This document shows, piece by piece, positions 1-64,000 of a stretch of 64,000 bases of DNA (positions are counted from its first letter, which is position 1; the number at the start of each line of letters is the position of its first letter). The notes beneath the pieces are model-generated. The model saw nothing but the letters and a program-made list of their open reading frames with translations. It was not told where the DNA came from and made no database searches. The position numbers and the translations under genes are program-made. Origin of the DNA: Aplysia californica (lineage: Eukaryota); the NCBI RefSeq assembly GCF_000002075.1, contig NW_004797434.1, positions 513,368 through 577,367 of the forward strand, read 5' to 3'.

Positions 1-529
1 TTATATGTCCATTTAAAAAAAGGTTTCAGTAAAGATTTTGTTTTGAAAACCTGTTTGCCAATTGCATAAAAAGACCCTGAGCCCTCCCTAAAAAAGGAAA
101 AGAAGAAGAAGAATTTTCTGTTTTCGAGAATACCCAAGCATTGGAAGTCTCCAAGCTATAGCGGCCACTTTCTGGGTATATTTATCTCTGACACCAGGCG
201 GCCCCCCATCTCCTTCAATCGCAAATATCTCGATTCCTATTACAGAAAGATGATATTTTTCCCCATCAAAAGCAAGACAAATAAACACGCGATAAGATGA
301 TATCAACAACTCCATACGTCCCCCCAAATTGTTTAATAAAACTGACGAGCGCCTGATTCCTCCGCGTTGCGACACAAAATACATGTAGGCCTTGCAGTGA
401 GACTCCTTTCTACGCCAATTTGTCTATTGTTTGCCAAACTCAAGACCTAGATTCTAGATCTATAATAATAGCACATCCATCGAATTCGCGATCAACGCAA
501 AATGAAAAAAAAGGGAATTCCCTATTCTA

Positions 530-2770
530 ATCGTAAACGTGGATCATGACATGCGGATTGGATTTTTCTACACTATGCCAGGATTATAATTTTGCCACAG
601 ACACTCAGCTATTTTGTGTGATCAAACAAAGATACAACCTTGTGCGTGCCAGACGCGGAAAGTGAGAAGTGAGAGCAGATACCTGGGTGGGTTTTGGTTC
701 TAAAATCACACGTGGATCATGACATGTGTATTGCATTTTATACTGCGCCTTGATGATTGTTTCCTCACAGACACTCAGTTATTTTGTTCGATCAAACAAA
801 GAACGATGAAAGATATAACAACGGCATGTGTTACGGATAGACCCATAATGTGAGAACCACTGACCTAAAAATATCTTTTTATTAAGTCAGTGGTGAGAAC
901 AGAATTAAATGTATGTGTGGATGGGCTTTGTGCTAAAAAAATCGCTCGTGGGTCATGACATGCGGATTGCATTCTACACTACGCCATGGCTATAATTTTG
1001 CCACAGACACTCAGTTGTTTCGTGTGATTAAACAAAGATACAACCGTATGCGTGCCAGACAGACGCGTAATGTGAGACTAGATGCGTGGGTGGGTTAAAA
1101 AAATTTTAAAGGACATGATAATGATGACTTCATGGCATCTTACACTACACTATCCGACGGTTATCAAAATTATTTTTGCCACAGACATCCGTTTAATTTG
1201 AGTGATTAAACAAATATACAAGCGTACAGGTGCCAGACAGACCCTTAATGTGAGAGTAGATACATGGATGGGCTTGGTACTAAAACCACGCGTGGATCAT
1301 GACGAGTGCATTGCATTTTACAATGGCAAGGTTATAATTTCATCACAGACACGCAATCATTTTGTGTGATCAAACACAACAAAGATAAACCCACCGCATG
1401 TGTGCCAGACAGACTCGTTATGTGAGAGTGAGAGCAGATATCTGGATAGCCTTGGTATTAAAATCACACGTGGATCATGACAAGCACGTATCTCCTTACA
1501 GTAGATTGCAAAGCGCACTGACAATTTGTGCAATACAATAAATGCTATTTTATAATAATATTATTATTATCATTATTATTAATCATTATTATTATTATTG
1601 TTATTATTATTACATTATGCCACAGCCACCCCGTTATATTGTGCGATCAAACAAATATACAAATGTGCACGTGCCAGACAGACCGGTAATGTGAGAGTAG
1701 ATGGGCCTAGTGGTACTAAATCCACACGTGGATCATGACAGGCACAATTGCATCTATCAGAACACTTTGCGACGAACTATTTTGGTACAGACAACCAGTT
1801 ATTATGTGCTATTAAACGCAGATGCAATGGCATGTTGTACACCCAGGCACGTAGAGAGTGTAGATGCCTGGATGGGCTTGGTACTAAATCCACACGTGGA
1901 TCATGATATGCGCATTGCATGATTTTACACCANNNNNNNNNNNNNNNNNNNNNNNNNNNNNNNNNNNNNNNNNNNNNNNNNNNNNNNNNNNNNNNNNNNN
2001 NNNNNNNNNNNNNNNNNNNNNNNNNNNNNNNNNNNNNNNNNNNNNNNNNNNNNNNNNNNNGAGATACAACAGCATGTGTGCCAGACACCAGATAGACGCA
2101 TGATGTGAGAGCAGTGAGCAATAAATGCATGGGTGAGCTTGGTACTAATAAAACCACGTTGAGGATCATGACATGCGCGTTGCATCTCACAGTACATAAT
2201 ATCATAGATTGTAATGTAAAGCGCATAGAGCCTGATGTTGAGCGGGATTTTGCGCTANNNNNNNNNNNNNNNNNNNNNNNNNNNNNNNNNNNNNNNNNNN
2301 NNNNNNNNNNNNNNNNNNNNNNNNNNNNNNNNNNNNNNNNNNNNNNNNNNNNNNNNNNNNNNNNNNNNNNNNNNNNNNNNNNNNNNNNNNNNNNNNACAT
2401 CCAGTTATTTTGTGTGATCAAAAGACGCGTAATGTGAGAATATAGATGCCTAAATGGGCTTTGTACTAAAATCACACGTGGTTCACAATATGCGCATTGC
2501 ATGATTTTACTCTAGGCCATAAGCTTTTAATTTCGTCATAGACACACAGTTATTTTGTGTGTTCAAACAGGGATACAATTGCATGTGTTACACGCAAACC
2601 CGCAATGCGAGAAGTGAGATCAGATACCTGAATGGGCTTGGTACTAAATCCACACGTGGATCATGACAGGCACAATTGCACCTAGAATCTATCAGTACAC
2701 TGTGTGATGAATTATTTTGTCACAGACAACCAGTTATCTCGTGTGATCATTCAAAGATACTGCGTTGAGC
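530..2770. repeat. Degenerate tandem satellite, ~175-bp monomer, at least 11 copies
   Basis: The anchor (ca)cacgtggatcatgac, or a variant, recurs near 538, 711, 947, 1114, 1290, 1468, 1727, 1895, 2156, 2476 and 2654. Units also share cacagacactcagttattttgtgtgatcaaac and atgggcttggtactaaa. Confidence 0.92.
857..893. mobile_element. 37-bp micro-MITE with 6-bp target-site duplication (TSD)
   Basis: Terminal inverted repeat (TIR) ccactgacctaa / ttaagtcagtgg (11 of 12), flanked by tgagaa at 851-856 and 894-899. Absent from other monomers. Confidence 0.7.
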
Positions 2771-3159
2771 GCTTCGCAGGAGACCAGAGTTGAATTCCTG
2801 GGGTTGGGGGGGGGGGGGGGGGGGGGGGGGGGACCGTCTTTGATCCTCTTACCCGAATGATTTATTTTGTAGAATTCCTTGTTGTTGTTGTTTTTTTGTG
2901 TGTAGATGTTGATTATGCCCCCAGTCATCAAATGCCAGATCTGCGAAAGACATCGGCGATCACGGTTTTTCATTTCTTGTCTTCTCATGTTCTTTTCGTC
3001 ATAGCATTGAGGACTAGGGTGTTTGCGACCTGTCTATCTACTCTGAGAAGAGGCCATGCATGTTGAGGATAGGAGGGTTTTCTTCTCATATGCTTTCGAA
3101 AAAAAAATCTACGAAATCTTTCCCCGTCACCGGGATAATGCAGCTTTTTAATTTGTATG

Positions 3160-3342
3160 CATCTATCGACACAATTTAGATAATTTAGGAGGTTGGCTTC
3201 GACCCTGTCTGTCAGGGTCAACTCGGGCTGAAAGACTTACGACGTCCCAGCAGAAAACCAATCGAGATACACGACAAAAATTACATCCACACGGGGATCG
3301 AATTCGGGTCGAAGCGCCTAACCGCTACATCACCACAGACGT
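3160..3342 (-). mobile_element. tRNA-headed SINE family C; other copies ~3735-3900, 12835-13040, 16150-16345, partial 33620-33745 and 4464-4540 (+)
   Basis: Shared body and a head resembling gcgtctgtggtgtagcggttagg...gagttcgattccc with A and B boxes. Confidence 0.75.
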
Positions 3343-3404
3343 TGATGGTTTAGTTGTTGCTCTCGCCTCCAGTGAAACATGCTTGTAGGGCAGTCTCAGA
3401 ATGA

Positions 3405-3535
3405 CACACACACACAAACACACACAAATACACACAAACGCACACACATGCACACGCACATAAACACACACAGACAAACAAACACACACATAAATATACA
3501 GAGAGAGAGAGGGTGGAGGGAGAGAGAGAGAGAGA

Positions 3536-3590
<55 letters not shown>
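3405..3590. repeat. Compound (CA)-rich / (GA)n microsatellite
   Basis: Direct reading. Confidence 0.97.
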
Positions 3591-3594
<4 letters not shown>

Positions 3595-5043
3595 TGAAAG
3601 CCAGTCGAGCACATGTATCTAATATCATAATACACCTCTTTCACTAACAAGCTGTTGTCATACAATCAGGCTACCCATCAGTTACATTGAAGATGTCTGT
3701 CTTTACACTGTTTGTTTTTTAAATATATGTAAGTGTTTTTACGCCCCCATTGACACAATTTAGAGCTTCCGATCTTGAATGAGAGGGGTACAAGATCCCA
3801 ACAGAAAGACCGAGATACTCAATAAATGTTTTCTTCTTGGGAATCGAACTCGGGTCTACTGCATGTGACAGCGAAGCACCTTACCGCCATACCACAGGCT
3901 CCGACCAGTTCGATCTGACTTTCCGAAGTCTCTGATTCATGGTGTGTGAATTAAGAGAAGCGCGTCGATAGAGAGTAACTGCCACTTAGTGCCTGCTAAA
4001 AGGAAAGACAGGCAGATAGACTTTTAAAAAAGACAGTAAAAAAACGTAAGACCTTCTTCCAGTGACTCCCAACATTCACTCATCTATATGAAACGTTGGT
4101 ATCGTTGTTTGATCACACAAACTAACTGAGTGTCTGTGATAAAAATACATGTAATATGGGCGCAGTGCTAGAATGCGATGTGCGTTGTCATGATCCACGT
4201 GAGGACCGTCGTTCGATAATAAATTGTTTCAACAAGAAAACTTAGCGCGTCTTGCTGGTTGGCGGGTGCTCTGGTGTGGTTTGCTTCTTCTTTCCTATCA
4301 AACATCTATCGTCTTTATCTCCCCTCATTCTTTTTTGTGTTTGTTACTCTCTTGTAATACCTCTAATCTTCGTCATGTATATGACCTTATTGTGTTGCAA
4401 GTGCCGTAAAACACTTACTAAACCAAACAAAACTGCAGGCCTCTTGCTGCTTGGGAAGAACCGGCGTCTGTGGTGAAGCGGTTAGTCTACATATTTTACT
4501 TTGTCAAACCACGCAGAAAACCTGAGTTCGTTTCTCGTGTGGGCCACCTCAGTCAAAGCTATGTCTAATAGATGTGAGCGGCGTGGGTGGTATTACGAGG
4601 GTTACACCTATTGATAGACAGACCTTTGAATTTGAAGTTTATATCTTGATAGACAAACTTTTTTTCTTTGAATTTGAAGCTTGTATCTTGATAGACCAAC
4701 TTTTGTTATTTGAATTTGAAGTTAGTATCAAGCGACAGATGGTGCACCATTAGCTCAGTCGGTATCACGCAGGAATATAAGGGGCATGGCCCTGGTTCGA
4801 ACCCCCAACGAGGCGTTCTGAACTTGAGTTGTTTTGGGGGAGTTTAATGTAAGGCTCTCCACCCAACTGGCGCGAGGTTCTATCGGAGATAGACGTGAAA
4901 TTCGAAGGTCCCGCCAACACGTCGTATTTTCTTTTTTATTGTCGTAAAAGTTTTACGCCACTTGTAACAAAATAAGGTCATATAGGTGCCGAAAATATTT
5001 GAGGTGTTACAAGAGAATGACAAACACAAAAAGGAGGAGGGGG

Positions 5044-5048
<5 letters not shown>

Positions 5049-5078
<30 letters not shown>
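5049..5078. repeat. (TA)n microsatellite
   Basis: Direct reading. Confidence 0.95.
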
Positions 5079-5085
<7 letters not shown>

Positions 5086-6374
5086 GTTTGATAGGAAAGA
5101 AGGGTCAAACTTAAACAACACCAGTGCCCCGGCCAACCACCCACGTTGCGAACTTTGAAGTTTCTCTATCTTCTATCTTGTCTTTCTCTTGCTATTTTTA
5201 CCAAAGGGGAATCAGTTGAGCTCGTGGAAGTCTAAGATCAGCTGGGAGCTGTATCTTGCACTGTGCCCCTTTTCAACCTTTTCAGCTCTTGGCCGTACTG
5301 TGGGCTACATCTGGTTCAAAATCTAGGTGCCTCCCCCCCCCCCATCTTTTCCAGAGCTCTTTGAAAGTAGCTTTAGGTTGTGTGGGTTTCACATCCAAGA
5401 AACACGAAAAACCAAAACTACTATGAGTGAGCTGAACCTTTTCAGTTAGCAAAAATCCGGTTTTAATGAATAACAGCTGAACCAATTTAGCAATAATCCG
5501 GTTGGAAGGAACAATAACGTTCATCGGTGTCCATAACATCAGTGAATGTTTCCAAAGCGCGGAGAGAGTTGGCAGATCCGTGTGTCTTGAAAGGAAAAGC
5601 TATATTATTNNNNNNNNNNNNNNNNNNNNNNNNNNNNNNNNNNNNNNNNNNNNNNNNNNNNNNNNNNNNNNNNNNNNNNNNNNNNNNNNNNNNNNNNNNN
5701 NNNNNNNNNNNNNNNNNNNNNNNNNNNNNNNNNNNNNNNNNNNNNNNNNNNNNNNNNNNNNNNNNNNNNNNNNNNNNNNNNNNNNNNNNNNNNNNNNNNT
5801 CGTACTGTGAGAAAACTAGATGCATTTTTGGCCAAAACGCAGACAAAGGAGGTGGACTGCCTACCCATCATGACTCTTCGTTTTAGTAAGCGTTTTACGG
5901 CACTTTCAACACAATTAGGTCATTTAAGTGCCGAAGATTTGAGGTGTTATAAGGGAGTAACAAAGACAAAAAAGGAGGAGAAATAAGGACAAGAGATGTT
6001 TAACAGTAACAGGAAAGAAGGAGCAAACCTTACGAGAGCACCAGTCAACCACCCACTATCAAGACTCTATGGGAAAAACTGAAGGAATTTTTGGCCTAAA
6101 TGGAGCTGAAGGAGATGAACTTTACTTTTCCCACTATAAACGTGGGGAATTGTTACAATTTTGGCCAAAATGGAGCTGGGGGCGGGGGGGGGGGGGAATT
6201 TTGACAGAGAAGCTAGAGGCCAACAGATATATGCATGAATGGACACGTCAGTGAGTGAAAGTGCTGTGATGCAGCAAGTTCTGTGTGTGCTCTTTGAGGA
6301 CTTTTAATCGTAGACTTTGCATTACATTATAGTTTTATGTTATACTAGATTGTGTACTCTGGTGTAATTTCGGT

Positions 6375-6755
6375 CCACTAACAGGGCAGTGCTGTCTTCA
6401 GGCCATTCCCAAAGGGGGATATTAATTGTTCTTGTGCACAGTAGAATTGTAAATGGGCTGATTTATCAATGTCATGCTCATACTGTGCCGGAACAACATA
6501 TGGGGGGGGAACTGCTGGTTTTTCTTTCCTCATCCTCACTATCGTCATTTTACCTCTAATCTTTTTGTATGTTTGTCCCTCTCTTGTGAACTGCTATTTC
6601 CGGGGTGCCTTGATAGTCGAAGCATGTGCTGTTGAGACTAGAAAGATGAGCAGAGTAAGCCTGATTCCCCGTCTGGACTTTTCTGTTGACATCCACGCCT
6701 TGGCACTCATATGACCTTATGCAGTTGCGAGCGCCGTAAAACCTTACTAAAACAA
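6375..6755 (+). mobile_element. Short retroelement family B (~370 bp); other copies 36122-36510 (-) and 40000-40385 (-)
   Basis: Three alignable copies (ggccattcccaaag...aatgtcatgctcata...ggggtgccttgatag). All end in the shared hairpin tail. Confidence 0.85.
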
Positions 6756-8683
6756 CATAACAGGCGCACTATTGGACTTACTTGGAGCCAAAAGAAGGAC
6801 AAGGGGAGAAAGGTGATGCATATTCTCGACTATTATAGCGAGAGAGATGTTTTGCCCTATGTTTGGGCGCCTGTGGTGCACATTCTTCACAGCAAAGTTT
6901 TCATACAGAGAAACGCGCAGAAGCCATGACAGTGCTCCACCTACAAAATTATAATTTAAATCTATGGGTCTTTGTTTTATATGGGTCTTTGTTTTATACA
7001 TGTATTGTTTTTTGCTGTCTGTAACATACCACCCATGTTCCCTGTTTTGGCAGTAATCTAACTATTCAAGGTTGAAAACTGTCCACCATTGTATAGTTGT
7101 AGGTCTTTTTCATTAGAAAAATGTGTTGGATCATTAAATTGATCAACAAAGAATGTAATAATAATGATAAATAGCATTTGTATAGCTCATCCACTCAACA
7201 GCAAGCTATATGTGCTTTATACTATATTATTACGCCAGCAGACCATAGAACACCTAGAAACATTCTCAGCTTCCCGGGAAGCATACATTGAAAGCAGCTG
7301 ATTAAGCCCTCAAACATTAACAGACTGACAAGATCTTTCCCTGTCTATAGCTGGGTACCGATTCCTACCGGGATGGAGTGAGGAAAATTAGTGTAAAGTG
7401 TAACGGTGTACTGACTTCCTGTACAGCAGCATCTGTTAAAAGTATCATTTAGGGTTAGAACCTGTTAAAATCATTGTATTTTTGGAAAACAGTACTTTTT
7501 TTTCTTGTAGTGTTAGCCCCCATGTGTTGGCCCAATTTCAACACATTTATTTGTGTTTGACAAAAAGTTTCACATAAATAATATGATTACCAAAGTTCAG
7601 CCAATCAATTGAAATCCATAACTCCCCTCAACACATTTATATACAGTACAACACAGATAGGTCGAACACAGAAGACTCAAATTCACACGTCCATCGTACT
7701 GTGCCTGCTGTCCCATCTTTTTTTCTTCTTTACATTGTTCACGTATCTCTCAAATTATGGATCCCTCGAACTACCGAGGACGGTCCCAATGCATTTGAGC
7801 TATCAGTGTTATACTGTATATTGATATAATTAATTAGATACTCACTGAGGGTAATTGCATCAAAGTAAGCCTATTTATAAAGGAGGTGAAAGGATAAAAA
7901 ATTTCTAAAAGTAGTAAAAGCGAAAGTCACACAAATGAAACAAAGTAATTTCCCGTATTTATTTGTTGAGCATGTAAAACAAAGCACTGACTATGCAATG
8001 CTTGAGAACAGAGCGTATCTTGTGACATACAAGTTAAACAGGTTTCATACTATGACGTATTCTCAAAATGAAGAAAAATGGAAAAGAAACATGACTATCA
8101 CAGAGGAAAAGAACAATCAGGCCCTTCATCTCTGATTCTGATTCCAAACATACGACAACAAAAAAAGCAACCAAAAAAAAAAAAAGAACACGGCATACAG
8201 GTCCATCTAAGAAAAATGAAGTTTATGGCACACTGCTTAACAAAAACATAACAACAAACGATTCGTTGTAATGGCGACAAAACCTTTTTGTCCCCACAGA
8301 ATAAGTTCATTACACATAGTTTGTCAAAACTATCAGGAAAATGGAAGTTAGGTCATAACTTGAAAGGACATTTGCATACAAGAAAGTACAAAGCTTGTTC
8401 TGTCTGATATAAGGCATGATGAGAACCATGTTATCCCTTTAACACATCAACATAGCACTTTCACTATGAGTATACAACCACAACATGTCTACAATGACAG
8501 ATGAGGTTTTGACGCAAGCATTTATCGACAAGAAAATTATTTCTGACCTCATTAGAGTTACTGGTTAAGGAAACAAAAACTCTGTACAAAAATAAAACAT
8601 CCCTATTAAGGTAGCAGAACTCTTTTGAATAACCAAACTATGGTCACAATAATAAGAGGTTCTCTCAGACCAAAGTATTCTTG

Positions 8684-8970
8684 TTGTTGTTGTTGTTGTT
8701 GTTATCGATCCAGCAACAGCTGGGCTCTTGCCCTTCTGTCCAATGCCATGTAGTGATAAGTGCAGGTCTGCTACAGTTGCTGTAATGTTCCATAGAGTGT
8801 GTTGTCAATGTTAGGTCTCGGAGGGAGAAGGGTAGCTCTGATGTCATTTAAGGATGTACAGTGGAACAGGTGATGATCCACAGTCTCATATGCATAGTCA
8901 CACAAGGGACACATTGGGGGAGGTTCCGGGTTTATTCTGTTCAAGTGGAATTTGAGCTGTATATGTTCTG
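8684..8970 (-). mobile_element. 5'-truncated I-group-like LINE 3' end with CCHC knuckle; second copy ~20322-20540
   Basis: CPLCDYAYETVDHHLFHC fits Cx2Cx8Hx4C. (CAA)n tail. Perfect TSD aaagtattcttg at 8672-8683 and 8971-8982. Confidence 0.85.
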
Positions 8971-9761
8971 AAAGTATTCTTGAGTGGGTGAAATGTGTTA
9001 AAGTTAAAACCCAGCAAGTTGGTACAACAAAGGCCACATTTCATTAAGAACCGATGAGGACTACGCACCGCAAAAACACTGAAAAGTAAATGATTACACT
9101 AGAATGGCAACCATCTACCAAAGATTTATAATCTTATAAAGGTAATTCATTTCTATACTGAAGCATTTGCGCTTGAAGTCAGTAATTTTTTTAAAGATTC
9201 ACATAATTTGCTTGAGTATTTTGTTTTGGCTACATTCATTATAATTGAAACATCATGACAGTCTTAACACAATGTGGATGAAAATGGTTTTATTATACGG
9301 AAAAACATATCACAGACTAGAAACATTACTACTCAACATTTAAACAAAAATTTTGTGCTCTGCAAATTAGACGCAACTTTTGTTTTAACTCTTTATCTCC
9401 CAGCGTTCGAGGTCGGAACTGTTGTGCTGGTGAGCAGCTGAAAGCAGCCCGGGCAGATTCCTTTACGACAACTTAGACATCACATTACTTTTTGACAAAC
9501 GCCGAAAACAGGTTTCTTTTACCGGAAGTTCTATCATAATAGGTTCACTAGTTTCGATTTTATGACCCTCGGAGATAAAAAGTTTTTAAAAAAGCCCTCA
9601 CAATAAAACAAAGATCTGACGTGAGATTCATTTGAATTTACCTCATGATACCTCAACATTATAGAAGAACAGCAAATAACAGTCTAATCATTAAGACTTA
9701 GTCGTCATTTCTCAAGCCCAGGCTGGCAAGCCCTGGGTTATATCTGCTAATTTTGAGAAAA

Positions 9762-10410
9762 ATAATAATAAATAGCATTTGTATAGTGCATATCCCCGCT
9801 TGACAGCAAGCTCTATGCACTTTACACACTATATTATTACCTCAGCAGACCATAGAACACTCAGAAACATTTTCAGCTTCCCGGGAAGCATACAGTGCAA
9901 GAAGCTGATTAACTATTTAAACCCCATTTCATTTGACGCTGGGAGCATCCGGCGGTAATAACCTTGTTCCCCATTGGACGCTTGGAGCATCTAGTACTAC
10001 TAGTGACGACTGTTTCGTTTTATTTAGTGTTAGTTTTTGCTTGTTTTCCGGAACTATTCCAGAACAAACCTTTTTTGTAATGACTAAATCTTCGTTTCCG
10101 CCATTTACAAGTTGGAGGCAAGCTTTTGCGGTTATAATGAGACATAGTGCACCAGGTTTAGGTGACTAAAAAGAAATGCTGCGGGAACTGGGGGAAAAAA
10201 CTCAGGGTTTAAAGAGTTAAGTGCTCAAACACTAACAAACTGACAATATCTTTCACTGTCTATAGCTAGGTACCCATTCCCACCTGAGTGAAGTGAGGAA
10301 AATTCACATTAAGTGCCTTTCCCAAGAACACAATGCCACACCCCTGATGGAATTCGAACCCACGACCTTATAGTTGCCAGTTTGAGAGCTTAATCACTAA
10401 GCCACCGATC
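9762..10410 (-). mobile_element. CORE-type SINE with L2-like (TAT)n tail; other copies ~7157-7402, 12530-12680 (+), 41843-42030, 50980-51260
   Basis: tRNA B box gggttcgaattcc, CORE-like ttgtgttcttgggaaaggcactt, and tail tatacaaatgctatttattattatt. Confidence 0.75.
9913..10216. mobile_element. TTAA-flanked (piggyBac-like) MITE nested in the SINE
   Basis: TTAA at 9909-9912 and 10217-10220. TIR ctatttaaaccc / gggtttaaagag. The host rejoins as in the 7297 copy. Confidence 0.8.
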
Positions 10411-11754
10411 ATCCTACTTAGAAATACACGTAGGTGGGTGGTACAACAAGATTAGCCAATTACAGGTGGCAAAAGTAGCAACTAGATATAAAAAGGTTGA
10501 CAAGGACTGCTCTAACCCTAACACAATGTTCAACATACATAATACATAGAATAGTAACTTCTTGGGTAATGTGGAGGTCTGGTGAAGACACTGCAGTTTT
10601 CCATTTTCATCTCTATCTCAGGCTTTCTACAGGGGTCTGGGGAAATTCTTTTCTTTGTTCAGGTATTGACTTCATCTGAAGAGCTCTTCTGCAGTCCTCC
10701 TCACCACTTCCCTTCACAGATTAATGGCCCTGGATAGGCATTAATGTCCAGTAAAATGACCAAGCCAGACCAAAGTAAATATATGTCACCTCAAGTAATA
10801 TGTCCATACTAGACCAAAATAACTTTAAAAACAATCTTCTCAGTATTTCTAACATTACATTCAATGGATCATATCGAAAATAAGTTCGCATCACCTCTAT
10901 ATGAAATAACAACTAAGTTAAAGGTGCGCTATTGGTTTATGACAGCCGCAAAGTCAGTTTGTCTGGCCTGTCGCTATGCCACCATGCAGAAAATAAAAAC
11001 TTGGAAGATGCGTTTATAGTAGTATGCTCAAGATTTGGTCACCAAAATAATTTAATCTTTTCATTGAACCCTACAGTGCCTATTTAAAGTGCTTTTATAG
11101 CCTTTTACCTTTGGCAAATGTATCACACTTTTGCTCAGCATTAATGAGACGAAACAATTATCCTGCCTGTGCTCAGCATTCTCTCAGCTATACAACCCAC
11201 TTTGAAAACAGTTTGGTGACTCCTGGTCTGTGAGGTAAATCACTAGATCTAGTACAAGCCAACAATAACACCTCTGGTTACAATAATGATGTGCTTTCAT
11301 AGACTTCATAACTTCTAGCAAGTGTATCACACTCTTTTTCAGATTTAATGTACAAAAGTTTATACTGTAGAGCTATTCAATAAGTTGCATACTGATACTG
11401 TTTTATCATAAAGCAATTCCAAAGACTCTCTTCCCATGAAATCTGTTCTATGATCCCAGCAGTTTCATTACAAAGATGATGACTTGATAGACCTGGTCAA
11501 ATCCACCATATTACTTAACAGATACCTTCAATACGTAAGAGGACAATGCATAGGATACTGAATTCTGGATAAGTCTTTTTCTGGCAAAGTACATGAATAG
11601 AACTTGGAAAATAATTCAGATAATCTTTATGGTAAGCTTCACAACCAGTCATACCATTTTTCAACAAACTTACAAATGGCTCATCATTTCTCATACAGTT
11701 GAACACCCTGATAAGGACAGACTACTGCCCAGACTTTTAGCACTCAGCTCCAGG

Positions 11755-11864
11755 TTAAAAATTAACTGTGGACATATCCAAGGTGGTCTTGGTCTTGGTG
11801 TGGTACAAAGCCGTATCTTCTATGAGTCCAGTGTCGTAGTTTATGGGCCGACTGGTTGGGATAT
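11755..11864 (-). CDS. GSAP: GSAP last coding exon (NIPTSRPINYDTGLIEDTALYHTKTKTTLDMSTVNF*)
   Basis: tcctag acceptor and TAA at 11757-11755. Resembles the human C-terminus FVEEAALKHT. Confidence 0.92.
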
Positions 11865-14800
11865 CTAGGACGAAACAAGAAGATCACTTGGAGGAGCAAA
11901 AAAGAAAGGATTAAAATGACCAAACAACTTGTATGTTATTTCTCCAAGAAATAACATTCAAATATATACACAATAAGCAGTGTAAAAATACCTCTGCCTG
12001 GAATAAATTGTCTTCTTGAAACTGGTGTTTGCCGTAGAAATAGACTCCATACTAGCTCAATAAACAGGAAGTCTGCAATATGTTCAGTCCAATTATAACT
12101 TCACCTCTCAAAGTTTTTGCGATACATGCCCTGTTTCATTCTTCTCTTATCACTGGTCTTCAAAAATATTAATCACCAAACTTAATCTTAAGAAGGCCAG
12201 CTTTAAGCTTATGACAACTCAATTTACGAGAGCACCCTGTGAAAACATTAAAATATGTAGCACATAACCACATGCTCTGAAGTGCGGCATAGGTTTTAAA
12301 GTTTGACAAGCACATATGTTTTCAGGCTCAAATTTGAGTGGATTTGAACTTCTTCTAAGGGGGTGCACTAGCTCAACAAGTATGGTGTTCCACTGTCAAC
12401 CCGGAGGGCCATAGTTCAATCCCAGCAAGCATCAGGTCTTTCCTTATGTTTTCTAAACTCCCTGATCCCAGGGTAGGTTGGGCTGAGCACATCTTCTAAG
12501 AAAATTATGAAAAGGTTCGGAAGTCCCATTGTGAAAGTTTTGCATTCCCCAGGAAGTTGACATTGTTTTTTTAGTGTTCTAGGGTCTGCTGGGGTAATAT
12601 TAACAGCTGTACAGCATTCAGAGCTCGTTTTTGAACTAGTTAGAGCACTAGATAAATGCTATCTATTATTATTATCATTTAAAGATTCTTTCTTCTTCTT
12701 TTCTTTAATCTATCCTTTCAGCCCAGAGTCCTATCACTATCAGTTCATCAAGTGAGCTGTAGCTGCATACAGAAAGATAGTTTTTTTTTACGGAAATATT
12801 TTTCCAGATAGTAAATTTCTTTTTAAATGTTGGTGTTTCACACCCCCATCAACACAATTTAGATCAGTTTAGAAGGCGGGCTTCACGCCTGCTTGTCAAG
12901 GCCAACCCTGGGCTGAAAGGGGAACAACATCCCAGCAAAAAACCAAGATACTCATAAAATTTTTCTCCCATATGGGAATCAAACTCAGGTCTCTTGTGTG
13001 CGATGGTGAAGTGCCTAACTGCAACACCACAGACGCTGGTCCAGAAAGAGAAAAGGGCACTATGAAAGGTGAAGAGAAAAGTAATGAGCAGCCCTCGCTC
13101 AACCACCCACGAAACACCCGAACATGTTCAGTAGGCAGGGAAATTAAAACATACATAAACTGTCAGCCAGCTTTTAGTATGTACTAAGCCCAAAATGCAG
13201 AATTTTTTTTTGGAGCAGTTTCTTAAACAGTGGTTTCAGTTGCATGTGTTGAAGAAATATTTTGTTCAAATCCAGGTTCTAAATGTTTTTAAACAAAAAA
13301 AAAATACATAAAGTGGGTACAGTTGTTGAGAGACTGAAACAGTTTTTCTCACTCCTGTAAAATTTTGCTTTCAGGGCTTAGTTCATTCTAAGAGCTTGTC
13401 GATGAAATGCTATCTACTCACTCGCTGCTAGACTGTCCAGATGCTTCATGAAGGTGTTGAGTGGTGTGAAGGGTGTGCTGTACTGTGCAGAACCGGTGCT
13501 ATGACGACCGCTGCTCTCCTTTGACTGCCGACCTGGACAAAAAGTTAATAGCAGGTTCTTTTAAGAGTTCTAGAATTCCTCACCAACAATCAGTTAATGT
13601 GGTAGGTTGGCATTGGATGGGATGCAATAAAGTTTGAAGAAACTTCATAATTTATGGAGGTGGAACCCATATAATTTATATATTTTTTTTGCTAAAAAAA
13701 AATCAGATTTTCTAAGAATAACAACAGACAATGATGTAGAATCAAAACAGATAAAAAAGAACACCAAGAGATACTCATGACTATCTTCTCAATTGAACAA
13801 CCCCTCCATCCATTTAAAAAAATAAAATCTACATTCCTTGTCAAAAATCATAAAGGATGATAGAAAATTTTTTAAAAACCAAAAAAACTCAAGTTAACAG
13901 AATGTTATACAACTTAAGTGAAAAAAATGTCATTAAAACGGGGAACAGTGTAAATGGGAAACAATTTTTCTATCTTAGACGTCTTTTCTATTCCCACAGC
14001 AAGAGTAAACCACATTGCTCCCTTTGAAATATCTTTCTATCCATATCTGACAATAGAATGAATGTCATGAACAGAGCTTTGTGCCAGTATACATTTGCAA
14101 TGCACAACTTTTTTATATATAAGTATTTAGGAGCTTCTCTAGGGCACTTTACAATTTTAAATACTACACTGTCATATATATACAAAAGCAGCAACTAGGG
14201 TAAAGTGCACCAGTTTCATCATATTCAGTTAGTGACCTCGTTTCTTGATCTCTCATGCTCCTTCTGTTATTAAATGCAGAATCATGGTTTCATGTCTATC
14301 CAAAATTCCAACTTTCATACTTTGTGGAGTAAAACAGGTGATTTGCCAACAAATTACATGGTGCTTCAGGAATAATGTTATCAATAGCCATATAGTCAGT
14401 TGTTCCAATTTTGTCATATTAGTACTATTATCGTCATATGCTTGTTGCAATTTCGTCGAATGCCTATGGATACAGTGCAGAAATCCAGAGTGTGGTTACT
14501 TTTCATGTTTCTGGTCTATGAATTCAGTTTAGGGTAACTTGCCTATCTTGAAGGCTATTTATTTCTACAAATTCTATTCCTATTTTCAAAAACCCAAGTT
14601 CTTAAATTGAAGAAAATAGAAGCATATAAGATAAATTAAAGCAACACTTTCCTAATTTTCAGGGAAAACATGAAAGAAAAAGTTGGTCCCCTTACTCTCT
14701 GACAACAAAATCTATCACCATCAAGCCATAATTATAGTTTGGAACATATTTGTGGGGGGAGTTTTCAGGGGAGAGGTAGGACAGGAATAAAAGATGAACA

Positions 14801-17800
14801 CATCATTTTGATAGAGAAGCATACTGAAGGCAAGAAAAAGAAATTAAAAGCACAACATATATATATAGAACCAACATAATATGCTTTTGTAACATATAAT
14901 TTTGAAAAAAAAAAATTTAACGGCTGTAGACAAAAAAGGCCAAGTGAACCCAGCCCTTCACCAAAAGAGTTTGCGCCAATGACCCTGATTCTAAAAAAGT
15001 CCAAACCAAATGCCTGTCTGTCTCGATCGCCCACATCACTTATTCCATCAGAACCTGTCCCCTTTCAACAAAGATGTGCCTCAAATGTCACGTTAAATCC
15101 TTAGTTGACTCATAATTAGTGTATTACATACTACAGTGACAGTCTATAAACTGTCATTTCTTTACCACAACCTTTGGTTTCTGCCATTATTTTATTATTT
15201 GGACCAAAAAAGACAATGAACTTATGTTAAGATACACATGTATAAATAAATCTATGATGAAATTGCAACACACGAGTGACAAAATTGAAACATATGCCCA
15301 CAGCTTAACATAACACTCTAAACTTAACAGAAATAAGTAAGTCCAATTCAATTTGAACTTTTCAGACTATCGAAATTAAACTTATTCAAACAAGTCTTCA
15401 ATTTCATTTAGACATCTTTGTTTACAAGCATCACAATATATCACCTTTAAAAAGAGCAATTATGAGATCTGTCTCTCAATAAAACTGTGATATTGCTCGA
15501 AAGCTTAGCAGATGAGGTGATGTCTAGAACTTGACTTAGTAAACAAGGGCTTGTGACTAGTTGCCTGGTGTGTCCAATTATTTGATTGGCCAGAATTTTA
15601 AATAGGTTATTCAACATGTTTTTAGCTGTTTATGAAGCAGAAAATTTGGTTTATCTTAAATAGAAGCTGGGAAATAATTACAGAAGGTGTGTTGGGACAA
15701 AATTGGACCATGGATGATAGGAAAAAAGAAGGCTCAATTTAAAGGGAGGAAGCTCGGCATGCAAGGGATAAGTATAATGGAGAAATAGCAAAGGCTGGCT
15801 TGACAGGTCAACAACATGCTTAAATATGAGAAAAACAAATTTAAAGCCAGCATACACCATAACAGCTAAGAGTGGAAGGAATCTAGCATGCCAAATCCCC
15901 CACAAGATAAAATTGTGATATAAACATTTTCCAGTGGCTCCATAGGCACAATGAATATTGCTTTCAATATGTCAAAGACTCTCTTCTTGATCAAATGTTC
16001 AAACCAATGCCCAGAACCTTTTTTCATATCACTGACTGATTGGTCAATAATTTTAGAAGTACAAACCCAAATAAAGTGAAAAAAATTATAAGTTTGGAGT
16101 AACGTAAATGTATATTCTATAATTCTTTATAAAATGTGGGTGTTCATATGTCCCCATCAACACAATAAGGATAATTTAGAAGGCAGGCTTCGACCTTCAC
16201 CATGAGGAGCAAACAGGGCTGAAAGGGATACAACGTCCTGGCACATAGACCGACATACTCCACAAAATTCTCCTCACAAGGAAATCAAACTCCGAACTTC
16301 TGTATGCCATGGCAAAGCGTCTATCCACTACACCACAGATGCCAGTCTGCAATTCTTGAAATTTATTCCAAACTCAACATTGTCACAAGGAAACTTGTAC
16401 TGAGAGTTCTAAATAGTTTAATTTTTATTAACCCTATCCGTACGCCCTGGAGTCATTTTGTACCCCCAAGGTTGTATTCTTCACATTTTAGAATACTTCT
16501 AGCGTGAAGATCTCTTTCAAACTTTCAGTATTTCTCAAAAAATCCTTTTGACAGACTACTATGCAAAGTGATCGAATCGGATTAACGAGTAAATTTTCTC
16601 TTTGGAAAGTGGTGGCACAGAGTTCCCCATGTCGTACGAATAAGATAGTAAAACATGACGTACGGATGGGGTTAAACAAAAAGCATCAAAAACGACAAAT
16701 GAAACAAGCGTCAAATTTGTGGTTAGAAGAAAATGACAAATTAAGTAGAAAACAGACAGGATCATTAAGATATATGCCAAAGAAGACAGTAAAGTAATCA
16801 ACGCAGTCCTGACCCGTGAGACCTTGACCTTGCCCGCTATCTGGAGGCGCCATCGGAGTAGGTTGCTGTCCTGTAACATGTGACAACCACCGAAAGCACA
16901 ATAGTGAGAAGTAACATCAACGTGATCAAAACAATCATGGAAGAGGTGTGAATTGGGTGCAAATGAAGTTCAGAAAAACAAACAAACAAAAAGAAACACC
17001 CACAAAAACACCCACAAAAAACCAGACAAAACAAAACAAAAAAACCCATACGCTTCAGATCAGACCTGTGTCTGGTGGGGTTTCTAATACGGTCTCTAAT
17101 ATGTCTGAGCAGACAAATAGTGCTTGAGGAAGCAACAAAAGAAAGATAGATCAAGACAAAAGGATCCCTTTTAAAAATGAACTTTTGACATTTGTAGCCT
17201 TGTTTGTCTGGCTTGTAACTCGCTGTACAAAAGTAACAATTATGAAAGAGCCTTAGTGAAAATTCTTGCTTAAAAATAATAAATATCACAGCTTACAGTC
17301 AGATATAAATAAATGTTCCACAAGGGAAGTTGCCACAGTGACAGCCATGAGTGCCAATTTCCTCAGTTGACAACATTACTAGAATCTCCCCATAAAATAA
17401 CACGTGACAAATTTTTCATTTCACTTTCCATTGATTGGTAATATGTTATTGATCTTAATGTTGTTGTTGTCATCGATCTAGATTTCCATAAATCAGGGTT
17501 TCACCTGAATCTTAAACATGTCATATTGATCCCCTTTCAATCTTATTCAATCTCTGAAAATGTCAGTTTCTAACTCTTTCAACATTATCTTCTCGTTTGG
17601 TTTTAGTATTAGTAGGAGTCATACAGCCCTTACAACACTATTAAGTCATACAAGTGCCGAACATTAGAGGTGTTACAAAAGAGCAATATACAAAGAAAAG
17701 AAAGAGGGGGAGATAATGATGAAAGATGTTTAGTAGGAAAAAGCACTCGTCAACCATCCACGAAATACAGTCAAACCTGCTCTTATGACACCTGTATAAG

Positions 17801-20800
17801 ACAATCACCTGTAAAAACGGCCACTTCCCATTTCCCACTTTGTAATTCTTTCACATTATAAGGACACTGAGTAAGATCTGTACCCATCTAAGACAACCCC
17901 TTTTTCTCCTCGATTTTGGATGGTCGTCTTGGACAATTTTGACCGTAGTAAACACAATATACATGAAGAACCCATACAAGTAAAGTACAACTGAACTAAA
18001 TATAAAAAGTAATTAGTTTGACCCGTATTTACTAGATATGTTATGAACTGACCCTGAACTGCGAACACGAAGGACAGCATAGTAATTTGATCTGCTCATC
18101 TTTTTTAAGCACTGAGGCTAAAAATCAATACTTCATTTTGAAACTATATATAAACAGAACATATTTTACCGGATGAGTATTGTTTTAAACTGAATAAAGG
18201 TATATGTGACAGATTCTTAAACTTCAAACACTGTTGAACTTTGAACTTCCCAATTGAACAAATAAGTAGTCTGTTGACTTTTATAAGCCCATATGTATGG
18301 TTTGGGAAAAATTGTACGGGTACAACTGCAACTAAATTCAATAAGAGATGTCCCTGATTAGAGAAGTACAATATAAAAAGAAACGGCTCATCTGTTGTTT
18401 TGTTTGATAAAGCTTTACCTCTAAATTACAATCCAATACTGATTGGTGGTAAATAATCATATATTTCAGCATGAATGATACGTCAGTCAAAACAGCTCCC
18501 ATCATTTTTGCAAAAACGGCCACTCGTTTTAAATTCATTAAGGAGAAGAAGTGTTGAAATAGTTGTTAGTTTAAAACAACATGTTTTTATTTTCTAATTT
18601 AGTAAGAGTTGTAAGGCACTTGCAACACAAATAGGTAATTTTAGTATCGAAGATTAAAGGTGTTACTGAAGAGCAGCACACATAAAAAAGGAGAAGAGAT
18701 TAGGATGTTAGATGTTTGATAGGAAAGAAAGAAAGAAGAACGAAGAAAACAAAATGCGAAAGAGAAAGCTGATATCAAACTGAACCGTCACCATGTTAGA
18801 CAGGAGTTGACAAGGAGAAACACCATGGCTGATATGGTCAGTGTGAGCTGAAACATTTTTTTTGGTGCTCAGTAGTTTGCCCTGCACTCTCATCAAGACA
18901 ATAATAAAGAGAGGTGCAGCACCTACTTCACCACCTATATAACAATATCCATTACTTCACATGGGTTTCTTTTTAAAAAATTTACATTATTTTTTTTGTG
19001 CCATACCTACTTCACCACCTATATGACAATATCCATTACTTCAGACAGGTTTCTTTAAAGTTAAATTAAAAAACAAAATTGGTTGTTATGAAAAACCAAA
19101 TATGATCAGATTGTAACTTTACTTATCGAGATCTCAACTGCTGGTTAGTTTAGTGATTAGGAAGAATCCTTGCTTTGGGACACTTTGGCCAGACTCTTAC
19201 ATCTGGCTTGTTTGCAAATTAAGGTATTTCTCAATGTTGAAATGTGAAATAGTACAGGTTTTAACATCCCTATCAGCACTATTAGGTTATTTAAGAGGTA
19301 TCGTGGGACTTTAGAGTTAAATGTCTACCTCTGAAAGGACTGAGTCAAATAAGAAAGTCATGGAAAGTGCCGTTCCTAAAGAAATAACATCAGACTGAGC
19401 TGAGCCTCAAATCCCTGAACCCACAATCTCACAATCACCAGTCTGATAGCCTTCTTTTTTTTTTTTTGTAAGTTTTTTACGGCGCTCGCAACTGCATAAG
19501 GTCATATGAGCGCGCGGGACACACCTTATATTTTCAGTAGGTAGTAAATTTTGAATTTTGCTCGGGTGGCGGCCGAAGCCTACCCTTATCGATTTTAGAC
19601 CACCAAGGGATCTTTAACGTGCACACTTGCACACGGGCCCTCCGAGATTTTTCACCCTTGTCCGAGAAGGCTAGGTGTAGATCTTTCCTACCAGAAGATC
19701 AGGGGTGTGGCAGAAAGACAGCAGTAAGGAGGAGCCTAGGAGTAGCAGTAGAAAGGCTGCAGAAAGTCAGGAGCCCAGAGGAAGGAACAAAGGAGGTGAG
19801 GGGGTGGGGGCAGAAAGCAGACGACAGAACATTGCTGGAGAGCAGGAAAGGAGGGGACAGGAGACAATTTTAGAGAAGAAAATTTTTCGGTCGCTACCCG
19901 GATTCGAACCCGGGACCTTTGAATGAGAGGCCAACACCTTAACCTCTAGGCCACGAGAGCCCCTCTGGTAGCCTAACCACTCACAATGTTGATAACATTA
20001 TTATAAATTTGATTATAACTGGTTGAGTATAACCTATATAGTCACATGACTGAAGCTTTTTCAAGATACTACAAATTTCTTCAACCCACAGTGCCCTGTA
20101 TGTAGNNNNNNNNNNNNNNNNNNNNNNNNNNNNNNNNNNNNNNNNNNNNNNNNNNNNNNNNNNNNNNNNNNNNNNNNNNNNNNNNNNNNNNNNNNNNNNN
20201 NNNNNNNNNNNNNNNNNNNNNNNNNNNNNNNNNNNNNNNNNAGTGTGTGTATGTTTGTAAATATTAATTACAAGTCAGGCTTTAAGACTTCAATAATAAA
20301 AAAAAGGTTGCTGTGATTTGATATTGTTGTTGTTGCTATCGATCCAGCAACAGCTGAGCTCTCGCCCTTCTGTCCAATGCCATGTAGTGATAAGTGCAAG
20401 TTTGCTGCAGCTGCTGTGATGTTCCATAGAGTGTGTTGTCAATGTTAGGTCTCGGAGGGAGAAGTGTAGCTCTGATGTCATTTAGGGCTGTGCATTGTAA
20501 CAGGTGATGATCCACAGTCTCATATGTATAGTCACACAAAATTGCTATGAATTAAGGCCCCTACTTTCAAAATTTCATACACTCTTTTCCGATAATTTTC
20601 CCATCTTGTTTCTGGGGGATCTGTTGTTGATCTTCTTTATGAGAAAAAATGAATAGGTCTCTGAACAGATTGTACTTCAGAAGTAAAAGACAGGTCAGAC
20701 CTGCTCTAATGACCACCTGTCCAACACAACCACCTGAACTTGTAGCGACCACTTACGGCTTACCCCTCGCGTTTTTCCCCATGTGAAAATGACACTGTCC

Positions 20801-23800
20801 AAGAGAACCACCTGTTTAAGATGACCACTTTTCTCCCCTACAATGGGTGGTCGTCTTGGAAAAGTTTGATAATATATTGTTAGCAAAAAGAGCATTGTCC
20901 TTGTATAGCGTTGAAGTGGCAAAAAATTGATTGAAACTGTAGAAGCATTTGAAAAAAAGATCCTCTCATCAAGATAAAGCCCATAAGAATAGAAAGAAAA
21001 AAATATATGTGAGCCAAAAGTGCTATTTGCATCAAGACATTGCATGCAGACAGACTGTGAAGTACCATAGGCTAAAGCAGACCAGAACGAAAGCAGCGAA
21101 ATGCCACAACCAAAAGCAGTGCTACAAATTGTGGAACATAATAAAGTACAGTATCTCAGTGAACAAGAAATGAAAAATAGCGGTACTACACACTACACTA
21201 TATACAAATATTTATATTCCTTTTCAAAACCATAGAGCCTACTATTATGAAATGAGTGAAGAAATGAAAGCAATATCAAAACTCATATTTAGCTAAAATC
21301 CTCGGAAAAAAAAAATTCATGCTTCATCAAAATTTCTTTTAAAGTCTGACAAGACTCATAATAATATCAAAGTGATATACAATACTACAAAGAATACTGA
21401 TGTACTGAGAATTAAGACACGATTTGAAGAGCTATAAGGACTAAAAATAGAAACCCCCGACACATCGACTCACCACGCAGAAGGATCTGCGCCACCTGTT
21501 CCCGAGCTTTTCGCTGCTGTGTGATTGGATGATTCCAACGCTCAAAGCACTCCTCAGCAAAACTCTGTGATTAGACAGTGAGTGAGCATAACCAATCTCA
21601 GACAGCTATCTCAAACAAGATCAAAATTCAAAACTTGTCATACTTTCAGCACAAATATCAACTCTTCAAGCATTGAAAAAACTTAATGTTTTTAGCAAGC
21701 GTTTTACAGCACTTGCAACACAGTTAGGCCATGTAAGTACTGAAGATTAGTCACAAGAGAATAACAAACACAAAAAAAGGAAGAGAGATAAGAACGATAG
21801 ATGTTTTACAGGAAAGAATGAGCAGACCACACCAGAGCACCTGCTAACCACCCACCATTGAAAAAAGGTACTCGCTTTCTTAATAAGGAATTCATTATAA
21901 GTCACAGCAGATGTAACACAAGATGAAACAACAGATATAACACAATCAAAACTGAGTGATTGCAGAGGTGGTAGAAAACATCAGCAAAGTACAGAAAAAA
22001 AAAGCTTTTATTCTCAACAGTCTGAGAGAAAAGATCTGCACTGATGTAGAGACAATGATTTTCCATAGCAGGAGATCACTGAGCTGGAAGAGCATATAAC
22101 TGTAGTACTAGCTTGCTTCTGCTCTTTACCCTTCAAAAGAAAAACTTTGATCTTCTTTCCTCCAAAAACGGATCAGCCTCATTTGAACATGTCTCAGTAA
22201 ATTTCTGATAACAAATAGAAAAAGCATTTCCAGCTAAATTCATTACAGATCAATAACGTGCCCACTTCTTCATCAGTAACATGCACTTAAGACTTCTCCA
22301 GTTCTACGTCAAGCAGCTCAAAAAACTACATCGAACAAAATGTTGTCTTCAGTTTTTCTTACCACAATCTTATAATGGACACTGAGTCCAGAGGTCATCG
22401 TTTGTATACAAGGCCATTAAAAGCAAAAAAAAACTTACCTTTTACATAGGAAGGACAAGTGAAGAAAATTACCTTTTGTAATCTGGAGATGACCTGAAAC
22501 TTGATTTGTGGTACTTCGTCGTCTGCGTCATCGGGGAGATCTGGTGAGACCAAAAAGACATTTGTTTAGTTTTAGTAAGCAGCATCTGCAACACAATTAG
22601 GCATATATATATAGGTGCCAAAAGATTAGACGTGTTACATGAGAGTAACGAACACAAAAAAGAAGGAGGAGAGATATATAAGGATGATAGATGTTTGATA
22701 GGAAAGAAGGAGTAAACCACACCAGAGCACCTGCCAACCACCCACAGGACATTTGTATCATGCCTGAGAAGCTCACTCTACCAAATCATGGTGTTTAAAT
22801 AAGGAAAAGCACCACTAGGCCCGGCGTAACAGGACTGTTCTTCACCTAGGAGGGGAAAGGGATGACAAGGTGATGTGAATTCCTACAGCTATAGTAGTCA
22901 TAAATTCGTGGCGCAAGTTATTGTCAAATATGTCCTACACTATCGAACATAGACACTCCAGCTTTGGCACAATGATTTGTATCAGTTTGTCTTAACTCTT
23001 TAAGGACGAAACGGACACATTTGTCTAATCAGAAGCAGACCAGAGCCAATGTTTCGGCCCATTTCGAACTGCAGAACACAAATCAGAACTATAGTTTAGT
23101 AAACACCTCTTTTTGTCCCTGTACCACTTGAACTATCTAGGACGGGAGGTTGTGGTACCTACAGAAGAAGCTTAAACAATTCAATATACTTTCTCCGACC
23201 AGGAAACAATTCAATATAAAATATGTCAAGAAGGAAGGGGGCACTGAACTTGTCTTATTTCCAAAACTTCTTGGGGATTTTTCTCAGATATATACAACAT
23301 GGTCATTACAACAAACCTACAATTGTCTAAACCATAAAGAGAGTTTAATGGTCAAACTTACCATCCAGCATTTGTAGGATAAAATCTGGGGTGAGGATCA
23401 GAACATGATTGTCCACATACTGGAAGAACAGACTGAAACAGAAACAAAAACATCATGGTCAAAACATAATTGTCCAAGTCATTTTTTGTTTGTTTTAAAA
23501 AACAAAACAAAACAAAACAGTGCTTACTTAAATTAGTCTTATTACTTACATTGGTCTTGTTATGCTCAATTACAAAATTATATTAAAAAATCAGACTGAA
23601 GTTTTACATATCTAATTCAAAACAAAATTCTCCAAAGAATGATGCAAGAGTTTTTAAAATTGGATGCTAGAAACACAGATTCCACATACATATCCACACC
23701 AACTCTTCATACAAACACAAAGACAACAAAACATTTCCAACAACAACAAAAAACTCACTGAAGTTCCAAACACTTAAACCCTAGTGCAGTGAAGAAACTT

Positions 23801-26800
23801 GAGAAACCTGAGGGATAAAGAAGTTGAGAGGAAAAAAGAAATGTCTGATTTTGTTCAAATTTTTTGCACCTGTTTTTAATAAAACTTCAGAGTAGATCTA
23901 TGCACTTGAACAGTATTATTTTCTTTGATAAAAGGAATTGACCAAAAATAAATAGTACTATATCATTTCGGCAGCAACAATTAATTTAGAAATGTGAACA
24001 TTGTCCTGAAAGAGAAAATTCATTTTGACTGCTCAGTGAGAGACTCTGTTGTGAGCAAAGAGGTTATATTTAGTACTAGAGTTTGTGACAGTGATGTCAC
24101 CCACATAAACGACATAGGGGCTGCGTATGTCACCCTGGGACGCTCAACCTCAAGGGCAAGACATGCGCCCGCAGTTCAACAGACGGGTGAGTACTTCTTG
24201 AGTCTCACGTGGAGGCATCTTGACGGTCTTAGGAGGAAATCTACAAGCTTGCACTGAAATATGAGGGCAGGACGGTGTTTAATATACTAGAGGATGTGGG
24301 GAGCGGGGGCTCTGATTGCTCATGTAAAAGGGGGCACACCAGCTATGCCGATGAGGGTAAGAAGGTCCCCATGTCTGACATGAGCTACGTCATTGCTGTG
24401 ACCTCTAGTATTATATATAACCTCATTGGTTGCGAGTCACTTTTCAAAAGGGTGTATGGCAGAGCGGAGTCTTGCACAAAGCAGTCCATTAACTTTACAT
24501 GTGAGTTTTCGACTAGGATTCATAAATAGCTTTACAACATTTTACTATCAATCTTACAAGCAAGAGAGTAACAAACACAAAAAAGAAGGAAGAGAGATAG
24601 GGACAACAGATGATTGATAGGCAAGAAGGAGCAATTTACATGCAATTGTGAGTGCTGTAAAACTTTTTTTTTTTAAAACACACAAAAAAAAACAGCCTTT
24701 CAAATGCCTGTTGAGATAGTCAAGCATGTCCCAAAGGTAAAAACAATATTTTTTGATTTGGTAAACATTTTACGGCACTTGCAGTACAATTTGGTCATAT
24801 AAGTGCTGAAGATTAGAGGTGTCACACGATAGTAAAAAGCACAAAAAAGAAGGAGGAGAAAATAGGATGATACATGACTGATAGGAAAGGAAAAGTAAAC
24901 CACACAAGAGCATCCCCAACCACCCACATTGATATCTAAACTCAGGGAACCCACACGGTAGTAGAAATAGACTAACTCTATCCATACGCCCAAGGGTCAT
25001 TTTGTACCGCCGGGGTTGTATTCTTCATATTTTAGAATACTTCTAGTGCGAAGATCTCTTTGAAACTTTCAGTATTTCTCAAAAAATCATTTTGACAGAC
25101 TGCTATGCAAAGTGTACGCATCGGATTAACGAGTAAATTTCCTCTTTGTAAAGTGGTGGCACAGAGCTCCCCACGTCGTATGGATACGATAGTAAAACAC
25201 GGCGTACGGATACAGTTAAATAGATTGTCCTGACATCCAGACACTCACCTGGAGGCAAGGGGTATCCCATGTCACCGGCTGTCAGGTACAGCCTCTCGTA
25301 CAGCTGAAACAGCTCGTATTCCTCATCTGTGCCAGGATCTTGTCTGACGGGAGACGAGACACAAAACCACTAATGTATACAACACAGGAGGAAAGATTTG
25401 TTTGTTTGTTTGAATAAAGAGAAGCACATTTCTTTTTTGTTTGAAATGAAAAGGTACACACAGCTCTTTCTCGATTTCATGGAAAGAAAGGAACCAACAA
25501 AAAATAGTGGATGTTTGTTTGTTTGTTTGAGTAAAGAGAAGCACATCGACACAATAATGGTCCTTTAGTGCTGGGAAAAAGTAAGACAGACAGACAGACA
25601 GAAACAATAGAGGGAAAATAAAGAAGTAGGATCCACCAACGAAGCCCTCCAAACACCTGCAAAAAAATATTGGAGGCATAGAACCTTGATATGAACAATT
25701 AAAAGTCATCTCATTGCTCAGAGAAACTAGAATCTTTGCACTGCCCTAAGCTACCAAAATGCCTTTTTTCATTTTGGAGCCAAAATCTTTTATTTGCTAA
25801 ATCAAAAGCCTGATCAGCTACCCTCATCATTGCTTTCCTCACCGTGCACTAGCCTGATCAGCGACCCTTCTTGCATGAAAAAAAATCAAATTGAAACCAT
25901 GACTAGTTTTTGAATAAATCAGAATTAAAATTTTGGAATTACTCTATTTTAAAATGATTACGCTGGCAAAAAAAACTCTTTTTCTCGAAACTGCTCCCGA
26001 AGAAAAAAAGGTGTTTTGTCAGCTTACGGCAGTGTAGCTACGCCGGCAACTTACAGGTTGGGCAATAGTGTGTCCTCCAGCTGATGAGACAGGTTCTGAC
26101 CACGCAGACTCCAGATGAGATGGCACAGCTGTCTCGACACTTTGGCCTGAGAGCAAAGATTACAGACAGTCTAGTAGTAAGTGTTTTACGGCACTTGCAG
26201 CACAATAAGGTCATATAAGTGCCGAACATTAGAGGTATTACAAGAGAGTAACAAACACAAAAAAGAAGGAGGGGAGATAAGGATGGTAGATGTTTGACAG
26301 GAAAGAAGGAGCAAACCACACCAGAGCACCCACCAACCACCCACAGCAAAGGTTAAAGGTAAAATGATAAAGGCTATCGGTATTTTTCTTTTTAGGTAGA
26401 TAGGTGTTTTATTCAGTGTTTAAGGCCATTGGCCCACATGACATAAAACAAACACATGGCTACAGGTATAACAACCAAGAGCAGAGGTCGAAAGCAAATA
26501 TTTTTTTACAAAGGTAAAAATTCAAGCAAACAAGGGCCCAGGGTAAAGGCTATAGAAATGACAACACAAAGCCAAAGATAACCAAACTCTCTATAAAAAT
26601 ATATTTCAGAGGATTCTAAGTCTACTCCCTTTTAGTTCAGTAATAGGAGAAAGAGTTTTCATGACAGAGCACTAAGAATTATCAGGACGCTGATAAAGTC
26701 AATCTGCATAAGTGTTGTTTTTAGTTTGGTAAGAGTTTTACGGTGCTCGCAACTTCAACAGGTCATATGAGCGCCCACTTTAAAGTGTGATATCTCTGAG

Positions 26801-29800
26801 AAACAATAATCTCATCAGGTAAATTCACTCTAAGCAAAATATACAAAAGCATAAGCAGTGGCTCTACAGTTGAAAAAGTAAATTATTCATCACTAAGTGA
26901 CTCGAAAACAAATGCTGACGCATTTAATACTTTTTGACAACTTTCCTAGCTCCAGCTCTTTTTCTCTCCTACCAGTAGTCTAAGTGTTCAATCAAAATTA
27001 TCATATTGGCTTAATTAATTAGAAAAATCATATGCCCCTAGTTTTGACTTTGAAATGTAAACTCATTTCTCAAAATTGGAATATAAATTAATAAAATTTA
27101 AATTTGGCTTATGAAAATGATGATAACAACAGAAATAGCTTTAAGTGATGATGACACTTTTGACAGGATGTTTCATAAAAAAGTTAGGAAAAAACAAACA
27201 GAACCAAATCTAAAAAGCCTTCTTTGGCAGTTCACTCTTACCTGACAAAACAAAAACTCTTTTGCAACGTTCTTGGCTTTAGACCGAGATTCTTTTCTCA
27301 AGAATTTGCTCAAGTGGCTTGTGAGGTGATCTTCTGTCTTATTGAAAAATCAGTTAATAAAGATTAATAAACAGGAATACAGTGATAATTTATTATATTG
27401 AAGGGATAAAAGGAGAGATAATAGAATGAAAAAATGTATTTTTAAATATCAAATTAAAATCTAATGTCATACACTTGGAAACAAAGTAAAAAATGGATAG
27501 AAGAAGTAGAGAGCTTTGAAAAATGGTCCTCATAACATTTCAGGGTGTCAGAGGGGCACATTTTGTTTATTTACCAGAAAAAGATAGTTTTTCATTACTG
27601 TGTCTTAGATTCATCTTAACACATTCTTTTTCTTCACAACATTTTTGTTAGTCAAAGTTCATTACCAGAGTTAGGACAATAATGATAAAGGTCTGGTTAT
27701 GGTCTCTCTTCGTATAAGACCTTGACTACGCATAGATATAATCAAGCAAAAGGAGACTTTGAAGTGCGCATTTACCAAAAGAAATACATTATTCAAGGTC
27801 TACAAACCCTTTTCTCATTTACAAGAAAACTTAGCCTAAGCAGTATGTTTGCCACAACTCATCGATACTCACCATCTTTGAGAGCCTTCGTTTGAAAATC
27901 TGGGACTCCTGTGTGATCTTGGTCTGCAGGAACAGAGGGGCCTGCCCCAGCACAGCGTCGATTTTGCTCCGCCTGCCACTGGACGACTCGCTGTGGTCAC
28001 TGTCTCTCGAAGACTTCTTTCTCAGACCAGGAGGCATCTCAGTGACCCTCAAAGTGTAGACTCCGTCGAAGAAAGAATCTGGAACATGCCTTGAGTCCCA
28101 CACAGTCTGGGGAAGCAAAAACCTAATGATCCAACAGCTGTCTGTTTTTCATCTTGTAAATTGTAAGGACTTGAAAACCATCATTTACATTTCTTTTTTC
28201 CTTTGAAACTTTTAATTTAAGCAATCTTGTTCTTTTTAAACATATTTATCAAACTCCCCTCACTGTCAACACAAAAAAAAAGGATTTGGGAAAGTATAAA
28301 GACATGCAGATGTTAAATGTGGCAACAAGTATAAGCTTCTTATGCCTATACAACAAAACACAGAAATAACGGGAGGGAAAAAAATTGAAGAGACAAACTC
28401 CAGTTAGGAAATTCCTTTCCTACGCAACTTCATTCTGATATCAATAACCTGCATCATCTTACCTTTCCAAGAGCTTCTTCCATTTCGGCTTGCCGGTACT
28501 GCCTCATCAGCGAATCATGCGAGAACTTGGCAGGCATCTCTGTGTGTCTTGACCTCAGTCTCCGGATCAAGGTATCCCAAAAGTCTTCGTTTGACCGATT
28601 CTTCTGCTCTCTGCTTGGCCGTTTGTTCAGCTCAACAATTTCCAGGGATGAGTATGAGACGTGAGCCAAACGTTCCCCTGAAGGACTCTGAAGAAAAGAA
28701 ATCATATTTAAAATGAAATCTTGTCGAAACAGAGCAAAAGACATCTCTGACAAAAAACTGTAAGATTCTGATACAAATAGGTTCTCGTAATGCAAGGCAG
28801 TAGATCATGGGTTTGACTTTCAGTTGTGCTGAACAGGATGTTGTATTCATTGGAAAAGTCCTTTATTACATTCACCTCAGTCCACTTTGCTGTAAAAGAG
28901 TATTTAACAATCAGAAAGATCAAAACTAGCAAATTAACAATGATGGCATGGCACATTTAAGTTACAATCTTCAACAACAGTTCCTCAAACACAATAGATA
29001 TTATCTTTTTTTTAACAAACTCTTGAAACTGTATAAACAGCAATTGTTTGAATTATAAGTATTTTCTTACAGCCCAAAACCTTAACTTTCTCTCTGAATA
29101 CCTTCTCATACTGTCCCCGAAGAGTTTCTATGGATGTGAAGGAGAGAAGATTCAACACTTCCCTGTCCACCTGTCTTTTCATCTCCGCGAAGGTTGAGGC
29201 TGAACAACAGGAAAGAGAATAAAATCAAGTTGAGTCGGACAAATGAATCGCACTTTCTCACTCCATCTCTCACTCCCCCATCTTTCCCCCTCTCTCACAC
29301 ACCCCCCTCTCGGTCTCTGTCTCTCTCTCTCTCACTGACTCCCCCCTCTCTCCCTCCCTCTCACTCATCCTTCTTTGTCTGCGTCGTTCTCTCACACCAC
29401 CTTTTCCCTCTCTTGCACTGTTAGGGCCGAGCTGAGTCACAAACACATGAACTTTTAGACTGACAACAGCAACAAGAACAAACAAGAACAGTACATTTCA
29501 CTCACAGACTTAAAAGTTCACATTCATTTAACTTTTTATTTCCAGAAATATTTTAAACGTTCCATCACAGAAACACACAATATTACATGAGAAAAAATTC
29601 AAAAAGAAGTCGTAAAAATATGTTGCACAGCAAATTGATTTGTTTTTCTTTCACAAGGCATTACACATCCCACTGAATTCCTACCTAAAGAGGATTCGCA
29701 AGGATACCCGACATGACTGCCCGCTGGGTGATTGCCAGGAGGAAACAGTATCACACCACCTCTTCACCTGCCCTCCGCTTAGCGACCTGCGTAGTACCTA

Positions 29801-30173
29801 CCTCCCTGCCTCTCCTGATATCCTAAATACTCTATACAGCGACAAAACACAGCAGATAAAAACCTGTAAATTCTTTGCCATATTGACAGGCCGAAGGGCT
29901 AGAACTCAGATGGCCGCTGGATCGGAAAAGTAAAGTATAGTAAAGTTTCACGAGGCAAAGAAGAAAACAACAAGACGGACAGCAGTCACATTATGAGCAC
30001 CGATGGCACAAAAACAATTATAGAGGCAGTCCAAGGAGAATCTACTCACCAACTAAGTACTCTGTGAACATTGTGTTGATCTCAGCATTGGTCACATTCT
30101 CACAAAGGACTTCGAACACCTAGATGTGACACATTTGATAAAATTTATAAACTTATATACTTTACGCAAAGAA

Positions 30174-30235
<62 letters not shown>

Positions 30236-33200
30236 CGTGCGGTGCGTGCGTGCGGTGCACGCGTGCATGCAAGAGTGCGTGGAGGGACACACAAATAGTC
30301 AGAAGGTCTCAATTCTGATGATGACAATGAGCAAATAGGCTTTTATTCTTTGGAAAATTAGAAGGAATGACATGTGTCTGAGCTCAGCACCTTTCTTTAG
30401 CAAAAGCAACTATTCCCCATAAAAAGCACAACCGTGACCATTTCTTTAACTTACATCATCACCAGGGTTTTATCTCATTTTCGAACTATGCATTTTTTTA
30501 AAGACTTAATTGGGTACCCGATGGGTACTCTAGTGTGGTACGCTCCTTCTCTTCTATCAAACATTGACCATTCTCACCTCTCCTTCTGTGTAAACGATTA
30601 TGTCTGTGCAGAGATAAGGACGATAGATGTTTAACAAGAAAGAAGGAGTAGACCACACCTGAGCATCTGCCAACCACCCATCATCAAAGGTGTAAGCACT
30701 ATTTTACTGTTGCAACTTACCTTCCGGATGGCCAGAACATCTTTGCAATGTAGGATGAGGTAGTGAAGAATGGCCAGTCGTGTTTGCCAATAGGCATTCC
30801 GGAAACTCTCCAGCATGGTGTCCATGTTGACTACAAGCTTCAGCAGGCATCCGCTGCGGTAGTCATAGAGGTTCTGAGCTGTACAAAAAGAATGCACAAA
30901 ATACTTTCATTTGTTTCTGTTTTAGTAAGCAATTAACACCAATTGCAACACAATATTAGGTAATGTAAGCGCCAAAGATTAGAGGTGTTACAAGAGAGGT
31001 AAAAACACCAAAAAAAAGAGAAAAGATAAGGACGGTCGATGTTTGATAGGAGAGAAGAAGCAAACCACATCAGAGCTCCTACCAGCCACCCAATTACTTT
31101 GGTTAATACATAGCATTCCCTCAAGACTACAAAGAAGACCCCTCACTCTTAACAGACAGCCAAGTCCAACTGATTTCACAATTTCTTTTTTAATACACTT
31201 GCTTTGAGTTGAGTGATTTGACATGGCTCAATTTGGTCAGTATTGTGCACAACGGCATACACACATAAGCAGACATTTCAAGCCCCATACCCCTTTAGTG
31301 TGGAATTTTTTTAACAAGTCTTCAAGTACTGTGAGGTCAAGCAAGAGGTAAGAGCTGCACAGTTTGGGGTTGTTTTTTTTGGGGGGAGGGGTATTTTTTA
31401 AAAAGAGATCTCCGCAGCTATTTTTCTAACACAAAAACGTACTGATGTACTCAGACCCCCAAAAATGAACTTAACATGTTTTTTAACATAATGGTTGGCA
31501 GCCATGAGAGCACTTGGCCACTTTAGGACACTCAGATGTGAGCAAAACTAAAAAAGTGTTCCCGGAAATAAAGAACAAAATTGGACTCACTCGCATTCAA
31601 AATCAGCATGTGTGTTGAGACCCAAAGCCTGTTGGACTTTTGTCAGAACACTTCTTTCTATATACAGGTACAGCTGAACCAGCTCTAATGACCACCTGTT
31701 TATGACAGACACCAGAACAAAAGGCCACTTTCTACTTTCTCCCTTGTGTATTTTTTACATTGTATTGCTACTGTGTAAGACAGCCATCTATCTTGGATGG
31801 CCATTTTTCGCCTCAACAATGGATGGCTGTCTTAAAAGCTTCCACTGTATTTTTGTCTTAACCCAACAAACCCAGGAATATCGGTGTGCGGGTTATTTTC
31901 CCCTGCCCCTAATCACCGATTTATTGGTGTGTGCTTGTCTATCATAGAACAGTAGTCCGTACAAGGATAAAAAGGGGAAAAATGACGTTAAAAGGACTTG
32001 TAGGTTTGTGGTAACTATTGTAAAGGTCAAAGCAGTTCATGGAAGAGAAAACTGTTTTGAATAGTCTTTTGCGTCTTTTGCATGTAACCATGTCAGCATT
32101 TTTTGCTCAGGAAGCCAGAGGACAGGTTATTTTGGGCTCAGGAGACCAGGGTCCATTGGATTAATACTCACTAGTCGCTCCTGATTCTCGAGCAAAAGCC
32201 TGGCAAGGCAGGAGAGTCTTCATTGCTGCGCAGCTCTCCGAGAAAGCTGGGATGATGGTGAAGGACAAGGCACCCAGCAGAGGCGTTGTGGTAGACGTGG
32301 GACTCAGCAGTGGTAAAGGGCTCAATTGTAGCTCTGGGCTCAGCTCTGGGGTTGTCAGAGGCACTCTGTCAGCAGACAGGGAAGCAGAGATAGTAGACAT
32401 GGAACGGCTCATCTGAGACCTGTCTGAATCCACATCTCTCTCTTCCTTGTCAAACCTTTGGGAACGGATGTGTAGAAACAAAGTTTTATTAGATGAATAT
32501 CTTCTCATACTGTTTTGTTTTAGTAAGAGTTTTACGGCACTTGCAACACAATAAGGACATATAAGTGCCGAAGATTAGAGGTGTTACAAGAGAGTAACAA
32601 ACACAAAAAAGAAGGAGGGGAGATAAAGATGATATACTTTTTATAGGAAAGAAGGAGCAAACCACACCAGAGCACCTGCCAACCACCCACTCTCTCAAAC
32701 TGTCCCCGAAGAGTTTATATGGATGTGAAGGAGAGAAGATTCAACACTTTCCAGTCCACCTGTCTTTTCATCTCCCAAACACATGATTTACAACAGAAAC
32801 AAACACAAACAACAGCAAAAACAGAACATTTCACTCACAGAATTTGGAATTCACATTCATTTCATTTAAAACTCATACTCAACAAGCTGAATCANNNNNN
32901 NNNNNNNNNNNNNNNNNNNNNNNNNNNNNNNNNNNNNNNNNNNNNNNNNNNNNNNNNNNNNNNNNNNNNNNNNNNNNNNNNNNNNNNNNNNNNNNNNNNN
33001 NNNNNNNNNNNNNNNNNNNNNNNNNNNNNNNNNNNNNNNNNNNNNNNNNNNNNNNNNNNNNNNNNNNNNNNNNNNNNNNNNNNNNNNNNNNNNNNNNNNN
33101 NNNNNNNNNNNNNNNNNNNNNNNNNNNNNNNNNNNNNNNNNNNNNNNNNNNNNNNNNNNNNNNNNNNNNNNNNNNNNNNNNNNNNNNNNNNNNNNNNNNN

Positions 33201-36200
33201 NNNNNNNNNNNNNNNNNNNNNNNNNNNNNNNNNNNNNNNNNNNNNNNNNNNNNNNNNNNNNNNNNNNNNNNNNNNNNNNNNNNNNNNNNNNNNNNNNNNN
33301 NNNNNNNNNNNNNNNNNNNNNNNNNNNNNNNNNNNNNNNNNNNNNNNNNNNNNNNNNNNNNNNNNNNNNNNNNNNNNNNNCAACACAATGACCTCCTTTT
33401 TGGATGCTCTTATATAAGTGTATCATGAGAGACATTGGGGGGAAGAGGAGAGTAGAGTCTTAAATCAAAAGGAACAAAGCAGGGTGTGACAACTTACCAT
33501 GCAGCAAAATGTGGTGACACGGTTCAAATGCTTGTCCCACATTTAGGAGATGCACAAAGTAACCAGGCAACATAACCACTAGATAGCTGCCTGTAAGAGA
33601 AAAACAAAACAAAAACTTGACACAATTTAGATCATTTAGGAGGTGGGCTGCTTCGACCTTATTTGTCAGGACTAACTTGTGCTAAGAGGGAAACAATGTC
33701 CCATCAGAAAGACAGAAATAATCAATAAAACTTTTCCTCGGACAGGAATCATTGAGATGAGAGTACAAAAGGCCAACGGCATCAGCTACCAGCTTGCCCC
33801 ACTCCTCAAGCATCCTAATATCCCCAATGAGATCAAACCCAAGGTCATTAACTCTATCTTCATCCCCAACTTGACTTACCAACGCCAGACAGGGACCTTG
33901 ACCAAAAGTCTGATAGGTAAGATAACCACCTGCGAGATGAGACGTCTAAGGACAGCGGTCAACAAAATCAGACGGGACATGATCAGAAACAACAGGATCA
34001 GAGAAGTAAAGACATAAATCAAACTAGCATCTCCTGTGGTTGCCTGTTAACAGAAAAATACTTTGAAAACAAGAGCTTCTAATGGGGAGTAGATTGCAAC
34101 AATTTTCCTGATGGAAAAATGGGGTTTGTCCCTCGGAAACAAATCCATATTAATTGTTAATCAAAATTCTGGATTTGTTTTGCAGGCGATTAACTCTTAA
34201 TTAACTCTTTATCTTCGAGGGGGGTAAACCCACAATGCTGGTGCCCTCTTTTGGTACAACATTTTTTAATTGACATGTACGTCTCTAAAGTCGATAGTTC
34301 TTCAACAAATGAATGATATCCCAGTAAAAGAAACCTGTTTTTGGCAATTGCCGAAAAGTAATTTGACGTTGAAGTTGTCATAAAGGAATGTGCCCGAGCC
34401 CCTGCCAGCGGCTTAAATGCACAGCAGTTCGAACCGCGAGCGGCTTGCCAGAAATAAGGAATTAAAGTTCTTCAAACTTACATAGTATTGAGAATGCCAA
34501 ATACATAGAATAGCTATAACTCACAGGGTATTGAGAATACTTAATACACAGTACAGTCTTAACTTACAAGGTGAGTAGACAAAACAAATTGAGAGGCATT
34601 AATTTAATAAATAGCCTTGAGAATATCAAATACAGTCGAACCTGTTATTAGACCACCTTTCAAAGACGATCACTTGCATAAACAACCAACCAACCCCTCA
34701 ACCCTCCCCCCCCCACCCACCCACCACCCACCAACACACACAAACACACACACACACACACACACAATTTTATGCATTCTAATGACTCTGTCCATAAAGA
34801 CCAACTCCCTTAGATGACCACTTTTCTTCTATACAACGGGTGGTTGTCTTGGACAGATTTGACAGCATTTTCACCACTTTAACTCTTTAATTCCGGATGG
34901 CCACTAAAGTGGTGCTTTTGGTTCTGCATTTTAGCAAATCATCACTCAAGTGGCCTTTTGAGGGTACCGATTTCATCAACCCCAAGATCTACACCTGTTC
35001 CTGTGCTACATTTATTACCTATTTTCATCCATATCGTAATTCCCTGTCCAAATAGTTTGATTGCTCAAACAAATAAGTCCATCAATATGTGACTGAATTA
35101 TATCTATTTGTTTGTTTTAGTAGAGGTTTTACGGCGCTCGCAACTGCATAAGGTCATATGAGCGCAGGTTATATCTGTTTAAGTTAATACCCTTCGCCGC
35201 CTCAAATAGGGTGCATAAAATTGTGGAATCCCTTGCGTACTGAAAGAGTTAACTCACCCAACCATGAGAATACTAGTCTCTTCTGCATGACAATGTGCTT
35301 GGGCAGACTGGAGACACAGCCGTACAGGGTTTTGGCTGCAGTAAGAGAACATAAAACATGAACGCATCATGCAATCTTAGAACCACTCCAACCACATAAA
35401 GAACCCATAGAACTGGAGCTTATCCCTGTTTCTTGCATCTCTTAACTCTAAACAGTTCATTGTTTTTTAACCAATCTTTTTAAGGTAAAGTGAGTAGTTG
35501 TAGTACATAAAGTCCTATAAATTCCTGTCAGGGTCAATCAATAAGTGTTCTATATCAATATTAAAGTTATTGTAGGCATTTAGATTGATACAATATATTT
35601 ATGAGGGTTTCATGTCTCATTTGGATAGAGTGACAAGCTTACAGTATATCTATATATTTTAACCCTATCAGTACGTTGTGTTTTACAACAATCGTATCCA
35701 TACAACGTGGAAAACTCTGTGCCACCACTTTCCAAAGAGGAAATTTACACATTAATCCGATCCGTACACTTTGCATAGCAGTCTGTCAAAATGATTTTTT
35801 GAGAAATACTGAAAGTTTCAAAGAGATCTTCATACTAAAAGTATTCTAAAATGTGAAGAATACAACCCTGGGGGTACAAAATGACCCCAGGGCGTACGGA
35901 TAGGGTTAAAAAATGACATTTTTTTTCTAATCTTTACATATGAGGAAACCACTAGTTTTTTTTTAGTAAGAGTTTTACAATATAGAAATGTTTGCATGCA
36001 GTGTAACAAATCAGCTGACAAGGAATAGATCTTCAAAACATATTCTCTAGTCACCAACGACAAATTCCTGACATTAATGACAATAGTAGAGTCACATTGT
36101 GACAGAGTACAGGTTTTTTTGTTTTGTTTTAGTAAAGGTTTTACGCCGCTCGCAACTGCATAAGGTCATATGAGCGCCAAGGGGTGGGTGTCAACAGAGA

Positions 36201-39200
36201 AGTCTTTACAGGGAATCAGACTTACTCTGCTCACCTCTCTAGCTTCAACAGCACAAAGTCTGCTTCGACTATCAAGGCACCCCGGAAATAGCGGGTCACA
36301 AAAGAGTGACAAACATACAAAAAAAGTAGAGAAAAATGACGATAGTAAGGATTAGGACAGAAAAAGCAGCAGTTTTCTGTTGTAGTTCAGGCACAGTTAT
36401 GAGCATGACATTGTTGGATCAGCCCACTTACAATTCTACAGAGCATTAGAAAGAGAAATGTCCCCCTTTTGGGAATGGCCTAAAGACACTTCAGTCAGTG
36501 GCACCGCCCCGGGGGGTAGAGTTACAGTTTACTGTAAACCCACATGATAATGCCTATACACTGGAGTCTGCTTAAACCAAAGCTAATCCAAAAATAGCAG
36601 TAAACCAAAAGAAAATGAAATCCTACATTTTTTTCCCCTTTTATTTGTACAGCCTCTATAAACTGAAAACAAAGCTAAACTGAAAAAAATCTGTGAGTCC
36701 CACAGATTTCGAATTAAGCAGACTCTACTGTATTTCACTGAGAACGCATTGGGATTCTAGTATAAAAAATGAAGGGAGGTAGAAGGAGCAGACCATAGCA
36801 GAGCACCCACACACCAATCAACGACAACTTAAGTTCATGGTTTTTTTTCAACAAAACTCACCATGATGCACCATGCTCACGTAGTACTCAACATCCTGCA
36901 CCTCACTGGGAGTCTGCACACACAGAAATTGAAACAAATATGATAACAGTTGATATGTTTTGGATGTAAGAATCATGTATCAAGTCCGACAAACAATAAA
37001 GTCGGTAGACAAACAGACAGGCATATAAACAGAGAAACACATCAATAAAACAACAGCCATTTAATGCAGAGAAAAAGTAAAAACAGACAAAGAGAGACAA
37101 AAGACGGAGCTCAGATAAGTAAGATTTGTCTGTGGTGTCCTCCAACTTCCTGCCTTCAAATCATCTCTTTTAACAAGACAGAAGTATTGTAAGCAAAGGA
37201 ATATAATAATTTACAGAGTCTCTGTTATTGAGTCATCAAATCTAATACAAACCACTAAACCTAGCATATTCAATAAAAATCTCACTTAAAAGCGTTCACT
37301 TTTTCTTTAGTAAGCAGGACCCCAACAGAACCACATTAATCTGAAAAAACTGAACATCCCACATTGTGTAAGATTTAACAGAAATATATTCAAACCTGCT
37401 CTAGTGACCACCTGTCCAAGACAATCACCTATACAAACAACAAAGATCTCACACAGCAAGATGGTTCACTGAACCAAAAACGTGTCCATGGCCGCAAAGT
37501 ACACACTTATTCCCAAGGGGTGCCACCGTGATTTTGAGAACACTTTTTTTAATAAGCTCAAAGAGAGGAGTGAACCATCTTGTAGTGTAGGATCTTTGCA
37601 AACAACCACATCCCATCTGCCCCCCTTCCATCTTTTTTTCTTCCAATAATGAAACTGTCTGAGATGACCACTTTTTTTCCAATGGGTGGTTGTCTTGCAC
37701 AGGTTTGACTTCACCCACAGTCACATGACACACCTCTCGTTAGTTGTGTGTTAGCCTCCCTACCTGAGCACTAGCCTTGGACTTGGGCTGTGAGATGAGC
37801 TTGTGGTAGCACAAACAGAAAGTGCCGCTAGACTGCGTCAGGACTGTGACATTCAAGGTCAGCTCTGGAATTGAATACAATTTTCTCTGATCAAAACAAA
37901 AGTATACATCAGTTTGGGAAAATGATATTTTCTAAATGATTTTTAAAAAATAATCATAATTATCTTTTATCACTCTCATTAATATAATGTTTATTCAATA
38001 CATGTTCATCCAGATATGGCTCTAGACACTTCACAATATTCATTACCACAACGAAACAGGTAATTAAATAAATCATATAACAAACCTTTAAAAAACATAC
38101 AATACAAATGTAAATTCATTATATGTTCACCCACATATGGCTCTAGGCACTTAACAATATTTATTACCGAAACAAAACAGGTAATTTACTACAAAATATG
38201 TAACACACCTTACAAAAAGAATACAGTACAAATTTCCCAAGTCTACCTTCAAGATGCACAAAATAATCAGACTTCTATGAAAAAGTGGTTCTTAAAGTAA
38301 TGTAAATTTTCAATGTAATAATAAAATTTGTGACAATTCATACTGTTTTTGGTCACCATCAAATAAAACACTGTATATAATAAAGGAAAATTGATAATCA
38401 GTTTACCAGGCTCTGTATATGAAATACACAATAGAGAAGTGTTTACCAAACGCATGAACTTAGTATCTGTTCTGAATATATGGCACATTAATAATATGAA
38501 AGGTTTCAAGACAGAAGTGTACCTGGAATTCCAGGGTGCAGTGGGATATCTGCATATAAAGGCCTGTGGAATACAATGACCTTATTGACATAAATCTATG
38601 AAAGACTACACTTATAAAACACAGATGTAGGCATTATTTGAAAGTGTTTTGCACAGATACTTTCCATCATATTTCATGTAGTAAGGTAACTATCATCTCA
38701 ATCAGTGCAAACTTTAGATCAATAAAACATCTTTGTAAAATTTCATCTAACAATAATAATATGTGCACATTAATCTCTATCTTGAGTAAACTGAGAAGGA
38801 TAAACTATTTCCTAAGTGACAGAAACAAGGACAGTTTGACGATAAATATGTGTTCTAGCTTCATTTGTGAAGTTATCCTAAACTCATGCATACATATCAA
38901 TACATATAAAACAATACTTATAAAGACGTATTCAGTTCAGATTCTCAGTCAACAGAGTTCACTTACTTGTCCTTTGTTCTGATGTAGGGAAAGGGGAAAT
39001 TTATGGGAATGTCAATCTGAAAGTTAAAAGAAAAGAGAGATGGAAAAAATATATGATCAATGTGTGAGCATAATCAAACGATCAAAGTTGAGTTTAGTAA
39101 GTGTAAGGGTGAAGGTTGAAAGTTCATGAACTCTTCATATATATCCAGGAGTTTGGCAAAGATAAACCCACAGGAAACAGTGTGGACTCTTATAACAGAG

Positions 39201-42200
39201 TTCATCGCTATGTGATGATGGTTGACTGGTGAATATTAGAATAAGTCTGTGAAAAACTAATTAAATAGTAGCCCTGAAAGCCAAATCTCACTGCAGTCAT
39301 TGAACTTTGCATGGTATGAGCATTTTAAAAAAGAGAACAGAAAGCAATCACAAGTGATTAAAAAATGACAAAAGTTAAATTTTGAGATAAAACAAATGTT
39401 TGTTTGTTTGAGTAAAGAAAAGCACATCGATGCTATTATAGTCATTTAATGCTGGGAAAAAGTAAGACAGACAGACAGAAACAACAGAGGGAAAGTAAAG
39501 AAGTAAGACCTACCAGTGGCGCCCTCCAACCACCAATTAGCTAAAACTTAACTTTCCTAAAGTATTCTATAATGACAGGGAAACAGAACTGTAATAACTC
39601 ACCATATTTTCATACTGCGCCCTCCCATGGAACTGTATAGTGGACATCTTCTGGCTGATCTCTCCGTTGCCACCATTCTCCATGCGTATATTCTCAATGT
39701 AGTGCAAGCGTTGTTGCTCCACGTCCCACTGACACCAAACAAACTTGCGTACAACTTGAATTGTCTCTGGCTGGCTGCTCATCATCTGGAGGTTTAGTTT
39801 TAGTAAGGTTTAGTTTACAGTTTAGTTTTAGTAGAGGTTTTACTGCGCTCACAACTGCATAAGGTCATATGAGCGCCAGAAGATTAGAGGTGTTACAAGA
39901 GAGTAACAAACATAAAAAAGAAGAAGGGGAGATAAGGACGATAGATGTTTGATAGGAAAGAAGAAGCAAACCAGACCAGAGCACCCGCCAACCACCCACT
40001 TAGTAAGGTTTAACTGCGCTCGCAACTACATAAGGTCGTTTGAGTGCCGAGGGGCGTATGTCAACAGAGAAGTCCAAATGGGGAATCAGGCTTACTCTGC
40101 TCACCTCTCTAGCCTCAACAGCACAATGTCTGGTTCAACTATCAAGGCACCCCAAAAATAGCAGTTCACAAGAGAGTGACAAACACACAAAAGGAGAAGA
40201 GGAAAATGACGATAGTAAGGATGAGGGGAAAAAAAGCAGCAGTTCCCCCTCTGTTGTTCCGGCACAGTATGAGCATGACATTGATAAATCAGCCCATTTA
40301 CAATTCTACTGTGCATAAAAACATGTTAATATCCCCTCTTTGGGAATGGCCCAAAGACACTTCAGTCATTAGCACTGATTTGGTGGGGGGAATCATCTGG
40401 AATGAGCGACCCAAATGAGGTTGGAATGAAAGTCAAAACCGTTGTTGTTATTGCGCAATCTGTTCAACTCTAAGAAATATCATTTATCTCTTCCAGGGAA
40501 CCATCTGATGTAAGCCTGCCCAATGATCAAGGCACTCAGAAAGAAATATTGGCCCAACCCTAGGCAGAGAGACCCAAACTCTTTGGGGGCCTGGAGGACC
40601 TGCAGCAAACAGCAACCTTTGCACTAGCACTAGCAAATTGGAGGAGGAGGAGGAGGAGGAGGAGGAGGAGGAGAAGAAGAAGACACCTCTTCATTCTTTG
40701 ATTTCAAATTTTTCATCACAATGGATAAGTTTGTTTAATTTAGTTTGAGTACAAAGAGACACATCAATAAAACAACGACCATACAGAGCAGAGAAAAAGT
40801 AAGACAGACAAACAGAGACAAAAGAAGGAGCTCAGATTAGTAAGACCTATCTATGGTGTCCTCCAACTACCTGCCCACAACTGACCTCCTCTAACAAGAC
40901 AGAAGTATTTTGAGCAAAAGGAAGGTAATAATTTAATAAGAAATTCAACTGAAATTTCTGCAGTGACAGTTAACAAAGTCATTATGAACACAAATACTGA
41001 ACAAATTAAAATGCGCATTTGTGTTTACTGTAAAAAAAAAAAGCGCCTTGTTCAAAACGTTGACTGCATGCATAACAGATGAAATGTAAAATATTTTTAA
41101 TCTTTAAAAATGAGAGTGGAAAGAGAGAGAGCAAAAGATGTATCTCTTAACATACTTCATAAAAAAAGAAAAAGGAAAAAACAAAAAAAACAAATGGCAT
41201 GTTCACATACGAACGAGTCATTGAAGCACCTGTTTTTGGAGGTGTCCTGTTCTGCATCAGCTTATTATCAAAAATATAACCAACAAGCAAGTTCCTGTCT
41301 CTTTAAAGAGTCCTTTTATTTAACACATTTTCATTGAAGATCAGACTTTCATGAAGCTCTTTCCATTCCAGATTTAAACAGATAATTATAATTATTTATA
41401 TAAAAGCGTGTACAAGAAGATGTAGATATTTTTAGAGAACCAAATAACAATACAACTACAAACATACACACTTACAATCCCTCTGTCACCTATTCGTGCC
41501 ATTGGAACTTTGTACAAGCCAATTGCTGAGAAAGAGAAGAACAGTACATTTTAAAAACACATGATATACTTATACACATCATGTCTGCACATAATACACA
41601 AAGTAAAATTATTAAAATTTCCAGTTCAATAAGATTTCAGAATTACACATTGGCTTGAACCATTTTAAAATATTCTGAGCAAACAATTCATATTGTACGC
41701 ATACAAAGTCTTGTACAACATAAACAATTTTTCTCTACTCTGCCTTATAATCACCAATGAAACCAAGATAAAGACAGGCGTTCCCCCTCCCCCACTATTT
41801 CTTCCTTTCTTTCTTTCTCCATCTCTCAGATACATTATAATGATAGAATAAGATAGCATTTTTAAAAGCGCAAATCCCTGCTCAACAGCAAGCTCTACGC
41901 ACTTCTCAATCTATACTATTACCCAAGCAGGCTTGAGAGCATTCTGAAACAACCTCAACTTCCTGGGAAGCATACAGTGCAAGCAGCCATTTATAGGCGC
42001 TAAAACACTAACATACCGACAAGATACATCTTCTCTCCTTTTTCCTGTTCCCTTTCTTTCTCTCTACAAGACTTCATATCCACTGCTCAGAGTAAGTCTC
42101 AGTCATGTCACTTTTCAAATGATGTATGGCAGAGTCTTTCATTAACCCTTTAAGCCCTTACCTCCTGTACCCAGGTGGCCCGTAAAACTGCCCGTATGCG

Positions 42201-45200
42201 TAGTCACCAGTACAGCGGTGATCGAGACCCTATCCCCAAACCAGCTCGTCTAGGACAAATCGCGAACGAGAAACCATTTTTATTTCACAAGACGTTACTG
42301 ATTATTTTGAAGATCTTTCTGAAATGCTAGTAATGACGAGGACTACCATGAGTGGGAAATGGAATGTGATTCTGACAATCACATAACGTTAGTAATATGT
42401 CGCTCAAGAGCTCAAGCAGAGAGGTACGGTAGCATCAGGAGGTCAGGGCTCAAAGGATATGTGCTTATCATGATATTAGGAGTACACTCTCACTCTCTAT
42501 CCACTGCTGGGGGGGACACCTAAGTAGGGGGACAGAGTGAAGAGTCCAGCTGTCTAAAGAAAAATCTCATTACTGCACTCTGAAAGAGTCCGTGAAAAAG
42601 TACCAGAACTCCACATTTTCATCTTTCAAAAAAACAGTCATGGCATCATGGAAATATAGAAAACCCATAACTCATTGGACCTCAGATTTCTAGTAAGATG
42701 AAAGGCAGACCGAACTGAAAAGGGTAAAAACTTACTTAATTTTTAAAAATGTGAGAAACTCAGCTTCACAAATGCATCAGTAATTTAGAAAAAGACCACC
42801 TTGATCTTGGATCTTGAATGTCAATTGGAAATGCGTGCCGAACTACACCAATCCACTCATTCTTGAAATAAATGAGGATTAAAAAAAACACGGAAAAGAC
42901 CCAAAAAAGGAGCAAATCACATCTGAAATGCCACCAACAACCCTCTGGTCTTTACAAACCAGAGAATTATGAGACACAATTTGTGTCTCATTATTCCCTG
43001 GATGAGGGGATGGTTGGTGGCATTAACATGGAAATCAACACTCACATTCTTTGTGCAAAAAGACCAGCATGTTGGATTCCCTACTGTGTTCTTGGCCCTG
43101 CTGATCTGCATACAAAAACTGCACTTTGATAAAGGAGGATCTGTCAATGTTGAGGGAGTACACAATTTTCTCCACTGACTGAAGCTCAGCGAGATAGGCC
43201 TGGTACACATCTGAGGAAAAGGACACATTTAAACCACAATAATGTTGGTGAAAAATATGTGTTTTGTATTCGATAAGATTTCTCTCTGTGTTATGAAGAA
43301 GAACCCTCAGTGCTATTAAAAATTAAGCATACTTTCAACTTTTGTTTTAAATGGATATGATCATATGGGGGGCTCAATAGCTCAACATGTATAGTGTTTG
43401 CCCATTAACCGTGAGGTCTGTAGTTCAAACCCTGCCAGCATCCGGGGGGGGGGGGGGGGGGGTGTCTCATGTTTTCTACCCCTCCTAATTTTATGGCAGG
43501 TAGGATCGAGCGTCTAGTTTTCTTGGATAAGAGCAAACAAATTTTGGACGTCACATGTTGAGATTCAGCACAGTCAAGACTCATTGGAAGTTTTAAAAAT
43601 AGGAAAGAAAAGGTCCTCGGGACCACTGTCCGTACAAAATTCAAAATTAATCGCAATCCAAAATTGAAGCCACTCTAGTCAGTATAACCACTGAGAGTAT
43701 GTTCAAAAACAACATGTGGCCGCCTGTCAGGCAAGGGATGATTCTATGCTGTATGTATATTAAACAGGGCAAAATCAACTGCACTGTGGGATGAAGATCT
43801 TACAGTCAGTTACTCCCTGAGCTCTAGCAGGGGCACGAGAAGAAGGCGATCAAATTGTCTTGGATTAGGGGGGTGGGGGGGGGGGTTGTTATGATGTCAA
43901 ATGAATTAAATTAATAAAATTAAGAGTGAACATAAACCAATGGTCAATACAAATAAGCTAGGTAAACTAATGATCTCGGAGGAACCTCCTCCATCTGCCC
44001 CCTCAAAAATAAGAATAAATTACCAAAACAATGATTTTGTGCAGTACTTTACCTCCATGGGACAATGACACTTGGCACCAACTCTTCTGATTTGAGCAAC
44101 TGAACTTTGTTAGAGCAAACGAAGTAACATGCACAACTGATTTTTCTTCCTGAAAACATGGCCATCCACATTTCCCCTTTCAAACCAGTCTGAACTTTAT
44201 CTAGACTAGTGGGCTTTATCTGATGTGCATCCTAAATTTAATTTTAATTTACTATTTCTTATATTATAAATACTTGCATTTATTACAAGAACTTTTCTAA
44301 AGTGAGAAGAAAGTATAAACTCCTGTATTACTTATAAAAGTTTGACGGCATTCGTTTGTCTTTGCCAAGTGCAATATCCTACTAGGCTAAAAATATGTTA
44401 TTTTGAGGGCAAAGATGTTAGTCCCTGGCAGGTGAGAGAGAAGTTCCACCGTTCTGCATGCTGGACAAACTGGTTAATCAACTGCATCATAACAGTTAAC
44501 AAAACAATGACCCATGGTTAAGATTGAGAGACATAACCGACAATATGAAAAGAATGCAATTTATACCAAATCAAATGTTGAATAAAGAAAGAACAAAGTG
44601 TCTTGTGCACTCTGAAAAAATGTTTCCGCTCTGTAAAAAAAGAGCAATTGTGACACAGTTGATACAGTCCAACACGATGCGTTTTATTTTCAATGCTTAA
44701 TCTGTACAATGCACAATCTGGGTCACAAAAAGAATCAGATGCCTTTACTACCTAATCAAGAGGTTATATCTTTCTTGCTCTTAGCGCAAGACTGTTACAT
44801 TTTAATATATCAAAAGTGAAAAATTCACTTGGAAGATAGAATATAAGTCAAGTATTGCAATTTTACACAAAATTGAACCTAATTATATTCAAAGATGTCA
44901 TTCTCGGCAACATTTTAATATTTTTTTAAAAAATGAGAACAGGGGGAAAAAAGATGTTAAGAAATACTGGGAAAACCAAAAAATGGAAAAAGCAATAAAT
45001 CCAGAATGATATTCAAATAAAATTGCAGGTGTAGGTGTTTTTATGCTCCCATTGACACAGATAAAAATGGTTAGAAAAACAAAAAGAGACATTTTTAAAA
45101 ATCGAATTTTGTTTCTCAAGAGGCAATAATTCCACCAAGAAAAATTCTTTTCACTTCACTTTCAATCTTATAGGAATGGCCCTCTGGCAGTGACAAACCA

Positions 45201-48200
45201 TAATCTTTCTAAGTCAAATGCCCATAGAGACAATATTTAAATCACTACCAAATTAGGGGGTATTCAAAATACGAGGAAGGATTGGCCAGAGGGTCAAATC
45301 AAACCCTTGTCATTTTCCTCTTCCATATTATGAGGTGTGCTCCACACCATCATAAACCAGCTTCACTGACATCAGAAGAATTTCATGGACAAAAAAAAAT
45401 TAGTTTTACCTCCAAAAAGTCTTGGGGAAATTCCTTTATCAAAGAAACTAAAAGCAAAACATTTTGAAACTGCAAATTAAGAACCAGCGAGCAACCCTTC
45501 ATTTTGGCATTAGCCCTTCATGAAGTGAAAGTGCAAGAAACTGAATCTGTGTGAAACAGAAAGGAATAAAAGAGGGTGCAGAAAAGGCAGGGTCAGGTTA
45601 AATCTGTTACTAATGTGGAAACTTGCACTGACAAACCAAGATTAAAAACATGATATATATTGTATGTCCATCAATTTTGGTGCTACCTCAGTTTTTGTCT
45701 CAAAGTGTTATGAACTTACGAAAAAATTACCTTTGAAATGAAACGTTTGGTGTCTATGGTGATCCTTGGAAGCTAAAACATATTCAAATTGAAAGACTAA
45801 CTATCAAATTTTGTTTACATTAAAGGGAAAAACATCATAAAGACAAACTGCCAGTGGAAAAAAATACAGTATACTGGACCATCGACGTACAAATCCTACA
45901 TAACTAGGGTCAATGAAAAATCATACTTTAGAACATGATAATTGATATTCTGAATTAGATAAAATAGGAATAGAGGAACAAAAAACGGAATCTGCATGTA
46001 CTGTAGAAAAGATCAAAATGGCAGGGATATCATACAAAGTGAAAAAAATAAAAGATAAATATGATAACAACAAAGAAAATTTTTTTTTTAAATATAACAA
46101 AAATTGAAACAGAAAAATTTATGGATGACCAAAAATATGAAAGCACTTCAATTTGTTGTCATATAATATATAAAAAGATTTTTAAGCAAAAAGGAAAATA
46201 AGTGGACACTGATTTTAACAAATGACTAAGACATAACGAACAAGCTGAATATAAAACTGAAGGGGAAAAAAACAAATAATGGCACAGGAAGTTACTGTAA
46301 AAGAGTATTCTTTCGCGAGGAACTTTTTTCGCTAAAAAATGATTTTTGAAATTTGAAAGAGGATAATTTCACAGCCTGGACAAAGAAATTTTGGCGAATG
46401 GACACCAGGGTAGAAAAAGTGACTCGTTAAAAATACCCTTCCACAGTTAAGTATTGTGTTTAAAAAAACAGTGGCTTTTGTGTAGTCAAATGATCATGGT
46501 GTAGTACAGTATCAGTACTTGAGCTCATGTGACCCTCAGAATATTACTGAAAGTAGAATGAAGAAGAAAACAACACAAAGATTGCCGGCGAGTTGAGTGA
46601 TGTATCTCTGCTCACAAGTGACACTCACTAAAAATAGTCGTCAGTGAGTGAGAGATGAATCCCTCGAGTAACCTACAAGCTAGTAACTACTGGTAGCAGT
46701 CCTGGATATTACATGGTCACTTTTTGTGGTGCCATGTCTTACTGTACATTAGTCAGCTCCCTAATTCGCAATTTTCACAGGGAGAAAATTTTCATTGTTT
46801 TTGTCAGCATCGGCGAAAAGCACAAAATTTTCCTCCTCGTGAAAAAAATACTCTTTTAAAGTATTCACACATATTTGGAGAACAAGCAGTATACAAAAGA
46901 AGCATATACATTTCCTATGGACTTCATCAATGTCTTCACTGCATCCATCGTCTTCTAGTTAAAAACAACACAAAAAGAACAAATATAGCAATGTCCAAAT
47001 TACATAGTTTCTGCACTACAAATATCCTTTTTCTTTGCACTGAGCTATAAACAAGAAACTGTATTCTTTTAGTAAAAGTCAAGTGACAAAAACTAAAGAG
47101 CTATGTCCACTTTCCATGTGAAAGGTCATCACAAGGCGATATACACTCTTCACAAGTCCACAATGTAAACAGGATAAATCTGCCTGTTCTTTATTTGGCA
47201 GGCTAATACTCCTTGAATTTATCTATTGCAAACACACAATAATCAGGGTTTCCTTCTTAAACACCGTTGGGAAATTTGCATTTGTCACATTCTGCTATGG
47301 AAAAGAGAAAGTCAAGTTTGCAGATTTATTGTTGGGACAAATTAAACTAGGTTGATAAAAGTACAAACATAATTCTTCATATCAAAAACAAACAAAAGAA
47401 CAAAAGAAACATTACTCAAGCACAGATTCACATTACACTACAAAATAAACTGCTCATATGGTCGCTTTTAAGCATGAGGGGGCTATCCCAAAAAATTATG
47501 TTTCGAGAAAATCGAAGGTAAAGTTTTTGGACCCATATAAAATCTATCTTTAAAATACAAGGAGGGTTTTCTCTATAATCAAACAATAATATACACACCA
47601 ATGAAACCAAACTTCTCCTATAGTTAGGGAAATGCCCACTTTTGGTGTAGGTCAAGATTTCTGGAACCCCCCGAAATCTGGGTTAGCCCGCCAGTCCTTA
47701 AAAGCGACTATATAGCTCAATAATTAAAAAAAATCAGCAAATCAATACGGTACAAACATTTATATTTGCTAGTCACCAAAAATCTCAACAACGTGAAAGA
47801 TTACATATTGGCGTAGGGACATAAATACATGAAAAAGCGAAAGGAAAACACAAGTAAATAAATGTTAGTGGTGTACAAAGATGAGAAAAACAATGTTGAA
47901 AAATGGAACAGAATGTTTGCTGTCCATTGAATGTACCCAAGAGACAGTCTAGTGCACTCAATATCAAGAGAAGGGCTCATCTGATTACTGCATTGCGCAT
48001 CACTTATTAGAGATGAGCAGGGGCTCTCGTGATCAAGAGATTACGGTGTTTGCCTCTCATTCAATAGATCCCAGGTTCCAAACCTGACAGCAACAGAAAA
48101 TTTTCTTCTCTAAAATTTTCTCCTTTCACCTTCTTTCCTGCTTTCTAACCATGTTCTGTAGTCTGCTTTCGTCTCCACTTTCTGCCCCCATCCCCACCCC

Positions 48201-51200
48201 CCTTTTCCCCTCCTCAGGGCTCCTGACTCTTTCTGTAGCCTTTATATTGCTACTCCTTGACACCCCTGATCTTAGGGTAGGTAAGATCTAACATCTAGTT
48301 GTCTTGGATACGGGCGAAAAATCTTGGAGGTCCTGTGTGCCAGTTATGCATGTTAAAGATCCCTTGGAGGTCCGAAATAGACAAGAGTAGACTTCGGCCG
48401 TCACTTGGGCAAAATTTAAAAAATAGTTTCCACCAACCTAAAACTATTTAATATGTCCTACATGCTCATATGACCTTAAGCAGTTGCGAGCACCATAAAA
48501 CACTGACCAAAACAAACAAAAAAGAGATAATCTAATCAGAGCAAAGAAACCAAAATTCCATGACAAACTAATTGCATTTATTTTCGAACATCAAATCTAT
48601 TTTCTAGAGCACCAAAACCAAATTAACATTTGAGATACATCATCTTCACTGGCATTAGACATAACAAAACAAACAAAGAAATTTACCTTTATGTTTTTTC
48701 TCTGAAGAAGACTCTCTTGGTTTGACAATGCTGAAAGCTGTGGGGGAAAAAAATTTTTTGTTGCAATTTGAGCTTTGGCTGAAAATCAAAATTTGGTAAA
48801 AAATGAGCAATCCGTCCTCTACCTTCCTACTAAAGTGGATAGAAAAACAACATTTTAAGAACTTGATTGGCATATATGTCATGATGCAGTGGGATCAAGC
48901 ACTCTTCAATTTTTAGACATATTGAGTTATTGGTATAGTCTTAAAGCCAGTTCATCTGCCTTGTTTTTGATGAAAAATAATAACCATCTACAGTCAAACC
49001 TGTGTAAAACGGCCACCCATTGTCAAGGAGAAAAGTGGCCGCATAAGACAGGTGGCCGTCTTAGGCAGGACTGATCAAGATGAAGAAACAAACCATTCCC
49101 ATCATTCTGAGGCCCCAATCGAAAGTGGCCGCACTGTTGTTGATTTTGTTGTTGTCGTTGTTGTTGTTATTGTTGTTGTTGGTTTGTATTTGTTTGTAAG
49201 TTTTATATTTTTGCTGATTTTGGGCAAGAGTGACAATAAAATTAAATGTATCAGACGAGGAAGACTGAGTGCCATGTTAAAACAAACACATGGGTGGCCA
49301 CCACTCGGAGAACGAGCGACGCTTCTGTCGCAAGTTCATATTGTTACTTTGTTACAGACTGGGTAAACAGTGACCACTCATCTCACTTACGATTTGTGTA
49401 TGAGTTCCGGGCGGGGCTTATGGGTGTATGGGGGATCACACGCTTACCTCACCAGCAGCTGAAAATTGGTACCTATTGGTCAACAGTGGGAGGGGCCTAC
49501 GCAGCATGATTGGTTGGAGGGACTACCTAACAACAAAGACAGGTGATTGAATTATGATAAAACGTAATGGAGTCACTAAGGTGGCCGTCTAAGACAGGTG
49601 TTATTGCTTAGTGTGATAGGAGTTGTGTTTTAAAATATGGTGGCCACGGCCGCGTTGGACAGTTGCCTGTTTTACACAGTTAAATTATATAGAAAAAACG
49701 CAAGGGGGGAAATGAAAAGTGGCCGTTTGTACAGGTGGCCGTCTTGTAGAAGTGGCCGTCAGGGCAGGTTCGACTGTATCTTGAACAGAAGTCAATAAGA
49801 CATTTGCAATTAAAGGAGGAATGGATCATCCGGTGTCAGAGGTAAAATTAGCTAGGAAATAGCTGGTAAAGTTAGGTGACTGCTAAAGCTGTAGTGTCCT
49901 TAGAAACTGACAAATTCACACTTTTTGAGCCCTTCATCAACGTGTTTCAGTAAAATACATGAAGGAATGTTTTTAATGGACGTATATATATATAGGAGTT
50001 CAGTGCAAAAACAAAAAATGTAATAGAAATTGGCTAACAGACAGAAAAATACTGGCTTTTTTTCGATTTCATTATTTTGACAAGAGCCTGATGTCACCAT
50101 TATTCCACTAATAACTCATATAATTTAGAAAAAAAATGAATTTAATTGAATTTGACTACAGGAGAGACAGAACTGGAAAACTGACATGTACATAAGAACA
50201 TACATACCAAGAAGAGTTTGTTCTTTATTCATGGAGCAAGACACCACCTTGACTTTCTTATCATATGTGTATATAACCTGAAAGCATAAACAAAAACACA
50301 ACATGCATGAACCAAAACAAAATCAGAATCCTACATGATCCAGAAAAGATAATTAACCACTGAACAAAGCTCGGCTTCAAAGACAACACTACAATAACAA
50401 TTACAATATTTTCATTTAAAGTCAATGCCATCTTCAAACTGGACATGAGAACTCAATGGGGAATAAACTGATGAATGAGCAATGAAGTGCATTTGAATAC
50501 TCAATTCTGTTGTTAACGTAGAAGTTCTACGAATGCCACATACAGAGTCAATTAAGTTTTTAAGGCATGGAAAAGTATTAATTATATGGCACTTAGAAAA
50601 ATATCCAGCTCACCGTGACAGCCCTTCAGAAATCCTCTCTCATCATGAGACGTCATTCTTCCCTTCACACTTTTTATCTTTAAAATCCTTAAAGCAAGCA
50701 GACTTTGAAAGAATCATACAAATTTATGCTCACCATATGTTTCTGTGTGTCTGGTTCGTATATACCAAAGTTTGTAACATAAGACGCTGGCTGAAAAAGA
50801 GACAATATAGGTTATACAGAACAGAAATTTTCATGATTGTTTGAAAGANNNNNNNNNNNNNNNNNNNNNNNNNNNNNNNNNNNNNNNNNNNNNNNNNNNN
50901 NNNNNNNNNNNNNNNNNNNNNNNNNNNNNNNNNNNNNNNNNNNNNNNNNNNNNNNNNNNNNNNNNNNNNNNNNNNNNGCGAAGTCCACCTAAACAGTATG
51001 CTCTTCATGCTTTATGCTTTACAATCTATATTATTACCCCATCAGACCTGATAGCATTCTGAAATAATCTCCTCAACTTCATGGGAAGCAGCATACAGTG
51101 CAGGCTGCAATTTTACAGGCATCAAAACACTAAGAAACTGACAAAATCTTTCAATATCCATGGCCTGTTATCCATTAACACCTGGATAAGTGAGGAAAAT

Positions 51201-53955
51201 TTTGAGTAAACAGCCTTTCCCAATGGCTGACACGAAGCTCAAACTTTGGAGCCCACAACTTCACAATTGGTCACTTTTAAGCACAAGGGGGCTATCCCGA
51301 AAAATGCTGTTTTGAGAAAATTGCAGGTTAAGTTTTTGCCCCTTGTTCAGTTTCATTAAAAGACAAGGAGATTTTTCTCTATAACCAAACAAATATACAC
51401 ACCAATGAAACCAAACTTTTCCTATAGGTAGGGCAATGCTCATTTTTTGGTGTAGGTGAAGATTTCTGGAAACCCTCGAAATCTGGGTTAGCCCGTTTGT
51501 CCAATTATGAGTCCAGTGGCCTAACCCACGACTGCCCCCCGACAATACTTTTTTAGAAACTTAGCAAGACATAACCAACTGCCCAGGAATCTGTGAAGTA
51601 AAAAGTACTTCAGAACTGCTTGCAGAAGACATGGCTTCGATTCCCAAGTGGGGAGGCTTTTTTTTTTTTATAGTACCTCTGTTTATTTGCTGGGATGTTG
51701 CATCCTAGTCAGCATATGTTTTCCCTATATTGAGTTGAAAGAACACACAGAGCATGCTGATTGGACTTTAACTATCATGACTCTTATCATGCACACATAG
51801 GAGTCATAAAAAAATAAGTATTAATAAAAGGTAGCATTTGGCCTTTTTCAAATACTTTTTATTATATATATAAAGTTCCAAAGTTAAAGAATCTTTCAAC
51901 ACAAGATCAACACTATGAAAAATAAGCAGGCTCTAAGTCTAACCATTTCTCTCTGACAGCCTGATTTATGACAGGAGAATAAAAGATTGGAAGGAATTTT
52001 AGACAGAAACAGTGATAAGAACATGATTACCTTTTCTTTGTCAACATCATTCCAGACAAAAATAATAGCTCCGCCTTTCTCTTGATTGATAATCCGAGGA
52101 GTTATGACAAGAGACTCTGGTGGAGATAAAAGGAACCGTTGTTTTACATTGTAGAAAGTGATGCAAACACTGTCCAAAATGACTATCCATTGTTGAAGAT
52201 AAAAAAAGGTAATCTCACACAAGTGATTCTCTTGAACAGTGAAATTATAAAACGGATAAAAAGGAAGGAAGAAAGTGATTTGTGTTTGTTGGTACAGGTG
52301 GTTGTCTTGAACAGGTGGTTGTACAGCAGGTCCAACTGTATAAAATTGAGCCTGTGACAGAACCTGAGTAACTTCCCAAGTAGGTTGCCTCAAGTAATGC
52401 AAAAAAATGCTGAAAGTTATGTATGTGTACCTATTATAAAAGTGACAATATGTGACTGAAGTCAGGGGAACACTTTTCTTTTTCTTTTTATGTTTCGAAG
52501 GGGACAGAAAAATTAAAGCGCTGAACTGACTAAAAATCGTCTGTAAGAGCTATATTTTCTTTATCCGCTAACAGGAAGTCAACTCTATTTAATAAAAAAA
52601 CATGGATCGGCCGAGAATTTCGTGTCTGTTACATTACTGGATTGGAATTGATAGCGAGCCACTCGAGCCGTACTTTGCTGCTCTCGGTCCAGCAAGGCCA
52701 CGTCCACGAACCGCAAAATGCAGCTCGAGGGAGGAAAAGTGTTTATCTTGTCCTGAACCACTCAAACCACAGGTCTGAAAAAAAGAAATGAAGCAGGCTT
52801 TTTGTGCAACAGCAACATTGGAAAAGAAAGCCTTTTGATATCAGTATTTATCAGGCACCTCAGGAGGGATCTGAGGCCGAAGTGGTTCTGAGAAATAAGG
52901 CGACAAGACCCCTCTATTATTCTCTGGCCAGCCTTTACCCCCAGAACAAGTAGTTTTTCATACTCATGATCAGGAGCCTTAGACAAACATGTAGAACATC
53001 TATTTTGAATCTAAAATCAAAACGATGGGAATAGACACAAAAAGAGGTACAGTGCATTTTATGTGCGAAAATTATTAGACTCAATCATGTACAACAACAA
53101 TTTATAACACGTATTATTACTTTCATTTGTAGCACATTTTCAGACTCAATGTACAACAACAACACGTTAATTGAATAGACACTTCAAATATTGGTGCGAG
53201 CAGTTGTTGTTCATCAGCATCACTTTGTGGACCGGACGATCCAGACATCCACACCGAATACATCGAGAACATGTGGATGCGCGCTAAACGAAAATTGTAC
53301 AGACAGTTCGACACATATCCCCTGATCTCTTCCTATCCTATCTCCATGAATTTGTTTTTCGCAACAGGTTTTGTGACGAGGACATCTTTCTGTGATCTTG
53401 TAGTTCCGTTCGTTAAAGTCCACGATCCATTTGTTTACATACAGAGAAGAAACCCAGAAGTCTTGATGACCAAATACTGTTTGAAATAGGCTACACAAAG
53501 AGCAGGGATGTAACTCAACTGCAAAACATCAAATTAGAATAAAATTCAGGGGGGGGGGGGCATGCCCCCCTGGAACCCCCCCCCCCCCCCCCCCACCTCC
53601 ATATTTTTATTAGGTCAGGGGGGCAAGTCCCTCTGAAACCTCCTACTCTTGACTTTAACGAATGAAACTACAAAACCGCCCATCTTTCTTGTCATGCTAC
53701 GGACTTAGATCTCTAGATCATCCCCTATAAATATGCTACAAACGCAAGTATTAATGCGTTATTGTTGTAAATTGAATCTTATAATGTAAGCACCTAAAAT
53801 TCACTTTGACCAAAAAAGATGTAACTGACCAACTGTGTAAGTTTTCATTTTTAGAAATTTAAAGACCCACCTGAAATCCCACTGTGTTGACGGTAACTGT
53901 AGATGAATTGCGATAAAGATGACAAAAGATCGAATGTTGTGTGTAGTTCAAACAT
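11755..53955 (-). CDS. GSAP: Gamma-secretase-activating protein (GSAP/pigeon) orthologue, spliced gene span (~1000 aa)
   Basis: 29 exons with GT-AG boundaries and consistent phases, except one junction across the N gap. The translation follows my recollection of human GSAP in order: KFVWCQWDVEQQRLHYI vs DFVWAQWDMSEQRLYYI; YLVVMLPGYFVHLLNV vs YVAVYLPGHFFHLLNV; YPLPPGFSSFFTALG vs LPLPPGFHTLHTILG; ERWNHP vs QMWDHP; IEDTALYHT vs VEEAALKHT. Confidence 0.95.
13422..13532 (-). CDS. GSAP: GSAP penultimate exon (GRQSKESSGRHSTGSAQYSTPFTPLNTFMKHLDSLAA)
   Basis: tgtccag acceptor, gtgagt donor, 111 nt. FxPLNxF motif. Confidence 0.92.
16428..16675. mobile_element. ~245-bp piggyBac-like MITE family; other copies ~24972-25219 and 35659-35908 (inverted)
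   Basis: ttaa-ccctatccgtacg ... cgtacggat(a/g)ggg-ttaa. Three highly similar copies. Confidence 0.9.
16829..16870 (-). CDS. GSAP: Probable small GSAP exon (GQQPTPMAPPDSGQ); donor position uncertain
   Basis: GC-rich island after a tgttacag acceptor, phase 1 to 1 and frame-preserving. Three possible in-frame donors; no homology support. Confidence 0.5.
19453..19963 (-). mobile_element. Full-length tRNA-headed SINE with Nin/Deu-like central domain; older copy 48020-48520 (+)
   Basis: Head gggctctcgtggcctagaggttaagg...gggttcgaatcc and core gtgcacgttaaagatccc (the domain assignment is from memory). Shared hairpin tail, poly-A and TSD tctg(a/g)tagcct. Confidence 0.85.
21474..21564 (-). CDS. GSAP: GSAP exon (SFAEECFERWNHPITQQRKAREQVAQILLR)
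   Basis: tcacag acceptor, gtgagt donor, 91 nt. WxHP motif. Confidence 0.92.
22473..22540 (-). CDS. GSAP: GSAP exon (DLPDDADDEVPQIKFQVISRLQK)
   Basis: caccag acceptor, gtaatt donor, 68 nt. Confidence 0.92.
23362..23432 (-). CDS. GSAP: GSAP exon (LFFQYVDNHVLILTPDFILQMLD)
   Basis: gtttcag acceptor, gtaagt donor, 71 nt. Confidence 0.93.
23759..23807 (-). CDS. GSAP: GSAP exon (GFSSFFTALGFKCLEL)
   Basis: ccctcag acceptor, gtgagt donor, 49 nt. Confidence 0.92.
25249..25343 (-). CDS. GSAP: GSAP exon (QDPGTDEEYELFQLYERLYLTAGDMGYPLPP), GSAP-16-like C-terminal region
   Basis: ccgtcag acceptor, gtgagt donor, 95 nt. Start of the PLPPGF motif. Confidence 0.93.
26055..26146 (-). CDS. GSAP: GSAP exon (AKVSRQLCHLIWSLRGQNLSHQLEDTLLPN)
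   Basis: ctctcag acceptor, gtaagt donor, 92 nt. Confidence 0.9.
26173..26344 (-). mobile_element. ~175-bp short retroelement family A. Other copies ~4256-4432 (+), 4943-5143, 5881-6055, 17620-17760, 18598-18740, 21688-21855, 22566-22745, 24540-24630, 24760-24927, 30520-30585 (+), 30610-30680, 30920-31092, 32514-32690, 39826-39998, 55598-55778
   Basis: About 16 alignable copies. Several have TSDs (gacatttgt, cattgaaaaaa, ttagtaaggttta). Confidence 0.92.
27242..27337 (-). CDS. GSAP: GSAP exon (TEDHLTSHLSKFLRKESRSKAKNVAKEFLFCQ)
   Basis: aataag acceptor, gtaaga donor, 96 nt. DHLxxHL motif. Confidence 0.87.
27873..28106 (-). CDS. GSAP: GSAP exon (TVWDSRHVPDSFFDG...FKRRLSKM)
   Basis: ccccag acceptor, gtgagt donor, 234 nt open. 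Confidence 0.88.
28463..28687 (-). CDS. GSAP: GSAP exon (SPSGERLAHVSYS...EDFWDTLIRR...EEALGK)
   Basis: cttcag acceptor, gtaaga donor, 225 nt open. Confidence 0.9.
29102..29199 (-). CDS. GSAP: GSAP exon (ASTFAEMKRQVDREVLNLLSFTSIETLRGQYEK)
   Basis: gttcag acceptor, gtattc donor, 98 nt. Confidence 0.9.
29661..29945 (+). mobile_element. 5'-truncated I-group-like LINE 3' end (second family)
   Basis: HIPLNSYLKRI...DCPLGDCQEETVSHHLFTC (degenerate CCHC knuckle), aaagt-repeat tail, TSD tttcac(a/g)aggca. Confidence 0.8.
30050..30119 (-). CDS. GSAP: GSAP exon (VFEVLCENVTNAEINTMFTEYLV)
   Basis: atctag acceptor, gtgagt donor, 70 nt. Confidence 0.9.
30175..30232. repeat. (GT)n microsatellite
   Basis: Direct reading. 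Confidence 0.97.
30721..30878 (-). CDS. GSAP: GSAP exon (TQNLYDYRSGCLLKLVVN...TRLAILHYLILHCKDVLAIRK)
   Basis: ttgtacag acceptor, gtaagt donor, 158 nt. Resembles LDCCSGKLY...KMAALH. Confidence 0.93.
32172..32455 (-). CDS. GSAP: GSAP S/T/P-rich exon (FDKEERDVDSDRSQMSRS...FARESGAT)
   Basis: Open, GC-richer 284 nt. The gtgagt donor is in phase with the next exon. The acceptor (ttcccaaag) is less certain and needs phase 2 from upstream. Confidence 0.75.
32494..32870 (-). pseudogene. Dead duplicate of GSAP exon 29102-29199 plus flanking intron
   Basis: 32701-32775 is nearly identical to 29112-29186, and 32777-32870 resembles 29441-29530. It has a GAA>TAA stop, a GT>AT donor change, a deleted acceptor and an inserted repeat. 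Confidence 0.9.
33498..33590 (-). CDS. GSAP: GSAP exon 14 (GSYLVVMLPGYFVHLLNVGQAFEPCHHILLH)
   Basis: cttacag acceptor, gtaagt donor, 93 nt. Conserved LPGxFxHLLNV. Confidence 0.94.
33748..34012 (+). mobile_element. RTE-clade LINE ORF fragment (region after the reverse transcriptase)
   Basis: IEMRVQKA...KVINSIFIPNLTYQRQTGTLT...ITTCEMRRLR...RRDMIRNNRIRE resembles the RTE pattern PxLxYxxETWTL...EMxxLRxI...DxxxNxxIR. Confidence 0.8.
34883..35248. mobile_element. TTAA-flanked MITE-like element carrying a solo retroelement tail
   Basis: ttaa-ctcttt ... aaagag-ttaa. Confidence 0.55.
35258..35335 (-). CDS. GSAP: GSAP exon 13 (AKTLYGCVSSLPKHIVMQKRLVFSWL)
   Basis: actgcag acceptor, gtgagt donor, 78 nt. 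Confidence 0.9.
36862..36913 (-). CDS. GSAP: GSAP exon 12 (TPSEVQDVEYYVSMVHH)
   Basis: gtgcag acceptor, gtgagt donor, 52 nt. Confidence 0.88.
37764..37864 (-). CDS. GSAP: GSAP exon 11 (ELTLNVTVLTQSSGTFCLCYHKLISQPKSKASAQ)
   Basis: ttccag acceptor, gtaggg donor, 101 nt. Resembles LTLCVFTNHTGSLCVCY. Confidence 0.92.
38523..38563 (-). CDS. GSAP: GSAP exon 10 (PLYADIPLHPGIP)
   Basis: ccacag acceptor, gtacac donor, 41 nt. Needed to bridge phase 2 to phase 1. Confidence 0.82.
38967..39016 (-). CDS. GSAP: GSAP exon 9 (IDIPINFPFPYIRTKD)
   Basis: ctttcag acceptor, gtaagt donor, 50 nt. Confidence 0.87.
39603..39785 (-). CDS. GSAP: GSAP exon 8 (MMSSQPETIQVVRKFVWCQWDVEQQRLHYI...QYENM)
   Basis: cctccag acceptor, gtgagt donor, 183 nt. 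Carries the signature FVWxQWD motif. Confidence 0.93.
40735..40935 (-). mobile_element. Dispersed repeat (LINE-3'UTR-like); copy ~37005-37210 and related pair ~25515-25660, 39398-39535
   Basis: Alignable acacatcaataaaacaac...gaaaaagtaagacagac...ctccaa. Confidence 0.75.
41476..41525 (-). CDS. GSAP: GSAP exon 7 (SIGLYKVPMARIGDRGI)
   Basis: ttctcag acceptor, gtaagt donor, 50 nt; phases fit both neighbours. Confidence 0.88.
42146..42457. mobile_element. piggyBac-like MITE
   Basis: ttaa-ccctttaagcccttacctcctg ... caggaggtcagggctcaaagg inverted ends; the right TTAA has decayed. Confidence 0.65.
43046..43210 (-). CDS. GSAP: GSAP exon 6 (DVYQAYLAELQ...IKVQFLY...MLVFLHKE)
   Basis: ttcctcag acceptor, gtgagt donor, 165 nt. 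Contains the VQFLY motif. Confidence 0.93.
46293..46863. mobile_element. TA-flanked non-autonomous DNA transposon
   Basis: TIR tactgtaaaagagtatt / aatactcttttaaagta. Confidence 0.7.
47456..47713. mobile_element. MITE; second partial copy ~51268-51497 inside a SINE
   Basis: TIR atatggtcgcttttaag / cttaaaagcgactatat. The two copies align. Confidence 0.8.
48687..48737 (-). CDS. GSAP: GSAP exon 5 (AFSIVKPRESSSEKKHK)
   Basis: cccacag acceptor, gtaaat donor, 51 nt, phase 1 to 1. Confidence 0.85.
48991..49776. mobile_element. Tc1/mariner-pogo-like non-autonomous element; shorter relatives ~17768-17946, 20693-20870, 31670-31847, 34633-34865, 37390-37710, 52180-52339
   Basis: TA|cagtcaaacctg ... 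caggttcgactg|TA, with subterminal gtggccgtc repeats. Confidence 0.85.
50208..50277 (-). CDS. GSAP: GSAP exon 4 (VIYTYDKKVKVVSCSMNKEQTLL)
   Basis: ctttcag acceptor, gtatgt donor, 70 nt. Resembles LLYTFEKDLQVFSCSVNSERTLL. Confidence 0.93.
50734..50790 (-). CDS. GSAP: GSAP exon 3 (PASYVTNFGIYEPDTQKHM)
   Basis: tttttcag acceptor, gtgag donor, 57 nt. Resembles VVFGLYDCQTRQNE. Confidence 0.9.
52031..52116 (-). CDS. GSAP: GSAP exon 2 (ESLVITPRIINQEKGGAIIFVWNDVDKEK)
   Basis: ccaccag acceptor, gtaatc donor, 86 nt. Resembles HVLNVERNGNIIYTYKD. Confidence 0.9.
53200..53430 (+). mobile_element. Merlin (IS1595/ISXO2-like) transposase relic
   Basis: VVHQHHFVD-(frameshift)-DDPDIHTEYIENMWMRAKRKLYRQF matches the family motif VNH..FVDP....HT..IE..W...KR. 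Confidence 0.75.
53871..53955 (-). CDS. GSAP: GSAP coding exon 1 (MFELHTTFDLLSSLSQFIYSYRQHSGIS)
   Basis: ATG at 53955 and donor CAG|GTGGG. 85 nt, ends in phase 1. The FDL motif matches the human N-terminus. Confidence 0.8.
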
Positions 53956-54654
53956 TGTAACTGTCAACAGGTCTGGCCAAACTCTCCCTGTGACTTATTT
54001 ATGCACCGTTCGAGTTGCTTCTTCTTTTGCACTCCAAATTTTGTCACATAATTGAGACAGCACGTACAGTGCATGCACAATCGTTGGCTACACAGCAGTC
54101 GGCAATTGGTGGATCACATGCAGACAGCCTTCCGTGTTTTGATTTAGGAGGTTAAAGGTCATACACATCAGAAACTGAAGTCGGAAATCTTGCTTCCAGT
54201 GGCTAACCTTGCCTACAGTTTCAATTTTAGAGACATCTATTCGAAGCTGTGCACACTGGCTTAGTTGAATTTTCAATAGTACTCCTAAATTCTGGTTGCC
54301 TGTTATCAACACTAAAACAGTATTGTGAATTTGATTCTTTGATTCCTTCCTCAAGCAAGTTGCGCTTTCGACTTTCGACCGAATTCATAACATCCGGTAC
54401 TAACATGGCGGCTGTCATAAGCAAAAGGAAGCCTAGGGAACGCTCTTCGGAAAACAAATTTAACACTTGAAAAAAAATAATAATCAGCGTAAAACAAGAA
54501 CTAGAGTGTAAAAAGTAAGTATATCTACTCTTAACATATTTTCTTTTGGCCGACTTTATGACACTTCCACAGAAAGGTGGAGGAGTCTCTTTGTCTACAC
54601 ACAGGACAGTTTCAGTTAGCAGTAGAATAAGATTTGGATCATCGCTGACGGTGC
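53956..54654. promoter_or_regulatory. Candidate bidirectional promoter and 5' UTRs of GSAP and the HDAC gene
   Basis: Divergent ATGs about 700 bp apart. Locally CpG-richer. YY1-like AACATGGCGGC at 54402-54412. Confidence 0.7.
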
Positions 54655-54707
54655 ATGTCCATAGCTGCTCCCCCGCCTCAGGATCCACCTCAAAATCCAT
54701 CTGTTCA
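54655..54707 (+). CDS. HDAC6: HDAC6/10-like first coding exon ([17 protein letters not shown])
   Basis: ATG preceded by an in-frame TGA. Donor CA|GTAAGA in phase 2 matches the next exon. No homology support. Confidence 0.65.
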
Positions 54708-57700
54708 GTAAGAATCTGGTTGGAGATCCGTCGGGGAGAACCAGACAAGCTGATAGATGTTTATATTCCCCTTTGGCTCTCCTTACATGCCTTTCCCTCA
54801 CTCTCAATTTTTGGGAAGGACTTCAGGCAGTAAGTAACTACTGTAACAAGCGACGGCCCCAACAAACTTACAAACAACACTACAATAAAAAAAGAAGAGA
54901 CCAAGTACACTAACTTAACCCTAACCCTGCCCCTAACTTAAACCCTAACCCTAACCCTACCCCGAACATAAACTTAAACCTAAACCATAACCCAACCCTT
55001 ACCCATACCTCTACCCATACCCTTATATCCCTACCAATCTGTTCTACTCTGTCTCATAGTGGTCGCTTGTTACGGAAGTCCTCCCAATTATTGTATGGGA
55101 ATTGTGATTTTTCTTTTTCTAGATCTATAGCCCTTGTTCCTTTTTATCTACAAACTAAAACAAACTCATGAAACTGCATATCAATTTGATGTTCTTTCTT
55201 GTTGTGTGTATGCGTTAATGTTCATGTTCTGTAACACCAAGTGCTACCATTGTAAACGACCAAGAGATGAATCTCCCCCCCCCCTGCTCAGCGAATAATA
55301 AAAGATTGTCATTGTTTTAACTCTGCTTTAGTGAACACGTTAAGATTGACTTCTGACATTATCCACTATGATCAATAACACAATCACATCTTAGTATCTT
55401 AGTGAGACTGCATGGCAAATGATAAATTGTTATTTAATTCACAAAGTTACTGAATTATATAATTCTTTGACTGAATTGTGAATGATAATTTCTGTGGGCA
55501 GTGTTGATGTTTTATCTTTGTCGGGCAGTCTTGAGGTTAACATTGATATTGTTAACACTGTCTCAGGAAGAACCCTTAACACTGTATTATTTTGTTTCTT
55601 TTAGTAAGAGTTTAATGACACTTGCAGCACGGGTCAGATCATATAAGTAGTGCCAAAGGTTACAGGTGTTAACAAGCTAATAACAGGCACAAAAAAAAAG
55701 GAGAAATGAGATGACGAATGTTTGAGTTTGAGAGGAAGGAAGGAAGGAACAAACCACACCAGAGCACCCACCAACCAACGATATGTTAGTTTGTAAAGTA
55801 TTACTGAGTCGCTCTGTTTTCTCTGGTTCCACAGCTTCAGTACATAGAGTTTTCAGACTTGACAGCTGTTCAGCAAAGGCGCCAAAATGATGTTGCCACA
55901 GGAGGAAAGGTAACAATTTGAAATCTCTCTGATAGTTTTCAGAAAATAGTTCATGAACCTGTAAAACTGTTTTCAAAGAAGAAGATGATAATATTATAAC
56001 AGTATGTTTTAACCCTCTGCGTGGGCATCACGACCCGTGATGACACATACCTCCCTTCTGCGCGCATCGCGACCACTGGTCATGATCCGACATGAGTGTA
56101 GAAACTATACCGTTGACATGATAATAGCCATTTTTTAAACTGCTGGTGATTACAGTCCACCAGTGCAACGTTTATTAGTGCCGCTGGCCGCGCATTTCGC
56201 AGTCGGGGATCGGTTGGGAGTTTTTTATCGGCAATTCTCAGGGATATTGTTCACAGTTTTCAAAAAGTCGGATTCGTCAGCTGATTTAGACTCAGATTTA
56301 CCCAATATTTTTCTAGAATCAGACCACAATGATAAAGAGGTAGAAGGATTAGGTCCTCAAATAAAAGATTTAGATCTACGTGTGAATGATGGGGATATCG
56401 TGTTGTAGATCTAGATCTAGATCTAACGAGGTTAAGCCCAGAAGGGGACGTCGATATTCCTGCTGATCTCCAAGCAGGCTGGACTAAAAATGATGAGGAT
56501 TTTGATACCAACAACAACAACAACAACAACATCATTAAAAAAACACATCTGACCAGATATAAAGGTAGTTCATTGTTTAAGACACATTTTTCCTTCTTAC
56601 TGTAATTAGAAATTATGATAAATAAGAAAGATATATGAGCTTTTTTTATAGCCATGTTGAAAATTAGCATTTTTTAAAAATAAACCTAGCACTGAAAGGA
56701 AGTAATGGTAAAAAGGGCTTAGTGCTAAGAGGGTTAATTAGTGACCAACAAGTAGTTGAAGTAGCAATGCCAATTGAGCGAAATTTTGGTCCCCATTTGC
56801 AGGTGTATTTTTGGACAGGATCGGAGCTTAGGTGACTAACTTTCTCAAACTCGGTTGGCTCTATTTCTAGACCAATATGAATGAAACTTGGCAACCAATC
56901 AGAAAATAGGGCAAACTAATATGTGGACATTGAAAATTGTACACCTAAATTGACCTATATTTTCGGTGTTGGAAACACTTTCATATCAGATATTCCCTAA
57001 ACTATGATGGAGCTTGATTTTCAATGTCGAGAGGGTAAGAAATCTATCTTTCCACTACAGTGCCTTCAAATTTGAAAGTTCTTTGTCAAGCAGCTATTTA
57101 GAATTTATCATAAATGTACCACTACCCCCCCCCCCCCCCCCCCCCACCCCTGTCTAAAGCGGCTTCATATGGAGACCGGCCATTTGTTCCCGCACTCCCT
57201 CTGCAAATGTATGTGACCTACAAATCCTTGCATGATTTTTCCGAGCCCGTTCATTGGTCTCCTGAAATAAGGAAATGTCGGGCGTGGGCATCCGGTTGTT
57301 TTTCTCTCTGTTCCCCTGCAGTATAACATAATGGGGGTGATCGCGTCTCAACTGAAAAAAAGAAAGCTATTTAATTGTACGGCATGTAAGATTGAATTAA
57401 ATTACATTTTATGGTTGGCATGGGCTCAAGTCATCAAAGAAGGTTTGCCATTATTTAGTCACACTGCCAACATTTTCTTAAAGATTTCATGATGTGATAA
57501 TAAAATGCTCTGATCCCAGCACCCCTCTTTCTCAAAATCGAAATACGTACACAAAATTTTTAATTATAACAAAATTACAAGAAAATTATTAGTAAATCTG
57601 ACTACATAAATGGTTTCTCCACCCAAAAACACATTGAGTAGCCAAGATTCATTTCCACATTGAAGGAAAATTATATTACATTCCTAAATTTAAAACTCAA

Positions 57701-60700
57701 CTCATTGATACAATACAAAGGTTTCATTGTTTGTCAGATTTCCACGCACAGAACACAAGTGTACACAGTATGTAAGGCAACACCGATTACTACCTGCCCA
57801 TCCTTCTTTCAAGCATATACACAGAATCTCCAACCCAAACAACATCATCACAGTAACATGGCATAATTAGATAAAGCAAAAACCACAGAGCTGCATAGAA
57901 GATGAGGGGGTTGCCTATTTTATGCCTTGGTTTGGAGCTGCATGGGTGTGAAATTTTGTGTCAAGTTGTGCTTAGGCTTATGTCACACAGTACTTCTAGC
58001 CCAGGATAGGGAAAGGAGAGAAAGAGTTTGTTCGTGGTCTATACCCTGATGCAGGGTGAAAAAGAAACTGATGATGATGATGACGATGACTTATGTTCTT
58101 TCTGTTTTTTTTAATTAGGCGCACAGGTGTTGTGTACGACAGCCGTCTCTCCTCGCACTTCAGTGCTTGGAATAAAGACTTCACAGAAAAGCCGCAAAGA
58201 AATACCAAGTGTATCGAAAGATGTACCGAACTTGGCCTTCTGAAAAGATGCCTTCACGTCCCTGTGAGTTGGAAGATTGTTTTATATTTTCTTGAATATA
58301 GTTACATATTAATGTCATACTGGACACATTGTTAGCTGTTTCAGTCGTGGAGCCCTTGACCTCCCTTTTAGAAACTTGGACTGAAAGGAAATATTCCTGT
58401 AAAACAAAACAAAATTGTAGGATCCCTACCTGGTACTCCTTTAAGTCGGTCAAGTTTCTTAATGCACTGGGCTGCATAGGCTGGCTTTATGCTTGATATT
58501 GTTAAAACATTTGTGAGGTATGCTGACAAAATGAGTTACTTCTTGCGATCCAAGAGCAGAGATATCAGCTGAGGTCTAGATTTATAGATTTTCAATTGTT
58601 GCCATTTTTTTCAAGTCTACTGTGTCTTTTATTATTGCATATTTACAAATTATACACACTACACCTAAAAAGTTTATGTATCAATTTCCATAAGGCTAAA
58701 ATCCGAGAAGTAACTCATTTAATTTTATCAGCACACCTCACATTTGCATATATTATTTTATGTGGTGATTGCTTATCTTCATCTATAGTTGGTACTACCT
58801 ACTCTCGCGTGTGATGTTATTGTCAGTGTGCCATATTTACTTGATGAAATCTAGTGTACTTTTTTCTGTTCGTTTTTCATCCGCGACTGGAAATACAATT
58901 TCATTTTATGGTTTGTAATCTGTTCACTCTTCAACAGAAGTGAAAATAGTTTATGAAGGACTATTATTATGCTGGTGGTTCAAAAAGGTTTGATGCGGTT
59001 GAAATAAATTTCATGTTTGTAAATACATTTTTGTGCAGGTGCGTGAGGCCACTGAGGCTGAGATGATGTTGTGTCACACACGTCAACATATAGAACTGCT
59101 GAGAATGACAGAGTCCATGAATGGGGAGGAGCTGAAAGCTATTTCCCAGAAATATGATTTTATTTATTTTCATCAAGTGAGTGTGACATAAAGAATTTAT
59201 TTGACACCAAATAAGTAGTTTGAGTTGGGTTGGGTTTTTTTGTGTTTTTTTTGGGGGGGGTCCACCATTTAGCAGGGGCATTCAATGTGACACATACATG
59301 TTGAACAGTGAGAGTGACTCAATTTCTGTTCAACCAGATGAACCCTGACCTCCTGAGCCCAAAATAATCTGCCTCCTGAGAAAAAAACATGGCTACACAC
59401 ACCATGAACGCCGCATACCTTTTTCATTCGAACCACTTCTCTCTTCCCCTGTACAATAGTTACCATGAACTGACAAGTTTTTTTCACATCATTTTTCCCC
59501 TTTTTGTCCTTGTGCAGACTAGCACACACCGATATAGGGGCAAATAACTCGCACACCAATATATCAGGGTCACGGATTCATTGAGTGAAGAGGGATTAAT
59601 ACTTAACTGTGCCTTTGAGCACTAAAGAACACAGGGGAAGTGTACTTTGAAAACTTAGAACCAAGAATGTAAATAACTTGGCTGTTTGTTTATGCAAAAA
59701 TGTTAGTTATCTTTTTCTGTTTGACTTGACCTGCAAAATCGTTTTCGATGAAACAATAGTTGTGACTTTTTTGTGTTGATGATTCATTTACTCTGACCAG
59801 TTGCTTTCATTCACATTCCTCTGCAGAAATCCTTTGAAAATGCAAAGCTGTCACTTGGAGGGGTCATTGATTTGGTTGATAAAGTTGTTTCTGAGCAAGT
59901 AAGTGTACTTTGTTGCTTTGCTGTATGTGAACCATGCTGAGGAAAGAAGTTATACAACATCTCAAATGTTAACCCTATAAACATAGATAAGTCAAATTTA
60001 TAGGTTGTGTTTATTCAATTTATTAGTATGAAAGGATTAAAGATATTAAAAACTTTAAGAAAATGGCATCAGTTGAAAATCTACTAATTTGTTTTTGGGT
60101 TTTATTTTTGGCAGATATCTCCTTTCGTGGATTGCGAGGGGTAACTCATTTTGTCAGGTCGCCTATCATATTGTTTGCATTTTAATCCGAAATACTCATG
60201 ATTTGATTTTTATCACTTCATAAAGGACTTTTACTCCATTTTATTTCAAGATGTTAATTCCACTGGATAATTTTGTATGAATACTTGTATATGTTTCAGG
60301 TGCGGAATGGGATGGCAATAGTGCGACCCCCTGGCCATCATGCCATGAAAGAGGAGTACTGCGGCTATTGCTATCTGAGCAATGCAGCCATCGCTGCAAA
60401 AAGTGCACTGGAGAAGTACAATTTGAAAAGGTAATGCCTAGTTCGGAAAGTGCCTCCCCTTTACCTTGGTGGTTCCCGAATATTGTCGTCACACTTCTAC
60501 TCCCTTCATTCTCTGCTTTACAAGGTACACTTAAATTATGCTTCAGCATACCCACATACTCCTGTAGATCAAAGAAATCTCATCAGAACCAGGAAGATTG
60601 CTCGATAAGGATAGATATGTTTGAGTAAGAGTGACTAGGATGAATGCGTGGAGTGGGAAGATCTTATATAAAACTGAAATAGCAAACGATGGGCTTCAAT

Positions 60701-63700
60701 ATAATTTGATAAATGTGAGTTGGAAGAATACATTAAGCGAGAAGATTTGAGTTCACATTGTAGTTCTGTAATAAGTTAGTTGAACTTCTATAAGGGTAGG
60801 GTGTGTAAGCAATATCTAACTATAATGTTATTAGTTAATGAAGAAGGACAGGCTATGAGTTTTGGAAGAAGTTGAGCATATTTTGTATTGAAAAGTACTC
60901 AATGTTTTTTTGGGGGGAGCGACAGCCTGTACATTTCTTCCACATGCAGCACCAGGCTTTATATCAATGTCTTCCTTCTTTTTCCCCCCTGCTATTTCAT
61001 GTTCTGAGGTGCTTTCTGCATTTTTACAAGATTTCAGTCGTGTTGAATTCCACATCAAAAGATACCAATATAAGATATTTAACAAAAGATATGTGTAGTA
61101 TATAAACTAGTTGCTCTTGTATCATTTTACTTGTGTTCACTTTATGAAGTATAATAAGTTGCATGTTTGGGGTCTAATTTTGTCTTATTTGATCCTGGTA
61201 CCCCCACTGAATGGATAAAAGAGGAAATTGACGTTCAAAGCTTTCTGGTGAAGTGGTTTTTGAGAAAAAGCTCCTGACAGTTTTATCCACTACTTACTAA
61301 GAAAGAAAAAGATATGGAATTTGCGGAAATTAACATTCTCTGCTGCCTCCATGTTCCGAGTACTTGTCTTCTCTTTTCTGTAATCTATTGCCATTGATGT
61401 CGTACTTTTTAATTGGCGTCGATAGACTAGTGGTTAGGCTACCAGACCTGTTATCATGAGATTGCAGGTTCGGAAGTTCGAGCCTCAGCTCGGTCCAACG
61501 TTGTGTCCTTGGAAAAGACACTTTACAAGAATTTCCCATTTAGCTCGGTCCTTGTGGAGATGAAGATTTAACTGGGATGTCTCACCTCTTAAATAACCTA
61601 ATAGTGTTGATAGGGGAATTAAGCTTATACCATTCCACCATTTTCATATATGTTACTTTTTTTTCTTTTTTAATCTTCTGTAGGATTCTCATCTTGGACT
61701 GGGATGTGCATCATGGTCAGGGGACGCAATTTGCCTTCTATGATGACCCAAGGTAGGTGTCTGAACTCCCATCTAATTTTCACAGTCGTTAGTTTGAACA
61801 CTGTTTCAGGTCGAAATAACAGTTAATGCAAGAAAAGAAAAGTTATAGAGTAAAGATAGTGGTTTATTCATCCTGGTGCTTTGTCAAAATTTTAAAAATG
61901 TTTTTCACGATTTCATAATGATTTTGGTCCACTTTAGTGAGTTTGGTAGATCTAGAATTTTGTCAGAATAAATGGACCTCTCTAAAGTACAGGAGACATT
62001 GTCTTGTTCAGTAAGTTATTGCTGCCTGAATAGATTTGAAAAGAAGTGAAAGGCTCATGAGCAGCAGCACTTTTAAACATCATTTGGTAATCCAATGACT
62101 ATTGTGGAAGTTAAATGATAAAATAATTGTTGAAGTTTTGAAAAATTGAAAATATGTTTTTATTGTAAGAAATTAAATGAAAGAATTAATTAATGTTGAA
62201 GTCTAAAATTGGCATTTCAGTTCTCAACACTCTGCTCCTGCCATGTCCTTCTGTCAGTGATGGACTGCAAGACCCTTCGGTCTTTTTCAGTTGATAATGC
62301 GAATGTTTGAATGGTAACCAAGAGACGCAAATATTAGTATAAAAGATTGACCTTTATGTTATTTTTACAATGATGTGGAAAATATTTTGGATTGTTACAA
62401 TAATGTGGGAAATATCTTGGTATTTCCTCAAAATCTACTTTATGAACATTAAATTTGTTGTATGCAAAGGACTGTGAAACAACAAAACAAAAAACTACAC
62501 CCACCCCCCTCTTTTTTCTTCCAGGGTATTGTTTGTGAGCATCCACCGTTACGAGCTGGGCTCTGAGTGGCCACATCTTCGGGAGTCGGACTATGATTTT
62601 ATAGGGGAGGGGCCGGGCAAGGGTTACACCATCAATATCCCCCTCAATGAGGTGAGTTGGCGAAATTTTTATTTACTCTTAGCAAACAACCAGCCAGGTC
62701 AGCTGGCTCACAGCATCTCTCGGTTGTTTACAGTCATTGCAAAAAAAAAATATATATATACTAAACCTCAACAAATTCATCTTTCTCTCTATAATCAGAT
62801 TGTATGTTAACTGCTTTGGTCACTCATTTCCACTCAGTCTGGTGCAAATAGATTAAATGGAAGTGAAGTTATAGAGAAGTTTGTGTTGCCGAAAACGTGG
62901 ATGTTATAATTAGCTGCGTTGAAAAGAGGAATATCCTTCCATATACTAAGAGTCAAGCTATGACAAATTTTTACAAGGTCTAGAACTTGATGCATGTTAT
63001 TTAATTCTGCTGTCCGAAGGCAGAGGGAAGTGTCTGATTAAATAAAGTATTTTTGATACATTGTTTGATTGGTTTGTTACACTAGTTTTGCCCTTGTCTT
63101 TTTTTAATCAAAGGCAAGGCAATGTATAATAATGATAATAATAATGAATGAATTAATATCGCGCCAGAATCCACAAAAAGTGTTTGATGGCACTTACAAA
63201 ACACACACCCACACACACACGCAAAAGCTGTAAAGCTCAGTACCACTATGACTGACAGATGTTTCAGATGTAGAGTTCCAGCATTATAAATATACTTTCC
63301 TGAAAAACATTGTCTTCAACTTTGATTTAAATTGATCAATTGAAAGAGATATTTTAACATCTAAATCCAAATTGTTCTGAAGTTTTGGGGCACAGATGGA
63401 AAAGACCCTTTCACCCAACATTGTTCTGGACCTAGGCATGCAGAGCTGATGGTCATTTGAAGATCTTAAATTATGAGATGGTGCATACATTTCCATAAGT
63501 TCTGTAAGTTAATTTGGTGAGCACTGATGTAAAGATCTATAAACCATGCACAAAATTTTTAATTCAGTGTATGATAGTTCTCAAAGTGGTAAAGCTACAT
63601 AAATGCATGGATAGTTTGGTGAATTATCGTTTTGATTTGTGTGCCTGTTGTTGTTTTTTTTCAGACTGGCTGTGGTAACAGTGATTATTTATCTATATTT

Positions 63701-63730
63701 TTCAACCTGCTTTTACCAGTGTTTTATGAG
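54655..63730 (+). CDS. HDAC6: Class IIb histone deacetylase (HDAC6/HDAC10-like), 5' partial spliced gene; first catalytic domain
   Basis: 8 phase-consistent exons encode [43 protein letters not shown] and [10 protein letters not shown]. The best recalled match is HDAC6 catalytic domain 1, and the HDAC10 PExE insert is absent. Orthology (HDAC6 vs HDAC10 vs paralogue) is not resolved. The gene runs off the window. Confidence 0.9.
54814..55084. mobile_element. TIR element with internal telomere-like (TAACCC)n tract; candidate Merlin-type MITE
   Basis: Ends ggaaggacttc...gtaacaagcgac and gtcgcttgttacggaagtcctcc. 9-bp TSD caatt(t/a)ttg. Confidence 0.7.
56013..56733 (+). mobile_element. Internally deleted piggyBac-like element
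   Basis: ttaa-ccctct ... agaggg-ttaa, with a decayed acidic reading frame ([23 protein letters not shown]...GW). Confidence 0.6.
58119..58263 (+). CDS. HDAC6: HDAC exon ([27 protein letters not shown]...[11 protein letters not shown])
   Basis: ttaattag acceptor, gtgagt donor, 145 nt. Confidence 0.92.
59039..59176 (+). CDS. HDAC6: HDAC exon ([13 protein letters not shown]...KYDFIYFHQ)
   Basis: gtgcag acceptor, gtgagt donor, 138 nt. Confidence 0.93.
59827..59898 (+). CDS. HDAC6: HDAC exon ([24 protein letters not shown])
   Basis: ctgcag acceptor, gtaagt donor, 72 nt. Confidence 0.93.
60300..60430 (+). CDS. HDAC6: HDAC exon ([43 protein letters not shown])
   Basis: tttcag acceptor, gtaatg donor, 131 nt. 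Contains the catalytic HH dyad. Confidence 0.96.
61415..61642 (+). mobile_element. tRNA/CORE-type SINE family E; second copy ~19240-19990 (-), split by a younger SINE
   Basis: gtggttaggctaccaga...gttgtgtccttggaaaagacactt...cctcttaaataacctaatagtgttgataggg. Confidence 0.75.
61684..61752 (+). CDS. HDAC6: HDAC exon ([22 protein letters not shown])
   Basis: ctgtag acceptor, gtaggt donor, 69 nt. Zn-binding DVH motif. Confidence 0.96.
62525..62651 (+). CDS. HDAC6: HDAC exon ([42 protein letters not shown])
   Basis: ttccag acceptor, gtgagt donor, 127 nt. Confidence 0.96.
63125..63560 (-). mobile_element. L2-clade LINE 3' fragment
   Basis: [10 protein letters not shown]...[30 protein letters not shown] is a typical L2/CR1 ORF2 C-terminus, followed by a (TAT)n tail. 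Confidence 0.85.
63665..63730 (+). CDS. HDAC6: HDAC exon ([22 protein letters not shown])
   Basis: tttcag acceptor, gtaagt donor, 66 nt. Confidence 0.94.
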
Positions 63731-64000
63731 GTAAGTTGTCATTTCTACAAGTTTCATGACTGGTTGAATGAGTAAGGATTGCAAGTCATGTAATCCATCT
63801 ATAGCATGTTTTGCATTTTCACTGTTAAAATGTTTTTGCGGAGAAATGTTTGTCACAATGGAATGGTGCATTGTTTTGACTAACGTTCTTAAATCTTAGT
63901 ATTCCAAATGGATTCCAGTGTCTGAAAGAACTTTTGCCTCAAAAGTGATGTAAAATTCAGAGAATGTTAAAAGAAAAATAATACTTTTTGGTGATCTTGT

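Follow-up and report, generated by a model that had tools for sequence, protein, structure and literature searches.

A sense-biased short retroelement of Aplysia californica has its tail close to 3' splice sites in the GSAP gene and in unrelated genes

The window, a stretch of 64,000 nt from Aplysia californica (contig NW_004797434.1), contains a GSAP gene whose exon boundaries were set by matching to the database protein P0002; residues 402-422 of this protein had no match in the readable sequence. The introns sum to 39,088 nt, in agreement with the ~39 kb given in a preliminary description of this DNA, and the five exon starts that it named (22540, 26146, 30878, 32455 and 39785) are all first exon bases. 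Repeat reads dominated in three poly(A) runs, depth on the GSAP exons was near zero and lariats were not seen. A contig of one sequencing run (RNA by guess) aligned exactly to 39603-39785.

Table 1. Positions in the window of the GSAP gene and of the mobile elements within it
Feature	Position	Strand	Details
GSAP coding span, 31 mapped exons	11758..53955	-	Exact match to P0002; Pfam GSAP-16
Family-A copy, sense	17601..17761	-	Acceptor distant
Family-A copy, sense, 5'-truncated	18592..18731	-	
tRNA-headed SINE, sense	19459..19963	-	LINE tail as in family A
Family-A copy, sense	21686..21855	-	135 nt upstream of exon base 21564
Family-A copy, sense	22563..22746	-	9-bp TSD within acceptor region; anchor 32 nt upstream of 22540, AG-free between
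Family-A copy, sense	24750..24928	-	Acceptor distant
Family-A copy, sense	26166..26345	-	TSD 26152-26165 / 26345-26358, ending 5 nt upstream of exon base 26146
Family-A piece (5' half), sole antisense one in GSAP	30512..30589	+	Inverted relative to 30610-30681
Family-A copy, sense	30910..31092	-	TSD not found; anchor 44 nt upstream of 30878, two AGs between
Family-A copy, young	32511..32691	-	97% to family consensus; 11-bp TSD; anchor 65 nt upstream of 32455
Family-B element, sense	36115..36515	-	LINE tail as in family A
Family-B element	39792..40386	-	TSD spans and duplicates acceptor; tail end 6 nt upstream of exon base 39785
Family-A copy inside tail of family-B element	39813..40000	-	13-bp TSD 39800-39812 / 40000-40012
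Displaced twin of acceptor 39785	40387..40420	-	Exon start would be 40396
tRNA-headed SINE, second copy, antisense	48020-48514		

Family A is an abundant, TSD-flanked element of ~180 nt, with tailed copies roughly estimated at 70,000. Eleven of the 12 pieces within the coding span are sense to GSAP, as first described; all nine pieces with a tail are sense, the antisense piece being one of three without a tail, and blastn detected two further weak sense pieces. Five of the nine tails lie 15-65 nt upstream of an acceptor, which bears out the five acceptor-proximal copies noticed earlier, with anchors 32, 31, 44, 65 and 43 nt from 22540, 26146, 30878, 32455 and 39785, respectively (P=5e-5 for five of nine within 70 nt, a value that does not allow for the choice of window). 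The TSDs reported in the acceptor regions of 22540 and 26146 were recovered as 9 bp and 14 bp (2 mismatches). The tail sequence first read needed correction at 26146, where it is CTTACTACTAG and not CTTACTAAAAC. The young copy upstream of 32455 was inserted in a duplicated exon end that is no longer functional.

Judged by its sequence, family A is a non-autonomous non-LTR retroelement of an I-group LINE. Its tail matches the 3' ends of two LINEs, X (z 10.4) and Y (z 8.6), and has the same hairpin. It has a short tandem-repeat end and variable TSDs, which were identified in 65 of 138 full copies and mostly measure 11-12 bp. In ORF2 of the partner LINE, Pfam recognized APE, RT and RNase H at two of 20 fetched loci; the ORF1 zinc knuckle scored below the cut-off. 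The head shares only low-complexity likeness with the LINE X and Y 5' UTRs (z 3-5), and an Rfam search gave no credible match. A tRNA-derived SINE was rejected (no A or B box, no ARAGORN prediction, head unlike three tRNA heads), as were an LP-SINE, the head being unlike the LP head in the supplement of PMC4758252, and an Introner, as 0 of 135 sense heads lay within 20 nt of a donor and intron gain by a whole copy was not seen. Any placement in the Nimb clade is tentative, the only likeness being a look-alike CCCCC-hairpin 5' end. LINE and flanking-copy orientation agreed at four of five informative loci among 20, too weak an observation to be used, and copies of the families nest in one another's tails.

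Such nesting occurs at acceptor 39785. The family-A tail described there is present, but it is not the source of the motif closest to the AG, which is part of an older family-B element; the family-A copy was inserted into the tail of this element. Only six bases upstream of this acceptor, CTCCAG, are not of element origin. The displaced twin scores higher than the used site (6.7 vs 2.5), and splicing to it would cause a frame shift and stops. Because all but these six bases are element-derived, the predicted branch point falls in the element tail, which almost certainly supplies it.

Unrelated dynein, myosin, transporter and kinesin genes comprising 434 exons in 894 kb were then sampled, with 375 acceptors and 421 donors passing score filters. 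Exons were called from 335 of 379 first hits, others being dropped for a missing flank or short frame, and one tandem duplicate was counted once; DNA was obtained for 100 of 126 kinesin hits, of which 99 were called. An AMP-binding search gave 14 hits, mostly long-exon, which were excluded. Called exons are those matched by Pfam, and splice sites outside GSAP are predicted rather than RNA-derived. The sample contained 203 family-A tails, 169 sense and 34 antisense, with sense tails in the majority on 55 of 67 contigs. Sense tails within 100 nt upstream of an acceptor numbered 29 of 169 against 7.0 expected (P=1e-10), with a peak at 20-40 nt (12 vs 1.4), and the 0-20 nt zone was empty. The excess held in a comparison confined to the introns that contain the tails (19 of 56 vs 5.7 expected), in a later gene set (5 of 30 vs 1.7) and in a second replicate with the test fixed in advance (6 of 33 vs 1.7). 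A family-A tail lies within 100 nt of 27 of the 375 acceptors (44 for any I-group tail), and its anchor within 50 nt of 16. The genome-wide check proposed in the preliminary description, run here in unrelated genes, thus confirms that acceptor enrichment and sense bias are general and extend beyond GSAP.

It is highly improbable that incomplete annotation, clustered copies or gene choice created this pattern. Exon calling was restricted to Pfam matches, nested copies occur and four gene families were sampled; however, missing exons would dilute the signal, the 29 near tails represent 27 distinct acceptors on 22 contigs, the within-intron test is still positive and in GSAP the exon boundaries were set by protein matching.

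Family-A density was 0.227 per kb in genes and 0.088 in a genome sample (15 in 170 kb; P=5e-5), the latter being small and taken at round coordinates on large contigs. Antisense density in genes was close to the per-strand rate of the genome sample, while sense density was four times that rate. Removal alone is therefore insufficient to explain the bias, since density in genes exceeds that of the genome sample. The bias does not grow with age (sense:antisense 27:6, 46:10 and 39:9 by age class), copies near and far from acceptors are equally diverged (0.876 vs 0.870, P=0.69) and exon length was uncorrelated with tail-acceptor distance (rho 0.16). The effects hold after local composition is taken into account (odds 3.7, 3.5 and 7.8), which explains only 1.4-1.9 fold. 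This bears on a preference for target sequences with a T-rich strand just upstream, which T-skewed introns and their pyrimidine tracts would satisfy. T does exceed A at 12-60 nt upstream (P=2e-6, composition terms), but under such a preference the expected strand ratio is 1.4 and the expected exon-edge excess 1.7-1.9 fold, where 5, 4 and 8 were observed, and 65 rebuilt target sites contained no motif. Plain target-sequence preference is already largely refuted and very unlikely.

At donors the orientation is reversed. Antisense family-A tails just downstream of donors numbered seven against 0.9 expected, an excess resting on seven copies and noticed post hoc; P was 0.06 in the second set, the kinesins (0 of 3) were uninformative and GSAP had none. 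Near donors the sense:antisense ratio was 1:5, compared with 92:16 elsewhere (P=7e-4). Overall, 36 family-A 3' ends were directed toward exons vs 8.0 expected, and three 5' ends vs 4.8; the retro-families taken together, whose heads are unrelated, gave 60 vs 18.2 and 8 vs 12.5. Antisense tails after donors, together with heads that do not crowd exons, indicate that, on both sides of the exon, it is the 3' end that points toward it. Other I-tailed families were also sense-biased (169:41) and enriched near acceptors (17 vs 7.0), unlike L2/RTE-tailed families (27:32). Strand bias thus goes with the I-group LINE tail. Family C is 78:5 sense, although a strong acceptor sits on its sense strand. MITEs had no strand bias (41:42), and their ends accumulate at acceptors and donors alike, without polarity (20 vs 5.6 expected pooled; 11 vs 5.3 within introns). 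The labels Nin, CORE/L2, RTE and MITE are presumptive, having been assigned from features typical of such elements. One motif behind the labels was taken from a passage of PMC5786205. A 'tRNA9' model was ruled out as an independent control, being the head of a Nin-tailed SINE.

The MITE result is consistent with all mobile elements accumulating near exons, through easier insertion or protection from deletion, with polarity set by selection alone. Upstream of acceptors, selection would purge antisense copies for their many AGs; downstream of donors it would purge heads that act as decoy donors, and it would purge antisense copies generally. Family A has 24 AGs on the antisense strand vs two on the sense strand, the heads of families A and C contain donor-like sites (scores 7.1 and 9.1), and passages of PMC3088655 and PMC2533698 give a comparable selective account of sense Alus near human exons. 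However, retro-family heads, including tRNA heads, are not enriched, the age trend is absent, genes hold sense copies at four times the density seen per strand in the genome sample, and no strong splice site or AATAAA was found in antisense family A. This account is a serious one but somewhat unlikely.

The preliminary description had proposed that the element carries a replacement branch point and is hence tolerated at, or targeted to, 3' splice sites, a proposal that the results support in part. The family-A peak at 20-40 nt adjoins the native peak of branch-point-like sequence (-20 to -29), no AG separates tail and acceptor in 11 of 17 pairs spaced by up to 50 nt, and at 22540 and 39785 in GSAP the tail motif lies in the native window with no AG before the acceptor. 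Acceptor 39785, in use with element sequence upstream, and the presence of CTCAC in MITE ends near acceptors also favour a ready-made branch point as the sole reason why elements are tolerated, favoured or drawn there. Against this, conservation of TACTAA does not improve near acceptors (exact in 7 of 14 vs 51 of 123 elsewhere, a comparison of low power), and 13 of the 29 near tails, at 51-100 nt, fall beyond the usual window. Donors need no branch point, and mimicry of one does not explain the crowding on the donor side; MITE ends, too, crowd exons. Three AGs, together with a CTAAT at -34, separate the tail from acceptor 32455, and this tail is therefore probably not the branch point. As a sole cause the branch point is improbable: it would explain tolerance but not the four-fold excess over deeper intron. 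The best reading of these motifs is that the branch-point look-alike is permissive and not the driver.

Intron ends are known as zones purged of mobile elements. In the passages of PMC3088655 and PMC2533698, human Alus are sense-biased near exons and introns have zones of under-representation. Alu and family A are alike in favouring sense near splice sites and sparing the last 20 nt of the intron. However, mammalian elements are depleted near exons whereas family-A tails are enriched four- to nine-fold, and Alu bias is ascribed to antisense purging whereas in family A the polarity is reversed at donors. Nimb-tailed (I-superfamily) SINEs of molluscs, among them LP-SINEs and Meta/V SINEs, share with family A the I-group LINE tail, TSDs and an ACTAAA hexamer before short tandem repeats, and accumulate in genic regions (for two bivalves, also in introns); tRNA and LP heads are both absent from family A, and the passages of PMC4758252 and PMC11481361 on these SINEs contain no strand or splice-site analysis. 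Single human pseudoexons with branch points derived from transposable elements, described in part of PMC7951965, likewise take part of a 3' splice signal from a mobile element, but such cases are often harmful, whereas family A occurs at ordinary acceptors. The Introner (cf. PMC9860276) is similarly intron-like in sense, AG-poor and pyrimidine-rich, with a branch-point-like end and a TSD that may copy the AG; family-A copies lie within existing introns, with no whole new intron in the sample.

With confidence evenly balanced, it is proposed that the I-group LINE machinery favours gene bodies and exon edges, with the priming (3') end exonward, and that selection follows, branch-point mimicry being permissive. 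The excess would then arise at insertion. In target-primed reverse transcription the primer is the 3' flank, and a chromatin cue on the exon side would therefore yield copies in sense upstream of acceptors and in antisense downstream of donors. Selection would afterwards retain insertions sparing the pyrimidine tract and AG, leaving the 0-20 nt zone empty. In tails filling -20 to -40, the adenosine of CTTAC or CTAAA may serve as branch point, which would make an otherwise harmful insertion tolerable. All sampled copies are fixed survivors, new insertions having not been observed, and an exon-edge cue alone leaves the 5:1 sense bias of deep introns unexplained. A near-exon excess with selection against the head-first orientation would also fit, because MITE ends crowd exons. 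The Drosophila I-element, which shares the APE, RT and RNase H layout of the partner LINEs, counts against insertion bias in family A, its new insertions showing no strand bias and slight exon depletion in the passages of PMC10018349. More tentatively, the LINE might be tethered to transcribed exon edges, for example by exon nucleosomes or by polymerase pausing at splice sites, and prime from the exon side, its passengers being splice-neutral, AG-free and branch-point-bearing.

Intron ends are here hot spots for element tails, the opposite of mammalian avoidance. If the bias is set at insertion, it would represent a form of retroelement targeting whose polarity is toward the exon, for which no precedent was found in the literature searched. 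With one and the same tail placed at a range of distances from acceptors, this genome offers very many natural tests of what animal branch points require. If tethering is true, thousands of its introns would be spliced on branch points supplied by transposons.

The minus-strand gene was identified as GSAP from an exon matching a 1057-residue protein, source name Aplysia californica gamma-secretase-activating protein, and contains Pfam GSAP-16. Exact protein matches placed 31 exons (residues 402–422 unplaced) and returned the five acceptors named in the preliminary description. Its figures of about 39 kb of intron (total 39,088 nt) and 11 of 12 sense family-A copies were also borne out, with nine tailed copies in the coding span, all sense, plus three tail-less pieces. 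Five of the nine tails were near acceptors, at no more than 70 nt (P=5e-5, the window's own selection not yet allowed for). Past the stop codon the tailed copies were two plus and two minus, consistent with a gene-linked strand bias. Head to head with GSAP lies a histone deacetylase gene, one exon of which scored E 2e-5 in Pfam, short of the cut-off.

Coordinates of features in the window, with acceptors named by first exon base
Feature	Position	Remark
Acceptor	22540	tail CTTAC at −36
Acceptor	26146	tail CTTAC at −32
Acceptor	30878	two AGs between tail and acceptor
Acceptor	32455	CTAAT at −34; three AGs downstream of tail
Acceptor, downstream twin	39785	score 2.5
Original acceptor	40396	score 6.7
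Exact contig match	39603–39785	one contig
Dead duplicate	32693–32862 + 32455–32510	donor GT to AT
Source exon of duplicate	29102–29199	copied in part, with upstream intron; 95 % alike
Family C	25524–25657	sense
Family C	37030–37149	sense
Family C	39405–39534	sense
Family C	40743–40871	sense
Region past GSAP stop codon	4254–6757	
Histone deacetylase exon	62478–62807	plus strand

Beyond GSAP, exons came from five Pfam searches (DHC_N2 and AAA_6 of dynein, myosin head, SNF and kinesin), and DNA was fetched around them. Splice sites were predicted by matrices trained on GSAP and then iterated, and repeats were placed with profiles. In the pooled sample without GSAP (894 kb, 434 exons), family-A tails were 169 sense and 34 antisense, and 29 lay within 100 nt upstream of an acceptor (7.0 expected), spread over 27 distinct acceptors on 22 contigs. 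None fell at 0–20 nt, while 12 fell at 20–40 nt (1.4 expected). Under random placement within their own introns, 5.7 of 56 tails were expected near an acceptor and 19 were found. The first two gene sets gave 18 of 106 (3.6 expected) and 5 of 30 (1.7 expected), and the kinesins, for which the prediction was fixed beforehand, gave 6 of 33 (1.7 expected). Tail crowding at acceptors is real and general within this genome.

Family A is about 180 nt long (full length in 139 of 206 tailed copies), has TSDs of mostly 11–12 bp and numbers roughly 70,000 copies. Its sense strand is 63 % pyrimidine with two AGs, the antisense strand carrying 24. Searches of family A gave neither Pol III boxes, nor similarity to tRNA, nor a hit in Rfam. 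Two LINE families retrieved from this genome have 3′ ends that match the final 55 nt of family A, and the ORF2 of these LINEs encodes APE, RT and RNase H domains, the layout of the I group. Families B and C carry related tails, as do a tRNA SINE and a Nin-type SINE. Family C, a 130-nt relative, is sense in 78 of 83 copies outside GSAP, and its sense strand has donor-like and acceptor-like sites about 60 nt apart. Two young I-group LINE families (loci L263, L267, L268) are 97–99 % alike within subgroups, and the two families are about 66 % alike; their first 38 nt are identical, and their ORF2s are open, at about 1180–1226 residues. Copies also form same-strand clusters, inserted in one another's tails (L267, L269, C479; myosin introns, L142), including 10 copies around one LINE and arrays ahead of three acceptors of a single myosin gene.

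The five GSAP sites are not alike. A TSD inside the acceptor region was confirmed at 22540 and 26146. At 32455, the dead exon-end duplicate has been split by a young family-A copy and forms the 3′ end of the preceding intron; the tail there is probably not the branch point used, given the nearer CTAAT and the AGs. The strongest case is 39785, where a family-B insertion has a TSD spanning the acceptor and a later family-A copy sits inside the family-B tail, leaving six non-element bases before the exon. Splicing at the original acceptor would yield a 794-nt exon with stops, and the protein match and the aligned contig, from a run assumed by guess to be RNA, indicate that the downstream twin is used. 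We infer that an element must supply its branch point.

Antisense tails were in excess within 60 nt after donors (7 of 34, 0.9 expected), and their TSDs can take in the donor. This result is less secure than the acceptor side, because it was spotted post hoc and the sets gave 5/20, 2/11 (P 0.06) and, for kinesins, 0/3. Family-A heads were not enriched at acceptors or donors (3, 4.8 expected). The trend recurs in the other I-tailed families, with strands of 169:41 sense to antisense, 20 exon-facing 3′ ends (8.2 expected) and 3 heads (5.0 expected). L2/RTE-tailed elements (27:32) and MITEs (41:42) were near parity. MITE ends were enriched at exons (20, 5.6 expected, pooled; 11, 5.3 expected, within introns), and a near-exon excess of elements may be general across this genome. 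DNA-transposon-like MITE ends (L121–L346) crowd both splice sites and end in the branch-point-like word CTCAC.

In favour of selection are the MITE excess, which shows a general pull toward exon edges, the decoy donors in head sequences, the fact that all copies observed are survivors, and the lack of strand bias among new Drosophila I-element insertions (PMC10018349). Other results count against removal by selection as the sole cause. Tails are denser in genes than in a genome sample of twenty 10-kb stretches at round coordinates (0.227 versus 0.088 per kb), and antisense tails in genes match that sample's density per strand. The sense to antisense ratio is unchanged between young and old copies, neither a strong splice site nor an AATAAA is present on the antisense strand of family A, and family C is sense-biased (78:5) despite a strong acceptor on its sense strand. 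Insertion sites do have a T-rich stretch upstream, but it predicts just a 1.4-fold strand bias; with it modelled, odds in 107 full copies were 3.7 for sense, 3.5 for acceptor and 7.8 for donor, and 0.86 for heads facing exons. As the mechanism of tail crowding, a bias of insertion toward exon edges combined with selection has about even odds.

Mammalian elements are depleted near exons and Alu sense bias is put down to selection (PMC3088655, PMC2533698), whereas family-A tails are enriched before acceptors. Mollusc Nimb-tailed SINEs and their accumulation in genic regions are already described, with no strand or splice-site analysis in the parts compared (PMC4758252, PMC11481361); one supplementary file of PMC4758252, outside the comparison, might already list family A. 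Single TE-supplied branch points are known (PMC7951965), and literature searches yielded no account of acceptor enrichment across a whole family.

The proposal that the tail is a replacement branch point holds in part. In 180 clean acceptors, yTnAy peaks at −20 to −29 (72 versus about 45); tails at 20–50 nt occupy this window, often AG-free to the acceptor, and so likely serve as branch points in those introns. However, the tail motif was exactly kept in 7 of 14 copies near acceptors and 51 of 123 elsewhere, hence no better conserved near them, and 13 of the 29 near-acceptor tails lie at 51–100 nt. A branch-point-like tail would let insertions survive near acceptors, rather than bring them there.
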